A stretch of 64,000 nt of DNA. Source: an uncultured Gemmatimonadales bacterium (GTDB lineage: Bacteria; Gemmatimonadota; Gemmatimonadetes; Gemmatimonadales; GWC2-71-9). Position 1 is the stretch's first letter. Each line of letters opens with the position of its first letter. The stretch is from the NCBI GenBank assembly GCA_963697755.1, contig CAVOPE010000014.1, forward strand, positions 107,817 through 171,816, given 5' to 3'. Below the pieces are notes generated by a model. The model saw only the letters and a list, made by a program, of their open reading frames with translations. It was not told where the DNA came from and did not search any database. This document shows, in pieces, positions 1-64,000 of this stretch. Both the position numbers and the translations under genes were made by a program.

Positions 1-189
1 TCCGAGCGCGGCCACGTACGGAGCCGCGAGCAGGCAGATCGCCCCGGGAATGACGATCGGCCGGCGCAGCACGAGCCCGCCGGCCAGCGCGGCGGCGGCG
101 ACGAATCCCGCCAGCAGCGTCGCGTTGACGAGGTAGCCGTCCTCGGCGATCGCGGCCAGCCAGATCCCGGTCCCGGCAGCGCCCACCAC
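1..189 (-). CDS. membrane protein, 5' portion only (continues beyond window start)
   Basis: Minus-strand frame is stop-free to the window edge with G/C-rich third codon positions. Read from GTG at 189 (or 186) it gives VVGAAGTGIWLAAIAEDGYLVNATLLAGFVAAAALAGGLVLRRPIVIPGAICLLAAPYVAALG, i.e. hydrophobic helices. It lies directly downstream of the DUF58 gene. Not in the ORF track because it runs off the edge; start uncertain. Confidence 0.35.
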   Translation of the reverse strand, partial: MVGAAGTGIWLAAIAEDGYLVNATLLAGFVAAAALAGGLVLRRPIVIPGAICLLAAPYVAALG

Positions 190-206
190 GGCCGCGGCGC
201 CGGCGG

Positions 207-1472
207 CTAGACGCGCGCGATCTGCGCGTGGCGCCTGAATGCCCTCACCCCCTCCAGCACCGCGTCCAGAGGCGCGTCGTCGCTCCAGCTCGCCACGGCG
301 ACGCCGAGCCGCTCGTAGCGCGCGCGGATCTCGCTGCGCCGCAGCACCCAGAGCCGGTGCGCCAGCTTGTCCGACTCGCTCTCGCCCGGCTCGGTGAAAC
401 CGATCGGCGAGACCTCGATCACCGCGAGGTCGAATCCCCGGCCGCGCAGGTCGAGAAGCGCACGGATCACGCGCCAGTCGAGCAAGGGCGTGAGCGCGAC
501 GACGAGCGACTGCGGCGGCAGGACCCGCCGCGGGATCAGCCGCGGGTCGCGCCAGCGGTAGAAACGCGAGCTCTCGCTCGCCAGCACCGCGTCGACGATC
601 CGGTACTGCTGGCGCGCGCCGCCGGACGGAAGCACCCATTGCAGCTCCGCGCCGAAGGCGAGCAGCCCAACCCGGTCGCGCCGGGGGAGGTATGCCGACA
701 CGAGCGCCGCGGCGGCCCGCACGGAGAAGTCGAGCGTGCTCGCCTCCTCGGTCTGCGCCTGTGCGAGCGCGTCGAGGAAGCAGACCACGTCGGAGCTCCG
801 CTCGGGAAGCCGGTCGGCCACCAGCAGCCGCCCCCGGCGGGCGCTCGCGCGCCAGTTGATCCTGCGGACGCGGTCGCCGGCACGAAACTCGCGCGTCTCC
901 GCGAACTCGATGCCCTCGCCGGGCTGGCGCGCGGCGCGGTTGCCGCTCGCCGGCCGGGTCGCGAGCGGGGCGACGACGCGGCGGAGTCGCTCCACACGCG
1001 GGTACACGCGGATCACCTGTCCGCTCGCCGAGTCGGCGCCGACGACCAGCCCGACCGCGTGGCGGCCGGTGAGCTCCGGGCTGAGGGCGTACGCGCCCCA
1101 GCGGGCGCACGCGATCTGTGAACCCGAGCGTGCGCTCCGCGCCCGGTGCGACGCAAAGGATCCGGCGGCCGCTGCCGTCGAGCCCCCGGAGGCGCGGCGG
1201 CAGCGGCAGCTCGACGCTCGAGCCAGTCGAGTGCTGCGGACGCCGTGACGACGACCTTCACCTCGACGCTCGTCACCCTCGAGGACGCGGAGGCTCGACG
1301 CGTCGACCCTCGTGCGCGGAAGCACCGGGCGGCGCGCGGCGAGGCCGTACGCGAGGGGGACGAGGAAGGCGGCTCCGAGCGCCGTCGCGCTCGGCAACGA
1401 GCCGGCGAGCCCGACGAGCAGGCCGGCCGCCGCGAGCGCGGCGTACACCGGCGCCCGGCGGTCGAGTCTCAC
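207..1472 (-). pseudogene. DUF58 (vWA-like) protein of a MoxR operon; frame broken about 3 times as sequenced
   Basis: ORF 207..1775(-) carries DUF58 hallmarks (GEGIEFAETREFRAGDRVRRINWRASARRGRLLV, SSDVVCFLD). GTG at 1472 overlaps a TGA (GTGA). The N-terminal third must be pieced from three frames: [10 protein letters not shown], then VEVKVVVTASAALDWLE (ORF 1013..1276), then VELPLPPRLRGLDGSGRRILCVAPGAERTLGF, then QIACARWGAYALSPEL. The shifts lie near 1275, 1215 and 1125. Confidence 0.75.
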
Positions 1473-2434
1473 GGCAGCCTGTTCGTCGGCGACCGGGGCG
1501 GGCACGCTCGCGACGACTGATCTCACGATCTCCTCGGGATCGACGCGCTGGACCCAGGAGCTCCGGCGAGACGGTGAGCCGGTGGGCCAGTGCGGCGCCG
1601 CCACACGCTTCACGTCGTCGGGCTTCACGTAGTCCCGCCCGTCGAGCGCGGCATTCGCGCGCGCGAGCTTCATCAGCGCCAGCGACCCGCGCGGCGATGC
1701 GCCGACTTCGAGCTGCGGCGAGGCGCGCGTCGCAGCGGCGATCGCCACGGCGTAGGCGGCGACCGCCTCCGACACGTGGACGCCCTCGACGGCGGCCTGA
1801 AGCCGGAGCAGTTCCGTCCCGGTCGCAGACGGCCGCGAGCTCGACCCGCTCCTGCCCGCGCGCCGCGCGCGCGAGCAGCAGGTCGCGCTCCTCGGCCGGC
1901 TGGAGGTAGCCGAGCGAGAGCCGGAGCAGGAACCGGTCGAGCTGCGCCTCGGGCAGCGGGTAGGTGCCCTCGAACTCGATCGGGTTCTGGGTGGCGATCA
2001 CGAGGAGGCGGCGCGAGCGCGCGGTGCGTCCCGTCGATCGTCACCTGGCGCTCGCTCATCGCCTCGAGCAGCGCCGCCTGCGTCTTCGGCGGGGCGCGGT
2101 TGATCTCGTCCGCGAGGAGGATGTTCGTGAAGATCGGGCCCGGCTTGAACGTGAACGTGCTCGTCGCGCTGGTTGTAGATCGATGCAGCCGGTGACGTCG
2201 GTGGGCATGAGGTCGGGCGTGAACTGGACCCGTCCGAAGTCGACGGGCAGACCTCCGCCAGTGAGCGTGCCGATCAGCGTCTTCCCGAGCCCGGGCAGGT
2301 CCTCGATCAGCACGTGCCCCTCGGCAGAGCAGCGCGAGCAGGACGAGCTCGAGCCGGTCCCGCTTGCCGACGACCGCCCGTTCGAGCTCGTCGAGGATGC
2401 GGCCGGCGTGCTCCTGCACCTGTGCGAGCTGCAT
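1469..2434 (-). pseudogene. MoxR-type AAA+ ATPase; frame broken about 7 times as sequenced
   Basis: MoxR motifs are scattered over all three minus frames. They are [37 protein letters not shown] (ATG 2434, ATGA overlap with upstream gene), [13 protein letters not shown] (Walker A) and ASIYNQRDE. Further motifs are [111 protein letters not shown] and [17 protein letters not shown]. The 3' end is approximate. Confidence 0.8.
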
Positions 2435-2880
2435 CAGAGCGCCTCCAGGGAGACGACGACGTGCCGGAGCGACGCCAGGTCGATCCCCTCGGCAAACCGG
2501 TCGTGAGGCGGCTCGCGGTCGGAGCGCACGAGCTCCCACGTGTCGTCGCCGAGGGCACGCCGTGCAACCTCGGGACTTGCGTCGAGGTCGATCCCGCGGC
2601 GCGAACGGAGCAGCTCATACGCGATTCGGCGGAGTGTGGGGCGCAGGCGGAAGTGGAGGTCGAACGCCGTGGTCTGCCCGAGCGTAACCTCGCGCTCGAT
2701 CCGCTCGAGCTCGGGGACGCGCAGGGACGGGCGCGGGCGCCGGTTGAGAGCTGCATCCACGGGCGACGTCGTGCGCTGCGGCAGCGAGGCGCGGAGGCGT
2801 GCCAGCAGGTAGGCGAGGACGAATGCCGCGAGCAGGAGCGCGTAGACGCGCACGACGATCTCGGCCCGTCTCCCACGCAT
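2434..2880 (-). CDS. small membrane-anchored protein, first gene of the MoxR operon
   Basis: Within ORF 2434..2952(-). ATG at 2880 gives [29 protein letters not shown] (one TM helix) followed by a soluble domain. Its stop overlaps the MoxR start (ATGA). No family recognised. Confidence 0.55.
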
Positions 2881-3586
2881 CCTCGATCGCCATCTTGACG
2901 CCGCCCGGCTCCTGGTCGGGGAGGGCACCGTCGATCGAGTCGGTCCGGGCAATGATGACGATATTCACCCCGGTCGCCTCGGCTGCGGCCTTGATGGCCT
3001 TCAGCTTGGCCAGCCACTGCTGGCGGGTCACCAGCACCTTGTTCCGCTTCTGCTTGCCGACGTTGACGATGTGACCGCAGGTGCGGTTGGACGGGTCCTG
3101 GTTCTCCAGGTGGACACCGCCGGCCCCGACCCGGATCAGCTCGGTCGCCAGGGTGAACGTCTGGGTCGGTCCGCCGAAGCCCGCTTCCATATCCACGAAG
3201 GCCGGGGGTGCGTCGAGCAGGTCCTTCCCCTCGGTGTCGTACCAGCGGGTGTTGCGGGCGCCCTCGATGCCCTTCCGCATCTCCAGCACGAGCTCCACCA
3301 TCTGGTGCGATTGATAGATGCCGATGTCCGGGTACAGGCTCTTCGTGGCCGCGAGCTGCCAGCCGCTGCCGTACAACGTCTTGAACCCGAGGGTCGTCAT
3401 GATCGCCGAGGTGAAGGCGTCGTACGCCCCGGCGGTATGAAGGAAGGATTTCTTGGCTCGGGCTTCGTGCAAGAGCCGGCGGAGCTTGTCGGCCGGGACC
3501 TCGCTCTCCGGCGGAGCAAAGAGCCGGCCAACCGCCTCGGCCGGGTAGGACACCTTGGAGGACGAGGGTGGGGTCGCAGTCGCCAT
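2881..3586 (-). pseudogene. isocitrate lyase / PEP mutase family gene, 3'-truncated (about 235 codons of homology)
   Basis: ORF 2615..3586(-) starts after a GAAGGAGAGAG RBS-like stretch. Family motifs are FVDMEAGFGG, NRTCGHIVNVGKQKRNKVLV (ICL-type K-x-CGH signature region) and IIARTDS. Homology stops at about AIEDAWE, exactly where the next gene's ATG (2880) lies. The expected 100-150 C-terminal residues appear in no frame. Confidence 0.6.
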
Positions 3587-3607
3587 GGCTCTCTCCTTCA
3601 GATGGAT

Positions 3608-3637
3608 CGCGGCGCCCCCGTCGGGCGGGGCGCCGCG
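3608..3637. promoter_or_regulatory. perfect 11-bp GC hairpin (CGCGGCGCCCC / GGGGCGCCGCG, 8-nt loop) in the leader of the ICL-like gene
   Basis: Read directly from the sequence. It lies about 20 nt upstream (minus-strand sense) of the RBS/ATG at 3586, in the divergent intergenic region. Function unknown. Confidence 0.3.
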
Positions 3638-3674
3638 CGTCTTGGCCGTGCCGGAGGGCGTCGGCCAAAAGGTT

Positions 3675-3690
3675 TGTGAAACTATTCACA
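3675..3690. promoter_or_regulatory. TGTGA-N6-TCACA palindrome (CRP/FNR-family operator-like)
   Basis: tTGTGAaactatTCACAa is a perfect match to both half-sites of the classical CRP consensus core. It lies in an AT-richer patch of the 230-bp divergent region between the ICL-like gene and the first polysaccharide gene (ATG 3817). Confidence 0.45.
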
Positions 3691-3816
3691 ATATGGCAAG
3701 AGGTCGCCGCTTGCGCCAGACCCCCTAGTTTGGGGTGGCGTCCCGAACCGCGCAATTCCTCGCAGGCCCGGGTCCCGCTTAGATTTGGGCGACCCGAGCC
3801 CTGACCCCCGAGAGCC

Positions 3817-4878
3817 ATGTTCATCACCAAGCCGTTCGTCCGGGACCGGAAGATCCGGTTCGCCCTCGTCGGCTGCGGCCGCATCTCCACCAACCATTTC
3901 GACGCCCTCGACCGGCACAAGGACCGGGCGGAGCTCGTCGGCGTCTGCGACATCGACCTGGACAGCCTGTCCCGCGCCGAGGCGCGGACCGGGGCGCCGG
4001 GGTTCCGGTCGCTCGAGGCGATGCTGGCCGGCACCGAGGCCGACGTGGTTATCCTGGCCACGCCCAGCGGGCTCCACGCCGACCAGGCCATCCAGGTGGC
4101 CGCCGCGGGCCGGCACGTGATGACCGAGAAGCCGATGGCCACCCGCTGGCGGGACGGGAAGCGGATGGTCTACGCCTGCGACCAGGCCGGTGTCCATCTC
4201 TTCGTCGTCAAGCAGAACCGGCGGAACGCCACCCTGCAACTGCTCAAGCGGGCGGTCGAGAAGAAGCGCTTCGGCCGGATCTACATGGTCAACATCAACG
4301 TCTTCTGGGCCAGGCCGCAGTCGTACTACGACAGCGCCGCCTGGCGGGGGACGTGGGAATTCGACGGCGGCGCCTTCATGAACCAGGCCAGCCACTATGT
4401 CGACCTGCTGGACTGGCTGATCGGGCCGGTGGAGAGCGTGCAGGCCTACACGGCCACGCTGGCCCGCAACATCCAGGTGGAAGACACGGGCGTCGTGAGC
4501 ATCCGCTGGCGGACGGGCGCGCTCGGCAGCATGAATGTCACGATGCTGACTTACCCGAAGAACCTCGAGGGCTCGATCACGATCATCGGGGAGAAGGGCA
4601 CGGTCCGGATCGGCGGGGTGGCCGTCAACCAGATCGAGCAATGGTCGTTCGCGGAGCCGGATCCCGACGACGCGAGCGTGCAGCAGGCGAGCTACGATAC
4701 GACGTCGGTCTACGGCATCGGCCATCCGCTGTACTACGACAACGTCATCAAAGCGCTGCGAGGCGAGGAGCCCCCCGCCACCGACGGGCGCGAGGGGCTC
4801 CACTCGCTGGAGATCCTTATCGCCACTTACATCTCCGCGCGAGACGGGCGCCGCGTCGCGCTGCCGCTCGAGGTCTAA
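3817..4878 (+). CDS. Gfo/Idh/MocA-family NAD-dependent sugar oxidoreductase (WbpB-like)
   Basis: ORF 3817..4878. N-terminal Rossmann [16 protein letters not shown], then [30 protein letters not shown], and a C-terminal GFO_IDH_MocA_C-like half. First gene of the sugar cluster. Confidence 0.85.
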
Positions 4879-4898
4879 CGGTGGTCAACGGAAGCGCC

Positions 4899-5783
4899 GT
4901 GGGCCGCAAGGGGATCATCCTGGCCGGCGGCTCGGGCACGCGACTGCACCCGGTCACCCGCGCGATCTGCAAGCAGCTACTGCCGATCTACGACAAGCCC
5001 ATGATCTACTACCCCCTCAGCACGCTGATGCTGGGAGGGATGCGCGAGATCCTGGTCATCTCGACGCCGCAGGACCTGCCGGCGTTCGAGCGCCTGCTCG
5101 GCGACGGCTCCCAATGGGGACTGTCGCTCTGCTACATGGTGCAGCCTTCGCCCGACGGCCTGGCGCAGGCGTTCCTGCTCGGGCGGGAGTTTCTGGGGCG
5201 CGATCCGAGCTGCCTCGTGCTGGGGGACAATATCTTCTACGGGCAGGATCTGAGCGCGACGCTGCAGCGCGCGGCGGCGCGGCCGACGGGCGCCACGGTA
5301 TTCGGCTACCACGTGCACAATCCGTCGGCGTACGGTGTGGTCGAGTTCGACGCCGCCGGCAAAGTGATCGGGATCGAGGAGAAACCCGCCCGTCCGCGCT
5401 CGAACTACGTGGTGACCGGCCTCTACTTCTACGACGCCCACGTGGTGGACATCGCTGGCGAGATCCGTCCCTCGGCGAGAGGGGAGCTAGAGATCTCCGA
5501 CGTGAACGCGCGCTACCTCGCACTGGGCACCCTCGAGGTCGAGATCCTCCGGCGCGGCACCGCGTGGCTCGACACCGGCACGCACGAGTCACTCCTCCAG
5601 GCGGGCACCTTCATCCAGACGATCGAGGAGCGGCAGGGACTCAAGATCGCCTGCCCGGAGGAGATCGCGTATCGGATGGGGTATATCGACGCCGAGCAGG
5701 TCGCGCGGCTGGCGCAGCCGCTGGTGAAGACGACGTACGGGCAGTATCTCCTGCAGATGCTGCAGGACCCCCGCCGTCCGTGA
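4899..5783 (+). CDS. rmlA: glucose-1-phosphate thymidylyltransferase
   Basis: Within ORF 4353..5783. [51 protein letters not shown] plus the rest are textbook RmlA. In-frame GTG at 4899 (alternative 4881). The upstream part of the ORF overlaps the previous gene and is not coding. Confidence 0.95.
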
Positions 5784-6328
5784 TCGCCACGCCGGCTGCC
5801 ATTCCGGAGGTCCTGCTCCTGGAGCCGGTGGTGCACGGCGACCGGCGCGGCTTCTTCCTCGAGACCTGGCACGAGCCCCGGTACGTCGCGGCCGGCATTC
5901 CCGGACCGTTCGTCCAAGACAATCACAGCCGCTCGGTGGGCCACACGCTTCGAGGGCTGCACTACCAGGTGCGGCAGCCGCAGGGAAAGCTGGTGCGTGC
6001 GGCGGCGGGCGCCATCTTCGATGTGGCGGTGGATCTGCGGCGGTCGTCGCCGACGTTCGGGCGCTGGGTGGGTGCGGTGCTCAGCGACGAGAACCACCAC
6101 CAGCTCTGGATCCCGCCTGGCTTCGCCCACGGATTCTACGTCCTGAGCGCGCAGGCCGACGTCATGTACAAGTGCACCGTCCCCTACGCTGCGCAGCTCG
6201 ACCGCGCGCTCCGGTGGGACGATGCGGCGCTGGGAATCGCCTGGCCGCTGGCCGGCGCCGGCCCACCGCTGCTTTCGGCCAAGGACGCGGCGGCGCCTGG
6301 CCTGCAGGACATCGAGGCGTATCCGTGA
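5780..6328 (+). CDS. rmlC: dTDP-4-dehydrorhamnose 3,5-epimerase
   Basis: Within ORF 5114..6328. GTG 5780 overlaps the rmlA TGA (GTGA). Motifs [45 protein letters not shown]. Confidence 0.93.
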
Positions 6329-7209
6329 CGGCCACGCCTGCCAGCCGGGCGCTGATCACCGGTGGGGCGGGACAAGTAGGGTTGGCCCTGCAGGCCAAGG
6401 TTCCGAGCGGGTGGACCGTCGTCGCCTGCGGGGTGGACCAGCTCGACGTCACCCGGCCCGACCAGGTCCGCGAGGTTTTGCGCCGCGAGCGGCCGGCGGT
6501 CGTGATCCACACGGCCGCTTACACCGCGGTCGACGCGGCGGAGTTCGACGTGGCCACGGCCGAGTCGGTGAATGCCCGCGGCACGGCGCACGTGGCCGAG
6601 GCAGCGCGAGAAGTGGGCGCGCGGCTGCTGTACGTGTCGACCGATTTCGTGTTCGACGGCGCTAGCGGCCGGCCGTACGCTCCGGACGATCTGCCCCAGC
6701 CGCTCGGCGTCTACGGCCGGACCAAGCTCGCGGCCGAGGGCGAGGCGAGGCGAGCGCTGGGCGACCGGGCCGTCATCCTGCGCACGGCATGGGTCTACTC
6801 GCGGCACGGCCAGAACTTCGTCCGCACCATGCTCCGGCTCATGCAAGAGCGGGAAGAGGTCGGCGTCGTCGCCGACCAGATCGGCACGCCCACCTGGGCC
6901 GACTCGCTGGCGGACGCACTCTGGGCGGTGGCCATCCGGCCCGTGGCCGGCGTTCTGCACTGGACCGACGCGGGTGTGGCCAGCTGGTACGATTTCGCGG
7001 TGGCGATCCAGGAGGAGGCGGTCGCGGCCGGGCTGCTGCCGCGGGCGGTGCCGATCCGGCCGCTCCGCACCGGCGAGTATCCGGCGGCCGCGCCGCGCCC
7101 GCCCTACAGCGTCCTCGACAAGAGCACCACCTGGGCGCTGCTCGGCCGCACTCCGCCCCATTGGCGGGTCAATCTGCGACGCATGCTTCAGGAGCTCGCC
7201 CGTGGCTAA
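6325..7209 (+). CDS. rmlD: dTDP-4-dehydrorhamnose reductase
   Basis: Within ORF 6172..7209. GTG 6325 overlaps the rmlC TGA. Motifs LITGGAGQVG, VIHTAAYTAVDAAE, YVSTDFVFDG, YGRTKLAAE. Confidence 0.92.
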   Translation: MTATPASRALITGGAGQVGLALQAKVPSGWTVVACGVDQLDVTRPDQVREVLRRERPAVVIHTAAYTAVDAAEFDVATAESVNARGTAHVAEAAREVGARLLYVSTDFVFDGASGRPYAPDDLPQPLGVYGRTKLAAEGEARRALGDRAVILRTAWVYSRHGQNFVRTMLRLMQEREEVGVVADQIGTPTWADSLADALWAVAIRPVAGVLHWTDAGVASWYDFAVAIQEEAVAAGLLPRAVPIRPLRTGEYPAAAPRPPYSVLDKSTTWALLGRTPPHWRVNLRRMLQELARG

Positions 7210-7249
7210 CCTCCTCGTCACCGGCGGAGCCGGCTTCATCGGCGCGAAC
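7202..7249 (+). pseudogene. 16-codon N-terminal stub of a lost dTDP-glucose 4,6-dehydratase gene
   Basis: GTG at 7202 overlaps the rmlD stop (GTGGCTAA) and reads VANLLVTGGAGFIGAN, then unrelated LKPACCRALFEG-stop. The intact rmlB 150 nt downstream starts MRSLLVTGGAGFIGAN, with different (less GC-rich) synonymous positions. Confidence 0.7.
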
Positions 7250-7351
7250 TTGAAGCCCGCGTGCTGCAGGGCTTTATTTGAGGGCTAGGGTGCAATTCAA
7301 CTCCTCCTCGCTGCCAGCGAAGGACCGACGCGCGATCCATGCCTCACTGCC

Positions 7352-8461
7352 TTGCGTAGTCTCCTCGTGACCGGTGGTGCCGGGTTCATCGGCGCCAATT
7401 TCGTCCATTACTGGCTGGGCGCGCATCCTTCCGATCGCGTCCTCGTCCTCGACGCCCTGACCTACGCAGGAAATCTGTCGAGCCTCGAAACCGCCCGGTC
7501 GCAGCCGCAGTTTACGTTCGTGCGCGGCGACATCCGCGACGATGAGCTCACGGCGCGCCTGCTTAGGGAGCACGACGTGACTACCATCGTGCACTTCGCG
7601 GCCGAATCGCACGTGGATCGCTCGATCCACGGCCCCGACGCCTTCGTCGACACCAACATGGTGGGTACCCACGCGATGCTGAAAGCGGCGCGGCGCGTTT
7701 GGCTGGATGAGCGGAACGGCCCGCCCGAGGTTCGGTTCCATCACGTCTCAACGGACGAAGTGTATGGCTCCCTCGGCGCCGACGAGCCCGCGTTCCGCGA
7801 GGACACCGCCTACGCGCCCAATTCGCCTTACGCGGCGAGCAAGGCGGGCTCCGACCACCTGGTTCGGGCCTACCACCATACGTATGGGCTCCCGGTCACG
7901 ACGAGTAACTGCTCGAACAATTACGGTCCGTTCCAGTTTCCTGAAAAGCTGATCCCGTTCATGCTGGTAAACGCGCTCCTGGGGAAGCCGTTGCCGATCT
8001 ACGGCGACGGGCTCAACGTGCGTGACTGGCTCTACGTCGAGGATCACTGCCGGGCGGTGGAGCGTGTGCTGCTCGCGGGCCAGCTGGGCGAGACGTACAA
8101 TGTGGGCGGGCGCAATGAGTGGCCCAACATCGAGATCGTGCGTCTTCTCTGCCAGCTCGTCGATGAGGCGGTGGACGCCGATCCGAATCTTTCGGCGCGC
8201 TTCCCGAGCTGCCCCGCGTCGAGCGGCCGGGAGACGGCCTCGCTCATGACATTCGTGAAGGACCGTCCCGGCCACGATCGCCGCTACGCCATTGACGCCG
8301 ATCGTATCGAGCGCGAGCTCGATTTCACGCCGGCGGAGACCTTCGAGACGGGCATCCGGAAGACCCTCGCCTGGTATCTCGGGAACGAGCCTTGGTGGCG
8401 ACGCGTGATGGACGGCAGCTATCGCGCTTGGCTCGAGCGGCAGTACAGCGCTGCGCTCTGA
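7352..8461 (+). CDS. rmlB: dTDP-glucose 4,6-dehydratase
   Basis: ORF 7352..8461 (TTG start). Motifs LLVTGGAGFIGANF, DALTYAGN, HFAAESHVDRS, YAASKAGSDHLV, SNCSNNYGPFQFPEKLIP. Visibly lower GC than rmlACD. Confidence 0.95.
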   Translation: MRSLLVTGGAGFIGANFVHYWLGAHPSDRVLVLDALTYAGNLSSLETARSQPQFTFVRGDIRDDELTARLLREHDVTTIVHFAAESHVDRSIHGPDAFVDTNMVGTHAMLKAARRVWLDERNGPPEVRFHHVSTDEVYGSLGADEPAFREDTAYAPNSPYAASKAGSDHLVRAYHHTYGLPVTTSNCSNNYGPFQFPEKLIPFMLVNALLGKPLPIYGDGLNVRDWLYVEDHCRAVERVLLAGQLGETYNVGGRNEWPNIEIVRLLCQLVDEAVDADPNLSARFPSCPASSGRETASLMTFVKDRPGHDRRYAIDADRIERELDFTPAETFETGIRKTLAWYLGNEPWWRRVMDGSYRAWLERQYSAAL

Positions 8462-8464
8462 GCG

Positions 8465-9760
8465 ATGCTCCTCGGCCTCTCGCTCGGCGCGATCGCTGGA
8501 ATTGGCATCCTTGTCAACTTTGCGTACCAGTGGTACGTGCTGACGACGCTGGGACCGGGCCTGGCCACCGACGCGCTGTTCGCGGGGACGATCGTCCCGC
8601 AGCTGGTCTTGATCATCGCGAGCGGATCAATCAGCTACGTGCTGATTCCCCTGCTGGCGATCAAGGAGACGGAGGGCCGCGCACGGCTGGCCTGGACGTA
8701 TTTCCAGGTCATCGGTCTCACTTGTCTCGCGCTCGTGGCAGTCCTGATGCTCACTGCCGAATTCTGGGTACCGCTCACGGTGCCCGGGTTTCCGCCCGCC
8801 AACGCGGAATTGGCGGTACACCTGACCCGCATCCAGCTGCTGGCGACCGCCTTCACGGCGGTCACCGGGGTCGAGCTGGCGCTGCACCACGCCAAGAATC
8901 ATTTTCTGCGGGCGGAGAGTGCCGGCGTCGTGGCGTCCGTGGCAGGCCTCGGCTTCATCGTCTGGGGACTTCCCCGCATGGGCATAGAGGCCGGGGCCTG
9001 GGGCATCGTGATCCGGGCCATACTCCAGATGCTGCTTCTCGCGCCTGGGATGGGGGCGTATCGGGCTCCTCATTGGTCGGATCCCGGCCTCGCGCTTGGC
9101 ATTCGACGATCGGCGCCGCTCATCGGCGGCCAATTGTACTTCAAGAGCGACGCCATGTTCGATCGCTTTCTCGCGTCGCTGGCGCCGCCCGGCGCCTTGT
9201 CCCTCTATCACGTCTCCCAGCAGCTCTACGCGTCGGCCGCGATGGTCATGAACCGCGCGGTTGTGGCACCCGTAGTGCCAAGGCTGTCCCGGCTCGCGAG
9301 CGTGAACGACTGGCCGGAGTTCATCGCCCAGATCAACCGGCGACTGGTCGTGATGGTGGCTGTAACAGTCGCGATCTCCGTCGGCCTGGCGCTGCTCGGC
9401 CGGCCGGTTCTGGGTCTGATCTTCGGTCGAGGGGAGTTCACGGCGGACCGGGTGGCGCACCTCTGGTGGCTGCTGCTCCTCCTCTCGGGCGTGTGGGTGG
9501 GAGGACCGCTCGGTCAGATCCTGTCCACGTCCTTCTATGTCCAGGGTGACACGCGAACCCCGACTCGCGTCGGCATCGTTGGCTTCACCCTGGCCATCGG
9601 CCTCAAGCTGTTTGCCTTTCGGAGGTACGGGATCGAAGGGCTGGCCTTGGCCGCGAGTGCCTATTACGTGCTGAACGCGACAGCGTTGCTCATCCTCCTG
9701 CGTTGCAGGACTCGTCGGGTGCCGGGCTCGATGCCGCTCGAAGGGCTGGCCAGCCCGTGA
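8465..9760 (+). CDS. MurJ/MviN-family (MOP superfamily) polysaccharide flippase
   Basis: ORF 8465..9760, with about 12 hydrophobic segments. The MurJ-like central motif is RSAPLIGGQLYFKSDAMFDRFLASLAPPGALSLYHVSQQLYASAAMVMNRAVVAPVVPRLS. Position in a Wzy-type locus fits a Wzx role. Confidence 0.8.
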   Translation: MLLGLSLGAIAGIGILVNFAYQWYVLTTLGPGLATDALFAGTIVPQLVLIIASGSISYVLIPLLAIKETEGRARLAWTYFQVIGLTCLALVAVLMLTAEFWVPLTVPGFPPANAELAVHLTRIQLLATAFTAVTGVELALHHAKNHFLRAESAGVVASVAGLGFIVWGLPRMGIEAGAWGIVIRAILQMLLLAPGMGAYRAPHWSDPGLALGIRRSAPLIGGQLYFKSDAMFDRFLASLAPPGALSLYHVSQQLYASAAMVMNRAVVAPVVPRLSRLASVNDWPEFIAQINRRLVVMVAVTVAISVGLALLGRPVLGLIFGRGEFTADRVAHLWWLLLLLSGVWVGGPLGQILSTSFYVQGDTRTPTRVGIVGFTLAIGLKLFAFRRYGIEGLALAASAYYVLNATALLILLRCRTRRVPGSMPLEGLASP

Positions 9761-10704
9761 GCGCGCCCGTCGCCCTCGAGCGCGTCGGCTGCCCGCTCGG
9801 CTGCCCTAGCGACGACGAGCTCGTGATCACCGGCCGGGATCGGCTCCACGAGCTGCCGGGAGAATTCCGGGTGGTCCGCTGCCGGGGTTGCGGTCTCATG
9901 CGAACCGATCCTCGGCCAACGCTCGACGGGATCGACTTCTACTATCCCGCGGACTACCGGCCCTACCTCACGACGCGTGTTGGCACGACCCCAACCGCCA
10001 AGGTGCCCTCAAGCGGGCGAGTCCGCACCGCGATTCGGCGGCTGCTCAGGCCCGTGGCGCTTGAGCTGCCGCCGCTTCCGCCCGGCCGACTGCTCGAGAT
10101 TGGTTGCGGCTCGGGCGCCTTCTTGCACAGCATGGCCCAGAAGGGGTGGTCCGTCGATGGCATCGAGCGCTCTCCTGACGCCGGTGCCTCGGCGCAGGCA
10201 CTGGGCTACCCGGTGCACATCGGACCGCTTGAAACAGCCCCCGATCCTCCTGCTCCATACGATTTGGTCGTCGGCTGGATGGTGCTGGAACACCTGCACG
10301 AGCCGATCGCGACTCTGGAGAAGCTGGCCCGATGGAGCGCGACCGGGGCGTGGCTGGTGGCCTCGGTGCCCGATGCCGGCGCGCGGGAGTTCACCTGGTT
10401 CGGTGACGCTTGGTACGCGCTACACCTGCCGGGACACCTTTTTCACTATACGCCGCGCACATTAGGGCGAGTGCTGGAGCGTGGGGGATGGAAGCTCGAG
10501 CGCGTATACTGGCACGACAATCCGAACAATCTGCTGCTCAGCCTGCGCTATCTCTGGCTCGAGCGCGGGTGGTCCACCGGCGCCGACCTGCTGCAATCCG
10601 TCGCCGACGGGAAGCGGTTTCCCTGGGCGCGACTCTTCCTTGGCAAGCTCCTGGGCCGTCTGCGGTCCAGTGGGAGGATGACCATTTGGGCGCGACGGAT
10701 CTAG
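9757..10704 (+). CDS. class I SAM-dependent methyltransferase with N-terminal Cys4 zinc-ribbon
   Basis: Within ORF 9703..10704. GTG 9757 overlaps the flippase TGA. CPLGC...CRGCG zinc ribbon, then LLEIGCGSGAF (motif I) and YDLVVGWMVLEHL. Confidence 0.8.
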   Translation: MSAPVALERVGCPLGCPSDDELVITGRDRLHELPGEFRVVRCRGCGLMRTDPRPTLDGIDFYYPADYRPYLTTRVGTTPTAKVPSSGRVRTAIRRLLRPVALELPPLPPGRLLEIGCGSGAFLHSMAQKGWSVDGIERSPDAGASAQALGYPVHIGPLETAPDPPAPYDLVVGWMVLEHLHEPIATLEKLARWSATGAWLVASVPDAGAREFTWFGDAWYALHLPGHLFHYTPRTLGRVLERGGWKLERVYWHDNPNNLLLSLRYLWLERGWSTGADLLQSVADGKRFPWARLFLGKLLGRLRSSGRMTIWARRI

Positions 10705-10757
10705 AACGCTCAGCCGTAGCACCTGACGCCCGGCCCGGCGCGCCGTCCCGGCCGTTC

Positions 10758-11804
10758 TTGGTCGGCTGGCGCCCGACCTGCAGTGACCCCAAGGTCGCTA
10801 GTGTCCGGATCCGCTGCCTCAACCCGCTGGGCGAGTTGCATCGGCAGAACTACCCCGTCGAACTGTACCAGGCCGCTCGGCGAAGCTCGTATGCGGCAGT
10901 GATCTTCTCCAAGGTTTACGACGAAGCCACCCAGGCCGAAGCGGACAAACTTCGGTCCTCTGGGGCAAGGGTCGTGCTGGATCTGTGCGACAATCACTTC
11001 CTTGATGCCTCGGGAGCGGAAGTTGTCCGCAAGGCGTCGATCCGGCTACGCCGGATGGTCGAACTGGCCGACGAGTTCGTGGCGTCCACCGATGCGATGG
11101 CAGAGGTGCTGCGGCAGGAGGCCGGCGGGCAGAGGCCGGTGACAGTAATCGGCGATGCGGTGGAGACGAGCATCGACAGCGTCCGGAGTGCCCCATGGCA
11201 CGAATGGCTCGCACGGCGACGCCTGCGGGCGCTCACCGAGCGACTGGCGGTCCAATCGGTCTCGCGGCTGGTCTGGTTCGGCTCGCATGGGGGGCCATCG
11301 GGCGACCATGGCATGGCCGATCTGGAGACGATCCGCCCACTGCTGGAATCGCTCCATCAGGAGCGCCCGCTGAGTCTCACGGTCATCAGCAACTCGGCAG
11401 AGAAGTTCGACCGGCTCATTCGGCCGTGGCGCTTGCCCACCGAGTACCTCGAGTGGAGTCCGATCACTTTTCTGTCGGCGCTCCGCTTGCACGAGATCGC
11501 GGTTATCCCGATTCGGCAGACCCCCTTCACTCGCTGTAAGACCAACAATCGCCTGGTCACGGCCCTGGCCGCCGGGCTCGCGGTGGTGGCGAGCTCGATT
11601 CCGAGCTATCTGCCGTTTGCCTCGACCTGTACGCTCGACGACTGGTCCGGAGGGCTTCGACGATACATCCTCGACCCGGAGTCCCGGCGCCGCGCGGTGG
11701 CGGCGGGGCAGGCCCTGGTGCAGCGGGAGTGGACCCTCCCGGTGATCGCGGATCACTGGCGGCACTATTTTGACGGCTTTCGCGAGAGGGCACCGCAGCG
11801 CTGA
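10758..11804 (+). CDS. putative glycosyltransferase (GT-B-like, family not assigned)
   Basis: Within ORF 10410..11804, whose first third overlaps the previous gene. Coding begins about VRIRCLNP. The C-terminal half (LVWFGSHGG..., TRCKTNNRLVTALAAGLAVVASSIPSY) looks like a GT-B nucleotide-sugar binding half. TTG 10758 is the nearest in-frame start; start uncertain. Confidence 0.5.
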   Translation: MVGWRPTCSDPKVASVRIRCLNPLGELHRQNYPVELYQAARRSSYAAVIFSKVYDEATQAEADKLRSSGARVVLDLCDNHFLDASGAEVVRKASIRLRRMVELADEFVASTDAMAEVLRQEAGGQRPVTVIGDAVETSIDSVRSAPWHEWLARRRLRALTERLAVQSVSRLVWFGSHGGPSGDHGMADLETIRPLLESLHQERPLSLTVISNSAEKFDRLIRPWRLPTEYLEWSPITFLSALRLHEIAVIPIRQTPFTRCKTNNRLVTALAAGLAVVASSIPSYLPFASTCTLDDWSGGLRRYILDPESRRRAVAAGQALVQREWTLPVIADHWRHYFDGFRERAPQR

Positions 11805-12044
11805 TTCCGCCAGTGCGGGCATGATGGAGCGCCGCGTGGAGCGCTGTTCGAGTGGTTCAGACGGCAGCCCGGTCCTGAGGGCGACGAGAGCTCCCATGGG
11901 GGCCGGCTCGCTGAAGGACGCCGCGGATGTCCGGGAGCGACGCACTCGCTACTTCAGCACGAGGGACAAGCGATCGTGCCAGGTGCAGCCGCCCAGCTTC
12001 TGATTCGAAGTCGGTCACGAGCGTTGTATGGTTTTCTCGAGCGG

Positions 12045-12782
12045 ATGTCATTCGCCCGACGGGCCCTGGCGTCTCTCGGAGCCAACCGGCGGTTCCGGCA
12101 GACTCATCCCCGAGTTGCCGTCCCCCCCTTGCGACTGCTTTGGGACGCGCAGTCCTACACGGACTACCAGCGGTACTGGGACTCGGGGCGGACGAGCGCC
12201 GAATACTACTGGGACCTGATCCGGACCAGACTTCCTGCTTCCCCTGGCGAGCCGATCCGCGTGTGCGAATGGGGGTGCGGACCTGCTCGAATAATCCGAC
12301 ACTTCCCTGACCTCTGCGTCGGCTACCCGGCGACGATCCTTGCCACCGACTACAACGCCGCGTCGATCCGATGGTGCAAGGCCCACATTGCCGGTGTGAG
12401 CTTCCATCACAACGATCTGGCGCCTCCTCTCCCGTTCGAACGCGGGCAGCTCGACGCGCTCTACTGCCGCTCCGTGTTCACCCATCTGTCCGAAGAAATG
12501 CACTACCGCTGGATCGAGGAGCTCGGACGGGTCGTTCGGGCCGGAGGGTTGATTGTTTTGTCGACTCAGGGCGCCGCTCATGCGAGCCGTCTTCTGCCCG
12601 AGGAGCGCGAACAATATGATCGAGGCGAGCTGGTCGTGCGACAACTCGCGCAGGAGGGTAAGCTGTTTTTCGCTGCATTTCACAATCCGGCCTTTGTCCG
12701 GGGGAGGCTCCTGGCCGGCATGCGCGTGGAGGAGCATCAGGAAGGTCGCAATACGCAGGATGTCTGGGTGGTACGTCGTTAG
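12045..12782 (+). CDS. class I SAM-dependent methyltransferase
   Basis: Within ORF 11976..12782. ATG 12045. Motif I VCEWGCGPARI, then LDALYCRSVFTHLSEE and VVRAGGLIVLS. Confidence 0.7.
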   Translation: MSFARRALASLGANRRFRQTHPRVAVPPLRLLWDAQSYTDYQRYWDSGRTSAEYYWDLIRTRLPASPGEPIRVCEWGCGPARIIRHFPDLCVGYPATILATDYNAASIRWCKAHIAGVSFHHNDLAPPLPFERGQLDALYCRSVFTHLSEEMHYRWIEELGRVVRAGGLIVLSTQGAAHASRLLPEEREQYDRGELVVRQLAQEGKLFFAAFHNPAFVRGRLLAGMRVEEHQEGRNTQDVWVVRR

Positions 12783-12947
12783 CCTGAGGCTGCTTGTCAA
12801 TTGCGGCACACTCGGAGGACGTGTGTCGCATTCCGGGTCGCTTGGAAGCCCATTTTGCCCCTAGCGGGGGCCGAATCTCACCGTAGCATCCAAAGCATGC
12901 CAGGTCCCCTGGAAGGCATCTCCGGCTGTGACGCAGGAGCTACGCGC

Positions 12948-12971
12948 GAAGTCACTATAGAAGTCACTATA
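12948..12971. repeat. perfect tandem duplication of a 12-mer (GAAGTCACTATA x2)
   Basis: Read directly: gcGAAGTCACTATAGAAGTCACTATAacgg, 42 nt upstream of the GTG (13013) of the TolB-like gene, in an AT-richer intergenic region. Confidence 0.9.
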
Positions 12972-13012
12972 ACGGACCTTGCCGCTGGTCGAGGCGAGGA
13001 AGAGGCATCGGC

Positions 13013-14098
13013 GTGGGATCACTGCCATTGAGGCTCGAGGAGCTTGTTAAGACTCGCATTGCGGAGGTCGCCGCCACCCTCCTCGGTATCCTCGCGTTGA
13101 CCGCTTGCGGCGCTGAGACAGGTCCGCCCGAGCCCCTCCCCAAACCCGACATCCTCGACAACCAGATCGTGTTCGCGTCCGATCGCGGCGGACACAAAGA
13201 GATCTACGTCACGAATCCCGACGGATCCGGCGTCATCAAGCTGTTGGACAGCCCCACCGGCGACCTCAATCCGGTGCCGTCGCCGGACGGGACCCGAGTC
13301 GCCTTCTTCCGTCATGTCGACACCGTCATCCTCCTGCAGATCATGAACACCGACGGTAGCAACCTGATCAGCACCTACTTTCGGACAGACGACGCCACCT
13401 GGTCGCCCGACGGCTCCCGGCTGGCGATGCTGGTAACCGATGCTCGCGGGATTTGGTTCACACCCAAAGTCGTCGATCGGACGGGCTCCGTGGTGTCCGC
13501 GCTCGATCTCTCTGCCTGCGGCGGCACCAGTCCGTCCTGGTCACCCGAGGGGTCCCGCTTGGCATACGTGCTTTGCCCCTCTGGCGCGGTTTACGTGCGT
13601 GACGTCGCCGCCGGCACCACAACCACGCCTGTGCCCGATTCCGAGATTGACGATGACGCCTATCTTCCCGCCTGGTCGCCTGACGGGGCGGCGATCGCCT
13701 TCGCAATCCGCGTCGACGACCCGGACCGGACTGGCATTTTCGTGGTCGGGCCGGACGGAAGTGGCCTCACCAGACTGGCGCCCGACTCCGCGGTCCGGAC
13801 GCTGCGATGGTCCCCAGACGGCTCCAAACTGGCGTTCGTCTCGGGTGCCGGCGGGGACAACGAGGTGTATGTGATAAACCCCGACGGGGCAGGACGGTTG
13901 AACCTCACGCAGAATCCCGCTGACGACAGTCACGTGACCTGGGCCCCGAGCGGCACCCGACTGGCATTCCAGAGCGACCGCACTGGCAATCGCGAGATCT
14001 TCGAGATGGATGTCGACGGCACGCACGTGGCCAACCTCACCAATAGCCCGGCGGACGATGCCGAGCTGGCCTGGAGTTCGGCCAGGGTCGCCCCATAG
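13013..14098 (+). CDS. TolB-like beta-propeller lipoprotein (PD40/WD40-like repeats)
   Basis: ORF 13013..14098. Lipobox-like LALTAC. Repeated SPDG/WSPDG blades (VPSPDGTRVAF, TWSPDGSRLAM, SWSPEGSRLAY, AWSPDGAAIAF, RWSPDGSKLAF, TWAPSGTRLAF) with IYV..PDGSG linkers. Confidence 0.8.
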   Translation: MGSLPLRLEELVKTRIAEVAATLLGILALTACGAETGPPEPLPKPDILDNQIVFASDRGGHKEIYVTNPDGSGVIKLLDSPTGDLNPVPSPDGTRVAFFRHVDTVILLQIMNTDGSNLISTYFRTDDATWSPDGSRLAMLVTDARGIWFTPKVVDRTGSVVSALDLSACGGTSPSWSPEGSRLAYVLCPSGAVYVRDVAAGTTTTPVPDSEIDDDAYLPAWSPDGAAIAFAIRVDDPDRTGIFVVGPDGSGLTRLAPDSAVRTLRWSPDGSKLAFVSGAGGDNEVYVINPDGAGRLNLTQNPADDSHVTWAPSGTRLAFQSDRTGNREIFEMDVDGTHVANLTNSPADDAELAWSSARVAP

Positions 14099-14104
14099 CG
14101 GAGC

Positions 14105-15745
14105 ATGAACGCGGACGGTCCTGGCGCTGCCGCGGGCGCTGGCGCGCAGGACCGGACCAAGGTTGTTTTCAGCGCGTCGCGGAGGCCGGCGACACCACTG
14201 ACCAGGGGGCATGTGCAACATTTTTTCGACTGGGCCAGGGGAGCCGTTCGGAGCGAGGAACCCTGGCTGATTCTCGGTAAAGGACCGAGCTTTTCGCAGC
14301 GCGATCTTTACGACCTCTCGGGCTACCGACTGTTGAGCCTGAACCACGTCGTGCGCGAGCTGCCGGTCGCGCTGGCGCACATGATCGATCTGGATGTCGC
14401 GGACGCGTGCGCCGAGGCGCTGGGCGAGAACGCCGAGTTCTTGGTGATGCCGTGGTATCCGCATGTCAGGAACCGCGCTGGCAGCGAGAGCCTGGCGGAG
14501 CTGGTCCCGAAGTTCCCCGGCCTCCGGCGTCTGGAGGCCGAGGGCCGGCTCCTATGGTATGACCTGAGCACGTCACCGGTCCGCCACGGCCCGGGCCCGG
14601 TTGTGCAGGCGACCTATTTTAGCGCCGAGGCGGCGCTGAGCCTCCTGGCTTTGGCCGGGGCCCGGCGGGTCCGCTCGCTCGGCGTGGACGGGGGTAACGC
14701 ATACAGCCAAGCGTTCGACGACCTCAAGGACAAAACGCTGCTGGCCAACGGCCGGCCGAACTTCAACCTGCAGTTCAAGGGACTGGCCAGGACCATCATG
14801 AGCACAGGTGTGGACTACGCTCCGCTCGACGTCGAGAGCCCGATTCGAGTGTACGTCGGCAGCCAGGAAGCCCAGATGCTGCCGGTGAAAGTGCTCGAAT
14901 ACTCGATCCGCAAGCACGCCAGCATGACGGTCGAGGTCTTTCCGCTGCATCAGGCCCACGTCGACTTCTCGATGCCCGCCGCGGTCGAGAACCGTCCGCG
15001 CACGCCGTTCTCATTCCAGCGGTTCTACATCCCGCAGCTCGCCGGATTTCGCGGGCGGGCGATCTACGTCGACTCGGACATGCAGGTCTTTCAGGACATC
15101 CGGAAGCTGTGGACGCTGCCGTTCGAGGGAGCCGACCTCCTGGCCGCGCGCGAAGCGGGCGAGAGCGGCCGTAAACCGCAGTTCAGCGTCATGCTGCTCG
15201 ATTGCGCGGCCCTCCGGTGGGATCTGAACGACATCGTAGCGCGGCTGGATCGCGGCGAGCTGACCTACGAGACCCTCATGTACGAGATGAAGGTCGCTCG
15301 GAGCATCCGGGCGGGCATCGACCCGACCTGGAACTCGCTTGAGCGCTATGAGGATGGCCGCACGGCCCTCCTTCATTACACCGACATGATGACACAGCCC
15401 TGGATCTCCCAGAACAATCCCCTGGGGTATCTCTGGGTGCGTGACCTGATCGGGGCGGTCGATGCGGGCGCAATCACCCGCGCCTTCGTCGAGGAGCACG
15501 TGCGCGAGGGCAACGTCCGCCCCACGCTGCTCTATCAGCTGGACCACCGGGTGGAAGAGACGGCACTCCTGCCCAAGGTCGCCCGAGAGCTCGACGACGC
15601 GTTCGTCCCTCCCTACCGGAAGATGGGGGCGCATGCCGGCACCCGACTGGGGCGCCTGGGACGCGTGCGCGCCATCCTGCGGCACGTCTACCAGCGGAGC
15701 CCACTCTTCCGCATCGAGCGAAAGCTGCGAGCGCCGGACAATTGA
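14105..15745 (+). CDS. two-domain protein: N-terminal DUF115/MptE-like domain fused to a C-terminal GT8 glycosyltransferase
   Basis: ORF 14105..15745. The C-terminal half has a GT8 look (IRVYVGSQEAQMLPVKVLEYSI, FSFQRFYIPQLAGFRGRAIYVDSDMQVFQDIRKLW with a DxD, and LHYTDMMTQPW). The N-terminal about 230 aa has LILGKGPSF ... HMIDLD ... SLGVDGGNAY, a pattern I associate with DUF115/Maf-type domains. That assignment is from memory only. Confidence 0.7.
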   Translation: MNADGPGAAAGAGAQDRTKVVFSASRRPATPLTRGHVQHFFDWARGAVRSEEPWLILGKGPSFSQRDLYDLSGYRLLSLNHVVRELPVALAHMIDLDVADACAEALGENAEFLVMPWYPHVRNRAGSESLAELVPKFPGLRRLEAEGRLLWYDLSTSPVRHGPGPVVQATYFSAEAALSLLALAGARRVRSLGVDGGNAYSQAFDDLKDKTLLANGRPNFNLQFKGLARTIMSTGVDYAPLDVESPIRVYVGSQEAQMLPVKVLEYSIRKHASMTVEVFPLHQAHVDFSMPAAVENRPRTPFSFQRFYIPQLAGFRGRAIYVDSDMQVFQDIRKLWTLPFEGADLLAAREAGESGRKPQFSVMLLDCAALRWDLNDIVARLDRGELTYETLMYEMKVARSIRAGIDPTWNSLERYEDGRTALLHYTDMMTQPWISQNNPLGYLWVRDLIGAVDAGAITRAFVEEHVREGNVRPTLLYQLDHRVEETALLPKVARELDDAFVPPYRKMGAHAGTRLGRLGRVRAILRHVYQRSPLFRIERKLRAPDN

Positions 15746-16797
15746 TCCCGCCGCCGCGCAAGCGCCGCCGATGGCCGGCGGAGTGGACCCTAACTGTCGG
15801 CCTGATGGCTTGTCTCGGGACGCATCCGTATCAGGCTCCCCGGATCAGCCGGAACCCAAGCCTTGGCGAAGGGATGGTAGTCGACGGCGGCGGCTTCCGC
15901 GCCGCGCGTGGGTCTTGGCTGGAGCTGCGAGCGCCCGCGGGCGCGAACGGCGGCCAGGTGACCATCAAGTCCAACCTCTCCGCGGGCTGCTCGCTCTGGT
16001 CGTGGGTGTGGAACGACTTCGAGTTCGTCAACGTGCACGACTACGGCCGCCAGATCCAGACGGCCTTCGTGAGCGACCGCGGCGCGGCCCACGAAGCCAA
16101 CCCGACCGAGGCCGGCAGCCGCTTCTCGGCTTGGCCCGGCTCGCACAAGGGCTCGCCATGCGTGCGGGCCGCCAACGTGCTGCCCGCGACGCAGGTGACC
16201 TCTGCTTCGCCCTTCGAATACGAGCCGACGCGGTGGGGTGGCGGCTACCGGCGGCCGTTCCTCTGGAAGGACGTTCGCATAGGCAAGGAGATCACCCTCG
16301 ACTACCTCGGGCTCGGCCCGGTGGCCCGCTACGCCAGCCTCGTGACCGTGCCGGCGGACGTGCCGAGCTCGGGTGTGGAGATTCCCTCCGTCTACCTGCA
16401 TGCCAGCCTCCGCCGGTTCTACGGCTACGACGCCGCCACGCGGACGTTGTCGCTCCAGGATCCGGCGACCGTCGAAGGCGGGACGCTGCCGCCGTCGGGC
16501 TACGGCGGAGTCATCGCATCCACTCCGGACGGGTCGCGGGCGTTCGGCCAGTACGGCGTCGTGGACTCGCTCGGCGGCTCGGTGACTCCCGCTGCTGGCG
16601 GATTCAGCTACTTCCTGTTCCCGGACCCGACCGACACCCTCGGACCCGCGGCCAACGCGACGGCCAAGATCCGCGCGCTCCACGGCGGGCTCGTGCGCGG
16701 GGAAAATCGGATGACCACCTACCTGATGAGCGGGACCCTCGCCGAGGTCACGGCGCTGATGGACAGCCTGTACGCGCACCGGGAAGTGGCGCGCTGA
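15742..16797 (+). CDS. hypothetical protein (possible lipoprotein), no family recognised
   Basis: ORF 15742..16797. TTG 15742 overlaps the preceding TGA (TTGA). N-terminus RKRRRWPAEWTLTVGLMACLG is signal/lipobox-like. Alternative ATG at 15874. High GC3 throughout supports coding. Confidence 0.55.
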   Translation: MIPPPRKRRRWPAEWTLTVGLMACLGTHPYQAPRISRNPSLGEGMVVDGGGFRAARGSWLELRAPAGANGGQVTIKSNLSAGCSLWSWVWNDFEFVNVHDYGRQIQTAFVSDRGAAHEANPTEAGSRFSAWPGSHKGSPCVRAANVLPATQVTSASPFEYEPTRWGGGYRRPFLWKDVRIGKEITLDYLGLGPVARYASLVTVPADVPSSGVEIPSVYLHASLRRFYGYDAATRTLSLQDPATVEGGTLPPSGYGGVIASTPDGSRAFGQYGVVDSLGGSVTPAAGGFSYFLFPDPTDTLGPAANATAKIRALHGGLVRGENRMTTYLMSGTLAEVTALMDSLYAHREVAR

Positions 16798-16798
16798 G

Positions 16799-18106
16799 GT
16801 GACCGCGGCGCCCGCGCAGGCCGGCATTCTTCGCCTGAGGTGGTGGCTCTTTCTCCTCCCCGCCTGCTTCCTGGTGGAGGTGATTCTCGGCGGACCGCTG
16901 GGGATCTACGGCGGCATGCCCGTCCGCTTCATCCTGTTCGGCGCCTGCGGCGTCGAGCTCACTCTCGGGCTCGGCATCCGGGGTCGGATCACCGGCGCCC
17001 ACCTGGTGGCCCTGGCGAGCGTCACCGGCTTCCTCCTCGTCACCGCACTCTGGGTCGTGGTCGTGCCGGTGCTCACCCGCGGGCGATTCGTCTACGCCAT
17101 CGGCGAGGCGCGCTCGTTTCTAGTCTTGATCCTGGTGGTGCTCCTGCTCGCGCTCACGCCCGCCAGCCAGCTCGGCGTGCTCGTGAGCTACCTGCAGCGG
17201 ATCGTGGTGTGGTCCTCCGTTCTGCTCGCGGTGTTTCAGATCGCGATCTGGCTGGTCGGGACGCTGCTGCCCCAGCTCAAATGGGTCATCGGGCCCGTGC
17301 TCTCCGGTGCGTTCGGCGGCGCATCCGACTTCATCTACGTAGGGCCCATGCCCGACGGCTTCTTCCGGGTGTTCTGGATCTCGACGCTGTGGGTCCTGGT
17401 CAGCGTGTTCTGGCTCCCGCTGGTTGTGCCACCCGGGCCGCGCCGCACCGCGCTCTTCGCCATCCTGCTGTTCGGGCTGTTCGTCTCGTACTCCCGAGGG
17501 ATCTGGCTCGGGCTCGTCGCGGGGTGGGTCGTGGCCTATTTCACGGGACTCGACCGGCGGCACATCGTGCGCGGCCTGGTGCGCGCCAGCGTGGCCGCCG
17601 GCCTGCTGCTGACGCTGCTGCTCGGGATGCTGGCCGCCACGGGGCAGTTGAACCGCAGCACCGAGCGGCTCACGTCGACCGTCTCGCCCGATGACCCGAG
17701 CGTGGGGGTGCGCGTGGAGCAGGGACGGTACCTCGTGGATCTCTGGCTCGAGCACCCGTTCATCGGGAACGGATACGGCGCCTACTCGGCGCACTACACC
17801 CGGTCCACCGAGGCCCCGTTCAGCTACGAGCATATGTCCTACGCCTTCCTCGCCAAGCTCGGCCTGCTGGGGCTCGCGGCCAGCGGTGCGTTCGTGCTGT
17901 TCTGGGTCGGCACCGCGTGGCGGGCGCGCCGGACCGCGCCCGAGTCGGCGTCCGCCTTCCTCGGCGGGGCGAGCGCGCTGCTGCTGGCCTCGATGACCAA
18001 CCCGCTGATCGTCAACCTGGTGGGGATGAGCATCCTCGGCTGCCTGCTGCTGCAGTGGGCCAGCTTCGCCGCTCCCGCCCGCCCGCCGGCTCCGCATGAC
18101 GTCTGA
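16799..18106 (+). CDS. O-antigen polymerase/ligase family membrane protein (Wzy-like)
   Basis: ORF 16799..18106, with about 10-12 TM segments. Wzy_C-type motif LFVSYSRGIWLGLVAGWVVAYF followed by a periplasmic loop with GNGYGAY. Confidence 0.8.
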   Translation: MTAAPAQAGILRLRWWLFLLPACFLVEVILGGPLGIYGGMPVRFILFGACGVELTLGLGIRGRITGAHLVALASVTGFLLVTALWVVVVPVLTRGRFVYAIGEARSFLVLILVVLLLALTPASQLGVLVSYLQRIVVWSSVLLAVFQIAIWLVGTLLPQLKWVIGPVLSGAFGGASDFIYVGPMPDGFFRVFWISTLWVLVSVFWLPLVVPPGPRRTALFAILLFGLFVSYSRGIWLGLVAGWVVAYFTGLDRRHIVRGLVRASVAAGLLLTLLLGMLAATGQLNRSTERLTSTVSPDDPSVGVRVEQGRYLVDLWLEHPFIGNGYGAYSAHYTRSTEAPFSYEHMSYAFLAKLGLLGLAASGAFVLFWVGTAWRARRTAPESASAFLGGASALLLASMTNPLIVNLVGMSILGCLLLQWASFAAPARPPAPHDV

Positions 18107-19166
18107 CGGGGTAGTGATCGTGCTCAGCGCCTACGACGGCGCCCGCCACATCGAAGCGCAGATCCGCAGCATCCAGCGCCAGCATCACCAGGACTGGCTG
18201 CTGTTGGTGCGGGACGACGGCTCAAGCGACGGCACCCCCGCGCTGGTCGAAGCGCTGGCACGTGAGGACCTGCGGATCCGCCTGGTGTCCTCCGGCGGGA
18301 AGAACCTCGGCGCCGTCGCCAGCTTCGGCGCGCTGCTCGCCGAGGCGGCGGCGGGAAACGCCCGCTACGTCTTTCTCGCCGATCAGGACGATCTCTGGCT
18401 GGAGGACAAGCTCGGCCGACAGCTCGAGGCCATGACCAGCGCCGAAGTCCGCCTCGGGTCCGACGTGCCCATCCTCGTGCACTCGGATCTCTCGGTGGTC
18501 GACGACCGCCTGCGGCCGATTCACCCGTCGTTCCTCCGCTACCAGAGCGGTCTCGCCACGCCGACGGGCCTTTCGCTCCGCACGCTGCTCGCTCAGAACC
18601 TCGTGACCGGCTGCGCGACGGCGGTCAACCGCGCGCTCCTGCGCCTGGCGCTGCCGCTTCCCGACGTGGTCATGCACGACTGGTGGCTCGCGCAGTGCGC
18701 CGCGGGCGCTGGGGCGGTGGTCTCCCTGCCGGACGCGCTCGTGCTCTACCGCCAGCACGCGGCCAACGTCGTCGGCGCGAGCGGGTTCTACGGGCTGGTG
18801 GCGCGGGCGCTGCGAAGCCCGGTGGCATGGTGGGAGCGTGGCGGACGGAATTTCGTGCGCGGCGTGCGCCAAGCGGCCATGCTCCGGGAGCGACTGGAAG
18901 GAGAGCGACTGGTACCGGGACGGTCGGAGCGTGAGCACTCCGGCGAGAGTGCCGATCTCGTGGCCCGGTACGCGACGGCCTTCGCCGGAACAGCGTCACC
19001 TCTCCAACGTCTCCGGAAAGTGCGCGCCCTGGGCGTCCACCCGGCGAGCCGGGTCCCGCGACTGCTGTACTACCTCCGCGTGCTGTTGTACGAGCGGCTC
19101 CGTGGCAATGTGGGGCCCGCCCGCCCGGCGGCTCAGCGTAGCAGCTCGTCCACGATCGGCGCGTAG
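18096..19166 (+). CDS. GT2-family glycosyltransferase
   Basis: ORF 18096..19166. VIVLSAYDGARHIEAQIRSIQRQ, LLVRDDGSSDGT, FLADQDDLW (DxD region). The 11-nt overlap with the Wzy-like gene suggests coupling. Confidence 0.85.
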   Translation: MTSDGVVIVLSAYDGARHIEAQIRSIQRQHHQDWLLLVRDDGSSDGTPALVEALAREDLRIRLVSSGGKNLGAVASFGALLAEAAAGNARYVFLADQDDLWLEDKLGRQLEAMTSAEVRLGSDVPILVHSDLSVVDDRLRPIHPSFLRYQSGLATPTGLSLRTLLAQNLVTGCATAVNRALLRLALPLPDVVMHDWWLAQCAAGAGAVVSLPDALVLYRQHAANVVGASGFYGLVARALRSPVAWWERGGRNFVRGVRQAAMLRERLEGERLVPGRSEREHSGESADLVARYATAFAGTASPLQRLRKVRALGVHPASRVPRLLYYLRVLLYERLRGNVGPARPAAQRSSSSTIGA

Positions 19167-20386
19167 GTGCGGGTCCGGTCGAGGTGGGCGGCGGCGAATG
19201 CCATCACGTAGACACGCTGCCGCGCCGCCCGCTCGGGATCCTTGAGGGCATGGTGCATCGCAACCGCCAGTTCGTCGCCGTTGCCGGCGGCGTAGTTGTA
19301 TCCCAGATCGTTCCCCTCGACCATCTCCCAGGCCTCGCCCGGCAGGCTGTTGATGACCGGGATCCCCGCCAGCAGGTAGTCGTTCAGCTTGTAGGAGTAC
19401 GCCACGTTGCCGCCGACCGCGAAGGTGTTGAGCCCGTAGTCCATGTGGCGGAGCAGCGCGACCAGGTCGCGGTGCGGCAGCAGGCCGGAGAACCAGCTTC
19501 GAAGTCCGATCTCCGCCGCGAGGGCGCGGAGCACCGGCTCAAGCTCACCCGCACCAAGACAGACGAGACAGGCCCCGGGGTGGTCCGTCTGCACCGCGCG
19601 CGCGGTGCGGACCACCAGCTCGAGGTCGTAGTTGCGTCCCAGGGTCCCCACGTACACGAAGCGGAAATCGGCTGCCGCAATCTCGGGCGGCAGCGCGACC
19701 GACGACACCGCCTCCGCGTAGTACGCCAGGTCGCCGCCGAGGTAGACGCAACGCGCCGGCGGAAGCCCGCGCGGCCCGCGCACGCGGTCGGCGCCCTCGG
19801 CGTAGCGCGCCGATTCGGCCACGACGGTGTCGGCCAGGCCGAGGGCCGCGTCGGCGGTCCAGCGCCAGAGCCGGAACAGCGGGCGCTCGTACGGCCTGAG
19901 CCGGTGCACGGCCAGCAGCGACTCGGGCCAGGTGTCGTGCACATCGATCACCAGCCGGCTGCCTATCGCCCGGGCGAGGAGGCCCAGCAGCAGCGCGCTA
20001 AGATTGTGCGGGATTGGGCAGTAGATGCTGCGCGGGCGGCCCCTGCGCACGAGCTCCCACACTGCCGCCAGCGCGAGGCCCAGGTCGAACACGAGGTGGC
20101 TCAGCACCCGCCGCACGCTGACGTTCGCCGAGTAGCCCGGCTCGAACACGCGTACGAAGCGCAGACCGGGCCGCTCGAGCGCTGGCTTGGGGCGCTTGGC
20201 CTGATGGTCGAACCCGCTCGTGAAGAAAGTGACACGCGCCCCCCGCGCGCGCACCCGCTCCGCGAGGTAGAGAAACCGGTCGCCCTCGGCCATGCGGGCC
20301 GGGTTGGTGAACGGCCCCACGACCCAGACCAGTGGCGGCTCCGCCGCTTGAATCCGGCCGGGTGCCGGGTTAGCTATCTCGCTCAT
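19133..20386 (-). CDS. GT4-family glycosyltransferase (WbuB/WcaI-like)
   Basis: ORF 19133..20386(-). GT-B N-terminal half (VWVVGPFTNP...RFLYLAERVRARGARVTFFT) and C-terminal half (FVYVGTLGRNYDLELVV, GIPVINSLPGEAWEMVE). Convergent with the GT2 gene, overlapping it by 34 bp. Confidence 0.85.
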   Translation of the reverse strand: MSEIANPAPGRIQAAEPPLVWVVGPFTNPARMAEGDRFLYLAERVRARGARVTFFTSGFDHQAKRPKPALERPGLRFVRVFEPGYSANVSVRRVLSHLVFDLGLALAAVWELVRRGRPRSIYCPIPHNLSALLLGLLARAIGSRLVIDVHDTWPESLLAVHRLRPYERPLFRLWRWTADAALGLADTVVAESARYAEGADRVRGPRGLPPARCVYLGGDLAYYAEAVSSVALPPEIAAADFRFVYVGTLGRNYDLELVVRTARAVQTDHPGACLVCLGAGELEPVLRALAAEIGLRSWFSGLLPHRDLVALLRHMDYGLNTFAVGGNVAYSYKLNDYLLAGIPVINSLPGEAWEMVEGNDLGYNYAAGNGDELAVAMHHALKDPERAARQRVYVMAFAAAHLDRTRTYAPIVDELLR

Positions 20387-20402
20387 GCCTCATAACCGCC
20401 GG

Positions 20403-21608
20403 ATGCGGATCTACCTCTCCGTGCCGCACATGGGCACGCTCGAGCAGACGTACGTCGCCGAGGCCTTCGCCACCAACTGGCTCTCGTCCGCGGGTCCGCA
20501 TCTGCAAGCCTTCGAGAACGAGGTGGCCGAGCTGCTCGGCGGCGGCGTGAGCACCCTGGCCACCTCGAGCGGCACCGCGGCGCTGCACCTCGTACTCCGA
20601 GCGGCTGGAGTGGGGGCCGGGGACCGGGTGGCGGTCTCGACGCTCACGTTCGCCGGCTCGGTGTTCCCTATCGACTACCTCGGCGCGCGGCCGGTCTTTC
20701 TCGACAGCGAGCCCGAGTCCGGCAACCTCGATCCGGCGCTGTTGCGCGACTATTTGCGGGCGGCGGCGGCGCGCGGCGAGCTGCCCAAGGCCCTCATCGT
20801 CGTGCATCTCTACGGGCAGCACGCCGACCTGGACGCGATCGCCGCCGCGTGCGCCGAGTACAACGTACTGATGATCGAGGACTCGGCCGAATCGCTGGGC
20901 GCCACCTACAAAGGGCGGCAGACCGCCGTCACCGCACCGCTCTCCATCCTGAGCTTCAACGGCAACAAGATTATCACCACGACTGGCGGCGGCATGGTGG
21001 TTGCCAAGGACCCGGCGGTGCTGGCTCGAATGCGGAACTGGGCCAACCAGGCGCGCGAGCCCGCCGTGGAGTACCTCCACCGGCAGGTCGGGTTCAACTA
21101 CCGGATGAGCAACGTGCTCGCCGCAATCGGGCGGGGGCAGCTCACCGTCCTCGAGGACCGGGTACTGGCCAGACGTGCCGTCGCCGAGCGCTACGGCCGC
21201 CTCCTGGGCGACATTCCCGGCGTCGAACTGCAGCGGGAAGGTCCATGGGGACGCCACACGCGGTGGCTGTCGGTGATCTACCTCCATCCGGCCACGCATC
21301 CCGGCGGACCCCGGCGTGTGATCGAAGCGCTCGGCACGCGCGGCATCGAGGCCCGCCCGGTCTGGCGGCCGATGCACACGCAGCCGCTCTACGCCGAGGC
21401 CGAGCGGGTCGGAGGGGAAGTGGCAGAGCGGTTGTACGGCACCGGCCTCTGCCTCCCGTCGTCGTCCAGTCTCACGATCCACGAGCAGGACGAGGTCATC
21501 GAAGCGATCAGACAGACGCTGGTCCGCGCGGACGCAGCAGCACCTCGGCCAGCTCCTCGATCGACTGGGTCGTCCAGTCCGGCTGGTGTTCGGCGGTCGC
21601 CGGGGTGA
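20403..21608 (+). CDS. DegT/DnrJ/EryC1/StrS-family PLP-dependent sugar aminotransferase (PglE-like)
   Basis: Within ORF 20385..21608; ATG 20403 preferred (MRIYLSVPHMG). Motifs SSGTAALHLVL, LIVVHLYGQHADLDAI, SILSFNGNKIITTTGGGMVV (PLP-lysine region), GFNYRMSNVLAAIG. The last 33 codons overlap the convergent HAD gene. Confidence 0.9.
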   Translation: MRIYLSVPHMGTLEQTYVAEAFATNWLSSAGPHLQAFENEVAELLGGGVSTLATSSGTAALHLVLRAAGVGAGDRVAVSTLTFAGSVFPIDYLGARPVFLDSEPESGNLDPALLRDYLRAAAARGELPKALIVVHLYGQHADLDAIAAACAEYNVLMIEDSAESLGATYKGRQTAVTAPLSILSFNGNKIITTTGGGMVVAKDPAVLARMRNWANQAREPAVEYLHRQVGFNYRMSNVLAAIGRGQLTVLEDRVLARRAVAERYGRLLGDIPGVELQREGPWGRHTRWLSVIYLHPATHPGGPRRVIEALGTRGIEARPVWRPMHTQPLYAEAERVGGEVAERLYGTGLCLPSSSSLTIHEQDEVIEAIRQTLVRADAAAPRPAPRSTGSSSPAGVRRSPG

Positions 21609-22203
21609 GCCCGTGGTACTCTCCCGCCGCATGGCGGGCCCACACAGCCTGCATGCCCGCTGCCTTGGCCCCGCGGAAGTCCTTCGCCGGATTGTCTCCC
21701 ACATAGACGCAGTCGGACGGTAGCACCCCGAGCGCCCGACTCACCGCCAGAAACGGCTCGGGGCTCGGCTTCCACGCGCTTCGACCCAGCGTGTCGGAGA
21801 ACACCACCGCGTCGAACCAGGGCGCCAGTCCGCTGGCCAGCCACTTCCGTTCCTGCATCGTCGCCGGCCCGTCCGACACCAGCCCCAACCGATAGATCCG
21901 CTTGAGCTCGCCTAGGAGCCGCTCGACGCCGGGAAGCGGCGTGAGGACAGGGGAGTGCGTCCGGTAGGCCTCGACCAGCGCGTCCACGGTGACGTCGAGG
22001 CCCGGACGGCTGGCCAGCCAGCGATCGAAGGTGCTGCCGCGCATGCCACTCCGGTACAGACCGACCAGCTCGTCGTACGCCGCCGCCGCGGCGACACCCC
22101 CGGCGAGGGCGGCCCGATCGGCCGCGGCCCGAAATCCGCCGAGCACGAAGTCGCGCTCGGCGACCAGCGTGTCGTCAAGGTCAAAGACGACGGCGCGCCA
22201 CAT
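21508..22203 (-). CDS. HAD-superfamily hydrolase
   Basis: ORF 21508..22203(-). Motif I VVFDLDDTLV, motif II LGLVSDG, motif III/IV KPSPEPF ... VYVGDNPAKD. Confidence 0.85.
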   Translation of the reverse strand: MWRAVVFDLDDTLVAERDFVLGGFRAAADRAALAGGVAAAAAYDELVGLYRSGMRGSTFDRWLASRPGLDVTVDALVEAYRTHSPVLTPLPGVERLLGELKRIYRLGLVSDGPATMQERKWLASGLAPWFDAVVFSDTLGRSAWKPSPEPFLAVSRALGVLPSDCVYVGDNPAKDFRGAKAAGMQAVWARHAAGEYHGLTPATAEHQPDWTTQSIEELAEVLLRPRGPASV

Positions 22204-23182
22204 TGGCCAGGTCGCTCTCGCTGAGAAAGAACGCGTCGTCGAACCGGGTCACGTACAGGCCCTCGCGGAAGCCGTCCGGGCGGCCGGGGTCGTAGGGGAC
22301 GCCAGCGACCTCGGCGAGCAGGAGCGCCGGGCCGTGGACGCCCGCGGCGATCCCCAGGGGCGCGCCCCCGCCGAAGCGGGCGTTGATCTCGGTGAAGTGT
22401 GGCTCGCCGTCGCGCAGCATGCACTGCACCGTGAGGGGCCCGCGGCCGGGCAGGGCTTCGGCGATCCGCCGGCAGCCGTCCAGGATGCGGTCGTCGCGCA
22501 CCGTCACGCCCTTCACCACCTCTCCGCCGCGGACTTCGAGACGCCGCCGCGAGACCAGCCCTCGGACGCGGCCGTCGAGCCCGCACACGACGTCGGTCGT
22601 GATCTCGGGGCCGGGCAGGTGCTCCTCGATCATGGGGAACGGCACGTAGCCGAGGAAGAAGCGCAGCTCGTCGGGGCTTCGGGCCAGGAAGGCGTGCTGG
22701 GCGGCGCTCCCATCGCGGGGCTTTAAAAACACCGGGTACGTGAGTGCCTCCGGATCCACCCCGTCGGCCACCCAACCCTGCGCCACGGCCAGGCCGAGCT
22801 TCCGGAAGAAGGCCTTGGTTCGCCACTTGTCACGGGTGATGTCGGCCGCCTCGGCGGAGATCACCCCGGCCTCGGCGCCGGCCTCGTGAAACGCCTCGCG
22901 GTGGCGCGCGAGCACGGGAATGTCCGGGTCGGTGAGGGGCAGCACGAGGGCGACGCCCTCCTCGCGGCAGATTCCGAGGAGCTCGGGGACAAACGCCGGG
23001 TCGCGGGTGGGGGGCACCAGATACCTGCCATCGGCTACCTGCAGGGTGGGCGCAAGCGGGTTGATGTCGGTCGCCAGCACCCGGACCTCGATGCCGAGGC
23101 GAGGCCCGGCGTCGTGGAAGGCGCGGACGAGCTCCACCCGGCGCCCTGCGCTGGTCAGGAGAACGGTGACCCGAGCGGTCAT
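22181..23182 (-). CDS. ATP-grasp domain ligase
   Basis: Within ORF 22181..23218(-); ATG 23182 (MTARVTVLLTSAGRRVELV) sits behind a GGGGAG RBS-like stretch. ATP-grasp features DKWRTKAFFRKLG, YPVFLKPRDGSAA, MIEEHLPGPEITTDV, FTEINARFGGG. Confidence 0.85.
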   Translation of the reverse strand: MTARVTVLLTSAGRRVELVRAFHDAGPRLGIEVRVLATDINPLAPTLQVADGRYLVPPTRDPAFVPELLGICREEGVALVLPLTDPDIPVLARHREAFHEAGAEAGVISAEAADITRDKWRTKAFFRKLGLAVAQGWVADGVDPEALTYPVFLKPRDGSAAQHAFLARSPDELRFFLGYVPFPMIEEHLPGPEITTDVVCGLDGRVRGLVSRRRLEVRGGEVVKGVTVRDDRILDGCRRIAEALPGRGPLTVQCMLRDGEPHFTEINARFGGGAPLGIAAGVHGPALLLAEVAGVPYDPGRPDGFREGLYVTRFDDAFFLSESDLANVARRRL

Positions 23183-23186
23183 GCTG

Positions 23187-23771
23187 TCAGCTCCCCTGGA
23201 ATTCCGTGGTGCCTCCATCGACCGGGCTCACGCCCCGTCCTTCCAGCACTCGCGCGACTGTTCGCACCAGGATCGAGAGGTCGAGGCCGAGCGAGTGGTG
23301 ATCGACGTACCAGACGTCGAGTGCCAGCCGCTCGGGCCAGGTCTGCGCGTTCCGGCCCTGTATCTGGGCCCAGCCCGTCAGGCCGGGCGGTACTTCGTGG
23401 CGCCGGGCCTGCAGCGGCGTGTAGCGGGATAGATAGCGGACGGGCAGGGGCCGGGGACCCACCAGGCTCATGTCGCCCCGGCAGATGTTCCAGAGCTGCG
23501 GCAGCTCATCGAGGCTCCAGCGCCGGAGCCAGCGGCCCAGCGGGGTGAGCCGGATGGCGTCGGTCGCGACTTCGAGCTCAGGGCTCGGGGCGGGGCGCAT
23601 CGTCCGGAACTTGTACAGCCGGAATGGACGGCCTCCCAGGCCGGCGCGCTCCTGCACGAAGATGACCGGCGGGCCGAGTCGCGCGCGCACTGCGAGGGCG
23701 ATCGCGAGCAGGAGCGGCGCGGTGAGGAGCAGTCCCATGCCGGCGAGCGCGAGGTCCAGGGCGCGTTTCAT
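23187..23771 (-). CDS. undecaprenyl-phosphate sugar phosphotransferase, small single-TM type (PglC/WbaP C-terminal domain family)
   Basis: Within ORF 23187..23825(-); ATG 23771 (MKRALDLALAGMGLLLTAPLLLAIALAV). Motifs GPPVIFVQERAGLGGRPFRLYKFRTM, DELPQLWNICRGDMSLVGPRP, PGLTGWAQIQG. Confidence 0.9.
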   Translation of the reverse strand: MKRALDLALAGMGLLLTAPLLLAIALAVRARLGPPVIFVQERAGLGGRPFRLYKFRTMRPAPSPELEVATDAIRLTPLGRWLRRWSLDELPQLWNICRGDMSLVGPRPLPVRYLSRYTPLQARRHEVPPGLTGWAQIQGRNAQTWPERLALDVWYVDHHSLGLDLSILVRTVARVLEGRGVSPVDGGTTEFQGS

Positions 23772-23949
23772 CGAATCCCGGGTGGCGGTTGCGGTATGGT
23801 AGACTAGCCTCGGGACGGTCCGCAAGTCTCAGTCGGGCAAGGCCCAGAGGCCCGGCGGAGGTGTACATCAGGGCGGGGGCCCTTATCTTCCAATCGCCCC
23901 GCGCCCCTCCGCGCGCGTCCATGCTAACTAGGAGCTCGACGTCCGCGAA

Positions 23950-25017
23950 ATGGCTTCCGACCAGCCCGACGACCTGTCCTTCGCTGCCGCGCTGACGTTC
24001 CTGCTTGCGCACCGACGGCTGGTGCTCGGCACCGGTCTGCTCGTCTTCGTCCTGGTTACCGCCGTTTCGCTGCTCCGGTCACGCACGTTCACGTCGACCG
24101 CCTCCTTCATGCCGCAGACCTCCGAGAGCGTGCTCTCACGTTTCTCGGGCCTCGCCGCCACGTTCGGCGTGCCGGTGCCGGCGAGTGATCCCGGCTCGTC
24201 GCCCGCCTTCTATGTGACGCTGCTCAAGTCCCGGGACGTGCTCCGCCGCACGGTCCAGACACCGTACCTGATCCGCGTGGGCGGCGACACCATCCGGCGC
24301 ACGCTGGTGGACTTTTACAAGGCAGAGGGGGCCACGCCGGCGGCCCGCCGGGACGCCGCGGCCGAGCGGCTGCTCGAGGACCTGATGGTCTCCACCGGCC
24401 GGGAGACGGGGATCGTCAAGCTCGAGGTGACCACAGTCGACCCGGCGTTGAGCCAGCAGGTGAGCCAGCGGATGATCGGGCTGGTGAGCGAGTTCAACAT
24501 GCTACGCCGGCAGAGCAACGCCGGCAGCGAGCGCCGGTTCGTGGAGGGTCGGAGCGCCGAGGCCAAGCGAGCGCTCGAGGCCGCGGAAGGCCGTCTGCAA
24601 GGGTTCCTCCAACGCAACCGCGAATACCGGAACGCGCCGCAGCTGGTGTTCGAGTATGAGCGGCTGCAGCGCGACGTGCAGATGCAGCAGCAGATCTACT
24701 CCTCCCTGGCCCAGGCGCTCGAGCAGTCCCGCATCGACGAGGTGCGCAACACCCCCGTGATCACCCTGATCGAGCCGCCCGACCTCCCGGCCAAGCCCGA
24801 CGGCCGCTTCGCCCTGGTCAAAGGCATCCTCGGGTTGCTGGTGGGACTGGGACTGGGAGCGCTGTTCGCGGCCTGGAGACAGCTGCTCGCCGGCATGGGG
24901 CGACTCCGCGCGCCCAGCGTGCCTCCCGCGCAAGGGCGAACGGGTCCGGGATTGGCGCGCAATCTGCAGGATATGGCAGGCTCGGAGTCTGGTTTTGGAG
25001 CTCGCAAGTCGGGCTAA
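23950..25017 (+). CDS. polysaccharide chain-length determinant (Wzz/PCP-type, no kinase domain)
   Basis: ORF 23950..25017. N-terminal TM (LVLGTGLLVFVLVTAVSLL), a long coiled periplasmic region (FNMLRRQSNAGSERRF..., QQQIYSSLAQALEQSRIDE) and a C-terminal TM (ILGLLVGLGLGALFAAW). Confidence 0.75.
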   Translation: MASDQPDDLSFAAALTFLLAHRRLVLGTGLLVFVLVTAVSLLRSRTFTSTASFMPQTSESVLSRFSGLAATFGVPVPASDPGSSPAFYVTLLKSRDVLRRTVQTPYLIRVGGDTIRRTLVDFYKAEGATPAARRDAAAERLLEDLMVSTGRETGIVKLEVTTVDPALSQQVSQRMIGLVSEFNMLRRQSNAGSERRFVEGRSAEAKRALEAAEGRLQGFLQRNREYRNAPQLVFEYERLQRDVQMQQQIYSSLAQALEQSRIDEVRNTPVITLIEPPDLPAKPDGRFALVKGILGLLVGLGLGALFAAWRQLLAGMGRLRAPSVPPAQGRTGPGLARNLQDMAGSESGFGARKSG

Positions 25018-25072
25018 GTTGCACTTCCCGAATGCCTTGACTCTCACCAGCCAGGTGTAGATACTCTTCGCA

Positions 25073-26985
25073 ATGTCTCCACACCAGCCCCTCCCACCCC
25101 GTCCACAGATCCGGAACCGATACCTCTTTGCGTCGGACGTGTGTCTTTTCGTCTCAGCCACGATCCTCGCGTACGCCCTTCGGTTCGAAGGATTCGAGTG
25201 GGGCCCGGAACAACAGCAGGCGGCGGTCGTCTATCTCCTCGTCTCCCTCCCCATCAAGCTGTACGTCGCGTGGTGGGTCGGCATCTATCGCCGGCTGTGG
25301 CGCTACGCCGGGATCATCGAGGTTGAGCGGCTGATCTCGTCGGCGGCCATTTCCGGGCTGGCATGCCTGGTCCTGGGCGGCCTGGTCCTCCCGATTCTGG
25401 GTGTCACCGCCGTGCGAGTGCCGCTGTCGGTCCTGTTCATGGACGGGCTGCTGACCGCGGTCTTCGCGGCGCTGCCCCGGCTGGGTGTCGCGCCTTCGGG
25501 CGGCGGACAGCAGCGCCGCCGGGTCGACAGCGACCGGGTGATCATCGTGGGTGCCGGGGCCGCCGGTGAACTGATCGGGAAAGAACTGCTGGGCCATCCA
25601 CAGCTCGGGCTCCAGCCGATCGGCTTCGTGGATGACGACCCCTCGAAGCACGGACACCGCATGCTGGACCTGCCGGTGCTCGGTGCCCTCAAGGACCTGA
25701 CCGGTCGTCATCGACGAACTGGCGCGCACGAGGTGATCATCGCGATGCCGCGCGCGCCGGGAAAGGCGGTGCGCGCAGGTCGTGGATGCGGCGCACTGCG
25801 GCCGGCGCGCGCGCGCGCACGGTGCCAGGCATGTTCGACATTCTTTCGGGCCGCGTCTCGGTTACGGCGCTGCGCGAGGTCCAGATCGAGGACCTGCTGC
25901 GGCGCGAGCCGATCATCACCGACCTGGCCCAGGTGCGAGAGCTGGCGACCGGCGAGACCGTGCTGGTGACCGGCGCAGGCGGCTCGATCGGCAGCGAGTT
26001 CTGCCGGCAGCTCGCCCGGCTGGAGCCGGCCCGCATCATCATGCTGGGCCACGGCGAGAACTCGATCTTCGACATCCTAGCACGAGCTGGTCCGGCTCGT
26101 TCCCAATGTCACCGCGTGCCCGTCATCGCCGACGTGCGTGACCGCGAGCGGCTGCAGCACGTGTTCGAGTCATTACCGCCCGTACGCGGTCTTCCACGCC
26201 GCCGCCCACAAGCACGTGCCCGCTCATGGAAGACGAACATCGCCGAGGCCGTGACGAACAACGTCCTGGGCACCCGCAACGTCGCCGAGCTGTCGGCCGA
26301 GTATCGGCGTCAAGCACTTCGTGCTGATCTCGACCGACAAGGCCGTGCGGCCCACCAACGTGATGGGCGCCACCAAGCGGGTGGCCGAGCAGATCGTGCA
26401 GCGAGATCGCGGAGGCGCAGAGCGGAAGAACTTCGTCGCGGTGCGGTTCGGCAACGTGCTCGGCAGCCGGGGCAGCGTGGTGCCGACGTTCCTGCGCCAG
26501 ATCCGCGAGCGGCGGCCCGGTCACGGTCACCCACCCCGAGATGCGGCGCTACTTCATGACGATCCCGGAGGCGGTCCAGCTGGTGCTGCAGGCCGGCGCG
26601 CTCGGGCGAGGGCGGCGAGGTGTTCGTCCTCGACATGGGCGAGCCGCTCAAGATCGTCGACCTGGCGACCGACCTGATCCGGCTGTCGGGCCTCGAGGTC
26701 GGCGACATCGAGATCCGGTTCAGCGGGACGCGGCCGGGCGAAAAGCTGTACGAGGAGCTGTTCTTCGACTCGGAGAATGCCGTGCCCACCGACCATCCGA
26801 AGGTGCTGCGGGCGCGGAACGGCACCTTGCCCATCGGACTGAGCACCGGGGTCGATGCGCTGGTGGAGGGCGCGCGCAGCGGGAGGCCGGACGACGAGAT
26901 CCGCAGTCTGCTCGTGCGACTCGTCCCCGACTTCCGGCTGTCCGAGCACACCGCCGCGGAAGTGCTGGACCTCGCCCAGAGCTGA
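25073..26985 (+). pseudogene. membrane-bound nucleotide-sugar 4,6-dehydratase, CapD/PglF/WbpM family; about 10 frame changes as sequenced
   Basis: N-terminal TM domain in ORF 25073..25969. The catalytic domain is then spread over all three frames. Segments in order: QVVDAAHCG, RTVPGMFDILSGRVSVTALREVQIEDLLRREPI...VLVTGAGGSIGSEFCRQL...GHGENSIFDI, HELVRLVPNVTA, VPVIADVRDRERLQHVFE and YRPYAVFHAAAHKHVP. The remainder are [52 protein letters not shown]...[48 protein letters not shown] and [19 protein letters not shown]... to the stop at 26985. Confidence 0.85.
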
Positions 26986-27006
26986 CGCGGCCTCGCCCGC
27001 TAGGCG

Positions 27007-29622
27007 CTAGCGCCGCGCCACCACGATGATGGTGGCCAGCACGCCGATCACCTGGGCGATGGTGCTGATGACTCCGGTGGCGTTGCTCGACGGCTCCTGC
27101 TCGGTCCGCGTGGCCACGAACACAACCGCTCCGGGCAGGGGCCGCGGCACCTGGTCCGGGATGAGCGTCCGCCGTTTCACTCCCTGTCGCACGCCGTTCG
27201 GCTGCGTCACGTACGGATGGCGCGTGTCGCCCCGCTGGGTATATCCCCCCGCAGCATCCACATACCAGTCGAGGTTTCGGCCCGGCGTGTAGGCCACCGG
27301 CCCCGGAGAATTGACGGCGCCCTGGACCATCACGATGGGATTGAACTCGGGGATGACGATCGAGTCGCCGCCGACCAGAATGACGTTGTCGCGGTACTTG
27401 GGATCCTTAAGTACGCGAGGCAGGTTGATGCCGACCCGCTCCGGCAGCCCTGGCCTGGTGGAGTCCCGCGTGGCGCCGTTCGCCGAGGGCACCAGTGACA
27501 GCCGATCGGTTCCGGTGGGTCGCGTTCCCGCATACGAACGATAGAACTCGATGCCCCCGGGGTAGGCCTCGGCCGTCAGGCCACCGGCGCGCGCGATCAG
27601 ATCCGCCAAGCGCTCCGTCTTGGAGCGGAGCGAGTAGCGTCCCGGCGACTTGACCTGTCCGCTGACGACCACGGTGCGCTGCAGGGACCAGCCGCCCTGG
27701 CGGAGCACCAGCACGTTGTCGTAGGGCGCGAGCGGTGCATCAGCCGGCGACGCCGCGCCGGTCGCGGCATGCCCCGCCACGAAGCTCGAATCGAGCGGCA
27801 CGCGCACGGTCTCCGCCAGGGAGCCGACCGGGCGATCGGCGGGGAGGCGCGCGATCTCGGTCTCGAGCTGCGCGTCGTCCGTCAGGCCGTCGGCCAGGAG
27901 AATGACGTCCCGAACGGTCATACCCTCACGGTAGGCCACGCGGCCCGGCCGCCGCACCCCGCCGACGATGGCGACGTACTTCTCGACCCGGAACGTGGTC
28001 CGCGAGAAGATCCGGACCTCATCCTCGTCCTGCAGCGTCAGGTCCTCGCGCAGCGCGCCGGTCGAATCGGTGAAGGCCGAGCGCAGCTGGATGAAGCTGG
28101 AATCCTCGCGCATGCGGGTGACCAGAATGCGGTCGAGGTACACGTCCGGCTTGGGCCCCCCGGCCAGGCGGATGGCGTCGCTCAGCTTCATTCCCGGCGT
28201 GAAGCCCACTTCTCCCTCGACCCAGACGTTACCGCGCACCGTCACGTAGCCACGCTGCCGTGTGGCGACGGGGTGGACCGTGACCGAGTCCCCGGGCGCC
28301 ATCGGCACGGCGGGGGCCACTCCGCCGCTGAACTGATCGGCGCCGACGGCGATGACGATCCGCGCCCGGCCGCCCGCGCCGCGCGATTCCGGCGGCAGAA
28401 TCCGATGGATGGTGACGCGCGCCTCGACGGCGGAGGGATCGAAGCCGCCGGCGAAGGCGATGGCGTCGCGGAGCGTCTCGCCCGGACGCACCTCGTAGAT
28501 CGCCGGCCGGAGCACCTTGCCCGCCACGGCGGCGAATCCGCCGTGCACCGGCACGAACACGACGTCACCGGTCTGCAGCCGGATGTTCGTCGGGTTCTTC
28601 CCGCTGGTGAGGTAGTCGTAGAGGTCGAGGCTGTCGACCAGAGCCGTGCCGCGCCGGATCATCACCCGCCGGAAGGTGCCGTTGGCCGTCGGACCCCCGG
28701 CGGCGTACAGGGCGGTGAGGACGGTGCCGGCGCCCGAGATCTGGTAGGCGCCGGGGCGCACGACGTCGCCCGCGACATAGACCTGGATGTTCCGGAGCTT
28801 GGCCAGCGAGAGCTGGAAGCGCGTGGTTCCGGCTCCGTTGCTCCGAACGCCGGAGTAGACCCTTGCGAGCCGGCCGGACAGCTGCTTCTGCACCTCGGCG
28901 AGCGTCAGGTTGGCGACATACACCTGGCCCACCTGGGGAATCACCACGAATCCCTCGCGGGTGACCTCGAGGGTGTACGACCGCTCGACGTCGCCGGTCA
29001 GGATCAGGACGAGGACGTCCCCGGGCCCGAGCCGGTAATTCTCGTCCACCGGGCCCGTCTGCGCGGCCTGAAACCGGGTCGACGCGCGGCGGAAGGTCTC
29101 CAGACCGAACACCTTGAGCCCACCGCGGAGCACGGTGAGCGTGTCCGCCAGGGAATCGGTGCGAAGGGAATCGGCGCGGACCTGCTGAATCGAGTCCAGG
29201 AGCGCGCGCAGCGAATCAGAGCTGACCTTGACCGAGTCCGCGAGCCTGAGTGAATCGGCCTCCTCATCGCTCAACACCCCCAGGGCTCGCACCGCGTCCA
29301 GCGTGCGCGGCCCATACGGCGCCGGGAGCGTGGTGTCGGCGCCTTGGACATAGCTGTCGAGCAGGTTGTCGGGGTAGCCGGCGGCGCGAAGGCGCGAGCG
29401 CACCTGGTCGGGGGTCATTCCCGACTGCTGGATGCGCTGGCGGAGCTGTTCGATGAGCTGCGGCTGGTTCCGGAGGAGGTCCTGCGCCTGCTCCGGCGAG
29501 GGGGGTTGCTGGCCTGCGCCGGGAATCTGGGCCAACGCCGGCGTCGCGAACGCGAGCAGGATGACGGCCAGGCCGAGCCACGCCCTGCGGGGCAGGGACC
29601 TACGCGAGACCGAGTTGGGCAT
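27007..29622 (-). CDS. large polysaccharide export protein (Wza/OPX family with multiple SLBB-like modules)
   Basis: ORF 27007..29622(-), 871 aa. Signal peptide [32 protein letters not shown]. Repeated export/SLBB-like modules ([62 protein letters not shown]). C-terminal hydrophobic helix [22 protein letters not shown]. Confidence 0.8.
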
Positions 29623-29655
29623 GGGGGGCGAAGATCGCTCGTAAGTAAGGCGAAG

Positions 29656-30767
29656 TCAAGCGGTTGCGCGCAGGAGGTCGTGCCAGAATGCAAGCGTTCG
29701 GTCGGCGATCGCCGCGTCAGTATACCGCTCCATCACGCGGCGCCGGCCGGCCGCGCCCAGACGCCGGACCTCCTCCGGCTGATCGTGCAGGCGCTGCAGC
29801 GCGTCGGCGAGGGCCCCCACGTCCTCTTCGGGCACCACCAGGCCGGCGTCGCCGAGCGACTCCGGGATGGCCCCCGCGGCGCTTCCCACCACCGCGATCC
29901 CGTGGGCCATCGCCTCCAGCCGGCGCGGGGCGCCACCTCGATCCAGCGCGGGGTCGTGCGCGACGGTAGCACCACGACATCGAGCCGCGGCCAGACCTCA
30001 TCCACCGCGCTCCGAGGCAAGGCGCCGCGCCAAGTCACCCGGCCGGCAATGCCAAGACGTTCCGCCAGGCCCTCCAGCTCTTCCTGGGCCGGACCGGTGC
30101 CGACCACCGTGAGCGTCCACCGGCCCACCAACTTCACCGCAGCCCGGAACAGGAGGTCGAGGCCCTTCTCCGGAATCAGCCGGCCAACGAATCCCAGGCT
30201 GAGGCCGGGATGGCCCGGTCGGTCAGGCGCGAGTGGGAGCGCGACGCCGAGCTGGGGAATTGTGCGATGGGGCAGGGATGGATGGCCGCGCAGCGCAAGG
30301 CGCCCGGCGAACTCGTTCACCGAGATGACCCCTGCCGCCCCGGCCAGGGCGCGGTTCCGCCGCAGCCTCGTGAGCGTGCCTCGGCTCACCGGCAGGCTCT
30401 CGCGGGTGACGAGCACGTACGGGATCTTGAGCCGCCGTGCCGTCCGCGCGATCGCCGCGGCGCCGTTGCTCCACGGCTCTTCCTCGAGCTGCACCACGTC
30501 GGGCCGGAAGTCGGTGAGCAATCCGCGGATGGTGCCGCCATGCCAGAACGGATCGGCCGCAGGGAGCGCGCTCCCGCGAATCGGGATGGGTACGGTGCGG
30601 ACTCCGCCGTCGTCCCCCCAGCTCGTCTGCTGCTGCCGCTCCAGTCCTGCGGGCACCCAGCGATCGGGCACCGCGGCGGCCACGGTCACGCCCAGGCCGG
30701 CGAGGGCGCGGAGCTTGCCTCTCGCGGCGGGGTCCGCGTAGACGCGGGAGATCACCAGTGCGCGCAC
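29656..30767 (-). CDS. GT4-family glycosyltransferase; one frameshift near 29920 as sequenced
   Basis: ORF 29733..30767(-) gives the N-terminal three quarters (MRALVISRVY..., LGFVGRLIPEKGLDLLF, VVVLPSR). The C-terminal EAMAHGIAVVGSAAGAIPESLGDAGLVVPEED... lies in ORF 29656..29910(-). The join needs a 1-nt correction around 29920-29922. Confidence 0.8.
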
Positions 30768-30860
30768 GCCCCCAATCTCACCTCACATCGCGTCAGGACC
30801 AAGGGTGGTTGCGCGGTTGACTTCGGTCGCCGGTCTAGGCCAACTTGGCGACACACCATC

Positions 30861-31940
30861 ATGCGCATCCTCCATCTCGCGAAGTACTACTGGCCGCGCT
30901 CCGGCGGCATGGAACGGGTGGTCCAAGGTCTCGCCGAAGGCGCCGCGAACCTGGGTCATCAGGTCCAGGTCGTCGCGGTCGAGAGCCGCGGCAAGGCGGG
31001 GAGCGCGGGCCGGGCGCGGATGGGCGTCACCCGCGCGTTCTCGTTCGCGGCGCTGGGCTCGCAGGAGATCGCGCCCGGGTACATCGCCGCGGTCTGGAAA
31101 CGCGCCGACATCATTCACGTCCATCATCCACACCCGCTCGCCGACGTCGCCTGCTTGCTGCGGGCCGGCGGGACGCCGGTGGTGGTCACCCAGCACGCGG
31201 ACTCGCGCCGGTCGATGTACCGGCCCGTGACCGGTCTCGTGCTGCGGCGCGCCGCGGCGGTCGTGGTGCCGAGCCGGGCCCACCTGGCGCTGTCCACGGA
31301 ACTGGAGGGATGGGAGAGCAAGGTCGAGGTCATTCCGTTCGGCATCGACCAGACCCGGTGGGAAACCGTGCCGCCTCCGCCGCCCGGGGCGACGCCCCGG
31401 GCCATCTTCATCGGTCGGCTGGTGGCCTACAAAGGCCTCGACATCCTGCTGCGCGCGCTCGAGCGGGTCCCGGAGCTCCGGCTGGACATCGTCGGGGCGG
31501 GTCCCGAGGGACCGCGGCTGCGGACGCTGGCGCAGGCCTTGGCCGTCACGGACCGGGTGCGGTGGTACGGGGAGTATCCGGACGAGGATCTGCCGCGCCG
31601 CATGGCCGACGCCGATTTCCTGGTGCTGCCGTCGGTGACGGTCGAAGAGATGTTCGGGCTGGTGGTCCTCGAGGCGATGGCCGCGGGTCGGCCGGTGATC
31701 ACCACGGCGCTTCCCAGCGCGGTCCGGGAGGTGAACGTTCCCGGCGTCACCGGCCTCGAGGTGCCGCTGCGCGATGTGCCGGCGTTGGCCTACGCGCTCG
31801 AGGCCATGAGCCGCGACCCCGCCCGTCGGCGGACCATGGGCGAGGCGGGGCGGCGGCGGGTGGCCGAGCGGTTCACCCAGTCCATGATGGCGGAGCGGCA
31901 CGTGGAGCTGTACGAGAAGATTCGCGCGTTGCGCGTGTAA
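30861..31940 (+). CDS. GT4-family glycosyltransferase
   Basis: Within ORF 30210..31940; ATG 30861 (MRILHLAKYYWPRSGGMERVV). Motifs FIGRLVAYKGLDILL, FLVLPSVTVEEMFGLVVLEAMAAGRPVITT. Divergent from the previous GT4. Confidence 0.88.
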   Translation: MRILHLAKYYWPRSGGMERVVQGLAEGAANLGHQVQVVAVESRGKAGSAGRARMGVTRAFSFAALGSQEIAPGYIAAVWKRADIIHVHHPHPLADVACLLRAGGTPVVVTQHADSRRSMYRPVTGLVLRRAAAVVVPSRAHLALSTELEGWESKVEVIPFGIDQTRWETVPPPPPGATPRAIFIGRLVAYKGLDILLRALERVPELRLDIVGAGPEGPRLRTLAQALAVTDRVRWYGEYPDEDLPRRMADADFLVLPSVTVEEMFGLVVLEAMAAGRPVITTALPSAVREVNVPGVTGLEVPLRDVPALAYALEAMSRDPARRRTMGEAGRRRVAERFTQSMMAERHVELYEKIRALRV

Positions 31941-32000
31941 CGCCCCCTGACGTCGCGGTGAGTGCGCTCGCGGCGGTGGTCATATGCCAGTGAGGTCGAC

Positions 32001-32261
32001 ATGGCGAAGTTCGGACGACCGGCGGGCCCCGAGCGGCAGGCGCGGTTGAAGCTGCCGTTCGAGGGCCTGTATCCCGGTATCGTGGCCGGCGAGTGGATGC
32101 CGGCATGGCTGTTGGCGGAGCAGCTGCTCGCCGCGGCGGAGCGGCAAGGCCTCAACCCCGGCGAACGGGTGTGCGTGCCGGCGCACTTCGAGTTCCGTGG
32201 CGGCGGCAAGCGGCCGCCCGAGTTCCGCGGACTGAGAACGCGCGCGATAGAGGTGCCGTAG
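32001..32261 (+). CDS. hypothetical small protein (86 aa)
   Basis: Within ORF 31962..32261; ATG 32001 (MAKFGRPAGPERQARLKLPFEGLYPGIVAGEWMPAWLLAEQ...). Third-codon positions are strongly G/C, consistent with coding. No family recognised. Confidence 0.35.
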   Translation: MAKFGRPAGPERQARLKLPFEGLYPGIVAGEWMPAWLLAEQLLAAAERQGLNPGERVCVPAHFEFRGGGKRPPEFRGLRTRAIEVP

Positions 32262-32403
32262 GCGATCCTTCGCGCCGAGCACCAGCTTCCCCCTCCCGGC
32301 ACGATCGTCTAGTACGCGCGCGGGCGCATACCGGATCTCCCATCCGCAGGCCTGCTCCGGGCGTAGCTGAGGTGTCCAACCACCACCTCAACCGGAGATC
32401 CAC

Positions 32404-32997
32404 ATGCGATTGCTGTACACCACCCGTTCGGCGTTCGTCCTGAGCCTCGCCCTCGCCGCCGCCTCGGCGGCCTCCGCGCAGGAGCGCTCGGCCGAGATGA
32501 GCATGGACAAGGGCACCACCATGGTCGGCGGGCAGGCGATGTTCCGCACCAAGGATATCGTGGACAACGCCGTCAACTCGGCGGACCACACCACGCTCGT
32601 CGCCGCCGTCAAGGCGGCCGGCCTGGTGGAGACGCTGAAGGGCGAGGGCCCGTTCACCGTGTTCGCACCGACCAACGCCGCCTTCGGGCTCCTGCCGGAG
32701 GGCACGGTCAGCACCCTCCTCCGGCCGGAGAACAAGGGGCAGCTCACCAAGGTGCTCACCTACCACGTCGTCGCGGGGCGGTACGACGCGTCGGCGCTGA
32801 TGAAGGCCATCAAGGAGGGTCACGGCCGAGCCACCCTCAGGACCGTGCAAGGCGAGCCGCTGACGCTCACGATGAACGGCGACCGCAACATTGTAGTGCG
32901 CGATGCCAAGGGCGACGTGGCCGACATCTCGACCTACGACGTGGTGCAGTCGAACGGCGTCATCCACGTGGTGGACAAGGTGCTGCTGCCGAGCTGA
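32404..32997 (+). CDS. secreted fasciclin (FAS1) domain protein
   Basis: ORF 32404..32997. Signal peptide ...LALAAASAASAQE. FAS1 motifs TLVAAVKAAGLVETLKGEGPFTVFAPTNAAF, LTYHVV, NGVIHVVDKVLLP. Confidence 0.9.
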   Translation: MRLLYTTRSAFVLSLALAAASAASAQERSAEMSMDKGTTMVGGQAMFRTKDIVDNAVNSADHTTLVAAVKAAGLVETLKGEGPFTVFAPTNAAFGLLPEGTVSTLLRPENKGQLTKVLTYHVVAGRYDASALMKAIKEGHGRATLRTVQGEPLTLTMNGDRNIVVRDAKGDVADISTYDVVQSNGVIHVVDKVLLPS

Positions 32998-33019
32998 GTC
33001 GCCGGCCAGCAGGAAGGGC

Positions 33020-33049
33020 GGGGCCTGGCTGCGATCGCGGCCAGTCCCC
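33020..33049. terminator. GC-rich hairpin between convergent genes (possible bidirectional terminator)
   Basis: GGGGCCTGGC-tgcgatcgcg-GCCAGTCCCC: a 10-bp stem with one mismatch, 23 nt after the fasciclin stop and about 60 nt after the kinase stop. No U-tract, so weak. Confidence 0.3.
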
Positions 33050-33107
33050 GTCTCGCCATGGCCGGTTGCCTCACCCGGGCGAAGGGGGAGACGAGCAGGG
33101 CGGACGG

Positions 33108-36100
33108 CTACCGGGCGGGCGCCAGCGCCTCGAGCCGCTGCCGCACGACGCCCACCGCGGCCTCGGCACCCAACCCCTCGAGCAGCCGCACTGCCTCGGC
33201 TACGAGAGCCGGCGTGTCGGCCTCCGCGAGTGCCAGCGCCTGCTCGTGCGGGCAGCCGAGCCGTGCCCATTCCTCCGCCGCGCCGACGGCGTCGCCCCGG
33301 AGCTCCAGGAGGCAGGCGCCCGGGATGTCTTCCGGCACCCGGGGAAGCGCGCCGGCGCGATGCAGCCACACCGCCAGGCAACCGCGGATCCAGGGGCTGT
33401 TCCTGGTCAGCGACAACTCGTAGACGGCCCGGGCCTCCATTGCCATCTCCGCCGGCCGGCGGGCCAGCCACGCTGCCTCGGCCCGGGCCAGCGCCACCGG
33501 TCCGAGCCGCTGCAGCTCCGCCGTGCTCTCCGCCAGCGTGTGCGCCTCGTCGAGCAGCTCGCTGACGCCGGCTTGGCCGCAGCGGGCGCGAAACAGCCCC
33601 AGCACGACCAGCGCGTGGATCCTCGCCGGAGCGAAGAGCTTGGTCTGCTCCAGCAGCTCGGCCGCCTCGAGGCGGGCCTCTTCCCAGGCCCCGGTGTCGA
33701 GGTGGAGCTGCGCTCGCCACGCGCGCATATACGCGGTCCAGAAATCGAGGTCCCGTGCCTCAGTGTACTCCAGCCCTTCGCGCAGGTAATGCTCGGCCTC
33801 CTGATACCTCCGGTCCGCCACGAAGCTGGTGAAGTTGGCATAACACCGGGACACGTGCTCCTGGTAGCTGCCCTCGCGCGCAAGGCGAAGCGCACGGGTG
33901 AGCTTGGGGTAGCCTTCGTCCGGCCGCGACCGGATCTCGGCGCTCCCGACGTTGGTGAGCGCATGCACCAGGGTCTCGCTGTCGCCGAGGCGCTCGGCGA
34001 GCGCGATGGCCTTGTCGCCCCAGGTCACCGCTCCCTCTGTCTCGCCGGCGAGCATGTGGAGCTGGGACAGGTTGCTGTACGCCATCGCCAGCTCCGGGCC
34101 GAGACCGAGCGGCTCGAGGACCGCGATTGCCTCCCCCGCGTAGCCCTCCGCGTCCGCCCGTCGGCCCCCAGACCAGGCCAGGCGCGAGAGCCATCGCAGC
34201 GCGGCGCCCTCCCGCCGGCGATCGCCGAGACGCCGCCAGGTTTCCAGCGCCTCCTCCCGCGCGGCGAACGCCTCGGCCATGCGGCCGATCAGGTAGTCCT
34301 CATAGGACCGGCCTTCCAGCAGCGTCGCCCGCTCGTCCGGCGCCAACCCTTCGGCGGAGCGCAGTCCCACGCTGTAGTGCGCCGAGGCCTCGCGATGGGC
34401 GCCGAGCGCGGAGGCTTGCGAGGCGGCCAGGGGAACCCAGCGTTGGACCGACTCGGTGTCGCCGGCGCCTTCCGCATGATGCACCAGTCTGGCCGGCGCG
34501 ACAGGTGACGCGGCCGTCTCGAGCGCTGCGAACACGCGCGCGTGCAACCCGCGCCGCCGGCTAGAGACGAGGCTCTCCTCGACCGCGCGCCGCGCGAGCT
34601 CGTGGCGAAAGCCGACGCCCTGCTGGTCGCTGGTCAGCATGCCCGCGGAGAAGCATTCCTCCACCGCCGCCGAGTCGCGACCGAAGAGCCGCTCCACCAG
34701 CCAGGACTCGGCCTTTCCCGGAATCACCGAGACGACCTCCATGGCCGCGCGCGCCTCGGGCGAAGCGCGCGACGCCCGGCCCAGCACCGCGTCCCGCACC
34801 GTCGCGGGGATGCCCGACTGGTAGCTGGCGAGGACCTCGGAGAGGTAGAAGGGGTTCCCGCCGGTCGCCGCGTGGAGCCCGCGATGGCCGCGTCCAGCAC
34901 GGCGGGCGAGCGTCGCGACGGCCGACTCGGAGAGCGGACGCAGCTCGAGGCGGCGCACCGCGCCGCGCGGGAGATCGCCGAGCACCGATCGCAGCGGATG
35001 GGCGGGGCCGATCTCGTCATCCCTCACGGTCACGATCACCAGCAGTGGGAGCCGGTGCGCCCGCCGCCCCAGGAACTTGAGGAGGTCGAGCGTCGCTCCG
35101 TCGGCCCAGTGCACGTCCTCCAGCACGAGCACGGTCGGCGTGCGGCCGAGCCCGAGCTCATCGAGGAGCGTACCAAAGATCGCTTCGCGGCTGGACGCGT
35201 TCCGGAGCGCCGCGTCGAGCGCGCCGCCGAGCTGGGCGGCGATGTCGTACAGCGGGCCGAGCGGGCGCGGGGTGAACAACGCCTCGCACCAGCCCCAGAG
35301 CAGGCGGACGGAGCGCTGCCCGCGGGTGAACTCCTCCACCAGCGAGGTCTTGCCGATGCCCGCCTCCCCGGAGACCAGGACGAGCGCGCCGCTGCCGGCG
35401 ACCGCCGCCACCAGGAGACGCTCGAGCTCGTCCAGGAACTCCTCCCGCTCGACCAGCGCCGTCTCCCGGGTTGCGGGCTGCGGCAGGGCACTCTGCGCGG
35501 CGGTCACGCCGGTCGCGGCGATCGGTTCCGCGAGCGCCTGGGCGAGCTCGGCCGCGCCTGCGAAGCGGTCGACGGGGTCACGGGCCAATGCCCGTCTGAC
35601 CGCGGTCTCCAGCCAAGGCGGGACGTCCGCGCGCAGTGGCCGCAGCTCCGGCGGCGCTTCCACCAGGCGGCGGGACATCAGGGCCATCGCAGTCCGACCG
35701 GTGAAGGGTGTCTGCCCGGCGAGCATCTCGAAGAGCACGCACCCGAGCGCGTACACGTCCGAACGCCCGTCCACCGGCTCGCCGGCGACCTGCTCGGGGC
35801 TCATGTATGCCGGGCTGCCAACCGCGGTGCCGGCGACGGTCAGCGCCGCGTCGAGCGGTCCGACCACCCGGGCGACTCCGAAGTCCGCGACCAGGGCATG
35901 GCCGCCGGACAGGAGTATGTTCTCCGGCTTGATGTCGCGGTGCACCACGCGGTGCGCATGGGCGTACGCCAAGGCGTCGGCGATCTCCCGGGCGAGACCG
36001 ATGGCCTCCGCCAACGGAAGCGCCCCCTCGCGCTCGAGCCGTCGGCGGAGCGACTCGCCGGCGACATACGGCATCGTGTACCAGGACTGGCCGGCGGTCC

Positions 36101-36368
36101 GACCCGAGTCGAAGACCGGGAGGATGTTCGGATGCTGCAGGGCTGCCGTCACCCGGATCTCGCGATGGAAGCGGTCGGCTCCACCGGCGCTGTCGGCGGT
36201 CGGGAGGATGACCTTGAGCGCGACGGGCCGCTCGTGTCTGAGGTCGCGGGCGAGGTACACGATCGCCATGCCGCCATGTCCGAGCTCGCGCTCGAATCGG
36301 TAGCGGTCACGCAGCGCGTCGGCGAGCGCTGCGGGTAGGTCCGGCGCGGTCGGCAGATCGGAAGGCAC
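33108..36368 (-). CDS. Ser/Thr protein kinase fused to an AAA/STAND-type ATPase and a long TPR-like region
   Basis: ORF 33108..36368(-), 1086 aa, GTG start. Kinase motifs GHGGMAIVYLARD, VALKVI, HRDIKPENILL, DFGVAR, SPAYMSPEQ. P-loop LVLVSGEAGIGKTSLVEEF and Walker-B-like VLVLEDVHWAD. The C-terminal about 450 aa is helical repeats (AMAYSNLSQLHMLAGE..., YANFTSFVADRRYQEAEHYLREGLEY...). Confidence 0.9.
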   Translation of the reverse strand: MPSDLPTAPDLPAALADALRDRYRFERELGHGGMAIVYLARDLRHERPVALKVILPTADSAGGADRFHREIRVTAALQHPNILPVFDSGRTAGQSWYTMPYVAGESLRRRLEREGALPLAEAIGLAREIADALAYAHAHRVVHRDIKPENILLSGGHALVADFGVARVVGPLDAALTVAGTAVGSPAYMSPEQVAGEPVDGRSDVYALGCVLFEMLAGQTPFTGRTAMALMSRRLVEAPPELRPLRADVPPWLETAVRRALARDPVDRFAGAAELAQALAEPIAATGVTAAQSALPQPATRETALVEREEFLDELERLLVAAVAGSGALVLVSGEAGIGKTSLVEEFTRGQRSVRLLWGWCEALFTPRPLGPLYDIAAQLGGALDAALRNASSREAIFGTLLDELGLGRTPTVLVLEDVHWADGATLDLLKFLGRRAHRLPLLVIVTVRDDEIGPAHPLRSVLGDLPRGAVRRLELRPLSESAVATLARRAGRGHRGLHAATGGNPFYLSEVLASYQSGIPATVRDAVLGRASRASPEARAAMEVVSVIPGKAESWLVERLFGRDSAAVEECFSAGMLTSDQQGVGFRHELARRAVEESLVSSRRRGLHARVFAALETAASPVAPARLVHHAEGAGDTESVQRWVPLAASQASALGAHREASAHYSVGLRSAEGLAPDERATLLEGRSYEDYLIGRMAEAFAAREEALETWRRLGDRRREGAALRWLSRLAWSGGRRADAEGYAGEAIAVLEPLGLGPELAMAYSNLSQLHMLAGETEGAVTWGDKAIALAERLGDSETLVHALTNVGSAEIRSRPDEGYPKLTRALRLAREGSYQEHVSRCYANFTSFVADRRYQEAEHYLREGLEYTEARDLDFWTAYMRAWRAQLHLDTGAWEEARLEAAELLEQTKLFAPARIHALVVLGLFRARCGQAGVSELLDEAHTLAESTAELQRLGPVALARAEAAWLARRPAEMAMEARAVYELSLTRNSPWIRGCLAVWLHRAGALPRVPEDIPGACLLELRGDAVGAAEEWARLGCPHEQALALAEADTPALVAEAVRLLEGLGAEAAVGVVRQRLEALAPAR

Positions 36369-36534
36369 GTCGCAATCTCACGCAGTGGCCGGGCCGTCGC
36401 CAGCGCAGCGGAGGCTCGCCGAAGGCTGTGAAGGGCGATGTTCAGAGGAGGGTGATGCGGAGCCGGCTCTCTGAGGCGTCGGCGGCTGGGGATCCTGTCG
36501 CTCGAACGCGGAGTGTAGATTCTGGTGGCTTGTC

Positions 36535-36580
36535 GGGCCCTTAGCTCAGGTGGTTAGAGCAGCGGACTCATAACCGTTGG
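36535..36580 (+). pseudogene. 5' fragment (46 nt) of a tRNA with CAT anticodon
   Basis: GGGCCCTTAGCTCAGGTGGTTAGAGCAGCGGACTCATAACCGTTGG matches the first about 47 nt of the intact tRNA at 37611. Differences are 2 D-loop substitutions (GT vs TC), a missing T after the anticodon loop and one C/T change. No T-arm or 3' acceptor follows (cgccggtgagcg...). Confidence 0.75.
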
Positions 36581-37610
36581 CGCCGGTGAGCGCTGCCTTT
36601 ACCGAAGTGTGGGGGTACTGCAACCTCAGGTACCGCTCCGCTCCGTCAATCCATTGCAACCGTGGTGGCCGAAATTTATCCCTATTGCCTGTGAGCAATT
36701 TGCCAGAGTGGAGCGGATTGATTGAAGCAAGTCCTCAGTGGACTTGGCGCGACGGTCGGCTCGTGCATGTCGAGGCCACTTTCACGAGTGAGCCGCCTGC
36801 CGCTCTCTCCCTGCTGCGCCATTTCGTCGTCCGTCATTGCTACGCCAAACATAATGACTCCGCCAAAGTCCTTCGTACGATCGCGGGTCTGTTGGCGGAC
36901 ATAAAAACGGGGGATTGGGGCCTGAACCTCGGTGCCGGCACGACGACGCTTCATCCCCAGATTCTCAACCTCGACATCAGCACAGCTCCTTCCGTGCATA
37001 TCGTTGCGCACGATCAAAAGCTTCCCTTCCAGGACAACTCCCTCAAACTGGTGATCTCGCAGGAAGTGCTGGAGCACTTGCCCGATCCTGCTTTCACCGT
37101 CCGCGAGGTTCTACGCGTCCTGCAAGTCGGCGGGAAGTTCTACTGCCAGGTTCCTTTCATCATCGGATATCATCCGGGCCCTAACGATTATTGGCGCTTT
37201 ACCAAAGAAGGTATGGCCCAACTTTTTGTCGATCCGGCCTGGCAGATGTTGAACCTGGACACGTCAGTCGGACATGGCACGGGCGCGTATCGTATCGCGG
37301 TCGAATGTGTCGCCGTTACAGCCAGCCTTGTGAGCAATGCGTTGTACATCCCTGCGAAAGGCTGCGCTTCCCTGGCTTTGGCTCCTATTAAACTCCTCGA
37401 TTTTGTCTCGGATCGTTCTGTGCAAAAACATCGAATTCCTGGCGGGTATTTTTGCGTTGTACAGAAGCTGGCGACATGACCTCCGTACGGCTCGTCTCCA
37501 GTTGGCGTCTAGTGCAATCAGGGAAACACGACAGCGTCAGATGTCCAGGGGCACGCTTTCCTCTATCCTGACGCTTTCGGTTAGATTGTAGTTGCGCCGT
37601 AAGCTATGAC
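36581..37610 (+). other. about 1-kb lower-GC islet between the tRNA fragment and the intact tRNA (possible remnant of an integrated element)
   Basis: Hand counts on several 60-nt lines give roughly 48-63% G+C here, against about 70% in flanking lines. It contains one methyltransferase ORF and no integrase. Confidence 0.5.
36691..37479 (+). CDS. class I SAM-dependent methyltransferase (Methyltransf_11-like)
   Basis: Within ORF 36577..37479, whose 5' end starts inside the tRNA fragment. GTG 36691 or TTG 36685 are plausible starts. Motif I GLNLGAGTT, LKLVISQEVLEHLPDP, LRVLQVGGKFYCQVP. Codon usage is visibly less GC-biased than in neighbours. Confidence 0.7.
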   Translation: MSNLPEWSGLIEASPQWTWRDGRLVHVEATFTSEPPAALSLLRHFVVRHCYAKHNDSAKVLRTIAGLLADIKTGDWGLNLGAGTTTLHPQILNLDISTAPSVHIVAHDQKLPFQDNSLKLVISQEVLEHLPDPAFTVREVLRVLQVGGKFYCQVPFIIGYHPGPNDYWRFTKEGMAQLFVDPAWQMLNLDTSVGHGTGAYRIAVECVAVTASLVSNALYIPAKGCASLALAPIKLLDFVSDRSVQKHRIPGGYFCVVQKLAT

Positions 37611-37684
37611 GGGCCCTTAGCTCAGTCGGTTAGAGCAGCGGACTCATAATCCGTCGGTCCCTGGTTCGAATCCAGGAGGGCCCA
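37611..37684 (+). tRNA. tRNA with CAT anticodon (ileX-type tRNA-Ile2-like; elongator Met not excluded)
   Basis: 74-nt cloverleaf folded by hand. Acceptor GGGCCCT/AGGGCCC, D-arm GCTC-AGTCGGTTA-GAGC, anticodon arm GCGGA-CTCATAA-TCCGT, variable CGGTC, T-arm CCTGG-TTCGAAT-CCAGG, discriminator A, no encoded CCA. Overall sequence resembles E. coli ileX from memory. Confidence 0.9.
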
Positions 37685-37709
37685 TGCGGCACGGATCCGT
37701 CCTGCTTCG

Positions 37710-38696
37710 CTACTCCCTCGCCCCCTCCTCCCGCGCCGATAGCTCCGGTGCGTGGTGGTCCAGCGCTCCGACCGCGTGACCGCGCTGCTTGCGCGCGATG
37801 GCGGGAAAGCCGTGCTTCCGCCGAACCAGCATCCAGAGGATCGGCGCGATGAGCAGCACCAACAGCAGGATGATTCCCGTCTGCTGGTTGGAGAAGTTGA
37901 GCAACTTGAGGGCCGAGGCGAGCAGCACGAAGGCCAAGGCACGACGAACCAGTCCGCCCGGCGCCCGCGCCGAGAGGTGCGCCCCGACCCACACGCCAGG
38001 GATGCAGCCGATCAGCAGCGAGGTGGTCAGATCCATGTGGAAGTCGCCGAACAGGATGTGACCCAGGGCAGCGGACGCGACCAAGGGGACCGCCTGGACC
38101 AGATCGGTGCCCACCAGCTCGCTGGCTTTGAGCGTCGGGTAGAGGGCCATCAGTGCGATGATGATGAGCGAGCCCGAGCCGACCGACGTGAGCCCGACGA
38201 CGATCCCGCCCAGCGCGCCCAGCACCACCGTCGGCAGGACCCGTACGTTGATCGTCGGTCGTCCTTGCGGCAGGGGGTCCGCCCGGCCGTCGCGCCGGCG
38301 CGCACGCTCGGTGAGCCGGATGTACGCCCGAACGGTCAGGCCGGCGGCGGCGAGCAGGAGTGCCGCGCCCAGCGCCAAGCGAATCACATCCTGCACCGCC
38401 TGGCCACGCCCGAGCGCCCGTGCGATCAGCACGCCACTGAACGCCCCCGGGATGGATCCGAGGCACAGCCATTTCACCAGGCCGAGATGGACCGTACCCC
38501 GTCGCAAGTGCACGATGGAGCCTACGGGCTTCATGACGGCGCTGGCGACGAGGTCCGAAGAGACGGCGGTGAGCGGAGGGATGTTGAAGAACAGCACCAG
38601 AACAGGGGTCATCAGCGCGCCGCCGCCCATCCCGGTAAGCCCGACGACGATGCCGATGCCGAAGGACGCGATGGCGAGCAGCGGATCGATGGTCAT
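37710..38696 (-). CDS. TauE/SafE (DUF81) family anion exporter
   Basis: Within ORF 37710..38912(-); ATG 38696 (MTIDPLLAIASFGIGIVVGLTGMGGGALMTPVLV). Two-fold repeated 4-TM architecture with a second VGLTSVGSGSLII motif. Confidence 0.85.
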   Translation of the reverse strand: MTIDPLLAIASFGIGIVVGLTGMGGGALMTPVLVLFFNIPPLTAVSSDLVASAVMKPVGSIVHLRRGTVHLGLVKWLCLGSIPGAFSGVLIARALGRGQAVQDVIRLALGAALLLAAAGLTVRAYIRLTERARRRDGRADPLPQGRPTINVRVLPTVVLGALGGIVVGLTSVGSGSLIIIALMALYPTLKASELVGTDLVQAVPLVASAALGHILFGDFHMDLTTSLLIGCIPGVWVGAHLSARAPGGLVRRALAFVLLASALKLLNFSNQQTGIILLLVLLIAPILWMLVRRKHGFPAIARKQRGHAVGALDHHAPELSAREEGARE

Positions 38697-38898
38697 GAAG
38701 CCGAATGGTAGCACAACCCGGGCCCAAAAGCGCCCACGCCCCTGCAATTCATGGCACCCTTGACGAGAGGCCCTGACGAGAGGCCCTCTCCCGAAGCACC
38801 GTACATACGGTTTCCTCCGTTCATCCCCGATCCTTAGTACCGAAGTACCGACGTGGAGCTGACGGGCTCGCTCCGCGCCTCGCCGCTCGAGGCTGCGC

Positions 38899-39660
38899 AT
38901 GTTTCCGCTCAAATTCCGATTCGGACTGGCCGTTGTCCTGGCCGCCCTGGTCTCTGTCCTCTTCGTCCTTCACGGTTGCCAGGAGCCGCCGGAGGTCAGT
39001 GAGCCCTCCGCGGCCGTGGCCGCGGCCGCGACCGACGTTCCCTGACCATCACCGGCACCGGCACCGGCTCCGGCATCGGCGCCGTGACCTCCAGCCCGGC
39101 GGGCATCAACTGCACCATCACCGCAGGGCGGACGAGTCCTCGCCGGTGCGCTACGCTGAGCTGTGGAACCCGACCACGGAGACCTGGTCCACGCTCGCGA
39201 TCGAGGCCGAGGGACGGATGTATCACTCGACCTCGATCCTGCTGCCCGACGGCCGCGTGATGTCGAGCGGGAGCGGCGACGGCAACGGGGCCGTCAACCA
39301 CCGCACGGCGCAGATCTTCACGCCGCCGTATCTGTTCCGGCCGGACGGCACCCTCGCCGATCGACCGCAGATCACCACCGCGCCCTCCTCCCTCTCCTAT
39401 GGCCAGACGTTCGCCGTCGAGACGCCCGACTCGGGCTCGATCGTCCGCGGGACCCTGATCCGGCTCTCTTCCGTGACGCACGCCTTCAACGAGAGCCAGC
39501 TGATCTATCCGCTGACCTTCACGGCGACCGGACCGACGACCCTCTCGACGACCGCGCCGCCGGACGGCAACCTCGCACCCCCCGGTCCGTACATGATCTT
39601 CCTGATCGACGCCAACGGCGTGCCCTCGGTCGGACGCATGGTGAGCGTCGGGCCGTCGCC
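38899..39660 (+). pseudogene. decayed lipoprotein gene: signal peptide + partial InlB-B-repeat-like module + C-terminal part of a galactose/glyoxal-oxidase-like protein (DUF1929 region)
   Basis: ATG 38899 gives MFPLKFRFGLAVVLAALVSVLFVLHGC (lipobox), then a stop at 39043-39045. The next frame reads LTITGTGTGSGIGAVTSSPAGINCTITAG. The third frame (ORF 38933..39991) reads AELWNPTTETWSTLAIEAEGRMYHSTSILLPDGRVMSSGSGDG...TAQIFTPPYLF...LIRLSSVTHAFNESQ...APPGPYMIFLIDANGVPSVGRMVSV. Most of the expected Kelch propeller is absent. No stop follows the homology; the end given is approximate. Confidence 0.55.
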
Positions 39661-41940
39661 TTACCGGGCGGTGGTGCCGGCGCGCTCGAGGAGCGCGGAG
39701 GCGCTGTCGAGCACCACCGCCTCGGCTTCCAGCGCTCGACCCAGCACGGCCGCCTGGCTCTCGGCCTCATCCCATCGTTTCGCTTCGATCGCCTCACGGA
39801 CACCGGGCATCGTCTTGGCCGAGTACCCGGTGTACCAGCCCGGCGCCGAGAGGAGCTGCCGGTACCAGGGACGGCGCGGCAGGCCGCTCTCCGGTGCGAG
39901 CGCGCGTTCCGCGTTGAGCAGCAACCCATTGACCCGGCCGACCGTCGCCGAGTCCAGCTCCGACGCCCCGCTCTTCATGGCGGCGCCGTAGGCGACCTCG
40001 AACCGGGAGGTGGACGACTTGAGCCGGGTCGAGCCGTTCTGCAGCGGGGCGAAGTTGAGGAAGGGTGGCACGATCCCGCGTGTGGGGATGACCAGCGGGT
40101 GCCGCGGGTCGTTCATCGCCACGAAGGTGCTCTCGTCGACCTGGCGGTTCTGCTCCTCGATCGAGTCCCGCACGGTGGTGTGGAGCTCCTGCGCGTCCTT
40201 CAGGTTGGCGGTCACCCGGTCGGACAGGCGACCGAACTCGTAAGGCAGCACGTCCGCGGAGGCGAGCCGCATCGTGGCGAGCCCGACCGTCTGCGCCAGG
40301 GCCCGCCCGTAGACGAAGGCGGTATCGCTGAACGTGGTGTACCAGTGGAAGCTGTCGTAGATGGAGTGGTAGATGCCGCCGTCGTCCTCGCCGCCGAAGC
40401 CGAGGTGGAGCGACGGGATACCCAAGTGGTGATAGAAAACCGTGTAGTCCGAGCCGGCCCCCATGGGATCCACCGTCAGGTCGCTCCGATCGCGCGCCTC
40501 CTTCCGCCGATCGGCGTTCCGCGCGGCGGCGATCTCGCCCAGATGCGAGCGCTTCCACACCGACATACCGGTCTCCGGGTCGTTGACCTCACGCGCCACT
40601 TCCGAGATCAGGCGCGCCAAGGCCGGGGATCCCTCGACGTTGAGCCGGCCGCGCCCGTTTCCGTCGGTGTTGAGGTAGGCGACCGCACCGCGGCGGAGCT
40701 CGTCGGCGTGGGTTTCCCCCCATTCGGTGCTGCCGAGCAGCATCTGCTCTTCGCCGTCCCACAGCGCGAGCACGATCGTACGCCGGGGCCGCCATCCCTG
40801 CTTGAGGAGCGCACCGTACGCGCGCGCCTCCTCGAGCAGCGCGACCGCGCCCGATATGGGATCCTCGGCGCCGTTGACCCAGGCGTCGTGGTGATTGCCC
40901 CGCACGACCCATTCGTCGGGCCGGGTGGCGCCGGGGATCCGGGCGATCACGTCGTACGCCGGGACGATCCGCCAGTCGAAGCGGAGCTTGAGATGGACTC
41001 GCGCAGGGCCGGGCCCGACGTGATAGGTGATCGGCAGTCCCCCGGCCCACCCGGCCGGCGCGGGCCGGCCGCCGATCGCGGCGAGCAGCGGTTGCGCATC
41101 GGCCCAGGAGAGCGGCTGGACTGGAATCGTCGGGAGCGTCGGCGCCTTGGCTCGGTCGAGCCGCTTCGCGTCCTTCGTCGCGCCGATCCCGGGGGTCAGC
41201 GGGTCGCCGACGAAGAGCGGCATGTCCATCACGCTCCCGCGCTGCACGCTCTCCCGCGGGCGGAATGGACCGGTCGGGTAGGTGTCCCCCGCGTGATAGC
41301 CGTCGTCCTCCGGGTCCGAGTAGATGAGGCAGCCCACGGCGCCGTGCTCCGCGGCCAGCTTCGGCTTGATGCCGCGCCAGGACCGGCCGTACTTGGCGAT
41401 CACGATCGCGCCCTTGACCGACACGCCGAGGCGCTCGAGTCGGTCGTAGTCCTCCGGAATGCCGTAGTTGACGAAGACGAGCGGCGCGGTGACGTCGCCG
41501 TCGGGCGAGTACGCGTTGTAGGTCGGGAGCTGCTCCGCCTGCTGTCCGCTGGTGGGGTCCTGCTTGACGGGCGGCTCCCGCAGCGCGGCGGCGAACCGCT
41601 GCGGCGCCACCAGCTCGACGACCCGTTCCCGCGGGGTGGGGAACAGCACGTGGAAGGTCTCGATCCGGGCGTCGAGCCCCCAGGACTTGAAGCGGTCCAG
41701 GATCCACGCGGCGTTCGCGCTGTCGCGGGGGGAGCCGAGGTGGTGGGGCCGGGCCGACAGGACGCGCATGTACTCCCGCAGTGAGTCGGGATCGGGGATG
41801 GCCTGAAACTTGGACTCCCACGCCCGCTGGGCGCGGACCGCGGACGGCAGGAAGCCGCGGATGGGTCCGTCGCCGGGCAGAAAGGCGCGCGGGGCAAGGA
41901 GCAGGGCACACAGCATGAGCGCGGTGCGGATGGACAGCAT
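39661..41940 (-). CDS. M28-family metallopeptidase with PA and TfR-like dimerisation domains (glutamate carboxypeptidase II / PSMA-like)
   Basis: C-terminal 759 aa of ORF 39661..43092(-); ATG 41940 gives signal peptide MLSIRTALMLCALLLAPRAF. Motifs VNYGIPEDYDRLERLGVSVKGAIVIAKYG (PA), RGNHHDAWVNGAEDPISG, WDGEEQMLLGSTEW, GAGSDYTVFYHHLGIPS, IYHSIYDSFHWY, RPWYRQLLSAPGWYTGY. Confidence 0.9.
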   Translation of the reverse strand: MLSIRTALMLCALLLAPRAFLPGDGPIRGFLPSAVRAQRAWESKFQAIPDPDSLREYMRVLSARPHHLGSPRDSANAAWILDRFKSWGLDARIETFHVLFPTPRERVVELVAPQRFAAALREPPVKQDPTSGQQAEQLPTYNAYSPDGDVTAPLVFVNYGIPEDYDRLERLGVSVKGAIVIAKYGRSWRGIKPKLAAEHGAVGCLIYSDPEDDGYHAGDTYPTGPFRPRESVQRGSVMDMPLFVGDPLTPGIGATKDAKRLDRAKAPTLPTIPVQPLSWADAQPLLAAIGGRPAPAGWAGGLPITYHVGPGPARVHLKLRFDWRIVPAYDVIARIPGATRPDEWVVRGNHHDAWVNGAEDPISGAVALLEEARAYGALLKQGWRPRRTIVLALWDGEEQMLLGSTEWGETHADELRRGAVAYLNTDGNGRGRLNVEGSPALARLISEVAREVNDPETGMSVWKRSHLGEIAAARNADRRKEARDRSDLTVDPMGAGSDYTVFYHHLGIPSLHLGFGGEDDGGIYHSIYDSFHWYTTFSDTAFVYGRALAQTVGLATMRLASADVLPYEFGRLSDRVTANLKDAQELHTTVRDSIEEQNRQVDESTFVAMNDPRHPLVIPTRGIVPPFLNFAPLQNGSTRLKSSTSRFEVAYGAAMKSGASELDSATVGRVNGLLLNAERALAPESGLPRRPWYRQLLSAPGWYTGYSAKTMPGVREAIEAKRWDEAESQAAVLGRALEAEAVVLDSASALLERAGTTAR

Positions 41941-41982
41941 GTCGACCTCGGTCGGGGTGGCGGGGAATAGTACATTGTCCCC

Positions 41983-43212
41983 ATGAAAACCCGTCGCGTC
42001 GCCGTCATCGGCGCCGGTGCCGCCGGCTCCATGGCGGCGATCTTCGCGGCGGCCGCCGGCGCGGAGACGTTCCTGCTCGAGCGGACGCGCGACGGCGGCC
42101 GGAAGATTCTCATCAGCGGCGGCGGCCGTTGCAACATCCTTCCCGCCCGCGTCGACGAGGCGCGCTTCGTCACCGACTCCTCCCCTCACACTCTGCGCAA
42201 CATCGTCCGCTCGTGGCCCCTCGCCGAGCAGATTGCTTTCTTCGAGCGCGAGCTCGGGCTGACGCTGGTGGAGGAGCCCGAGTCGGCCAAGCTGTTTCCT
42301 GCCTCCAATCGCGCGCGCGACGTGCGGGACGGCCTGCTCTCGCTCGCGGCACAACGCGGCGCGCGCTTCCTGCCGGACACTCGGGTGACCGGTCTGATCC
42401 CGGGCGGAGCCGGGTGGCGGGTCGAGCGACTCGGGGCCGCGCCGCTCGACGTGGACGCGGTGGTCGTCGCGACCGGCGGCTTGTCCGTCCCGACGACCGG
42501 CAGCGACGGCGCCGGGCTCGCGATCCTGGCGGCGCTCGGCCACGTGGTGCATCAGACCTACCCCGCGCTCACCCCGGTGCTCGCGGAGCCCCCGGCGTTC
42601 GGTGCCCTGAGCGGCATCTCCCTGCCGGTGTCGGTGTCCGCCCGCGACGGGCCTCGATCGGCCTCGAGTCAGGGCGGCTTCCTGTTCACCCACCACGGCT
42701 ACAGCGGACCTTCGATCCTCGACGTGTCGCACGTCTTGGTCAGGTCCCGGACCGAAGCGGATGGAGTGGCTCGGCTCCTGGTGCGCTGGACGGCCCTCGA
42801 CGACGAGGCATGGGAAGCGGCGCTGCGGCCGGCCGGCACGCGGACCGTCGCGGGGGCCCTCCGACGCGAGCTGCCCGAGCGCCTGGCCGATGCGCTGGCG
42901 GCGTGGGCCGGGGTGTCCGGCAGTCGTCCGCTGGCCCAGCTCCGCAGGGCCGAGCGCCTGCGGCTGATCGAGGTGCTGACGAGAGCCGAGCTCCCGTGGA
43001 CTGGTGACGAGGGCTACCGGAAGGCCGAAGTCACCGGCGGAGGCATAAGCCTCGCAGAGGTGGACCCCCGTACACTCCGAAGTCGCCGTCACGCCGGACT
43101 TTACATCTGCGGTGAGGCGCTGGATGCGTTCGGCCCGATTGGTGGTTACAACTTCCTCTGGGCCTGGGCGACGGGGCGGGCGGCTGGGCTTGGGGTGGCG
43201 ACAGGCGGGTAG
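41983..43212 (+). CDS. HI0933-like FAD-dependent flavoprotein (BaiN / aminoacetone-oxidase family)
   Basis: ORF 41983..43212. VAVIGAGAAGSMAAIFAA, KILISGGGRCNI, VVVATGGLSVPTTGSDGAG, GFLFTHHGYSGPSILD, TGGGISLAEVDP, LYICGEALDAFGPIGGYNFLWAWATG. Confidence 0.88.
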   Translation: MKTRRVAVIGAGAAGSMAAIFAAAAGAETFLLERTRDGGRKILISGGGRCNILPARVDEARFVTDSSPHTLRNIVRSWPLAEQIAFFERELGLTLVEEPESAKLFPASNRARDVRDGLLSLAAQRGARFLPDTRVTGLIPGGAGWRVERLGAAPLDVDAVVVATGGLSVPTTGSDGAGLAILAALGHVVHQTYPALTPVLAEPPAFGALSGISLPVSVSARDGPRSASSQGGFLFTHHGYSGPSILDVSHVLVRSRTEADGVARLLVRWTALDDEAWEAALRPAGTRTVAGALRRELPERLADALAAWAGVSGSRPLAQLRRAERLRLIEVLTRAELPWTGDEGYRKAEVTGGGISLAEVDPRTLRSRRHAGLYICGEALDAFGPIGGYNFLWAWATGRAAGLGVATGG

Positions 43213-43411
43213 TCACTCTTGTGCCTTGGATCACCGCGACTCCTCCTCAGGTTGGGCTTATTAACCGGTGAGTGGGGTCGTCGGTTTTCCCTGTGATCAC
43301 GAGGGCCGGCACCCGCGCAGATCCAACCGCGGGCGAGTTCGCCACGTGCCACAACCTCGCCCTCGCGCGGCGACGGCGTTCGAGACACCGACCCAACGTG
43401 CCGGAGTGTTC

Positions 43412-45667
43412 ATGCGATTCGCGGGAGCCTACAGACTCAGCGTGCTGGCCGGACTACTCGCAGGCTGCGGGGGAGGGAGCGACCTCCTGCTCCCCGGAGC
43501 GGGCGATCCGGCGTCGGTCACCCTGATCCAGGGCGACCAGCAGAACGGACGAGTCGGGGAGGTGTTGCCGCAGCCGCTGGTCGCCGCGGTGGAGGACGGC
43601 AGCGGGCGCCCGGTCGAAGGTGCGACGGTAGTATTCGTGCTGACCGATGCGGCACCCGGTGCATCCATCACCCCTGACACGGTGACGACCGACGCCGATG
43701 GGCAGGCCACCGCCTCGGTCACGCTCGGGACGCGCCCAGGTGCCCAGGGTGGCGAGGTACGCGCGCTTGGCGGAGGTGGCAGCCCGACGGCCACCGCGCC
43801 ATTCACGCTCACCGCGCTCTCCGAGAACGCCAATGGTATCCGGTCGGCCGGGGGCGAGGATCAGACCGCGCCGGTCAACGCCGCGCTCCCGTTGCCGCTC
43901 GTGGTCGAGATCGCCGACGCCTTCGGCAACCCGATCGCCGGGGTCACGGTGACCTGGAGCATCGAGGGCGGCGGCAGCGTGAGCGAGACCTCCACGGTCA
44001 CCGGGGAGGATGGCCGCACATCGGTGACCCGCACGCTCGGCGCCGCCGCCGGCGTGCAACGGACCCTGGCCAGTGTGGATGGCCTCGCCGGCTCGCCGGT
44101 CGCGTTCGTCCACACCGCCACCGCGGGCGCCGCGTCGGGCGTGACCGTCGTCTCGGGCGACGACCAGACCGGACCGGTGAGCACGGAGCTGCCGCAGCCG
44201 CTGGTGGTGGAAGTGCGCGATGCCGGCGCCAATCCGGTTCCGAATGTGGCCGTGACGTGGGTGATCGGCAGCGGTGGGGGGGCCGTCACACCCACGACGT
44301 CGACCACCGATGCCAGCGGGCGCGCCAGCGCGGCGTGGACTCTGGGTAGCGCTCCCGGGCCGAACACCTTGAGCGCCGTGGTGAGCGGCATTGGCGTTGG
44401 CGAGTTCAGTGCCACCGCCACGGCGGGCGCGCCCGCCCGGCTCATCGTGGTGACGCAGCCCGCGTCCAGCGCCGTGAGCGGGGTGGTCCTGTCGCAGCAG
44501 CCGGTGATTCAGCTGCTCGACGCACAAGGGAACGAGTCGAAGCAGAGCGGGGTGCCGGTGGGGGTTACGATCGGCTCGGGCGGTGGAACGCTCGCCGGGC
44601 CCAGCACCGCGACGACGGACGCAGAGGGCCGCGCGGCCTTCACCGGCCTCGCCCTGCTCGGAGCGAGCGGCACCCGGACGCTCCGGTTCTCGGCCGACGG
44701 CTTCGCCTCTGTCACCAGCGCGCAGATCGCGCTGACGGCGGCTTCCACTGTCACCACCATCACGGCCGACACGCCCGACCCGTCGCAGGCCGGGGCGCAG
44801 GTCACCGTCCAGTTCACCGTCACGGCGGACGCAGGGACCCCGACGGGTTCGGTCCGGATCCGGGACGGGGGCGACGAGTGCACCGGCTCGCTGTCGGGCG
44901 GGCAGGGGAGCTGCACTCTCACGCTGTCGAACACCGGCACCCGCACGCTCACGGCGGACTATCAGGGAGCCGACGGCTTCGCCGGCAGCAGTGACACCGA
45001 GAGTCACACGGTGGAAGCGCCGCCGACACCCGAGCTCGCCGTCGCCCGGCAGCCCTCCTCGACGGCCACGGTGGGTGTGCCGTTCGATCAGCAGCCGATC
45101 GTGCAGCTTCGCGACGGGAATAGCGGAGACTTGAACACCGCGGGCGTCGCGGTCTCGGTTGCGATCGTCTCGGGGGGCGGAACGCTCACGGGGACGACGA
45201 CGCGGACCACCGACGGCTCGGGACGGGTCGAGTTCACCGATCTCGCCATCACCGGCGACCCCGGCACGCGAACGCTGGTGTTCACGGCGAGCGGATTCAC
45301 CAGCGTCAACTCGGCGGACATCGATGTGCAGGCGCCGCCCCCAGCCGGCACTACGACCACGATCACGTCCGCCAACCCGAACCCGTCGACGGCGGGCACG
45401 GCCGTGCTGGTTCAGTTCAGCGTCACCTCGTCGGCCGGCACGCCGACCGGATCGGTCACCGTCAGCGACGGGGTGGACACCTGCACGGGGGACCTGTTGA
45501 ATGGCGCGGGCAGCTGCTCGATCACGCTCACCACCGTCGGCCCACGGACGCTCACCGCCCAGTTCCAGCCATCCGGCAGCGGGTTCGCCGGAAGCAACGG
45601 CACGGCGCCTCATCAAGTCGACGCGCCAACGTCCGGCGTGAGCGCTGTCCAAGGGGAGACGCGGTGA
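43412..45667 (+). CDS. surface lipoprotein built of bacterial Ig-like (Big_1-like and related) repeats
   Basis: Within ORF 43268..45667; ATG 43412 gives MRFAGAYRLSVLAGLLAGCGG (lipobox). Three Big_1-like modules (GDQQ.G.VG..LPQPLVV.V.D..G.PV.G..V.W). These are followed by a twice-repeated unit of about 195 aa (...TATTDAEGRAAFTGLAL.../...TRTTDGSGRVEFTDLAI... each followed by ...TPTGSV.I.DG...CTG.L..G.GSC.L.L...G.RTLTA.Y). Confidence 0.8.
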   Translation: MRFAGAYRLSVLAGLLAGCGGGSDLLLPGAGDPASVTLIQGDQQNGRVGEVLPQPLVAAVEDGSGRPVEGATVVFVLTDAAPGASITPDTVTTDADGQATASVTLGTRPGAQGGEVRALGGGGSPTATAPFTLTALSENANGIRSAGGEDQTAPVNAALPLPLVVEIADAFGNPIAGVTVTWSIEGGGSVSETSTVTGEDGRTSVTRTLGAAAGVQRTLASVDGLAGSPVAFVHTATAGAASGVTVVSGDDQTGPVSTELPQPLVVEVRDAGANPVPNVAVTWVIGSGGGAVTPTTSTTDASGRASAAWTLGSAPGPNTLSAVVSGIGVGEFSATATAGAPARLIVVTQPASSAVSGVVLSQQPVIQLLDAQGNESKQSGVPVGVTIGSGGGTLAGPSTATTDAEGRAAFTGLALLGASGTRTLRFSADGFASVTSAQIALTAASTVTTITADTPDPSQAGAQVTVQFTVTADAGTPTGSVRIRDGGDECTGSLSGGQGSCTLTLSNTGTRTLTADYQGADGFAGSSDTESHTVEAPPTPELAVARQPSSTATVGVPFDQQPIVQLRDGNSGDLNTAGVAVSVAIVSGGGTLTGTTTRTTDGSGRVEFTDLAITGDPGTRTLVFTASGFTSVNSADIDVQAPPPAGTTTTITSANPNPSTAGTAVLVQFSVTSSAGTPTGSVTVSDGVDTCTGDLLNGAGSCSITLTTVGPRTLTAQFQPSGSGFAGSNGTAPHQVDAPTSGVSAVQGETR

Positions 45668-45757
45668 CAAAGTGGCCCATCCTCATCGAGCGCCGAAGCC
45701 CGACGTTCGGCTTGCCTGAGCCGCGGGGGAGGTGTAAACTCCCGCTCCCGTTGCTCC

Positions 45758-45831
45758 GGGCGATTAGCTCAGCCGGTTAGAGCGCGCGCCTCACATGCGC
45801 GAGGTCGGGGGTTCGAGCCCCTCATCGCCCA
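45758..45831 (+). tRNA. tRNA-Val (CAC)
   Basis: 74-nt cloverleaf by hand. Acceptor GGGCGAT/ATCGCCC, D-arm GCTC-AGCCGGTTA-GAGC, anticodon arm CGCGC-CTCACAT-GCGCG (anticodon CAC), variable AGGTC, T-arm GGGGG-TTCGAGC-CCCTC, discriminator A. Confidence 0.92.
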
Positions 45832-45973
45832 TTTTCCGCGGACCCGCCCCCCTCGTCGGTCCCCCAGCAGCGCTCCGTGATCAGTTTGGCCCTTGCCCGT
45901 ACGAGGTTTTGGGGAAAGTTTGTTGCCCAATGCCTACGCTTGGGGATCTCGTGGACCAGAGCGCCGAGGGCAC

Positions 45974-47032
45974 ATGACCATCTCTTCACCGCCAAGTCCT
46001 GTCTCCGACCTGCGGGCCTTCACGGACGGGCAGGGACATCCCGATTACCCGTGCCTGTCGCGCACGCACACACCTTCGAGCTGCGTACCCTGCGCCGATT
46101 TCTCGCCCTGGTTGCGGGAGCGGGTCGCGCGGGCCGACGTCGAAGCGGTGAGCGAGTATCTGTTCCGGATGCGCGAGGCCAACCCGGGTCTCGGCGAGAG
46201 CGTCGAAGAGCTTCGCGCCACCTACGCCCAGCTCGCGCACCGAATCCTCACCGCGCCGCTCGATCGCTACCTGCAGAACGGCGACGAGCCCGCCTACCTC
46301 GATCTCCAGGTCTCCCTCGTCCTGCTCGCCGTGCACGAAGGCTTCTCCGGGTTCATCATGACCGGTGAGGCGGCCGATTTCATGGCGTCGGTGATGGCGC
46401 CGCACGTGCTGACGGTGTGCGAGGCGAACGAGCTGATCGACGCGCGGAACCGCTTCGTGTACGAAATGGCGAAGGAGATGAGCTATTGGGCCGCTTGGCC
46501 CATGCTCGAGCCCGGCACTCTTCCGATCGTGGCGCCGCCGGATCATCCCGCGCTCCGCCACGTGCTCTCCGTGCTCCTCACGCTCCCGCTCGGCGCTCGC
46601 GCGCATGCGGTCGACGCCATTCGGCACCTGAGCGCGCATCCCCACGTGCCGAAGACCCTCGCCAGCCTGAGCCGCTACGAGACCCGGAAGCGCGGACTGG
46701 ACGTATCGGTCTCGTCGCGCCTCATTCTCGCTAGCGGAGTGGTGGTACCCGCGACCGATCTGGACGGGTGGCTCGGGAGCTGGACCCGGCGCGATCTGCT
46801 CGGATTTCTGGCGCAGAGCGGGGTGGGCGCGCGCAACTCCTGGGGCAAGGAGCGGTTGGCCGAAGTGGCCAAGACCGAATGCGCGGATCTGCTGCGCGCG
46901 CGCATGCACGACGCCGGCGTGGTCGAGCTGGCGCCGGAACAGGTCGACGGCGCGGCGCTCCTCCGCGAGCACGTCGAGGCCACGCGCGAGTGCTGGCGCG
47001 TCTGGCTCGCCTTCGGGACGGGTATCGCCTAG
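45974..47032 (+). CDS. hypothetical protein, no family recognised
   Basis: Within ORF 45893..47032; ATG 45974 (MTISSPPSPVSDLRAF...). N-terminal Cys cluster CLSRTHTPSSCVPC; the rest is helical-looking. GC3 bias supports coding. Confidence 0.5.
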   Translation: MTISSPPSPVSDLRAFTDGQGHPDYPCLSRTHTPSSCVPCADFSPWLRERVARADVEAVSEYLFRMREANPGLGESVEELRATYAQLAHRILTAPLDRYLQNGDEPAYLDLQVSLVLLAVHEGFSGFIMTGEAADFMASVMAPHVLTVCEANELIDARNRFVYEMAKEMSYWAAWPMLEPGTLPIVAPPDHPALRHVLSVLLTLPLGARAHAVDAIRHLSAHPHVPKTLASLSRYETRKRGLDVSVSSRLILASGVVVPATDLDGWLGSWTRRDLLGFLAQSGVGARNSWGKERLAEVAKTECADLLRARMHDAGVVELAPEQVDGAALLREHVEATRECWRVWLAFGTGIA

Positions 47033-47036
47033 GGGC

Positions 47037-48071
47037 TCAGATGAGGCCGCCGCGGCGCAGGCGGCCGATCTGGTCGTAGCGCTCCTCGTGCACCGCGAGG
47101 ACCTCCTCGAGCGAGACCGTGGCCACGCCTGTCTTGCCGACCTCGACTCCCGCCGCGTAGTTCGCCAGCTGTGCCGCCTCTCGCACCGACGCGCCCGCCG
47201 CCAGTGCCGCGCCCATCCACGCCGTCACCGTATCCCCAGCGCCGGACACGTCGAAGATCGCCCGAGCGATACTGGGGATGTGGGTGAGGCTGCCGTCCTT
47301 CATCACCAGCACCATGCCCTCCGCCCCCAGCGTCACCAGCAGATTGTCCACCTTGAGCCGAGCCAGCACTTCGGGCAGGGCGTTGCCGTTCTGCAGGTCC
47401 ACGGCCGCGCCCAGTGCCGACTCCAGCTCGCGCCGGTTGGGCTTGAAGACGGTGGCGCCGGCGTACTCGAAGAACTGGCGATACTTCGGGTCCACCACGA
47501 TGGGAATGCCGCGGCGGCGAGCCACTTCCATCACGGTCGCGATGAGCGCCGGCGGGAGCGCCCCCTTGTTGTAGTCCTCGAGCAGGAGCGCATCGGCATC
47601 CGCCAGCGCGTCGCGCGCGACGCGCACCAGCCGTTCGAGGTCCGGGCCCTCCAGCAGCGCCTCGACCTCGTCGTCGATGCGGACGATCTGCTGGGACCGG
47701 GCGATGATGCGGGTCTTGGAGGTGGTCGGCCGGCCCGCCAGCGTGATGACGTGGCGGTCCTCGAGCCGCGCGACGGCCAGCTCCTGACGGATGGCTGCGC
47801 CGTCGACATCGTCGCCCACCGTGCCGACGAGCAGGCAGCGCGCGCCCAGCGCCGCGACGTTCGCCGCGACGTTGGCGGCGCCCCCCAGCGCGGCGTGGCG
47901 CTCGCGCACCGTCACGACCGGCACCGGCGCTTCCGGGCTCAACCGCTCGGTGTCACCGATCAGATAGCGGTCGAGCATGATGTCACCCACCACCACGACC
48001 CGGCTGTCCTTCATCTTGCCCGTCAGGTGCAGGAGGCGGTCGCGGGTGAGCGGCGCGGGCGGCGGCCTCAT
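47037..48071 (-). CDS. D-glycero-beta-D-manno-heptose-7-phosphate kinase (RfaE/HldE domain I, PfkB family)
   Basis: C-terminal 344 aa of ORF 47037..49112(-); ATG 48071 overlaps the upstream gene's stop by 4 nt. Motifs VVVVGDIMLDRYLIGDTERLSPEAPVPVV, GGAANVAANVAALG, KPNRRELE, FDVSGAGDTV. No adenylyltransferase domain follows. Confidence 0.85.
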   Translation of the reverse strand: MRPPPAPLTRDRLLHLTGKMKDSRVVVVGDIMLDRYLIGDTERLSPEAPVPVVTVRERHAALGGAANVAANVAALGARCLLVGTVGDDVDGAAIRQELAVARLEDRHVITLAGRPTTSKTRIIARSQQIVRIDDEVEALLEGPDLERLVRVARDALADADALLLEDYNKGALPPALIATVMEVARRRGIPIVVDPKYRQFFEYAGATVFKPNRRELESALGAAVDLQNGNALPEVLARLKVDNLLVTLGAEGMVLVMKDGSLTHIPSIARAIFDVSGAGDTVTAWMGAALAAGASVREAAQLANYAAGVEVGKTGVATVSLEEVLAVHEERYDQIGRLRRGGLI

Positions 48072-49573
48072 CGTAGCACCCCGCGGGCGCCCAGGCCGAG
48101 CGTGGCCTCCAGCCGTCCTTCGAATCGGTTCACGGTGCGGCCCTCCTCGTGGTCCGCGTTGACGACGTGGTGGAAGCCGGCGTTCAGGTGCAGATCCAGC
48201 GGCCCCTGGCGGCCGCGCAGGTCTACGGCCGCGCGCCAGGTATGCTCCACCACGCCGATGAAGATCTGGGGCAGCTGTCCGGCTTCGACGTCGTTGGCCG
48301 GAAACGGGTCGCTGATGTCGCCCTCGCCCTGGCGCAGCAGGGTGAGCTCGGGCATCACCAGCCAGCGCGTCGCATATGGGAGGCTGACCGTCAGGGTGAG
48401 TTGGTCCATGTCGTCGAAGTTGCGGCCGGTCCCGACCCCGGCGTCGGTGAAGTTCTCGAACGGATCCAGCGTGCGGAAGGCCAGGCTCGAGGCCTGGGTG
48501 TAGAATGCGCGCCACGCGAGCGAGCGGCCGAGCGGGCCGAAGCCGGCGAGCGTGAGGGCCCACCGGTTCGGATAGCGTGTCGCGCCGGAGGTGTTCTCGT
48601 ACTGCAGGTCGTCGATGCCGAGCTGTGCCTGCAGCGTGGCGCGCCCGCGGAAGCGCCAGGAGGCGTCGAGCCCGAACAGGACGTTGCCGTTCGCCCCCAG
48701 CCCGTACTGGTTGGCGAACAGCAGCAGGCTGAGTGGGTTCCGGTAGCGCCCGTCGAACTCCCGGTCGATGCCCGAGATGACGCTGGTCTCCCACAGCCCG
48801 ACGCGCAATCGGTCGCTCAGCCGCGCGCCGACGCGGTGGGCGAAGAAGTAGCGATGTACCGTGCGCCCCAGCGAGTCCGCTTCGTCCCTCAGCTGCCGCG
48901 CGTACGCCTCGAGCTGCAGGCTCGGCACCCCGACCAGAAGGCCCGCCTCGACCTGTGGATAGGCGTAGTTGCTGACCCCGATGCCCGACAGTCCCACCGG
49001 TCCCCAATTCCGCTCCATCTGCCCGTAGAACACGCTCCCGTACTTGAACTGCGCGCTGAGGTAGGCCTCGGGAAAGCGGTACAAGAGCTCGAGATCGCGC
49101 CGCCCCGGCCACTCCGGATCGTCGCTGAGCCGCGGCTCGGCGGCGAGCCGGCTGACGAGCGCGATGGGGCCGGTCACCGCCTCACCGGTGAACTCGGCGT
49201 AGGGGCGCGCACCGTCCGTCCCGAGCGGGTGGAGCACGTCCCGCCGGATGTGGCTGAAGGCCTGCCCGCCGGCGCGCGCGGCCACCCGCCAGGTCTGCAT
49301 GCCCGGCAGCTCCTGGAGCGAGGCGCGGAGCGCCCGGACGAGGAGCTGCGTCGTATCGCCGGCGGCCAGCACCCGCAGCGCGTCGGCGCGGCGGAACGGC
49401 CGCACCATCGGCGATGGATCCTCGATGTCACCCCGGGCGATGAGGTGCTCGAGCAGTGGCAGGCGGGGGTCGTCGAGCGGAAGGTAAGGCGACGCCTGGG
49501 CGCGAACGCACGGCGGGGCCAACGCGCCGGCGAGGACGACGGCGGCCGCGAGGGCGCGAAGGGATGGTCGCAT
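48068..49573 (-). CDS. outer-membrane beta-barrel protein, capsule-assembly Wzi-like (tentative)
   Basis: Within ORF 48068..49744(-); ATG 49573 gives signal peptide MRPSLRALAAAVVLAGALAPPCVRAQ. Aromatic/Gly-rich alternating segments throughout (YLSAQFKYGSVFYGQMERNWGP, LLLFANQYGLGANGNVLFGLDASWRF, LAWRAFYTQASSLAFR). The Wzi family call is from memory only. Confidence 0.5.
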   Translation of the reverse strand: MRPSLRALAAAVVLAGALAPPCVRAQASPYLPLDDPRLPLLEHLIARGDIEDPSPMVRPFRRADALRVLAAGDTTQLLVRALRASLQELPGMQTWRVAARAGGQAFSHIRRDVLHPLGTDGARPYAEFTGEAVTGPIALVSRLAAEPRLSDDPEWPGRRDLELLYRFPEAYLSAQFKYGSVFYGQMERNWGPVGLSGIGVSNYAYPQVEAGLLVGVPSLQLEAYARQLRDEADSLGRTVHRYFFAHRVGARLSDRLRVGLWETSVISGIDREFDGRYRNPLSLLLFANQYGLGANGNVLFGLDASWRFRGRATLQAQLGIDDLQYENTSGATRYPNRWALTLAGFGPLGRSLAWRAFYTQASSLAFRTLDPFENFTDAGVGTGRNFDDMDQLTLTVSLPYATRWLVMPELTLLRQGEGDISDPFPANDVEAGQLPQIFIGVVEHTWRAAVDLRGRQGPLDLHLNAGFHHVVNADHEEGRTVNRFEGRLEATLGLGARGVLR

Positions 49574-49757
49574 CGGCCCGTAAGGTATCCGGAGGGCCGG
49601 GAGCGACGTAAGAGCGCGGGGCCCGGTGCGTGGTGCCATCGCTTCGCCCGGGGTGAGAGGACTTGCTATCTTCCGGCGCATGCCGGGCCTTCTGCGTGTT
49701 CGTGATCGCGCCCGCGGAGATCCGGCGCCGGAGGCTTCCCTCACCGAGGTAGACTGG

Positions 49758-50402
49758 ATGGCGGCGAAACAGGACAGTCTCGATCCGCAGACTCGGGATC
49801 TCGTGCGGTTCGCCGCGGCGGTCGCCCAGGGCTACGAGCCAGAGCTGCGCGAGCGGGTGGGGCCGCTCCGCTCGTCGCAGGTTCCCGCGCAGTGGGTCGA
49901 AGAGCTGCTGCTCCAGTCGGTGCTGATGGTCGGGTATCCGCGCGCGCTGATCGCGTTCGGCGTGTGGCGGAAGTTCAGCGGCGTGCCGGCACCACAGACC
50001 GACGAGGGGCAGGACTACAGCCAGGTCGGAGAGTGGACCCGGCGGGGAGAAGAGGTCTGCGCCACGGTCTACGGCGAGAACTATCGCAGGCTCCGCGACA
50101 GCGTCCGCGTGCTGCATCCCGCCATCGACGCGTGGATGATCTCGGAAGGGTATGGCCGTACACTCGGCCGCCCCGGGCTCGACCTCATGCGGCGCGAGCT
50201 GTGCACGGTTGCCCAAACCGCGGTGCTGGAGGCGCCCAAACAGCTGCACTCGCACCTCCGGGGAGCGCTCAACGCGGGTGCCTCGTTCGGACAGATCGAC
50301 GGCGTGCTGTCGATCGTCAACCCGCTCCTCTCCTTCGACCAGTGGAAGAAGGTCAAGGAGCTCTGGCGCACGGTGCGTGAGGGCTGGTCGCCGGGGAACT
50401 GA
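49758..50402 (+). CDS. carboxymuconolactone decarboxylase (CMD/AhpD-like) family protein
   Basis: Within ORF 49626..50402; ATG 49758. Two CMD-like halves ([18 protein letters not shown]; [40 protein letters not shown]). The stop overlaps the obg ATG (TGATG). Confidence 0.75.
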
Positions 50403-51461
50403 TGTTCATCGATCGCGCGGTGGTGCGGGTGGCAGGAGGCACGGGCGGCTCGGGAGCCAGCTCGTTCGCCCGGTTCAAGTACAAGCCCAAAGGCGGGCCG
50501 GACGGCGGCGACGGCGGCCGCGGCGGCAGCGTGTACGTCCGGGGCGATGCCAACCTCGCCACACTGCTCGACTACCGCTACAAGACCGTCTGGAAGGCGG
50601 AACGGGCCGAGCACGGGAAGGGAAAGACCAAGACCGGCGCGTCCACCGACGACGTCTACCTGCCGGTCCCGCCGGGCACCGTCGTGCGGGACGCCGACAC
50701 CGGCGCGCTCCTCGGCGAAGTGCTGCGCGAGGGTGACACCCTCCTGGTCGCGCGCGGCGGCCGCGGTGGTCGCGGCAACGCCCGGTTCGCCACGCCGACG
50801 CACCAGGCGCCGCGAGAGTGGGAGCCCGGCGAGGAGGGGCAGGAGCGGCAGATCGAGCTGGTGCTCAAGCTCATCGCCGACGTCGGCCTGGTGGGCGAGC
50901 CCAACGCCGGCAAGAGCACGCTGCTCTCCGTGCTCTCGGCGGCGCGACCCAAGATCGCGGACTATCCCTTCACCACGCTGGAGCCGAATCTCGGCGTCGT
51001 CCCGCTGTCCGGCCACCGGACGTTCGTGATGGCCGACATCCCCGGCATCATCGAGGGCGCGCATGCGGGCAAGGGACTCGGGCTCAAGTTCCTGCAGCAC
51101 GTGGAGCGCACTCGCGCGCTGGCGTTCCTGGTGCCGCTCGACAGCCCGGACCTCCGCCGCGGCCTATGAACGGCTGCGGGCGGAAGTCCGGCAATACAGT
51201 GCCGCGCTGGCCGACACGCCGCACGTGCTGGTGCTCACCAAGCGCGATCTGCTGCCTTCGGCCGATACACTGCCCGAGGTCCCTGCGCCCGACGCTGCCG
51301 CTGTGCTCGCCGTGTCGAGCGCGGCCGGCACCGGCCTCGAGGACCTGAAGGAATTCCTCTGGAAGTTCGTGGAGGGCTTCAAGGCCGCCGAGACGCCGCC
51401 CGACGCCGAGGCGAGCGTGGCCGAAGACTCGGGCTACTGGGAGTTCATGGACGACGAATAG
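50402..51461 (+). CDS. obg: GTPase Obg; one frameshift near 51150-51156 as sequenced
   Basis: ORF 50402..51169 carries the Obg fold and G domain ([72 protein letters not shown]). The rest of the G domain ([15 protein letters not shown]...[10 protein letters not shown]...[12 protein letters not shown]) is in ORF 51063..51461. The break is at gacCTCCgccgcg. Confidence 0.9.
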
Positions 51462-51472
51462 CGATCAATTGC

Positions 51473-52574
51473 ATGGATCCCGCTCGCCTCGCCTATCTGG
51501 CGCTGGTGCAGGTGCCCGGCCTGGGCCCCACCCGCCTCCAATCGCTCCTTGAGGTCTTCGACTCCGCACTCGGCGCCCACTCGGCGCCGATCGCGTTTTT
51601 GCGCGCCGTGCCCGGTATCTCCGGCCCCTGTGCCTCGGCCATCAAGGCGACGCCGCTGTCCGCGGGGCGCCGGTTGGTGGAGGATGCCGAACGACTGGGC
51701 GCCCGGATCCTGATTCCCGACGACGCCGGGTTCCCGCCGCTGCTGCGGACGATCGCGGAGCCGCCGCCGGTCCTCTTCGCGCTGGGCAATCTGGCCTTGC
51801 TCGAGCGACCGGCGCTCGCGGTGGTCGGGAGCCGCGATCACACCGGGTACGGTGAGACGGTGGCCCGCAGCGTGGCGGCCCAGGCTGCGCGCGCCGGCAT
51901 CGTCGTCGTGAGCGGCATGGCGCGAGGTCTCGACGCAGTCGCCCATACCGCGGCCCTCGACGCGGGCGGCGCCACGGTCGGCGTGCTGGGCAACGGGCTC
52001 GGCGTCATCTACCCCGCGGCGAATCGCCGGCTGTACGAGCGCGTGGCCGCCAACGGCCTCTTGCTCACCGAATTTCCACCAGGGGAGCGGCCGCACGCCG
52101 GCAGCTTCCCTCGGCGAAACCGGCTCATCAGCGGGCTCGCGCGGGTCACGCTCGTGGTCGAGGCCGCGGTGGGCTCGGGTGCGCTGATCACCGCGGGCGC
52201 GGCGCTGGACCAAGGCCGGGAGGTACTGGCCGTACCGGGCCCGATCACCAGCGCCGTGTCGGCGGGGACCAACCGCCTGATCCGGGACGGCGCTACGCCG
52301 TACCTCGAGCCGGTGGACCTGTTCACGCACTATCCGGAACACGGGTTCGTTCCCGAGGAAGCTCCTGAGCCCGACGGCGGCCCGGCCGCTTCCGGACACC
52401 TTGACCGAGGATGAGCGACAAGTGGCCCGTCTGATCGGTCCCGAGCCGGTGCCGCTCGACGTGCTGGCCGAGCGGGCGGCCAAACCGGTGGGTGTGCTCC
52501 TGGCGCTGCTGTGCGGGCTGGAGCTGCAGGGCATCGTCGAACAACGGCCGGGTCGCCGATTCCGGCGCTGTTAG
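51473..52574 (+). CDS. dprA: DNA-processing protein DprA; one frameshift around 52330-52392 as sequenced
   Basis: ORF 51473..52414. LAVVGSRDHTGYG, VVSGMARGLDAVAHTAAL, GVLGNGLGVIYPAANRRLYE, LLTEFPPGERPHAGSFPRRNRLISGL, VVEAAVGSGALITA. The C-terminal winged-helix part LTEDERQVARLIGPEPVPLDVLAERAAKPVGVLLALLCGLELQGIVEQRPGRRFRR is in another frame and ends at TAG 52572-52574. Confidence 0.85.
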
Positions 52575-52584
52575 CCCGCCGCAT

Positions 52585-53712
52585 GTGGGCGTAGGTGCAT
52601 ATTTCGGGGTGCACGTTTACGTCCATGTCCCGTTCTGCGCCCGTCGCTGCAGTTACTGCGACTTCGCCATCGCGGTGCGACGCGACGTCCCGTCGCGTGC
52701 CTTCGTGGACGCCGTGCAGGGCGAATGGCTCGACTGGCAGCACCACCCGGTGTGGGCCAGCGCAGGTGACGTGCGCACGGTCTATTTCGGCGGCGGGACG
52801 CCGTCTCGGCTCGAGCCCGCAGGTATCGGAGAACTGCTGGACACCATCGGTCGCTCGCGGACGATCGCCGCCGGCGCCGAGGTAACGCTGGAGGCGAATC
52901 CCGACGACGTGACCCGTGCGGCGGCCGTGGCCTGGCGCGGCGCCGGCATCAACCGGGTGTCACTCGGGGTGCAGACGTTCGATGCGTCCGTCTTGCGGTG
53001 GATGCACCGGACGCACAGCGCGGATCAGGTCGCCCCCGCGGTGGATACCCTGCGCGCGGCCGGGATCGGTGAGGTCTCGCTCGATCTCATCTTCGGCCTT
53101 CCGGCAGCGCTCGAACGGGTCTGGGATCGCGACCTCGCCGCGGCGTTCGCGCTGGCGCCGGACCACCTGTCGCTGTACGGACTCACCGTCGAGGATCACA
53201 CGCCGCTCGGCCGCTGGACGGCGCGCGGAGAGGTCACCCCGGTGGACGAAGAGCGCTACGCAGAGGAATTTCTCGCCGCGGACCGGGCGCTAGTCAGTCA
53301 AGGCTTCGAGCACTACGAAGTGTCGAACGCCGCCCGGCCCGGGCATCGCGCCCGGCATAACAGCGCCTATTGGAGCCGATCGCCCTTCATCGGATTGGGA
53401 CCTTCGGCCCACAGCGGTTTCGGCCGCACGCGGCAATGGAACCTGCGGGAATGGTCGGCCTACGAGCGGGCGAGCGCAGGAGGGCAGTCGCTCGTCGCTG
53501 GATCAGAGATGTTGTCCGACGAGGCCGTGGCGCTGGAGGAGCTGTATCTGGGCCTCAGGACCACCGACGGCCTGCCGGTCGAGCGCCTCGACCCGGAGGC
53601 CCTCACGGCATGGACCGGCTTGGGCTGGGCGGAGACCGCCGACGGCAGGGTCCGGCTGACCCCGGAAGGCTGGCTCCGCCTCGATGCCCTTGTGGGGTCG
53701 GCTACGACGTAG
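52585..53712 (+). CDS. hemW: radical SAM heme chaperone / coproporphyrinogen-III-oxidase-like protein (HemW family)
   Basis: Within ORF 52492..53712; GTG 52585 (alternative 52609). VYVHVPFCARRCSYCDF (CxxxCxxC), YFGGGTPS, GINRVSLGVQTF, HYEVSN. Confidence 0.85.
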   Translation: MGVGAYFGVHVYVHVPFCARRCSYCDFAIAVRRDVPSRAFVDAVQGEWLDWQHHPVWASAGDVRTVYFGGGTPSRLEPAGIGELLDTIGRSRTIAAGAEVTLEANPDDVTRAAAVAWRGAGINRVSLGVQTFDASVLRWMHRTHSADQVAPAVDTLRAAGIGEVSLDLIFGLPAALERVWDRDLAAAFALAPDHLSLYGLTVEDHTPLGRWTARGEVTPVDEERYAEEFLAADRALVSQGFEHYEVSNAARPGHRARHNSAYWSRSPFIGLGPSAHSGFGRTRQWNLREWSAYERASAGGQSLVAGSEMLSDEAVALEELYLGLRTTDGLPVERLDPEALTAWTGLGWAETADGRVRLTPEGWLRLDALVGSATT

Positions 53713-54064
53713 CGCCCGCCATCTCGGCGCAGGTTTCGGCGCAGCGGCGGCAGATCTCCGCGCAGGACGCCATGTAGGGGTCTTCGCCCATCCGGTCGCA
53801 CTCGTCGGCGCAGTGATTGCAGATGGCGGCACAGGCCCGGCAGGTATGCTGGTGCAGGTCCGACCCCCGGATCATGAAATCGGCGCTGGTCCGGCAGATC
53901 TCGGCACAGTCGAGGAGCAGCCGGACAAGGGGCTCGGTGAGACGGGGGGCGCGCTCACCCCGAAAGTGCCGGGCGGCGGTCTCCAGACAGATCCGATGGC
54001 AGTTGGTGCAGTTGTCGATGCACTGCTCCATGGTATGGATCCGCGGGGTGGTGGAGCGGGCCAT
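53702..54064 (-). CDS. cysteine-rich four-helix-bundle protein (DUF326 / copper-binding type)
   Basis: Within ORF 53702..54076(-); ATG 54064 follows GGGAGGA. Repeated Cys motifs CIDNCTNCHRIC, CAEICRTSADF, CRACAAICNHCADECD, CAEICRRCAETC. Confidence 0.75.
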   Translation of the reverse strand: MARSTTPRIHTMEQCIDNCTNCHRICLETAARHFRGERAPRLTEPLVRLLLDCAEICRTSADFMIRGSDLHQHTCRACAAICNHCADECDRMGEDPYMASCAEICRRCAETCAEMAGATS

Positions 54065-54172
54065 GTATCCTCCCAAGACGTTGGTGTCGTAGCGGTTCAG
54101 GGATCGGTTGTCCGACCCCTCGCACCTTAGGACCGGGGCGGAGAGCGGTCAACCCGAATAGATTTCTCCGTC

Positions 54173-55210
54173 ATGCCCCCAACCGACCAACTGAGCGAAC
54201 GGGAGCTCCGGGTCCTCGAGGCGGTCGTCCAGACCTATATCGAGACGGCCGAGCCCGCGGGGAGCCAGACCATCGCCCGGCGGTTCGGGCTGGGCGTGTC
54301 GCCGGCGACGATCCGGAACACCATGAGCGAGCTGGAGGACAAGGGGTACCTCTTTCATCCGCACACGTCCGCGGGCCGGATTCCGACCGATCGCGCGTAC
54401 CGCGTGTACGTGAACGAGATCATGCGCCTGGCGCCTCCGAGTCACGAGGCGCGGCACACCCTCAAGTCGGAGCTGGTCGGTTCGCGCAACGTGGCGGAGG
54501 AGATCCTGCGCCGCGCCGCCCAGGTACTCGGGGTCCTGACCCAGGAGCTGGGCGTGGCCGTGGCTCCGGCGCTGGACGAGATGGTGCTCGAGCGGCTCGA
54601 GCTGGTGCCGGTGAGCTCGGAGCGACTGCTCCTGGTCTTCAACCTCCGGAGCGGCATCGTCCGGACGATCTTCGTCGAAGTGCCCGGACGGGTGCGGCCC
54701 GAGACCGTGCACGAGGTCGCCCGGATCCTCCATGAGCGGCTCTCGGGGCACACGTTGCAGCGGATCCGGTCCACGCTGTCCGAGCGCCTCCGGGACGTTG
54801 GCGGAGGCGACGGAGGGCGGGAGCTGCTCAACATCTTCATCGCCGAGGGCGAGGGGATCTTCGATCTGTCCAACGAGCCCAACGCGGTGGTGCTGGGAAG
54901 CGCGCAGATGCTGGCCGATCAGCCGGAATTCGCCTCCAACGCGCGCATGCGCGAGCTGCTCCGGCTCACCGAGGGGCGCGACCTGCTCAAGCAGGCGCTC
55001 GCCGCGCGGCGACAGACCGGGCTGTCGATCACGATCGGGGCCGAGAACCCGGACGCGAGGCTGACCGACTTCACGCTGGTCACGGCGTCCTACGAGACCG
55101 GCGGCCTCAAGGGTGTCATCGGCGTGATGGGACCGACCCGGATGCCGTACGACAAGATCATCGGGCTGGTGGAGCACACCAGCCGCATGGTGGAGGATCT
55201 CCTGGAGTGA
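54173..55210 (+). CDS. hrcA: heat-inducible transcription repressor HrcA
   Basis: ORF 54173..55210. LSERELRVLEAVVQTYIETAEPAGSQTIARRFGLGVSPATIRNTMSELEDKGYLFHPHTSAGRIPTD, and C-terminal GVIGVMGPTRMPYDKIIGLV. Confidence 0.93.
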   Translation: MPPTDQLSERELRVLEAVVQTYIETAEPAGSQTIARRFGLGVSPATIRNTMSELEDKGYLFHPHTSAGRIPTDRAYRVYVNEIMRLAPPSHEARHTLKSELVGSRNVAEEILRRAAQVLGVLTQELGVAVAPALDEMVLERLELVPVSSERLLLVFNLRSGIVRTIFVEVPGRVRPETVHEVARILHERLSGHTLQRIRSTLSERLRDVGGGDGGRELLNIFIAEGEGIFDLSNEPNAVVLGSAQMLADQPEFASNARMRELLRLTEGRDLLKQALAARRQTGLSITIGAENPDARLTDFTLVTASYETGGLKGVIGVMGPTRMPYDKIIGLVEHTSRMVEDLLE

Positions 55211-56335
55211 CTGAATTTTACGCCCTGCTCGGCGTCGCCCGCGACGCGTCCGACGCCGACATCAAGAAGGCCTACCGGAAATTGGCCATGGAGTACCACC
55301 CGGACCGGAATGCCGCGCCCGAGGCGGAGGCCAAGTTCAAGGAGATCACCGAGGCGTACGAGGTCCTCCGGGATCCGCAGAAGCGCGCGACCTACGATCG
55401 GTACGGAAAGGCGGGCCTCGGCGGCGCGGCCGGCGGGTTCGGCTTCCACCACGTCGATCTCAGTGAGGCGCTCAACATCTTCATGCGCGACTTCGGCGGG
55501 ATGGGCGGCCTGGAGTCGCTCTTCGGCGGGCGGCCGCGCGCCGACACGCGCCGCGGGCAGGACGTGCGGGTGACGGTCAAGCTGAGCCTTGCCGACGTCG
55601 CGACCGGGATCAAGAAGAACGTGCGGTTCAAGGCGCCCGACCGCTGCGCCGTCTGTGAGGGTACCGGCGCCAAGCCGGGGAGCCGACCCACCACCTGCAG
55701 CACCTGCGGGGGCAGCGGCGAAGTGCGGCGCGCGGCGCGCAGCATGTTCGGGCAGTTCGTGTCCGTGTCCCCGTGCCCGACCTGCGCCGGCGAAGGCAGC
55801 GTGATCCTCGAGCCGTGCGAGGTCTGCCGGGGCGAGGGACGGGTGCGGGGCGAGAAGACCGTCACGGTCGAGATCCCGGCCGGCGTGTCGGCCAGCAACT
55901 ATCTGACGCTCCGTGGGCAGGGGGCGTCGGGGCCGCGGAACGGCCCGCCGGGCGATCTCCTCGTGATGCTGGACATCAAGGACGACGACCGGTTCGAGCG
56001 CCAGGGTGACGATCTGATCTACGATCTCGCGCTCTCGTTCTCCCAGGTGGCCCTCGGCGTGGCGACCAAGGTCCCCACGCCCTACGGCGAGGAAGAGGTC
56101 AAGATTGCGGCGGGGACGCAGCCGGAGACGATCGTCCGGCTGCGCGGCCGGGGCCTCCCGGTGCTCGGACAGAACGCCAAGGGCGATATGATCGTGCGCG
56201 TGCACGTCTGGACGCCCGAGCGGCTCAACGCCGAGCAGGAGCGGGTCTTCCGCGAGCTGTCGAAGCTGGAGGGCGAGCCCGCCCAAGCGGTCCCCGGGCT
56301 TCTGGTCCAAGCTCAAGGAGGCGCTGGGCGCATGA
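55207..56335 (+). CDS. dnaJ: chaperone DnaJ; one frameshift near 56280-56290 as sequenced
   Basis: GTG 55207 overlaps the hrcA TGA. J domain FYALLGVARDASDADIKKAYRKLAMEYHPDRN. Four CxxCxG motifs (CAVCEGTG, CSTCGGSG, CPTCAGEG, CEVCRGEG). The true C-terminus GFWSKLKEALGA-stop (TGA 56333-56335) is in the +1 frame relative to the body. The frame error creates the artificial 653-aa ORF 55207..57168. Confidence 0.92.
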
Positions 56336-57168
56336 CCTGGTGGGCGATCGACGTGCGGCCCGAGCCGTCCCGCCGCGGCCAAGTCGGCGCGTGGCTGGTG
56401 GCGCGCACGGGCCACGCGGTCGAGGAGCGGGAGGACGGCACGCTCGTCACCTTCGCCGAGGACGAGCACGCGGCCGAGGCGCTGATCGCGGCGCTCGCGT
56501 CGGCGGAAGACGCGCCGCTGGAGACGGCGCGCCGTCCGCTGGAGTCGGTGGACTGGTCGACGCGCTGGCGTGAGGGCCTCGGTCCGCGTCGCGTCGGCCG
56601 GCTCACCGTGGTGCCGTCCTGGTTCGAGTCGCCGGAGACGCTTCGTCAGCCCGTGGTCGTGCTGGATCCCGAGACCGCGTTCGGCAGCGGCGAGCATGGG
56701 TCCACCCGAGCGGCCCTCGCGCTGCTCGAACGCCACCTGCGACCCGGCGACCGGGTGCTCGACCTGGGAAGCGGGAGCGGGATTCTGGCGATCGCCGCGG
56801 TGAAGCTCGGCGCCGTGAGCGCCGTGGGGATCGAAAACGATCCGGAGGCCAACCCGGTGGCCTGGCGGAACGCCGAGCGCAACGATGTCGTCGGCGCGGT
56901 GCAGTTCCTCGAAGGCGACGCCGGCGACCTCGCCCCGCTGCTCGGCCCGGCTGACGTGGTGCTGTCCAACATTCTCCGCACGGTGAACACCGCGCTCCTG
57001 CCCGCGATCGTGTCGGCCGTTCGCCCCGGCGGCGGGTTGGCCGTCTTTTCTGGAATGGAGCGGGCGGAAGCGCCGGTATTCCTGCCCGCCCTGGCTGCCG
57101 CGGGACTGACGGTGCGAGACGACGTCGTAGACAGCGGCTGGTGGGCGGTGGCCGCGGCGCGGGTGTGA
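56332..57168 (+). CDS. prmA: ribosomal protein L11 methyltransferase
   Basis: ATG 56332 overlaps the dnaJ TGA (ATGA). VVVLDPETAFGSGEHGSTRAALALLE, VLDLGSGSGILAIAAVKLGA, GIENDPEA. Confidence 0.88.
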   Translation: MTWWAIDVRPEPSRRGQVGAWLVARTGHAVEEREDGTLVTFAEDEHAAEALIAALASAEDAPLETARRPLESVDWSTRWREGLGPRRVGRLTVVPSWFESPETLRQPVVVLDPETAFGSGEHGSTRAALALLERHLRPGDRVLDLGSGSGILAIAAVKLGAVSAVGIENDPEANPVAWRNAERNDVVGAVQFLEGDAGDLAPLLGPADVVLSNILRTVNTALLPAIVSAVRPGGGLAVFSGMERAEAPVFLPALAAAGLTVRDDVVDSGWWAVAAARV

Positions 57169-57875
57169 TCACGCTGTTGGTTCCCCATGGGATCGTCGCG
57201 GGTCGCCGCGAGCCGATCGACGAGGGCGAGCAGCATCACCTGCGGGTGCGTCGCGCCGCGGAAGGTGAGCCCGTGGCGTTACGCGACGGCGCCGGTCTCG
57301 TGGGGACTGGCAGGCTCGTGGTCTCGGGCCGCGAATGGCAGGTCGAGGTAGAGGCCGTCGAGCGTCGCCCCCGGCCGGCCGAGCTGACACTGGCCGTCGG
57401 GGCGGGGGATCGGGAGCGCTTCGCCTGGCTGGTCGAGAAGGCCGCCGAGCTCGGCGCGACCGCCATCGTGCCGCTGGAAACCGAGCACGTCCGTGGCGTC
57501 GCCAGCCGCGTGCGCGAGGGGCACGTGGCCAAACTGCGCCGACAGGCGCTGGAAGCGGTGAAGCAGTGCGGGGCGGCGTGGGCGCCGGGCGTCGAGGCGC
57601 CTGTCGGGATCAACGAGTTCGTGGCGCGCGCGCGCGCCGGTCACCAGTGGCTGGCCGACGCCGGCGGCACCGCGCCGCCGGCCTCGCTTGACGCCCAGCC
57701 GGTGACGGTGGTGGTCGGCCCCGAGGGCGGACTCACCGACCAGGAGCGCCGAACGCTCGCCGCCGCGGGCTATCGCCCGGTGGCCCTGGCAGCCCACACG
57801 CTTCGATTCGAGACCGCCGCCCTGGCCGCCGCGTCGGCGGTCGGCAACGCTCGCCTCCGGGGGACGCATGGCTGA
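57165..57875 (+). CDS. rsmE: 16S rRNA (uracil1498-N3)-methyltransferase RsmE
   Basis: Within ORF 57141..57875; GTG 57165 overlaps the prmA TGA. HHLRVRR, KRERFAWLVEKAAELGATAIVPL-type core (DRERFAWLVEKAAELGA), VVVGPEGGLTDQE, LRFETAALAA. Confidence 0.85.
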   Translation: MITLLVPHGIVAGRREPIDEGEQHHLRVRRAAEGEPVALRDGAGLVGTGRLVVSGREWQVEVEAVERRPRPAELTLAVGAGDRERFAWLVEKAAELGATAIVPLETEHVRGVASRVREGHVAKLRRQALEAVKQCGAAWAPGVEAPVGINEFVARARAGHQWLADAGGTAPPASLDAQPVTVVVGPEGGLTDQERRTLAAAGYRPVALAAHTLRFETAALAAASAVGNARLRGTHG

Positions 57876-58212
57876 TTGTCTGTTTTGCAAGGTCGTGGCG
57901 GGCGAGATCCCGGCCAAAGTCGTAAAGCGAACCGACGACGCGCTGGCGTTTCACGACATCGACGCCAAAGCTCCGGTGCACGTCCTCGTGATTCCCACCC
58001 GCCACATTCCCGCCGTTCGCGATGCCGGCCCCGATGGCGAGGCCCTGCTCGGGCGACTGCTCGCCTTCAGTGCCGAGGTCGCGCGCGACCTCGGTCTCGA
58101 TGCCCGGGGCTACCGCATCGTGACCAACACCGGCCCTGACGCCGGCCAGAGTGTGGACCATCTCCACTTGCACGTGCTCGGCGGGCGGAAGTTCACCTGG
58201 CCGCCGGGCTGA
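57868..58212 (+). CDS. HIT-family (histidine triad) nucleotide hydrolase
   Basis: ORF 57868..58212. CLFCKVVAGEIPAKVV, APVHVLVIP, GQSVDHLHLHVLGG. Confidence 0.9.
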   Translation: MADCLFCKVVAGEIPAKVVKRTDDALAFHDIDAKAPVHVLVIPTRHIPAVRDAGPDGEALLGRLLAFSAEVARDLGLDARGYRIVTNTGPDAGQSVDHLHLHVLGGRKFTWPPG

Positions 58213-58226
58213 CCCCGCGGCGGCGC

Positions 58227-58255
58227 TTGATCCATCGCCGGTCGCTGGCTAAATT
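58227..58255 (+). promoter_or_regulatory. sigma70-like promoter candidate for rpsU (TTGATC-17 nt-TAAATT)
   Basis: Read directly: TTGATC (58227-58232), a 17-nt spacer, TAAATT (58250-58255), about 50 nt upstream of the rpsU ATG. The consensus used is the generic bacterial one and may not apply to this lineage. Confidence 0.35.
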
Positions 58256-58306
58256 CGCCCCTCGGTACATTTTACGCCGACAGGCGCGAGAGGGGTGATC
58301 ACAGGA

Positions 58307-58504
58307 ATGCCGGAAGTCATCATCCACGATGACGAGAGCTTCGATCGGGCGCTCAAGCGGTTCAAGAAAAAGTGCGAGAAGGCGGGGATCCTCTCGGACC
58401 TGCGCAAGCACCGCCACTTCGAGAAGCCCAGCGAAAAGCGGAAGCGGAAGATGAACGCCGCGGTCCGCAAGAATCGTCGTGGACCTCGTGTCCCCCGAGC
58501 CTAA
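58307..58504 (+). CDS. rpsU: 30S ribosomal protein S21
   Basis: Within ORF 58295..58504; ATG 58307. [48 protein letters not shown]. Confidence 0.92.
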
Positions 58505-58943
58505 TCCCGGCGTCGGCGAGGCCTTGCGGGCCGCGATGAACGCCGCCCGCAAAGCCCAGGACAAGGATCGAACCCTCGTGCTGGGCACGATCCTCGCCAA
58601 TCTGAAGAACCGCGAGATCGAGCTGCGACGGCCCCCCACCGACGAGGACGTGCTCGAGGTGCTGCGGAAAGGCATCAAGACCCGCCGCGAATCCGTGGAG
58701 CAGTACACCGCCGCCAACCGGCCGGAGCTGGCCGAGACCGAGCGGAAGCAGATCCAGGTGCTGGAGGAATTCCTCCCGCCGGCGGTGGACCCCGAGGAGA
58801 TCCGGGCCGCCGTCCGAGCCGCCATCGCCGGCGGCGCGAAGGACCTCGGGAAGGTGATGGGCCAGGTGCTCCCCAAGTTCAAGGGGCGGGCCGACGGCAA
58901 GACCGTGAACCAGATCGTGCGCGAGGAGCTGCAGGCGGGCTGA
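58479..58943 (+). CDS. GatB/YqeY-domain protein
   Basis: ORF 58479..58943. ...[21 protein letters not shown]..., [54 protein letters not shown]. Start uncertain (GTG 58479 or 58488; overlaps the rpsU end). Confidence 0.85.
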
Positions 58944-61396
58944 TGTCGCTGTCGCCAGACGCGGTTTCTCCCGGGGTGCCGGCCCAGACTGAGGGCGGCA
59001 CCCCGTCGCCTTTACCCCCCGACCAGAGCGCCGACGCGCTGGAGACGATCGAGTTCGACCAGGTGGTCGAGCTGGTCGCCACGCGTGCCGTCGGGCCGCT
59101 GGGTGCCGCCAGGATCCGGGCCCGGCGCCCGACCGACGATCTCGCCTGGATCGGCGGCGAGCTGGCGGGCGTGGGCGAGGTGGCCGGTCTCTTTCGCCGA
59201 GGCGACGCACTGCTGGTCGAGCCGATCCCCGATGTCGGCCGCGCGCTCGGCCGCCTGCGGATCGACGGCAGCGTGCTCGAAGGCGGCCAGCTCGCCGGAA
59301 TTCACCGCGTGCTCGTGGCGGCGCGGCTCATCCAGGCGGATCTCCGGCGGGTCGCCGAGATCGCGCCGCGCGCCGGCGCGATGGCGCGCCCGCTCCCGGA
59401 CAAGACGATCGAGCGGCGGCTCGAGCAGTCGGTGGACCCCGAAGGCGGGGTGCTCGATACCGCGAGCCCGCGCCTGGCCGCCGCGCGGCGCGAGGTGCAC
59501 GCGGCGCGCCACCGCCTGCTGCGCAAGCTCGAGACGCTGCTCCGCGGACTCGACGCGAGCACGGCCCCGGCCGATGCCTCCGTCACGGTCCGCGGCGGAC
59601 GGTACGTCATCCCGGTGCGCCGGGACTCGCGGAGCCGGCCGGGCGGCATCGTGCACGACGAGAGCGGCAGCGCCGGCACGCTGTTCATCGAGCCGTCCGA
59701 GGCCATCGAGCTGGGCAACGCCCTGCGCGAAGCGGAGGTCAACGAGGAGCGCGAGACACTCCGCGTGCTGCGCGAGCTGACCGACCTGCTCCGGCCCGAG
59801 CTGCCGCTGCTCCGCGACCTGGTGGAGATGTGCGTCGCCGTGGACGATCTCGTCGCCCGGGCGCGCTACGCGATGGACGTCGGCGGCGAGGTGCCCGAGA
59901 TGGCGGCGGCGCCGGCCGCGCTCCGGGTGGTGAACGGACGGCATCCGCTGCTGCTCGCGGGCGCGGACCCCGTCGTGCCCTTCGATCTCGAGCTCCCGTC
60001 CGAGGAGCGCACGCTGCTCATCAGCGGGCCGAACACGGGCGGGAAGACCGTGCTGCTGAAGGCGGTCGGCCTCGCGACCGCACTGGCCCAGAGCGGCATC
60101 GTGCCGCCGGTGGGGGCGGGCAGCCGGCTGCCGGTCTTCCGGCGCTACTTCGCCGACATCGGGGATCGCCAGAGCATCGCGGCGAGCCTCTCGACGTTCA
60201 GCGCGCACGTCCGCATGCTCCGCCGGATCCTCGACCAGGCCGACGACGCGACGCTGGTCCTGCTCGACGAGGTCGGCAGCGGGACCGATCCGGCGGAAGG
60301 CGCCGCGCTCGCGGCGGCGACGCTGGTGTCGCTGACCGGGCGGGGCACGCTCACGCTCGCGACCACGCACCTCGGATCGCTCAAGGACGTGGCGAGTCAC
60401 ACGCCTGGCGTGGTGAACGCGTCCCTTCAGTTCGACGCGGCCACGCTCACGCCGACCTACCGGTTCCTGAAGGGGGTGCCCGGCCGCTCCTATGGGCTGG
60501 CCATCGCGCGCCGCCTCGGCGTACCGCCCGCGATCCTGACCGATGCCGAAGCCCGCGTGCCCGACGCGGAGCGCAGTCTCGACGCCCTGCTGGCGGCCGT
60601 GGAGGAGCGTCAGCGTGAGCTCGCCGCCGCCCAGGCGGCCCAGGCGGAGCGCACCGTGGAGCTCGACGCCTTGGAGGCAAGGCTCTCGGTCCAGCAGACG
60701 TCGCAGGCGGCGCGAGAGGCGGAGCTCAAGCGGCGGGAGAAGGACGCCGAGCGCGCGGGCCGGCAGCAGGCCCGCGCCTTCCTCCTCGAGGCGCGGCAGC
60801 GGGTCGAGGACGCCCTCGGCGCGGCGCGCGGCGCTGCCGACGACGCGGCGCGCGAGGCCCGGCGACTGGTCGAGGAGGGTATTCGGGAGCAGGGGGAGGA
60901 GTTGGAGAGGACGGAGAGGACGGAGAGGACGGAGAAGACGGAGAGGGAGAGTGCGATCGAGGTCGGCGATCGAGTCCGGCTGGCCAGTGGGGGAGCGGGG
61001 CAGGTGCTCGAGGTCCGGCCGGACGGCAAGCTCGTCGTGGCGATGGGGGCGATGAAGATGGTGGTGGACGCCAACCAGGCCACCCGCACGGCGGGCCAGC
61101 CTCAGGTGGCGACACCCTCTCCGTCCTCTCCGTCCTCTCCGTCCTCTCCGTCCTCTCTCGAGATCGACCTCCGCGGCATGACGGGCGACGAGGCCGAGAT
61201 GGCCACGGTCGCGGCGGTGGACGCCGCCGTGTTGGCGGAGCAGCCGTACCTGCGCATCATTCATGGGATGGGCACCGGCGTGGTGCGTGAGCGCGTGCGG
61301 CGGGTCGTCTCGGGCGACCGGCGCGTGGCGCGCTTCGGCTTCGCGCCGCGGAACCAGGGCGGCACCGGGGTCACCATCGTCGAGTTCTCGGCGTGA
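58943..61396 (+). CDS. mutS2: endonuclease MutS2 (MutS domain V ATPase + C-terminal Smr)
   Basis: ORF 58943..61396; the ATG overlaps the preceding TGA. LLISGPNTGGKTVLLKAVGL (Walker A), LVLLDEVGSGTDPAEGAAL, a long coiled-coil, then Smr LEIDLRGMTGDEAEMATV...LRIIHGMGTGVVRERV. Contains the two inverted 9-mer arrays listed separately. Confidence 0.92.
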   Translation: MSLSPDAVSPGVPAQTEGGTPSPLPPDQSADALETIEFDQVVELVATRAVGPLGAARIRARRPTDDLAWIGGELAGVGEVAGLFRRGDALLVEPIPDVGRALGRLRIDGSVLEGGQLAGIHRVLVAARLIQADLRRVAEIAPRAGAMARPLPDKTIERRLEQSVDPEGGVLDTASPRLAAARREVHAARHRLLRKLETLLRGLDASTAPADASVTVRGGRYVIPVRRDSRSRPGGIVHDESGSAGTLFIEPSEAIELGNALREAEVNEERETLRVLRELTDLLRPELPLLRDLVEMCVAVDDLVARARYAMDVGGEVPEMAAAPAALRVVNGRHPLLLAGADPVVPFDLELPSEERTLLISGPNTGGKTVLLKAVGLATALAQSGIVPPVGAGSRLPVFRRYFADIGDRQSIAASLSTFSAHVRMLRRILDQADDATLVLLDEVGSGTDPAEGAALAAATLVSLTGRGTLTLATTHLGSLKDVASHTPGVVNASLQFDAATLTPTYRFLKGVPGRSYGLAIARRLGVPPAILTDAEARVPDAERSLDALLAAVEERQRELAAAQAAQAERTVELDALEARLSVQQTSQAAREAELKRREKDAERAGRQQARAFLLEARQRVEDALGAARGAADDAAREARRLVEEGIREQGEELERTERTERTEKTERESAIEVGDRVRLASGGAGQVLEVRPDGKLVVAMGAMKMVVDANQATRTAGQPQVATPSPSSPSSPSSPSSLEIDLRGMTGDEAEMATVAAVDAAVLAEQPYLRIIHGMGTGVVRERVRRVVSGDRRVARFGFAPRNQGGTGVTIVEFSA
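60904..60951. repeat. tandem 9-bp array (GGAGAGGAC x3 perfect + GGAGAAGAC + GGAGAGGGA), left arm of an inverted pair
   Basis: Read directly; translated in the mutS2 frame as ERTERTERTEKTERE. Confidence 0.95.
61115..61158. repeat. tandem 9-bp array (CCGTCCTCT x4 perfect, preceded by CCCTCT), reverse complement of the left arm
   Basis: Read directly. CCGTCCTCT is the reverse complement of AGAGGACGG, the same repeat in another phase. Translated in the mutS2 frame as PSPSSPSSPSSPSS. Confidence 0.95.
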
Positions 61397-63261
61397 GCAT
61401 GATTCCGGACGAGATCGTCGAGCAGGTGCGCGACAGCGCCGACCTGGTCGGCATCATCGGCGAAGCCGTCGAGCTCAAGCGCACCGGCGCCGACTATCGC
61501 GGCCCCTGTCCGTTCCACGGTGGCACCCACCGCAACTTCGCCGTCATCCCCAAGAAAGGCCGCTACTACTGCTTCGTGTGCCACGAGAGCGGGGACGTCT
61601 TCTCGTGGCTCATGAAGCGGCTCGGCCTGGACTATCCGACCGCGGTGCGCGAGGTCGCGCGACGCGTCGGGATCGTCATCCCCGAGCGCGCCGCGCGCGC
61701 GGGGCCTGACCCGCTCGAGCCACTGTTCGGCGCGGTGGCCGTAGCCCAGGACTGGTTCACCCGGCAGCTGCTCGAGTCGGCGGACGCCAAGACCGCTCGG
61801 GAATATCTCGAGGGCCGCGACGTGCCGATCGACACCGCGGCGGTGCACGGGCTCGGCTTCGCGCCGCCCGGCAAGGCCTTCCTCGCGGCGATGGCCCAGC
61901 TCGGCATCGAGCAGACCGTGCTGATCGACGCGGGGCTCGCCGCGGTGCGGGATGACGGCAGCGTGATCCCCCGGTTCCGCTCGCGGCTCCTGTTCCCGAT
62001 TCACGATCTCCGGGGACGCGTGGCCGGGTTCGGCGGCCGGCTGCTGGGTCCGGGAGAGCCCAAGTACCTCAACTCGCCGGAGAACGCGATCTTCCACAAG
62101 GGTCGCCAGCTCTACAACCTGCACCAGGCGAAGAGCGCCATCCGAAAGGAGGAGTCGGTCATCCTCGTGGAAGGGTATCTCGACGTGCTGCGGCTGGTGT
62201 GGGCCGGCATCGAGCACGTCGTCGCGCCGCTCGGCACCGCCCTCACGCCGGACCAGGGGACCCTGCTTCGCCGCTTCGCGCCGGCGGCCGTGCTGCTCTA
62301 CGACAGCGATCAGGCCGGGCTCCGCGCCACGTTCCGCGCGGGCGACGAGCTGCTCCGCCACGGTGTCCGCGTGCGAGTGGCCACCATGCCCGCCGGCGAC
62401 GATCCCGACACGCTCGTGCGCCGGGGTGGGGCGGCGGCGCTGGAGCCGATCCTCGGCGACGCCATCGATCTGCTCGAGCGGAAGCTTCAGCTGCTGGAGC
62501 AGAAGGGCTGGTTCGAAGGGGTGGACCATCAGCGCGATGCGCTCGACCGGCTGCTGCCGACCATCCGCGCCGCCGCCGACCCGATCACCCGTGACCTGTA
62601 CCTGAAGGAAGTCTCCGAGCGCACGGGGGTCAGTCGCGAGACGCTGCTCCGTCAGGTCACCGCACGCCCGGCGCCCGGCACGGGGGCGGGGTCGGGGCCG
62701 GTCTCGGGGAGGGAGCAGGGACCTGGACGTCCGGACGGCCAAGGCAACGGCGATGCGCACCGCGCGCGCTCCCCCGGTCGGGCGCGCCGAGCCAGCGCGG
62801 CCGAACGGGATCTGCTGAGGGTGCTGATGAAAGACCGCGCGTGGATCCAGCGCGCGGCGCAGGAGGTGCCGCCCGAGCGCGTGGAAACCCCGGCGTTTCG
62901 TGAGGTGTACGAGGCGTTGCTTCGCAGTCCCGAAAACGCGGGGTCCCAAATATTCTTGGAAGAGCTGTCCCCGCTCGCCCAGCGCGCCTGGGCCTGGCTG
63001 GACAGCGTGGAAAGGAAGTACGGGTCGCCTGACCTGGACCGGATGTACGTCGGGGCGTGCAACGAGCTCGAGATCCGACCGCTCCGCCGCCAGCTCGCGA
63101 CGCTCAACCGTCAGCTCCGCGAGCGGGACCGGGCGATGACCGCCGAAGATTTTGACACGCTGATTCAGGAGCGTACCCGATTGAACCGGGAAATCCTCCA
63201 GCGGTTTCCCGAGGAGCAACAGAAACGATCGATTCGGAAAGGCGATGTCGATGCACGCTGA
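61393..63261 (+). CDS. dnaG: DNA primase
   Basis: ORF 61393..63261 (GTG overlapping the mutS2 TGA; alternative ATG 61399). Zinc finger CPFHGGTHRNFAVIPKKGRYYCFVCHESGD. TOPRIM VILVEGYLDVL ... LLYDSDQAG. Confidence 0.93.
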   Translation: MSMIPDEIVEQVRDSADLVGIIGEAVELKRTGADYRGPCPFHGGTHRNFAVIPKKGRYYCFVCHESGDVFSWLMKRLGLDYPTAVREVARRVGIVIPERAARAGPDPLEPLFGAVAVAQDWFTRQLLESADAKTAREYLEGRDVPIDTAAVHGLGFAPPGKAFLAAMAQLGIEQTVLIDAGLAAVRDDGSVIPRFRSRLLFPIHDLRGRVAGFGGRLLGPGEPKYLNSPENAIFHKGRQLYNLHQAKSAIRKEESVILVEGYLDVLRLVWAGIEHVVAPLGTALTPDQGTLLRRFAPAAVLLYDSDQAGLRATFRAGDELLRHGVRVRVATMPAGDDPDTLVRRGGAAALEPILGDAIDLLERKLQLLEQKGWFEGVDHQRDALDRLLPTIRAAADPITRDLYLKEVSERTGVSRETLLRQVTARPAPGTGAGSGPVSGREQGPGRPDGQGNGDAHRARSPGRARRASAAERDLLRVLMKDRAWIQRAAQEVPPERVETPAFREVYEALLRSPENAGSQIFLEELSPLAQRAWAWLDSVERKYGSPDLDRMYVGACNELEIRPLRRQLATLNRQLRERDRAMTAEDFDTLIQERTRLNREILQRFPEEQQKRSIRKGDVDAR

Positions 63262-63970
63262 TCTTGTCAAGCTCCTCGACCTCCAGGCCAAGGACGCTAC
63301 CGTCGCGGACGTGGATCGGCGGCTGACGGAGCTGAAAACCGAGGCCGCCACGCTCGACGCGGCCGTGCAGCGCGCCCGGGACGCGCTGGACGGGGCCCGT
63401 CGGGCCGCGGCCGAGGGCGCCCGACGGCGGGACGAGCTGGAGGCCAAGGTCGAGAGCTACCGCGTGCTCCAGGACCGCCGGGTGCAGCGCCTCGAGTCGG
63501 TGCGCAATCCCAAGGAGGCCTCCACGCTCATGGCCGAGCTCGACCTGGCCCGCTCGGTCATGGCCAAGGAGGAGAACGAATGGGTCCGGAGCGCGGAGGC
63601 CGTCACCGTGCTCGAGCGCAAGGTCGGCGAGGAGGAGACCAAGGTGGCCGCGGTGGACCTCGAGCAGGCGCCCGAGCGCGCTCGGCTGGAGGAACGGCGG
63701 CGCGCGCTCGAAGCGGAGCGCGAGGCGGCCGTGCAGCAGCGGGAGGCGAGCGCGGAGCAGATCGACAAGCCGCTCCGGACCCGCTACGACCGCCTCCGTC
63801 GATCGCGCGCACGCGACGTGATCGTGCCCCTGGTCGGCGGGACCTGCGGGGCCTGCCACACGTCCGTTCCACTCAACCGGCGCAGCCAGATCCGAAGCGG
63901 CGCCATTCTGGACGGCTGCGAGGGCTGCGGCGCGATCCTGTACCCGGCCGACGGCGCAGGGTCGGCGTGA
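63245..63970 (+). CDS. coiled-coil protein with C-terminal C4 zinc ribbon (COG1579/DUF164-like)
   Basis: ORF 63245..63970. Long heptad-like region, then CGACHTSVP...CEGCGAILY. Confidence 0.8.
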   Translation: MSMHADLVKLLDLQAKDATVADVDRRLTELKTEAATLDAAVQRARDALDGARRAAAEGARRRDELEAKVESYRVLQDRRVQRLESVRNPKEASTLMAELDLARSVMAKEENEWVRSAEAVTVLERKVGEEETKVAAVDLEQAPERARLEERRRALEAEREAAVQQREASAEQIDKPLRTRYDRLRRSRARDVIVPLVGGTCGACHTSVPLNRRSQIRSGAILDGCEGCGAILYPADGAGSA

Positions 63971-64000
63971 GCCGCCCGCTGCGCGGTATCCTGTCGTGGT

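Follow-up and report, generated by a model that had tools for sequence, protein, structure and literature searches.

The short open reading frame that overlaps the end of rmlD in a surface-polysaccharide locus of an uncultured Gemmatimonadales bacterium is probably a non-functional recombination scar, left behind when the resident sequence beyond codon 17 of rmlB was exchanged for DNA of a related lineage. The locus lies within a 64-kb stretch of a single contig, analysed here as a whole and called the window below. Its features are collected in Table 1.

Table 1. Features of the rml locus and of the adjoining block (window coordinates)
Feature	Position	Strand	Remarks
rmlA	4881-5783	+	glucose-1-phosphate thymidylyltransferase, from translation; PF00483 recorded on the identical gene of L166
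rmlC	5780-6328	+	dTDP-4-dehydrorhamnose 3,5-epimerase; PF00908 recorded on the identical gene of L166
rmlD	6325-7209	+	dTDP-4-dehydrorhamnose reductase of the 'coupled' lineage (type a); stop TAA 7207-7209
rmlB remnant	7202-7251	+	GTG start, 16 codons and first 2 nt of codon 17; 50 nt
Crossover	7249-7251	+	CTT common to both parents: AACTT, then CGTCC (type a); GGCTT, then GAGG (type c)
rmlD-rmlB spacer	7249-7351	+	'uncoupled' lineage (type c); aligned with spacers of L162, L163, L164, L165 and L003
Tail of stub ORF (..KPACCRALFEG*)	7252-7288	+	spacer DNA read out of context
Mini-ORF MPHCLA*	7339-7359	+	six codons; TAG inside TTGCGTAG, geometry as in the 8-nt rmlD-rmlB overlap of other genomes
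rmlB	7352-8461	+	TTG start, 369 aa, beginning MRSLLVTGGAGFIGANFVHYWL; predicted dTDP-glucose 4,6-dehydratase, of type-c ancestry
MurJ-family flippase	8465-9760	+	Pfam
Methyltransferase (MT1)	9757-10704	+	Pfam
Protein without Pfam match (GTx)	10686-11804	+	Pfam
Methyltransferase (MT2)	12045-12782	+	Pfam
PD40 beta-propeller protein	13013-14098	+	Pfam
GT8-like gene	14213-15745	+	intermediate GC3; homologues in L003, L009 and L172

Two layouts of the rmlD/rmlB boundary were found among the relatives compared, all of which are Gemmatimonadales MAGs or metagenome contigs. In type a (L169, L170, L171, L168, L002, L004 and L007), an intact rmlB occupies the position of the stub and overlaps rmlD as GTGGCTAA. 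In type c (L162, L163, L164, L165 and L003), rmlD is followed by a spacer and by an rmlB that starts with TTGCGTAG. The nearest type-a locus, L169 (ENA ERZ27257771, k141_4151595), is 92.8% identical to the window at the nucleotide level, its contig ending 108 nt into rmlB, and the nearest type-c locus, L162 (JGI Ga0497421_0033452), is 86.8% identical. RmlD scans of genome and metagenome contigs yielded no relative above 71% identity, and the closer ones came from protein database and contig look-ups; RmlD of the window is 93% identical to that of L169, 86% to L170/L171, 81% to L168 and 71% to L002 (amino acids). RmlA is 88-93% identical to its counterparts in relatives. As an observation apart, the same contig contains an unexplained synteny break at 2869/2870.

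As described in the first-pass annotation, rmlA, rmlC and rmlD are coupled by GTGA overlaps (rmlC GTG 5780 on the rmlA end at 5783; rmlD GTG 6325 on the rmlC end at 6328), and a fourth coupled start, GTG 7202, overlaps the rmlD stop as GTGGCTAA and encodes VANLLVTGGAGFIGAN. The ORF opened by this start comprises 28 codons, VANLLVTGGAGFIGAN followed by LKPACCRALFEG, and terminates at TAG 7286-7288. Over its first 50 nt, it shares 92% identity with the beginning of intact rmlB in L168, L170 and L171, and 47/50 positions agree with L169. The abrupt end of homology noticed earlier was confirmed, as every type-a alignment stops at 7251 and the sequence onward to the TAG at 7288 is unrelated. The remainder of the resident gene was proposed to have been deleted, and indeed no further fragment of a type-a rmlB was detected in the 64 kb (tblastn with E up to 10; blastn with word size 7). 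Positions 7202-7251 therefore represent a gene remnant: the segment is homologous to intact rmlB at the same relative position, truncated, and its remainder is absent. Because L166 carries a 1-nt insertion (frameshift) and a substitution within the tail of the ORF, this tail is not conserved as coding sequence. The surviving start codon, although still coupled to rmlD, is expected to open a reading frame without function, and its annotation should read rmlB remnant, not gene.

The complete rmlB downstream gives a full-length match to the 4,6-dehydratase fold family of extended short-chain dehydrogenases (PF16363 at 7.7e-87, residues 5-338; PF01370 at 1.1e-62) and has thousands of homologues at E<1e-100, many of them named dTDP-glucose 4,6-dehydratase by their sources. 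RmlB enzymes are defined by a GxxGxxG nucleotide-binding and a YxxxK catalytic motif; the translation contains TGGAGFIG at residues 7-14 and YAASK within NSPYAASKAGSDHL. The public gene call starts at GTG 7367 (P0001/P0295, 364 aa) rather than at TTG 7352, and an exact-protein look-up of RmlB with the TTG start returned no match. The protein is 90% identical to that of L162, 86% to L163 and 82% to L164/L165, versus 75% to type-a L168 and L002. Compared with the stub over codons 4-16, this gene differs at 6/39 bases, in agreement with the different synonymous codons reported before: all six differences are synonymous third positions, and codons ending in T are absent from the stub while rmlB has three.

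The point where the two lineages meet could be located exactly. Five type-a loci (L169, L170, L171, L168 and L002) align with the window up to exactly 7251, and type-c L162 aligns from exactly 7249, from which it follows that the crossover coincides with the 3-nt microhomology CTT in codon 17 of the old rmlB. Since the join consists of such a short microhomology, it is to be regarded as illegitimate rather than as an in-register homologous crossover; codon 17 of rmlB was fused, out of register, to the rmlD stop region of another lineage. A microhomology of 3 nt is among the shortest reported, and one so short could be coincidental.

The sequences on either side of this point differ in ancestry. 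The incongruence of RmlB and RmlD expected in the first-pass annotation was recovered, with RmlD placed in the clade L168-L171 and RmlB in L162-L165 (200/200 bootstraps each), and nucleotide-level trees gave the same rmlD and rmlB splits in 299/300 replicates each. RmlD of the L162-L165 clade is only 68% identical to that of the window. rmlC groups with L170/L171 in 173/200 bootstraps. Farther left, nucleotide rmlA does not group with type-a L168 (280/300 against), and no more than 184/300 replicates join the flank from the PEP-mutase to the gfo-like gene with L168. With every lineage, the gfo-like gene and rmlA share about 85% identity and, as this value approaches synonymous saturation at GC3 of about 0.9, they carry little signal; for the same reason, trees built from either gene or from the PEP-mutase flank lack resolution or contradict one another. 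Identity to other lineages falls toward the junction: rmlA has about 85%, rmlC 77% and rmlD 67-73%.

Composition also changes at the junction. The spacer (7252-7351) has a GC content of 0.62 versus 0.695 for 3817-7251, so the AT-richer stretch noted after the stub is present. The drop in GC reported for the genes beyond it is real, but milder than the hand-counted 52-65%: 1-kb windows gave 0.62-0.67 between 7 and 15.5 kb and 0.69-0.73 after 15.5 kb, and total GC of rmlA and the gfo-like gene is only 0.67-0.68. The contrast is clearer in GC3, which amounts to 0.94, 0.90, 0.87 and 0.89 in the gfo-like gene, rmlA, rmlC and rmlD left of the junction, to 0.82 in rmlB, 0.82 in the flippase gene, 0.79 in MT1, 0.80 in GTx, 0.72 in MT2 and 0.79 in the PD40 gene within the block, and to about 0.84-0.86 in the GT8-like gene and 0.90, 0.93 and 0.87 in the genes next to it. 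The best two-breakpoint GC3 model set the left break at about 7140 and gave 0.794 within the block versus 0.899 beyond it (2ΔlnL 106.5; the highest value among 200 block permutations was 47.5), so composition is not uniform across the locus. The right change-point fell at about 14335, with a likelihood profile that is flat to the last scored position (about 15.0 kb). Judged by composition only, the block ends on the right somewhere from about 14.2 to 15.75 kb, at the 5' or 3' end of the GT8-like gene. When the genes that follow rmlB in type-a loci (L002, L168, L007, L082 and L004) were searched for in the window, a distant match at 23.3-23.8 kb was all that was found. In relatives, GC3 of the block-gene homologues is 0.84-0.92; low GC3 is therefore no inherent property of these genes. 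L172 likewise has low GC3 in its MT2 and PD40 genes, which indicates that part of the trough predates the event or reflects those genes, and none of the sampled donors has GC3 as low as the block.

In its gene content, the block resembles a polysaccharide cassette of the O-antigen or capsule type, of the kind exchanged in a serotype switch. It contains genes for unit processing and modification (flippase, two methyltransferases, GT8-like) and is flanked by conserved sugar-pathway genes, rmlACD, to its left; Wzy_C and GT2 genes lie just outside. The flippase gene, MT1 and GTx are syntenic with type-c L164 and type-b L009, and the assemblies conspecific with the window share the block as far as each of them reaches (up to 18.5 kb in L166 and up to GTx, at 11.8 kb, in L167).

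The events at this locus might be reconstructed as follows. The ancestor would have possessed the order gfo-rmlA-rmlC-rmlD-rmlB, with the rmlB start overlapping the rmlD stop as GTGGCTAA, an overlap that the closest RmlD relatives have kept. In the donor, a related lineage, the rmlD stop would have been followed by a spacer of about 100 nt, by TTGCGTAG-rmlB, and then by flippase, methyltransferase and glycosyltransferase genes. Donor DNA would have replaced everything 3' of codon 17 of the resident rmlB. At the left end, an illegitimate join at CTT would have connected codon 16/17 of the resident rmlB to the last bases of donor rmlD, while homologous recombination within shared genes, at around 14.2-15.7 kb, probably closed the right end. 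Such a one-anchor pattern would correspond to homology-facilitated illegitimate recombination. The rest of the resident rmlB would have been lost, with the imported rmlB supplying the dehydratase, and the swap probably changed the polysaccharide made. The first-pass annotation had likewise suggested a foreign block that was inserted into the locus, or replaced it, at codon 17 of rmlB. The breakpoint, the trees and GC3 all support this, but the block does not begin with rmlB: sequence of the incoming type starts at 7249, with the relic rmlD stop of the other lineage (TGA 7251-7253) and its spacer of about 100 nt. Foreign here means another Gemmatimonadales lineage, not a distant taxon.

It is less probable, though to be taken seriously, that the exchange proceeded in the opposite direction, i.e. 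that a type-c genome imported a type-a patch composed of rmlC or rmlD and the first 16 codons of rmlB, with a left homology anchor in conserved rmlA/rmlC and an illegitimate join at the resident rmlD stop codon. Homology-facilitated illegitimate recombination would find an ideal anchor in the highly conserved left side, collinearity between the window and type-c L164 extends from 2851 to 11866, and only rmlC and rmlD show a strong, close affinity to type a. At the protein level RmlA is nearer to L164 (93% identity) than to L168 (88%), and at the nucleotide level rmlA groups away from L168 as well. Furthermore, divergence between the window and the conspecific L167 is 1-2.4% from rmlC to MT1, except for rmlB (12%, its 3' part being a separate patch), and 3.6-5.7% from the PEP-mutase to rmlA. 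Parts of the locus therefore do move as patches. It is, however, the right block that is compositionally odd (GC3 0.79), whereas rmlD with the stub (0.89) agrees with both flanks and with the genome at large, and GC3 of the block genes is below that of every sampled homologue. Outside the locus the window is slightly nearer to type-a L168 than to L164 (intergenic identity 0.77 vs 0.64; PEP-mutase 94% vs 92% at the amino acid level), and between the 3' end of the gfo-like gene and the stub it differs from L170 by a constant amount of about 15%. As all of the locus is mosaic, phylogeny does not decide between the two directions; composition favours, without proving, that the right-hand block (rmlB, flippase, methyltransferases, glycosyltransferase and PD40 protein) is the import.

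The spacer shares CTTGA, GGGCTTTATT, GCGAAGGA, CGATCCATG and TTGCGTAG with the other type-c loci. Consensus scans of positions 6900-7700 found no Rfam match, no sigma-70 promoter and no intrinsic terminator, and seven spacers folded together gave a weak consensus structure (-6.2 kcal/mol, covariation term about 0), lending no support to a structured RNA. L162 (where it starts with GTG), L164, L165 and L003 have the mini-ORF at the end of the spacer as well, whereas L163 lacks it; altogether, five of six type-c lineages have a mini-ORF of 6-9 codons that ends at the same TAG. We can therefore speculate, at rather long odds, that the rmlD/rmlB boundary is a recurrent breakpoint at which serial cassette exchanges are preserved as nested scars, and that the type-c spacer has become functional, the mini-ORF being a selected termination-reinitiation leader. 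The TTGCGTAG start of rmlB may then be a relic of ATGCGTAG, a widespread form of overlap with an rmlD stop, and the mini-ORF would drive translation from a weak TTG lacking a Shine-Dalgarno sequence, restoring coupling after rmlB had been cut off from rmlD.

Three further explanations were considered and rejected. A role for the 28-codon ORF in regulating rmlB, as a functional leader or upstream reading frame, appears very unlikely. The ORF has retained an intact start coupled to rmlD, and both window-L167 substitutions in the first 16 codons are synonymous; however, two substitutions are too few to show constraint, the frameshifting insertion of L166 falls in the tail, and the ORF ends 63 nt before the rmlB start. 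We also looked for the stub as a conserved upstream ORF in relatives: it is missing from all type-c loci with the same spacer, while type-a loci, including the closest RmlD relatives, carry full-length rmlB at its place. The stub is thus not conserved independently of the history of the flanking gene. Even less credit can be given to the idea that the 5' end of rmlB was duplicated locally in tandem in a single genome and then diverged, without exchange between lineages. The two copies of a 13-codon motif, 150 nt apart and in the same reading frame, would fit it, but the stub is 92-94% identical to type-a genes whereas the second copy with the spacer is 87% identical to type-c L162, the spacer occurs without the stub in L162-L165 and L003, and the RmlD and RmlB trees conflict; the copies thus come from different, separately sampled lineages. 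An assembly chimera of two co-occurring strains, conceivable for a metagenome-derived contig with a synteny break at 2869/2870, is equally implausible, as the join shares 3 nt, far below any assembler k-mer, and the same junction recurs in three independent assemblies, namely the window, L166 (99.7% identical; 694-kb contig) and L167 (a diverged strain with about 4% substitutions), with L001 agreeing up to its own end inside the stub.

With the stub read as a recombination scar, the locus provides a base-pair-resolved case of surface-polysaccharide cassette exchange in Gemmatimonadales, which belong to Gemmatimonadota, an abundant and almost uncultured soil phylum. A limited literature search found nothing on recombination in polysaccharide loci of Gemmatimonadota. 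The pattern known from enteric O-antigens recurs here, with rml genes as the recombination border, divergence rising toward this border and remnants at the junction. Gene trees of the 'rml operon' from such MAGs will be mosaic. The stub is a clean example of an already familiar recombination scar and reveals no new mechanism or function.

Three known systems are comparable. First, an 8-nt start/stop overlap (NTGNNTAR) was found in 62/119 loci with rmlB just downstream of rmlD, from Gemmatimonadota and Proteobacteria. It is the most frequent arrangement among the collected loci, and the stub has preserved it exactly, as GTGGCTAA. Unlike in these coupled pairs, the coupled start of the window leads to no gene, the functional rmlB begins at a TTG 150 nt downstream, and only the six-codon mini-ORF ends at the old overlap position. 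Second, homology-facilitated illegitimate recombination, reportedly described by de Vries & Wackernagel and by Prudhomme et al. in 2002, also joins one end out of register at a very short microhomology, such as CTT here; the homologous anchor at the other end is in our case inferred rather than mapped. This process (PMC3240628) has been invoked for the displacement of T6SS effectors in Vibrio cholerae (PMC5361080), and T6SS/Rhs loci with successive displacements likewise contain stranded fragments of displaced genes, as orphan pieces. Third, O-antigen clusters of Salmonella have recombination junctions inside rml genes and gene remnants at these junctions (PMC3715488). As in the rfb cluster of Salmonella enterica studied by Reeves and colleagues (PMC3715488), rml genes flank a variable wzx/wzy/glycosyltransferase block of lower GC, ancestry changes in or beside rml genes where remnants of displaced genes are left, and divergence of the shared genes grows toward the junction. 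In contrast to rfb, the host is an uncultured Gemmatimonadales bacterium, the gene order is rmlACDB instead of rmlBDAC, and no IS or H-repeat element is present at the junction. Moreover, the remnant here is the 5' end of an rml gene itself, which adjoins its own functional replacement.

The coupled rmlA, rmlC and rmlD, the rmlB stub at GTG 7202 and the complete rmlB reported by the first-pass annotation are all present in the sequence (see the table). The stub (7202-7251), a remnant of an earlier rmlB, opens a 28-codon ORF. It shares one reading frame with the functional rmlB 150 nt away (together 7202-8461), a single in-frame stop lying between them. Across codons 4-16 the two differ at 6 of 39 bases, every one a synonymous third position, and T-ending codons number three in the downstream gene and none in the stub, in line with the less GC-biased codons noticed earlier. 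The downstream rmlB, with a PF16363 match (7.7e-87) and the motifs TGGAGFIG and YAASK, is a bona fide dTDP-glucose 4,6-dehydratase homologue. In the spacer (7252-7351; GC 0.62), searches for Rfam families, promoter and terminator consensus sequences and covarying structure were all negative.

Genes and other features of the locus, with third-position GC (GC3) and substitutions relative to the conspecific strain L167
Feature	Position	Strand	GC3	Substitutions (%)	Remark
PEP-mutase-family gene	5' part, 3586 down to 2870	-		5.7	
gfo-like			0.94	4.5	left flank
rmlA	4881-5783	+	0.90	3.6	stop overlaps rmlC start as GTGA
rmlC	5780-6328	+	0.87	1.1	stop overlaps rmlD start as GTGA
rmlD	6325-7209	+	0.89	1.7	stop overlapped by GTG 7202 as GTGGCTAA
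Stub ORF	GTG 7202 to TAG 7286-7288	+		2.0 (stub + spacer)	encodes VANLLVTGGAGFIGAN, then LKPACCRALFEG
Complete rmlB	TTG 7352, 369 codons	+	0.82	12.0	begins MRSLLVTGGAGFIGANFVHYWL
Flippase			0.82	2.4	block
Methyltransferase MT1	9757-10704		0.79	1.4	block
GTx	10686-11804		0.80	7.5	block; no Pfam match
Methyltransferase MT2	12045-12782		0.72		block
PD40 beta-propeller gene	13013-14098		0.79		block
GT8-like			0.84		block, intermediate
Next gene	15874-16797		0.90		right flank
Wzy_C			0.93		right flank
GT2			0.87		right flank
Methyltransferase-like ORF	36577-37479				300 codons
tRNA-Met	37611-37684				

Relative loci and contigs (Gemmatimonadales MAGs, metagenome contigs and other collected rml loci) carry the handles L001-L172. 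Among species-representative genomes, the best RmlD matches were Gemmatimonadales MAGs with 61-71% identity, and JGI metagenome contigs yielded none closer; closer relatives were obtained by protein searches and look-up of their contigs. L166 (99.7% identity over window 2870-18461) is an ENA contig of 694 kb, and the conspecific L167 differs by about 4% substitutions. Gene calls are shortened or fragmented for rmlD in L164 (5820-6611) and L166 (9462-9842) and for several L167 genes (rmlA, MT1, others), and protein-level comparisons with these three need caution; in L166 and L167, indel errors of long-read assemblies are the probable cause.

In this group, the boundary between rmlD and rmlB takes one of three forms. 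In type a (L169, L170, L171, L168, L002, L004, L007, L082, L083), the start of an intact rmlB overlaps the rmlD stop as (G/A)TGGCTA(A/G), encoding V/M-A-N/S-LLVTGG. Type b (L009) has the same 8-nt overlap, spelled ATGCGTAG. In type c (L162, L163, L164, L165, L003), rmlD has a short C-terminal extension with its stop in CTTGA, followed by a spacer of about 100-130 nt and the rmlB start TTGCGTAG; in L164 and L165 the rmlB gene calls run into this spacer, giving 393 aa. The 8-nt coupling geometry is strikingly well conserved. Of the 119 loci from several phyla gathered here (L002-L161) in which rmlB follows closely on rmlD, 62 have exactly this overlap (NTGNNTAR), which makes it common and probably ancestral. 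A TAG left from a former type-b overlap persists in the type-c rmlB start. At this TAG a mini-ORF of 6-9 codons (window 7339-7359) ends in five of the six type-c lineages (the window, L162, L164, L165, L003), reproducing the 8-nt overlap of start and stop by which rmlD and rmlB are coupled in other loci; L163 has a GAGGAG motif instead. The mini-ORF may either be left over from an older rmlD 3' end or serve as a reinitiation leader.

For every type-a locus, the alignment with the window stops at exactly 7251 (L169 from 5989, 92.8%; L170 from 4570, 85.7%; L171 from 5792, 85.6%; L168 and L002 from 2851, 83.9% and 81.5%) and restarts only at about 7357 with 74-80% identity. The alignment of type-c L162 begins at exactly 7249 and reaches 9319 (86.8%). 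At the join, L169 reads GCGAACTT followed by CGTCCA, the window GCGAACTT followed by GAAGCCC, and L162 GCCGGCTT followed by GAGGCCC. From these match ends and join sequences, the join can be placed within CTT (7249-7251), codon 17 of the old rmlB. TGA 7251-7253 is the rmlD stop codon of the type-c lineage, and the join is out-of-register and microhomology-mediated. No further fragment of a type-a rmlB was found in the 64-kb window.

The predicted phylogenetic incongruence was borne out. In neighbour-joining trees, RmlD of the window grouped with L169 (200/200), within the L168-L171 clade (200/200), whereas RmlB grouped with L162 (192/200), within L162-L165 (200/200); in nucleotide trees, both conflicting splits had a support of 299/300. 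RmlD is 93, 86, 81 and 71% identical to type-a L169, L170, L168 and L002, and 68% to type-c L164/L165 and 67% to L003. RmlB is 75% identical to type-a L168 and L002, and 90, 86 and 82% to type-c L162, L163 and L164/L165. Genes downstream of rmlB agree with the RmlB side: identity to L162/L164 is 82-87% for the flippase and 84% for MT1, and synteny with L164 extends to 11.87 kb. The two sides of the junction thus differ in ancestry.

Composition is likewise non-uniform and lower right of the stub. A two-breakpoint GC3 likelihood scan (4,863 third positions, 3.8-19.2 kb) placed breaks at about 7140 and 14335, with GC3 of 0.794 inside and 0.899 outside (2ΔlnL = 106.5; 200 block permutations: mean 20, maximum 47.5). 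Of the two, the left break is sharply defined and falls at the stub. On the right, the likelihood profile stays flat between about 14.3 kb and the last scored position (about 15.0 kb); 80-codon bins give the GT8-like gene an intermediate value (about 0.86), and about 0.90 is reached only after 15.75 kb. Since relatives' homologues of block genes have GC3 of 0.84-0.92 (L164, L162, L009, MT1 of L172), low GC3 is not intrinsic to rmlB, flippase, MT1 and GTx. MT2 and the PD40 gene are low in L172 too (0.77-0.81), so the trough there is either older or specific to these genes. Nowhere in the locus is GC lower than in these two genes (GC 0.62-0.65, GC3 0.72-0.79), and the same holds for their homologues in L172 (2004-5298), where two extra small genes lie between; L009 is without both and carries the GT8-like gene twice instead. 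Modularity of the locus extends beyond the stub event.

Of the earlier proposal that a foreign block entered a resident locus, the differing ancestry stood; phylogeny does not decide the direction of movement. The gfo-like gene and rmlA show about 85% identity to every lineage, which is roughly where identity should level off if almost every third position is G or C. In the rmlA tree, the window is placed away from type-a L168, and only 184/300 bootstraps group the PEP-mutase-to-gfo flank with L168. The whole locus is mosaic, and divergence from L167 differs gene by gene; within rmlB there is a separate recombination patch (about 7640-8440), its source not among the sampled lineages. Composition favours the right-hand block as the import, the direction first proposed: the two flanks agree at a GC3 of about 0.90, from which the block stands out. 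The non-coding region at the left edge of the locus, too, is closer to type a (0.77 to L168, 0.74 to L002) than to type-c L164 (0.64). We consider this direction fairly probable. The reverse, entry of an rmlC/rmlD-plus-stub patch into a type-c genome, runs against the composition; we regard it as rather unlikely. A conserved upstream ORF was rejected, as type-c relatives have the same spacer without the stub and type-a relatives the whole gene; the stub tail of L166 has one extra base. An assembly artefact was dismissed, the junction being common to the window, L166 and L167 and a 3-nt overlap being unable to mislead an assembler. The 1-kb Logan contig L001, which has four synonymous differences, matches up to its end inside the stub.

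Two other sites deserve mention. At 2850-2870, synteny ends with every relative, even L166. The first ~239 residues of the PEP-mutase/isocitrate-lyase-family protein are identical to those of L166; the relatives' gene extends further (376-380 aa), with HflX preceding it, and window 1-2869 is unrelated 75%-GC sequence with MoxR-like AAA and DUF58 genes. Either this strain has undergone a real rearrangement here, or the source contig contains a chimeric join. GC falls sharply, to 0.56, at 36400-37700, where a class-I methyltransferase-like ORF lies immediately upstream of tRNA-Met; the region may be a small island beside the tRNA gene.

In the mechanism proposed here, one end was joined illegitimately, at microhomology, and the other presumably inside shared genes, a pattern that matches homology-facilitated illegitimate recombination (PMC3240628; PMC5361080). 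Ribosomes finishing rmlD could still start at GTG 7202, yielding only a 28-residue peptide, and rmlB would be expressed as in type-c lineages, from the TTG behind the spacer. Because the genes of the block encode a flippase and two methyltransferases, a Pfam-less protein conserved alongside these, and a PD40 protein, the exchange probably altered the polysaccharide. In Salmonella O-antigen clusters, rml genes border a variable centre, recombination junctions fall inside rml genes, divergence increases towards the junction, and remnants of displaced genes persist (PMC3715488). The locus described here has the same four features, and represents a new instance, in a different phylum and with an unusually precise breakpoint, of an already known kind of element.

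Follow-up and report, generated by a model that had tools for sequence, protein, structure and literature searches.

The window analysed here, a stretch of 64,000 nucleotides, contains a cell-surface polysaccharide cluster, and in this cluster sits a gene whose product joins an N-terminal Rossmann-like domain (the N-domain) to a C-terminal GT8-like domain (Table 1). The gene lies in a segment of lower GC content (0.62–0.67 at 7–16 kb of the window versus 0.70–0.75 in the flanks), between a PD40/TolB-like gene upstream (13013–14098) and a 351-aa ORF without a family match downstream (15742–16797), as a preliminary description of the locus had reported. The overlap noted there is also real: the stop codon of the fusion gene and the start of the 351-aa orphan share the letters TTGA, and the frame of the orphan, with a GC3 of 0.89, has the look of coding sequence. 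The cluster also encodes rhamnose-pathway, aminotransferase and ATP-grasp enzymes together with Wzy-like and MurJ/Wzx-type proteins; no genes of the CMP-ulosonic-acid type were found among the cluster genes scanned.

Table 1. Features of the fusion gene and of its conserved partners in the window (residues in the 510-aa numbering)
Feature	Position	Strand	Remarks
MurJ-like flippase	8465..9760	+	PF03023, E 3.6e-47
SAM-methyltransferase, Methyltransf_23	9703..10704	+	Pfam, E 2.9e-26
GT-B-like protein	10761..11804 (start approximate)	+	weak Glyco_trans_1_2 match; conserved partner
5' extension of the open frame	14105..14212	+	36 codons, probably untranslated
Two-domain sugar-transferase gene	14213..15745	+	510 aa plus stop codon
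N-terminal Rossmann-like domain, residues 1–210	14213..14842	+	predicted nucleotide-binding; structure model and Foldseek
G22-K23-G24-P25-S26 loop after strand 1	14276..14290	+	counterpart of CstII G8-N9-G10-P11-S12
L43-N44-H45 after strand 2	14339..14347	+	counterpart of CstII C30-N31-Q32, hhalign register
F136-S137 ... G149 ... G157-V-D159-G160-G161	14618..14695	+	spacing as CstII S132-x11-G144-x7-G152-x-D154
GT8-like GT-A glycosyltransferase domain, residues 211–470	14843..15622	+	PF01501; Foldseek
DxD metal/nucleotide-sugar motif D287-S288-D289	15071..15079	+	invariant in 46 homologues
H388-Y-T-D-M-M-T-Q-P396-W397	15374..15403	+	counterpart of the GT8 C-terminal motif
Basic helical tail	15623..15742	+	column conservation 0.45; pLDDT 42–59, helices predicted

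Gene structure and start site

The 546-aa ORF of the preliminary description exists exactly as given when the open frame 14105..15745 (+) is counted from its ATG. All motifs quoted for it (LILGKGPSF, HMIDLD, RSLGVDGGNAY, YIPQLAGFRGRAIYVDSDMQVF and LHYTDMMTQPW) lie in one frame, coding periodicity is uniform along the whole of it (GC3 0.85, GC2 0.43), and the antisense ORFs opposite the gene have the mirror-image bias typical of shadow ORFs. The length of the protein probably needs correction. The true start is very probably the GTG at 14213, giving 510 aa and not 546, because, of the 120 best homologues, 95 open with M-x-x-F-F-[DE]-W at the position of this codon and because a database entry that is 100% identical to the fusion protein (P0001) has 510 aa.

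The fusion is a genuine single gene, as had been supposed. A sequence search gave more than 1,400 database matches, and the best 120 homologues listed are nearly all of about 470–580 aa and cover about 85–99% of the query. Both domains are in one ORF at 79 of 80 genome loci, and the full-length AlphaFold model is confident (pLDDT 89.4, pTM 0.87). Long spurious ORFs are abundant in high-GC DNA and codons 1–36 of the 546-aa frame are probably untranslated, but the recurrence of the two-domain protein in these matches and genomes, the uniform periodicity and the confident model rule out a merger of two genes by a frame error and leave a negligible chance that the protein is such an artefact or that its frame is non-coding and stays open only through the high GC content. 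The poorly conserved tail of the protein is basic, with 10 Arg/Lys versus 2 acidic residues among the last 34, and is possibly a membrane-association helix.

The C-terminal domain

The C-terminal half had been described as a GT8 glycosyltransferase, and both profile and structure searches bear this out. PF01501 (Glyco_transf_8) passed narrowly, at 27.6 bits against a gathering cut-off of 24.3 (E 2.6e-6), through a match that spans 65 residues only (289–353 in the 546-aa numbering, profile positions 72–135 of 253); the same profile was matched by 46 of 89 representatives, with a best E of 6.6e-9. Foldseek comparison of the domain with the PDB found the GT8 protein 3tzt (E 8.4e-7, target TM 0.61), and the top matches, namely 3tzt, GlyE, LgtC, glycogenin, LARGE1 and WbbM, all had a probability of 1.00.

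Invariance of the DxD motif is paralleled further downstream, where H388, T390, D391, M392, Q395, P396 and W397 are also invariant in the 46 homologues. We take the segment from H388 to W397 to be equivalent to the H-x-x-G-x-x-K-P-W motif of LgtC-type GT8 enzymes, with the canonical Gly and Lys replaced by D391 and Q395. Enzymes of the LgtC type also have an A-x-D-x-x-Y nucleotide-binding motif after strand 1. The D-x-x-Y part of this motif is not recognisable in the fusion protein, in which the first strand is followed by V-G-S-Q-E-A-Q-M, the Pfam model is unaligned and Q221 is the only nearly invariant residue of the region. Because this N-terminal nucleotide-binding motif is unrecognisable and lies outside the Pfam alignment, we use the label 'GT8-like' or 'divergent GT8'. 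Assignment of the C-terminal half to a divergent GT8 or GT8-like GT-A glycosyltransferase is thus supported: the protein shares the GT-A fold, the DxD, the His...PW segment and the PF01501 match with LgtC, GlyE, glycogenin and the GT8 domains of LARGE1 and WbbM, but differs from them in having a helical C-terminal extension of about 100 residues and the basic tail.

The N-terminal domain and its relatives

Searches of Pfam, NCBIfam, PHROGs and PDB sequences with the single N-domain sequence and with two profiles gave nothing significant, and weak matches to NHase_alpha, DUF4072 and LOV/PAS were discarded as noise. The structure model of the domain, which has a pLDDT of 92.7, was more informative. 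The preliminary description had likened this region to the DUF115/MptE-like fold, and such a fold match was found: against BFVD, Foldseek matched the N-domain to the phage proteins A0A6J5PVH5, A0A6J7XC21 and A0A6J5L5C1 (E 1.2e-4 to 6.5e-3, probability 1.00, query TM 0.52–0.60, with an aligned part that may be anywhere in their 540–700 aa), all of which are named '6-hydroxymethylpterin diphosphokinase MptE-like' in UniProt. Viral proteins of about 200 aa match the model at TM values of up to 0.70.

The likeness holds at the level of fold and not of Pfam membership. PF01973 was the only Pfam model that recurred below threshold in the N-domain, with matches in 11 of 131 diverse members (best E 1.1e-4), and no family member reached its gathering score of 34.6 bits; the two matches inspected scored 13–14 bits, and neither the window protein nor any of 43 close homologues had a match at E<=10. 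One of the weak matches aligned residues 18–51 of P0255, including the GKGPS loop, to profile positions 26–62, and the other placed residues 136–167 of P0249 at positions 50–81, out of the expected register. We therefore call the N-domain DUF115-like at the fold or superfamily level, an assignment supported by the phage MptE-like matches, the SteA match described below, the sub-threshold PF01973 matches and the motif spacing of CstII.

The best solved-structure neighbour is SteA (PDB 9hmz; E 1.2e-4, probability 1.00, TM 0.42–0.48, identity 14%), a cell-division regulator of Corynebacteriales without known enzymatic activity. Its conserved phosphonucleotide-site pocket, in a TPK-like core, matches two nucleotide sites, that of thiamine pyrophosphokinase (TPK) for AMP and that of CstII for CMP, and GDP/UDP stabilises the protein (PMC12977500). 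Membership of the SteA family was rejected, however, as the match is one of fold to part of SteA and the rest of the architecture is missing: the 210-aa N-domain has no swivel-like N-terminal domain, long linker helix, dimerisation interface or C-terminal transmembrane segment, and while SteA is in an operon with SteB and controls peptidoglycan hydrolases, the N-domain is found in a polysaccharide-synthesis context.

Maf and CstII were absent from the best 50 PDB Foldseek matches of the N-domain, and the Maf structure 5MU5 was not found when PDB sequences were searched with a GT42 profile. DUF115/Maf_flag10 (PF01973) covers the Maf proteins, which transfer nonulosonic acids to flagellin, and the archaeal pyrophosphokinase MptE. 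The N-domain shares with it a Rossmann-like fold, the G-x-G-P-S loop that follows strand 1, a place in glycan loci and fusion to methyltransferases; the bona fide DUF115 protein CA_C2196 of C. acetobutylicum is fused to a methyltransferase and adjoins a DUF3880+GT gene (PMC4000134). The N-domain differs from Maf in the lack of the flanking N- and C-terminal domains, in its fusion to a GT8-like domain and in its setting, as Maf belongs to flagellin clusters whereas the N-domain occurs in polysaccharide clusters without associated CMP-sugar genes.

Comparison with the GT42 sialyltransferase CstII, the reference sequence of which was checked against PDB 1RO7, was made at the level of motifs. The nucleotide motifs GNGPS, N31, S132, G152-x-D154 and Y162 are kept as G22-K-G-P-S26, N44, S137, G157-x-D159 and Y164, and the S-x11-G-x7-G-x-D spacing is the same in both proteins. 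Alignment of the N-domain with GT42 by hhalign was full-length and in register, but with probabilities of 5.2% and 10.6% (P 0.0075 and 0.0029) it was not significant, and it was set aside as evidence of homology since block-shuffled templates scored as high in 5 of 40 trials. PF06002 had no match in the window protein, its close homologues or the diverse members. GT42 proteins sometimes also match PF01973. Relative to CstII and CstI, the N-domain is about 50 residues shorter, and the positions aligned with the CstII catalytic base H188 and with R129 are variable (R/H/W at 181 and T/V at 134).

Conservation within the family is high. Among 42 diverse members G22, G24, P25 and N44 are invariant and K23 is nearly so, and nine polar residues (K23, N44, D59, R112, Y116, S137, D159, Y164 and Q187) stay conserved down to about 35% identity. 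These lie mostly in loops after predicted strands, with R112 and Y116 flanking or within strand 5, and they form an active-site-like pattern. Column conservation of the N-domain is 0.69 versus 0.75 for the GT8-like core.

Distribution and domain architectures

The N-domain was found in 626 representative clusters, and the 80 genomes surveyed span about a dozen phyla. In 79 of these genomes it is fused to a GT8-like domain. Far from being rare, the two-domain protein is widespread and frequent among bacteria of soil and water; we found no earlier characterisation of any member. Elsewhere the N-domain stands alone (about 205–215 aa) or is fused to GT2, GT1/4 or methyltransferase domains, some members end in C-terminal coiled coils, and P0215 and P0188 carry methyltransferase, N-domain, GT-A and Glyco_trans_1_2 modules in a single polypeptide. 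The N-domain is a mobile, separately evolving module. A search of plasmids returned only distant relatives of the GT8-like half.

Conserved gene partners

The immediate neighbours in the window, which the preliminary description had stressed, are not conserved: the TolB-like gene and the orphan recur in only 3 and 0 of the 80 genomes, respectively, and were rejected as functional partners. Neither is the orphan the equivalent of a conserved 348-aa neighbour of the fusion gene in another locus (L002), as that gene matches the GT-B-like gene of the window.

The conserved partners are a methyltransferase and, often, the GT-B-like gene. Of the 80 genomes, 29 have a methyltransferase within 150 nt of the fusion gene and 45 have one within 1.5 kb, figures that are raw counts with no baseline for polysaccharide glycosyltransferase loci in general; the two genes are co-oriented in 44 of 57 cases, and stand-alone N-domain genes overlap methyltransferase genes by 4 nt. 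The Methyltransf_23 protein of the window is 54% identical to its counterpart in locus L003, and 32 of 80 genomes have a homologue of it close to the fusion gene. For the GT-B-like protein, 51% identical to the product of the gene directly upstream of the fusion gene in L002, the figures are 31 of 80 genomes, with 19 within 150 nt. The MurJ-like flippase, found in 11 of 80 genomes, has the same order as in L002 and L003. A CMP-ulosonic-acid pathway was rejected as a conserved neighbour, with NeuB within 8 kb in 2 of 80 genomes and a CMP-sugar synthetase in 0 of 80; a pair of these genes does occur 5.5 kb from the fusion gene in L002/L003, and in L002 housekeeping genes separate the two. An N-domain gene was associated once with a sulfotransferase.

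Discussion

We propose, with a probability of about 0.5, that the fusion protein is a bifunctional two-module transferase working in a methylated-glycan cassette of surface polysaccharide assembly. The protein would be cytoplasmic and probably membrane-associated. Its GT8-like module would be a retaining enzyme that takes a hexose from a UDP-sugar, the divalent metal being held by D287, D289 and H388, and the pocket formed by G22–S26, N44, S137 and D159 may bind a second nucleotide-activated donor, from which the N-domain would carry out a further transfer to the lipid-linked glycan already used by the GT8-like module. The product could then be methylated by the neighbouring methyltransferase, such that the cassette of methyltransferase, GT-B-like protein and fusion protein, with a MurJ-like flippase in some genomes including the window, would yield a methylated glycan unit.

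Comparable arrangements are known, and the DUF115–methyltransferase fusion CA_C2196 is a precedent. WbbM (DUF4422/GT111 + GT8), which was reached among the structural matches via its GT8 domain, and LARGE1 (GT8 + GT49) likewise have two nucleotide-dependent modules in one polypeptide, and WsaE (methyltransferase + rhamnosyltransferases) and WbdD (methyltransferase + kinase) are bifunctional glycan enzymes tied to methylation. The partner module of the fusion protein is different from all of these, having a DUF115-like fold, and there is no sequence kinship outside the GT8 domain. Several observations weigh against the bifunctional reading. Catalysis by the N-domain is no more than a prediction, since CstII H188 and R129 lack conserved counterparts; SteA, the nearest solved relative, is a regulator; no family member reached the PF01973 threshold and the GT42 hhalign match was non-significant; and in the GT8-like half the D-x-x-Y motif is unrecognisable and 65 residues alone match PF01501.

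The most serious alternative, though an unlikely one, gives the N-domain a SteA-like role without catalysis, in nucleotide binding, regulation or scaffolding, and leaves the GT8-like domain as the sole enzyme. Such a module might sense a nucleotide or dock the methyltransferase or GT-B-like protein onto the GT8-like domain, which would suit the repeated, adaptor-like fusion or coupling to varied catalytic partners and the fixed two-domain assembly suggested by the pTM of the full-length model. The GDP/UDP binding of SteA without known catalysis, and the lack of conserved counterparts of the CstII His and Arg, point the same way. However, stand-alone N-domain genes exist without a GT8-like partner in the same ORF, the nine polar residues are conserved to low identity, the N-domain is conserved almost as well as the catalytic core, and the characterised members of the DUF115 family (Maf and MptE) are enzymes.

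A phosphotransferase of the MptE/TPK type, by which the N-domain would (pyro)phosphorylate the glycan with ATP and the coupled methyltransferase would methylate the phosphate or the sugar to give a chain-end cap analogous to that of the kinase-plus-methyltransferase terminator WbdD in E. coli O9a, seems improbable. Both fold relatives, MptE and TPK, are pyrophosphokinases that depend on ATP, the pocket of SteA can be superposed on the site where TPK binds AMP, translational coupling to SAM-methyltransferases (and once to a sulfotransferase) is tight, and the coiled coils of some members are a feature of WbdD-type terminators. Yet no kinase-type motif was identified in the N-domain, the conserved motifs fit the CMP-sugar site of CstII at least as well, and the window has Wzy-like and MurJ/Wzx-type genes instead of the ABC transporter typical of capped O-antigens; as the kinase of WbdD belongs to an unrelated protein-kinase fold, the analogy does not extend beyond function.

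Transfer of CMP-ulosonic acids (Kdo, sialic, legionaminic or pseudaminic acid) by a Maf/CstII-like N-domain is quite improbable. CMP-Kdo is available in most diderm bacteria, the CMP-binding residues of CstII are kept, and the biosynthetic pair of L002/L003 is at hand. Substrate use by the characterised DUF115 and GT42 transferases, which is of CMP-ulosonic acids (bioRxiv 10.1101/2020.06.03.131540), also favours this reading. These points are outweighed by the near absence of the pathway from the neighbourhoods surveyed, by the cluster genes scanned in the window, which are of rhamnose-pathway, aminotransferase and ATP-grasp type, by the variable CstII R129 and H188 positions, and by the housekeeping genes that set the L002 pair apart from the fusion gene.

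Tentatively, and with less confidence than attaches to the bifunctional reading, the N-domain may represent a new and widespread enzyme family (a glycosyltransferase, or a glycan phospho- or other group-transferase) that arose from the DUF115/GT42 fold and works obligately with a SAM-methyltransferase. If so, a cassette of three to four genes (MurJ-like flippase, methyltransferase, GT-B-like protein and fusion protein) would produce, in Gemmatimonadota, Acidobacteriota, Proteobacteria, Planctomycetota, Melainabacteria and further groups, a methylated surface glycan or chain-end cap that is as yet undescribed, and phages and giant viruses would have stand-alone relatives. Multi-module glycosyltransferases are already well known, and what is new is the 210-residue partner module, which has no Pfam, NCBIfam or PHROGs entry although hundreds of sequence clusters, spread over about a dozen phyla, contain it. 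Its conservation resembles that of an enzyme, and in most cases it is coupled to a methyltransferase. The proteins that carry it are currently labelled only 'GT8' or 'hypothetical', and the domain deserves a family model of its own. Were it catalytic, the few known DUF115/GT42-type transferases would gain a further family, their roles would extend from sialylation of flagellin and lipooligosaccharide to general polysaccharide assembly, and the surface glycans of soil phyla that have received little study would become easier to approach. The question is directly testable because cultured carriers exist, among them Rhizobacter sp. Root1221, Methylobacter marinus A45, Azoarcus sp. L1K30, Ramlibacter aurantiacus and Methyloversatilis thermotolerans.

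Gene structure and start codon

The ORF in which the preliminary description saw a two-domain fusion is present in the window with all its quoted motifs. Its codon-position GC (GC3 0.85, GC2 0.43) has the pattern of a real gene in a genome of ~70% GC, and the long antisense ORFs over it have the mirror-image codon-position GC typical of shadow ORFs. We show that this is one gene encoding two domains; both domains were in one ORF in 79/80 species-representative genomes picked through the motif WL[IVM][LF]GKGPS. The frame proposed earlier stands and the length very probably does not. A 100%-identical database protein is 510 aa long, and the start M-x-x-F-F-[DE]-W is shared by 95 of the 120 best homologues, so that GTG 14213 is very probably the true start (510-aa numbering is used from here on; adding 36 gives that of the preliminary description). 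The surroundings were as described, with the gene in a mild GC trough (0.62-0.67 vs 0.70-0.75 around) between a PD40/TolB-like gene and an orphan ORF whose TTG start overlaps the fusion TGA stop (TTGA).

Coordinates of features in the window and in compared loci
Feature	Location	Remarks
Gene cluster	window, ~3.8-26 kb	contains the fusion gene
MurJ-like flippase, Methyltransf_23 enzyme, GT-B-like gene	window 8465-11804	conserved block with fusion gene
Second methyltransferase	window 11976-12782	inserted between block and fusion
TolB-like (PD40) gene	window 13013-14098	inserted between block and fusion
Fusion ORF	window 14105-15745 (+)	546 aa
Orphan	window 15742-16797	351 aa; looks coding, GC3 0.89
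DegT-type aminotransferase, PylC-like ATP-grasp enzyme	window 20385-23218	within the fusion's cluster
GC trough	window 36000-38000	deepest of window, 0.59-0.64
ORF in this trough	window 36574-37476	weakly resembles one methyltransferase query
NeuB, CMP-sugar synthetase (CTP_transf_3)	L002/L003 17008-18704	5.5 kb downstream of fusion
Sulfotransfer_3 gene, overlapping gene, stand-alone N-domain gene	L008 1-4694	overlapping gene 238 aa, hypothetical

Fold of the N-domain

Residues 1-210 (the N-domain) gave no match in Pfam, NCBIfam, PHROGs or PDB sequences, searched as a single sequence and with two family profiles. Modelled alone (pLDDT 92.7, pTM 0.91), they form a three-layer alpha/beta structure with a parallel sheet, whose only significant solved-structure neighbour was SteA of C. 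glutamicum (E 1.2e-4, probability 1.00, TM 0.42-0.48). SteA is stabilised by GDP and UDP, and on superposition its conserved pocket coincides with two nucleotide sites, that for AMP in thiamine pyrophosphokinase and that for CMP in the sialyltransferase CstII (PMC12977500). Predicted viral structures (BFVD) yielded 13 matches at E<=1e-3. Three come from phages and bear the UniProt name '6-hydroxymethylpterin diphosphokinase MptE-like' (probability 1.00, query TM 0.52-0.60), another, of 714 aa, is named 'methyltransferase domain containing protein', and several stand-alone, uncharacterised proteins of ~195-220 aa are structurally closest (TM 0.65-0.70, E down to 4e-10), such as A0A7M3UPA7 (Pyramimonas orientalis virus) and A0A516MAS9; viral GT29 sialyltransferases matched more weakly. 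The fold also occurs joined to methyltransferase domains in phage proteins, and PHROGs does not recognise the bacterial N-domain.

Among diverse relatives, PF01973 (MptE-like, formerly DUF115/Maf_flag10) was the sole Pfam family to match repeatedly, in 5/42 and 6/89 members and below threshold every time (best E 1.1e-4). The most conserved motifs (G22-K-G-P-S26, N44, S137, G149, G157-x-D159, Y164) have counterparts in CstII (G8-N-G-P-S12, N31, S132, G144, G152-x-D154, Y162; sequence checked against PDB 1RO7), with identical S-x11-G-x7-G-x-D spacing, and the conserved pocket residues lie mostly in loops after predicted strands. The Maf DUF115 domain resembles CstII (bioRxiv 10.1101/2020.06.03.131540), and the GT42 (PF06002) and PF01973 profiles overlap, since some GT42 sialyltransferase homologues carry precomputed matches to both (P0285, P0305, P0316, P0351, P0375, P0380, P0384). 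The MptE-like/DUF115, Maf and CstII/GT42 families thus make up a single fold group. From motifs and models we show that the N-domain has a predicted nucleotide-binding fold of the DUF115/CstII/SteA type with conserved pocket residues. The preliminary assignment to DUF115/MptE is thus supported at the level of fold by the MptE-like phage structures and sub-threshold PF01973 hits, and the relationship is remote, with no Pfam match above threshold.

The C-terminal GT8-like domain

The GT8 call for the C-terminal half was borne out. Pfam Glyco_transf_8 matched just above threshold (27.6 vs 24.3 bits) over 65 residues only, and the full-length AlphaFold model (pLDDT 89.4, pTM 0.87) has as closest solved structures 3tzt, GlyE, LgtC, glycogenin and the GT8 domains of LARGE1/WbbM, all GT8-type GT-A folds, with the related UGGT also among the neighbours (every one at probability 1.00). 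D287-S-D289 and H388...P396-W397 are unchanged throughout 46 homologues, and we show that the fold is of GT8 type and the metal-binding motifs are intact. Given these matches and invariant motifs, but a usual GT8 N-terminal nucleotide-binding motif that is not recognisable, this half is, on sequence and model, probably a catalytically competent, divergent GT8-like domain. Plasmids of Roseomonas, Pseudomonas and Paracoccus carry distant relatives of this half alone (~28% identity; hits H1-H12), within or adjoining genes labelled 'ELM1/GtrOC1 family putative glycosyltransferase'; no N-domain was found in the plasmid collection searched.

Distribution and novelty

A search of 1.84 billion proteins with the N-domain profile gave 626 clusters at 50% identity. 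In the best 150 of these 626, ~55% have the N+GT8-like architecture and ~35-40 are complete stand-alone proteins of ~205-215 aa; the others include MT-N-GT8, MT-N-GT2(-GT1-GT4), N-GT8-GT2, N-GT8-TylF-type MT, N-MT, N-GT2, GT2-N, N-GT1 and N-coiled coil (MT, methyltransferase; GT, glycosyltransferase). Database proteins P0215 and P0188 are single chains of MT, N-domain, GT-A and Glyco_trans_1_2. Because it occurs alone and in such varied combinations, the N-domain is an independent, mobile module of glycan-synthesis proteins. Coiled-coil 'rulers' are a feature of O-antigen chain terminators, and the C-terminal coiled-coil extensions of P0196, P0184 and P0202 (weak CENP-F, crescentin and ATG16 matches) are reminiscent of them.

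The combination of N-domain and GT8-like domain is widespread. Its carriers include Gemmatimonadales (70% identity, which makes that order the probable source of the window), Acidobacteriota, Burkholderiales, Gammaproteobacteria, Nitrospirota, Planctomycetota, Verrucomicrobiota, Melainabacteria, Armatimonadota, Actinomycetes, Cytophagales and Rokubacteria, several of them cultured strains. Homologues are named only 'GT8', 'glycosyltransferase' or 'hypothetical', and our literature search found no publication on the combination, in agreement with the preliminary description, which was not aware of its being characterised. Two-module glycan enzymes are already known; the novelty lies in the N-domain family, so far unannotated, and in the conserved cassette to which it belongs. 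The original observation is confirmed and its fold-level interpretation supported.

Conserved neighbours

The gene order MurJ / Methyltransf_23 / GT-B-like / fusion is repeated in loci L002 and L003 (54% identity to the window for Methyltransf_23, 51% for GT-B-like). In raw counts of methyltransferases related to a chosen query set, one lies <=150 nt from the fusion in 29/80 genomes and <=1.5 kb in 45/80, ~14 of those 45 exactly one GT-B-like gene upstream; 44 of the 57 nearest share the fusion's orientation. We show that synteny with a methyltransferase is conserved. A GT-B-like gene is <=150 nt away in 19/80 genomes, and stand-alone N-domain genes overlap a methyltransferase gene by 4 nt in loci L005 and L006. 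In C. acetobutylicum, too, a bona fide DUF115 protein is fused to a methyltransferase, and a DUF3880+GT gene lies beside it (PMC4000134).

The conserved partners are thus the methyltransferase and the GT-B-like protein, not the TolB-like gene (3/80 genomes) or the orphan (0/80) named in the preliminary description, both of which we rejected as partners. At locus L008 a stand-alone N-domain gene comes after the Sulfotransfer_3 gene and the overlapping gene, beside a phage-type integrase; the decorating enzyme there differs from the usual methyltransferase and may lie on a mobile element.

Proposed function

We propose, with a probability of about 0.5, that the fusion protein is bifunctional and performs two transfers. 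The GT8-like module would take a hexose from a UDP-sugar and attach it in alpha linkage; the N-domain would bind a second nucleotide-activated donor and perform a second transfer onto the same lipid-linked glycan, and the product would then be modified by the methyltransferase. With 10 Arg/Lys in 34 residues, the C-terminal tail is basic and may keep the protein attached to the membrane.

A possible but rather unlikely alternative is that the N-domain, like SteA, binds a nucleotide or serves as an adaptor without catalysing a reaction. Improbable is an MptE/TPK-like phosphotransferase which, by analogy with WbdD, would feed a phosphorylate-then-methylate cap. We consider a specific CMP-ulosonic-acid transferase (Maf/CstII-like) about as improbable: the CstII catalytic His and Arg are absent from the N-domain, and CMP-sugar genes are ruled out as general neighbours (NeuB near the fusion in 2/80 genomes, a CMP-sugar synthetase in 0/80). 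Housekeeping genes separate the NeuB/synthetase pair of L002/L003 from the fusion. That the ORF is an artefact is hardly conceivable.

Gene cluster of the window

Besides RmlD, a 4,6-dehydratase and an oxidoreductase of the GFO/IDH/MocA type, the cluster encodes the MurJ-like flippase, Methyltransf_23 enzyme, GT-B-like protein, second methyltransferase and TolB-like protein, then the fusion and orphan, and also a Wzy-like protein, GT2, GT4, DegT aminotransferase, ATP-grasp enzyme, Wzz-like protein and sugar-transferase-like gene. The N-terminus of the orphan ('LTVGLMAC') is similar to the lipobox of lipoproteins; neither Pfam nor NCBIfam gave a match to this protein. The Methyltransf_23 enzyme carries an N-terminal zinc-ribbon-like segment (CxxC...CxxC), and the DegT and PylC-like pair suggests an amino sugar with an amide-linked substituent.

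Follow-up and report, generated by a model that had tools for sequence, protein, structure and literature searches.

A predicted ATP-grasp carboxylate ligase and its phosphatase partner in place of a PglD-type acetyltransferase at a Gemmatimonadales polysaccharide locus

How might the 4-amino group of a priming sugar be acylated at a locus that encodes the dehydratase, the aminotransferase and the phosphoglycosyl transferase (PGT) of a bacillosamine-type pathway, but no acetyltransferase? The locus lies in a stretch of DNA of 64 kb (hereafter, the window) from an uncultured Gemmatimonadales bacterium. The di-N-acetylbacillosamine pathway of Campylobacter follows the same logic, with a 2,4-diamino-2,4,6-trideoxyhexose as the first lipid-linked sugar, and the Campylobacter proteins PglF, PglE and PglC are the closest solved or curated relatives of the window dehydratase, aminotransferase and transferase; the Campylobacter pathway, however, has PglD, which the window lacks. 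A first-pass annotation had recognised the three enzyme classes together with an ATP-grasp and a HAD gene, and the Pfam domains expected of all five were found at the coordinates it had given. The genes, and two that flank or separate them, are as follows.

19133-20386, minus strand: GT4 glycosyltransferase (Glyco_transf_4 and Glycos_transf_1)
20403-21608, plus strand: DegT aminotransferase, a PglE/LegC-like sugar 4-aminotransferase (Pfam DegT_DnrJ_EryC1, 1.6e-87)
21508-22203, minus strand: HAD-IA phosphatase (Pfam Hydrolase and HAD_2, 9e-24)
22181-23182, minus strand: predicted ATP-grasp carboxylate-amine ligase, 333 aa (PylC-like_N, 1.7e-23, with ATP-grasp_3 and ATPgrasp_Ter)
23187-23771, minus strand: small monotopic PGT, PglC-like (Pfam Bac_transf, 2.2e-61)
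23950-25017, plus strand: Wzz/GNVR chain-length-determinant-like protein (GNVR, 2.4e-06, and a weak EpsF match)
25073-26985, plus strand: PglF/WbpM/CapD-type membrane-bound UDP-GlcNAc 4,6-dehydratase (CoA_binding_3 and Polysacc_synt_2, over three frames)

The window has a G+C content of about 70%, and all reading frames used here are backed by third-position GC; an alternative start for the DegT gene is possible at position 20385. The PGT gene is the first of an operon that continues with the ATP-grasp and HAD genes. Both junctions noted in the first-pass annotation can be read in the sequence: 4 nt separate the PGT stop codon from the ATP-grasp ATG, which is preceded by a GGGGAG motif, and 23 nt are common to the ATP-grasp and HAD genes, an overlap through which the HAD gene is translationally coupled to the ATP-grasp gene. 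The HAD and DegT genes are convergent and overlap by 101 nt. The Wzz/GNVR-like gene, divergent from the PGT operon, provides the context for a Wzx/Wzy-type pathway, and the GT4 enzyme, whose gene adjoins the cassette in five related loci as well (L004, L086, L087, L091 and L096), is a candidate for the second-step transferase acting on the lipid-linked priming sugar.

The absence of a hexapeptide-repeat acetyltransferase, at first remarked for the locus, holds for the whole window. A scan for hexapeptide periodicity in all six frames of the 64 kb returned a single chance match, inside a transmembrane helix, and tblastn searches of the window with six PglD/LbH sequences gave no match at E <= 1e-3. 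The coding stretches from 3.8 to 32 kb are all occupied by other genes.

The dehydratase carries the catalytic signature of PglF-type enzymes, TDK...Mx3K (PMC8987622), as STDKAV...VMGATK. The aminotransferase and the transferase are close to the enzymes of the Campylobacter pathway. The closest solved structure to the DegT protein is that of Campylobacter jejuni PglE (1o61, 7e-75); against the LegC-family model TIGR04181 it scores 330.3 bits, below the cut-off of 420. The PGT aligns over its full length and without gaps to Campylobacter concisus PglC (8e37, 3e-46), its closest solved structure, and has the Asp-Glu dyad (SLDELPQL) and the PRP motif (VGPRPL) of the PglC-type small monotopic PGTs. 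A fingerprint of PGTs specific for UDP-diNAcBac has been described, consisting of a five-residue aromatic box, a long C-terminus and a GLLLP loop (PMC10186338). The window PGT keeps the long C-terminus and three of the five aromatic-box residues (Y118, Y122 and W150), whereas Leu stands in place of F154, F197 is shifted by one position and the GLLLP loop reads LEVAT. These departures from the diNAcBac-specific enzymes fit a different substituent at the 4-amino group.

What, then, is the ATP-grasp protein? Its 333-residue product is identical to a database protein (P0001), matches the NCBIfam model PRK12767.1-4 at 2.5e-88 (296 bits) and belongs to a family of 550 clusters at E <= 1e-30. The only close solved relative is PDB 2pn1 from Exiguobacterium (1e-33 with the single sequence, 4e-57 with the family profile), deposited as 'carbamoylphosphate synthase large subunit'. 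The two proteins share a three-domain make-up, but a score of 120 bits and a residue-by-residue alignment place 2pn1 in a different subfamily. The two relatives of 2pn1 that were checked, both from Bacillales, are encoded in polysaccharide loci and have no HAD gene beside them. The window protein stands apart from housekeeping ligases. Its relatives were found in at least 552 species of about 15 phyla, archaea and candidate-phyla bacteria included, and the linkage that the first-pass annotation had asked about proved strong across phyla. Neighbours were counted in the best 80 loci, with the informative loci as denominators: a HAD gene directly follows the ATP-grasp gene in 70 of 76, 55 of 64 have a DegT gene no more than 8 kb away, and 57 of 73 a PGT gene no more than 6 kb away. 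The PGT gene is usually upstream and the DegT gene usually downstream of the ATP-grasp/HAD pair, and in Chloroflexota, Acidobacteriota and others PGT, ATP-grasp, HAD and DegT genes, in some cases followed by PglF, are colinear. Several lineages have fused the domains themselves, as PGT-ATP-grasp, WecA-type transferase-ATP-grasp, ATP-grasp-HAD, PGT-ATP-grasp-HAD, ATP-grasp-DegT or ATP-grasp-HAD-DegT (L065), with HAD and ATP-grasp joined in at least five clusters; one locus (L096) has a PGT-ATP-grasp protein, DegT and PglF, and no HAD gene.

Acylation of UDP-4-amino sugars by ATP-grasp enzymes is already known (PMC11626204, PMC8987622, PMC11130364), from Pyl and PglB2, and the proposal developed here is not new in kind. 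The window protein corresponds to these two in its ATP-grasp fold and in being encoded beside, or fused in relatives to, a DegT aminotransferase and a phosphoglycosyl transferase. According to the published accounts, Pyl of Bacillus cereus (Bc5272), together with Pat (Bc5273), ligates 2-oxoglutarate to UDP-4-amino-FucNAc in the synthesis of UDP-Yelosamine (PMC11626204, PMC8987622). As described there, Pyl is a biochemically demonstrated case of the reaction proposed here, in which an ATP-grasp enzyme acylates a UDP-4-amino-6-deoxy-HexNAc at its 4-amino group with a carboxylic acid (Hwang et al., 2014, as cited in PMC8987622), and its gene, like the window gene, lies beside those for a DegT aminotransferase and a small PGT (PMC11626204). 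The acid differs, as 2-oxoglutarate is a by-product of the aminotransferase itself, and the accounts consulted mention no phosphatase, whereas a HAD gene is present here; the likeness to Pyl is drawn from gene context and described chemistry.

PglB2 of Neisseria, encoded by an allele of the pgl protein-glycosylation locus, combines a PGT with an ATP-grasp protein and gives the glyceramido sugar GATDH, 4-glyceramido-2-acetamido-2,4,6-trideoxyhexose (PMC11130364). As in the window, a PglC-type domain comes first and an ATP-grasp domain behind it takes the place of a PglD-type acetyltransferase (PMC11130364, PMC6959607, PMC4569582), and PglB2 has as partners a 4,6-dehydratase and an aminotransferase acting on UDP-GlcNAc, as proposed here. 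In the window the PGT and the ATP-grasp protein are encoded separately, along with a coupled HAD phosphatase gene, whereas PglB2 is a fusion; a naturally split pglB2 is still functional, however (PMC11130364, PMC4569582), matching the separate but coupled window genes, and relatives of the window protein include PGT-ATP-grasp fusions like PglB2. The accounts consulted do not state whether 'ORF8', beside pglB2 in Neisseria, is a HAD protein. PglB2 is likened to the window genes by domain make-up, and neither it nor Pyl was among the best-ranked matches listed in any of the protein searches. The products also differ, in that PglB2 serves a protein glycan and the window genes a polysaccharide made with Wzy, Wzz and Wza.

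Taken together, the five genes would supply the priming sugar of a Wzx/Wzy-type surface polysaccharide. By their family membership, the PglF-like dehydratase would make the 4-keto-6-deoxy sugar from UDP-GlcNAc, to be aminated at C4 by the PglE-like DegT enzyme. The ATP-grasp enzyme, in place of an acetyltransferase, would then activate a carboxylic acid as an acyl phosphate and join it to the 4-amino group, a step suggested by synteny, by the domain fusions and by the precedents of Pyl and PglB2; finally, as the PGT-ATP-grasp fusions suggest, the PglC-like PGT would transfer the N-acylated 2-acetamido-2,4,6-trideoxyhexose-1-phosphate to undecaprenyl phosphate. The first-pass annotation had suggested ATP-dependent ligation of a carboxylate to the 4-amine, with the HAD enzyme acting on the donor or an intermediate, to give an unusual N-acyl priming sugar; conserved linkage and fusions lend support to this scheme, and we consider N-acylation of the priming amino sugar by the ATP-grasp enzyme, as a general mechanism, to be probable.

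The proposal for the acid starts from the HAD protein, a phosphatase by its motifs: FDLDDT (DxDxT), LVSDG, WKPSPEPF and VGDNPAKD, the complete set of four. Its NCBIfam matches place it in subfamily IA but in no named subfamily, all equivalog models scoring below their cut-offs (the best NCBIfam match, TIGR02253, at 124.8 bits against 169.75); the best equivalog-type match, also below cut-off, is to phosphoglycolate phosphatase. We found no explanation in the literature consulted for the near-obligatory association of such a phosphatase with the ATP-grasp enzyme. Because the HAD gene almost always overlaps or is fused with the ATP-grasp gene, and its product carries phosphatase motifs, the acid would most likely come from a phosphorylated metabolite. 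We favour 3-phosphoglycerate (or 2-phosphoglycerate), from which the phosphate could be removed either after ligation or before it, with glycerate as the acid ligated in the second case; both routes would lead to a 4-glyceramido sugar like the GATDH of Neisseria. Enzymes of HAD subfamily IA usually act on small substrates, which favours dephosphorylation first over action on the UDP-sugar. The gene most commonly inserted beside the ATP-grasp gene in related loci codes for a SAM methyltransferase, a neighbour that would fit, if weakly, a hydroxy-acid acyl group. Both the HAD step and the identity of the acyl group are deduced in this way, and a glyceroyl group in particular is put forward only tentatively.

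An amino acid or some acid other than glycerate could undergo the same chemistry at C4, which we regard as unlikely, although several observations point that way. The ATP-grasp protein has a PylC-like N-terminal domain, and PylC is an amino-acid ligase; phosphoglycolate phosphatase is the best, if sub-threshold, equivalog-type match of the HAD protein. In about 10% of related loci (among them L041, L042, P0183, P0199, P0207 and Anaerostipes L091) the ATP-grasp protein has a PglD-like acetyltransferase as a neighbour or as a fusion partner, as expected if an aminoacyl group were later N-acetylated. Hence the module does not simply replace PglD in every case, and such co-occurrence agrees better with an aminoacyl group acetylated in a later step, or with another role of the ATP-grasp enzyme. 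Against this, the window and about 90% of the related loci lack the acetyltransferase, the locus gives no hint of which amino acid it would be, and Neisseria has the one PGT-ATP-grasp enzyme whose sugar is known, which carries glycerate (PMC11130364). Acids that could enter in this manner include O-phosphoserine, ligated and dephosphorylated to a seryl amide, phosphoglycolate (to glycolyl), phospholactate (to lactoyl) and, as with Pyl, 2-oxoglutarate.

Against the pathway as a whole stands the dehydratase gene, which, as the first-pass annotation cautioned, is broken as sequenced: in this assembly at least seven frame changes fall between 25073 and 26985, with CoA_binding_3 in 25073-25969 and Polysacc_synt_2 in 25786-26559 and 26620-26985. 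It could be a true pseudogene, in which case the pathway would be dead here and the trio would make no amino sugar, and the 203 substitutions and 27 gap columns in a 1.5-kb stretch, relative to an otherwise identical assembly (L093), may seem to agree with decay. These substitutions, however, are distributed 57/41/115 over the three codon positions, with the third-position bias expected of a functional allele. Moreover, the gene is intact in L093, at 650 aa, for which reason the breaks in the window are probably assembly indel errors. The sister assemblies are each broken in different genes (ATP-grasp and Wza in L093, PglF in L092), and in the window the conserved GTPase gene obg is frameshifted too. 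In bacteria where it has been tested, obg is essential. Indel errors of assembly are thus the simpler explanation, and loss of the pathway appears improbable.

The glucuronamide pathway of the C. jejuni capsule consists of Cj1437, Cj1438 and Cj1435. By analogy, the aminotransferase, acting on a triose phosphate, would provide an amino-alcohol phosphate for the ATP-grasp enzyme to join to the carboxylate of a uronic acid, with the HAD enzyme removing the phosphate; the three enzyme classes do match, even as the single fused protein of L065, but this is very unlikely here, given that the DegT protein is closest among solved structures to a sugar aminotransferase, that a PglF-type UDP-GlcNAc dehydratase follows DegT in colinear cassettes, that relatives join the ATP-grasp domain to phosphoglycosyl transferases, enzymes whose substrates are nucleotide sugars, and that the window has no Ugd-like gene for a UDP-sugar 6-dehydrogenase, an enzyme encoded near just 2 of 80 related loci.

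It is conceivable, though we would not press the point, that the HAD-coupled ATP-grasp proteins form a large unstudied family that takes a phosphorylated central metabolite, such as 3-phosphoglycerate, as the acyl donor for UDP-4-amino sugars, the partner phosphatase finishing the reaction. Such a phosphorylated donor, if real, would explain the origin of the glyceramido group in the GATDH of Neisseria, and N-glyceroyl (and O-methyl-glyceroyl) priming sugars would be predicted to be common in environmental bacteria.

The stretch from 3.8 to 32 kb of the window is a polysaccharide locus of the Wzx/Wzy type. Because the window has a G+C content of about 70%, third-position GC was used to pick reading frames; the five genes highlighted by the first-pass annotation were all found at the positions that it had given, both by family matches and by reading of the window sequence.

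Features of the polysaccharide locus (window coordinates, strand, feature, match value)
within 3.8-32 kb: GFO/IDH/MocA oxidoreductase
4881-8461: rmlA, rmlC, rmlD, rmlB
within 3.8-32 kb: MurJ-like flippase
within 3.8-32 kb: two methyltransferases
within 3.8-32 kb: GT8, GT2 and two GT4 glycosyltransferases
within 3.8-32 kb: Wzy-like polymerase; Wzz/GNVR protein; Wza/SLBB exporter, 871 aa
20403-21608, plus: DegT aminotransferase (1.6e-87)
21508-22203, minus: HAD hydrolase (9e-24)
22181-23182, minus: ATP-grasp protein (PylC-like_N, ATP-grasp_3, ATPgrasp_Ter; NCBIfam PRK12767.1-4, 2.5e-88, under its cut-off)
23187-23771, minus: small Bac_transf phosphoglycosyl transferase, PGT (2.2e-61)
25073-26985, plus: PglF/CapD-like dehydratase, spread across three frames

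The 4-nt gap between the PGT and ATP-grasp genes and the 23-nt overlap between the ATP-grasp and HAD genes, reported in the same annotation, are exact in the window sequence. The three genes are therefore a closely coupled operon on the minus strand, with which the DegT gene is convergent and overlaps by 101 nt. At its other end, DegT, which starts on the plus strand at 20385 or 20403, is divergent from a GT4 gene whose minus-strand start is at 20386; there is essentially no intergenic DNA, and each promoter would therefore need to sit within the coding sequence of the other gene. A PD40/WD40-like beta-propeller protein (13013-14098), kept in sister assemblies, is encoded amid the glycosyltransferase block, and the locus is flanked by genes for an isocitrate-lyase/PEP-mutase-family protein (2615-3586) and a Ser/Thr kinase of 1086 aa that carries AAA_16 and TPR domains (33108-36368).

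The absence of a hexapeptide-repeat acetyltransferase, noted at first pass, holds over the whole window: a periodicity scan in six frames gave a single chance match, within a membrane helix, and tblastn with six PglD/LbH sequences from related loci detected no PglD/LbH acetyltransferase in the window. The polysaccharide locus has no unassigned coding space, and two unannotated ORFs considered as hidden acetyltransferases (15742-16797 and 10410-11804) were rejected, having no family match even at E <= 1.

Among solved structures, the PGT is closest to Campylobacter concisus PglC (3e-46), with which it shares the catalytic dyad, the PRP motif, the long C-terminus and three of the five aromatic-box residues; however, the GLLLP loop, the mark of diNAcBac-specific enzymes (PMC10186338), is absent. 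The nearest relative of the DegT protein is C. jejuni PglE. The sole close structure for the ATP-grasp protein is 2pn1, an uncharacterised protein from Exiguobacterium; the two relatives of 2pn1 that were examined, both from Bacillales, are encoded in polysaccharide loci but, unlike the window protein, have no adjacent HAD. In a Bacillus sp. locus (L090:3923-6102) a 2pn1-type ATP-grasp gene lies directly 3' of an ornithine/DAP/arginine decarboxylase-family gene instead of a HAD gene, which suggests that the neighbouring gene furnishes a different co-substrate for each ATP-grasp subfamily. To our knowledge, acylation of amino sugars by ATP-grasp enzymes has two established cases only, Pyl of B. 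cereus and PglB2 of Neisseria, which are precedents for the chemistry proposed here. Pyl is reported to join 2-oxoglutarate to UDP-4-amino-FucNAc (as cited in PMC11626204 and PMC8987622). PglB2 combines PGT and ATP-grasp in one protein and accounts for the glyceramido sugar GATDH (PMC11130364; PMC6959607), with the acyl-transfer step put forward as a proposal in the accessible papers; a split pglB2 remains functional (PMC4569582). A profile search seeded with three PGT-ATP-grasp fusions returned many fusions, with no Neisseria protein among the matches listed; likewise, when the 2pn1 sequence served as the query, the organism-named matches listed included no B. cereus protein. The accessible reviews give no description of ORF8, beside Neisseria pglB2.

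The ATP-grasp family comprises 550 clusters (50% identity) at E <= 1e-30, with relatives in at least 552 species of about 15 phyla in the genome collection. Gene neighbourhoods were counted in the best 80 of these species' loci, all from metagenome-assembled genomes (MAGs). In 70 of the 76 loci long enough to judge, a HAD homologue begins at most a few bases from the ATP-grasp stop codon; a small PGT gene is found within 6 kb of the ATP-grasp gene in 57/73 (immediately upstream in 32) and a DegT gene within 8 kb in 55/64 (immediately 3' of HAD in 36). The order PGT, ATP-grasp, HAD, DegT is colinear, in some cases with PglF, in annotated examples that include L002, L004, L086, L087 and L088; the HAD gene is missing in one relative, L096. 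The ATP-grasp/HAD pair, whose linkage had been proposed as a check, is thus conserved with DegT and PGT genes across the best 80 related loci. The commonest insertion beside the ATP-grasp gene codes for a SAM methyltransferase (Methyltransf_11 or TylF type), found between PGT and ATP-grasp in L028, L029, L031, L032, L035, L061, L068 and L082, and also at L004:7076-7972; in L013 the insertion is a PIG-L deacetylase instead.

The same partners also occur as single proteins. PGT-ATP-grasp fusions, with the architecture of PglB2, form dozens of clusters, ATP-grasp-HAD fusions at least five, and a PGT-ATP-grasp-HAD fusion of about 750 aa is found in, for example, the Anaerostipes protein P0493; ATP-grasp-DegT and ATP-grasp-HAD-DegT fusions also exist, as does a WecA/MraY-type transferase fused to ATP-grasp (protein P0158). 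These fusions show that ATP-grasp, phosphatase, aminotransferase and transferase act in one pathway, and suggest that the transferase uses the ligase product. Other architectures were a tandem double ATP-grasp (P0123, 659 aa) and a protein of 876 aa with PGT, ATP-grasp, HAD and GT2 families, its source labelled as a eukaryote (P0508). In a Clostridiales MAG (L095:8653-10107) a HAD fused to a LicD phosphotransferase domain is encoded directly 3' of a PGT-ATP-grasp fusion, with three further LicD genes and two cytidylyltransferase-family genes downstream.

The ATP-grasp enzyme would, in our proposal, N-acylate the 4-amino sugar. The HAD protein has a complete phosphatase motif set, and this argues that the acyl group comes from a phosphorylated acid, which HAD would dephosphorylate before or after ligation. 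Our best guess, by analogy with GATDH, is that the acid would be 3-phosphoglycerate, giving a glyceramido group, and the methyltransferase neighbour of ATP-grasp is weakly consistent with a hydroxy-acid acyl group. In the accessible literature we found nothing on the acyl donor of the cassette or on the role of its HAD. At the level of comparative genomics, the evidence supports the reading first put forward from the sequence, of ATP-dependent ligation of a carboxylate to the 4-amine with HAD acting on the donor or an intermediate. An aminoacyl group that is acetylated afterwards stays in play, because about 10% of related loci have a PglD-like acetyltransferase next to the ATP-grasp or fused with it: in an Anaerostipes sp. 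MAG (L091:5992-11866), PglF, DegT, the 750-aa PGT-ATP-grasp-HAD protein and a PglD-like acetyltransferase are encoded in this order, placing both acylating enzymes in one operon. PglD-like domains are fused to ATP-grasp, in either order, in two Bacteroidetes MAGs (L041:8021-9883 and L042:9140-10999) and in P0183, P0199 and P0207; within 10 kb, L041 and L042 have no HAD, PGT or PglF homologue, with a distant DegT match in L042 only, and the role of ATP-grasp in these two loci may differ. Uronic-acid amidation, reportedly exemplified by the glucuronamide pathway of the C. jejuni capsule, is unlikely and was rejected, as the window DegT is PglE-like and a UDP-sugar 6-dehydrogenase gene lies near the cassette in just 2 of the 80 related loci and is absent from the window. 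A housekeeping ligase (carbamoyl-phosphate synthase, D-Ala-D-Ala ligase) was dismissed on family-profile matches of 1e-9 or weaker.

The dehydratase gene retains the TDK...MGATK catalytic signature of PglF-type enzymes (PMC8987622), but comparison with homologous genes reveals seven or more frame changes in the interval 25.78-26.6 kb. The locus is also present in three other assemblies from the same population. In L093 the dehydratase is intact (650 aa) and ATP-grasp and Wza are broken; in L092 the dehydratase is broken and a PGT-ATP-grasp fusion is artificial. L093 has virtually the same sequence as the window over 12-25.5 kb and 27-32 kb, whereas the 25.5-27 kb interval, a 1.5-kb mosaic stretch in the dehydratase gene, has 203 substitutions and 27 gap columns (6-23% divergence per 500-bp bin). 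The substitutions are distributed 57/41/115 over the three codon positions, and this third-position bias indicates a truly different window allele, shaped under selection; the stretch resembles a recombined allele, in a part of the locus that varies between strains. The allele also carries about 17 small indels, mainly single-base insertions. Elsewhere in the window obg, a conserved GTPase gene (50381-51461) that is essential in bacteria where tested, is frameshifted near 51150, its G4 motif (TKRD) carrying on in another frame, which suggests single-base indel errors in the assembly. Thus, the breaks in the dehydratase frame most likely reflect errors of the consensus where strains vary; that the gene is a real, very recent pseudogene we consider improbable.

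The priming sugar sets the specificity of the first membrane step of a bacterial glycan, and often its antigenic identity. The general chemistry, ATP-grasp acylation of amino sugars, is already known; the accessible literature does not describe the pairing with a phosphatase, widespread and near-obligatory as it is, or the fusions into single proteins. Chemistry of the Pyl/PglB2 type appears to sit in a compact, often fused cassette that hundreds of species carry and that nearly always includes a phosphatase. This pairing gives a concrete, testable donor hypothesis, a phosphorylated acid; the PGT-ATP-grasp-HAD fusions are candidates for one-protein biochemistry, and the cassette is a marker with which unusual reducing-end sugars may be predicted from genomes.
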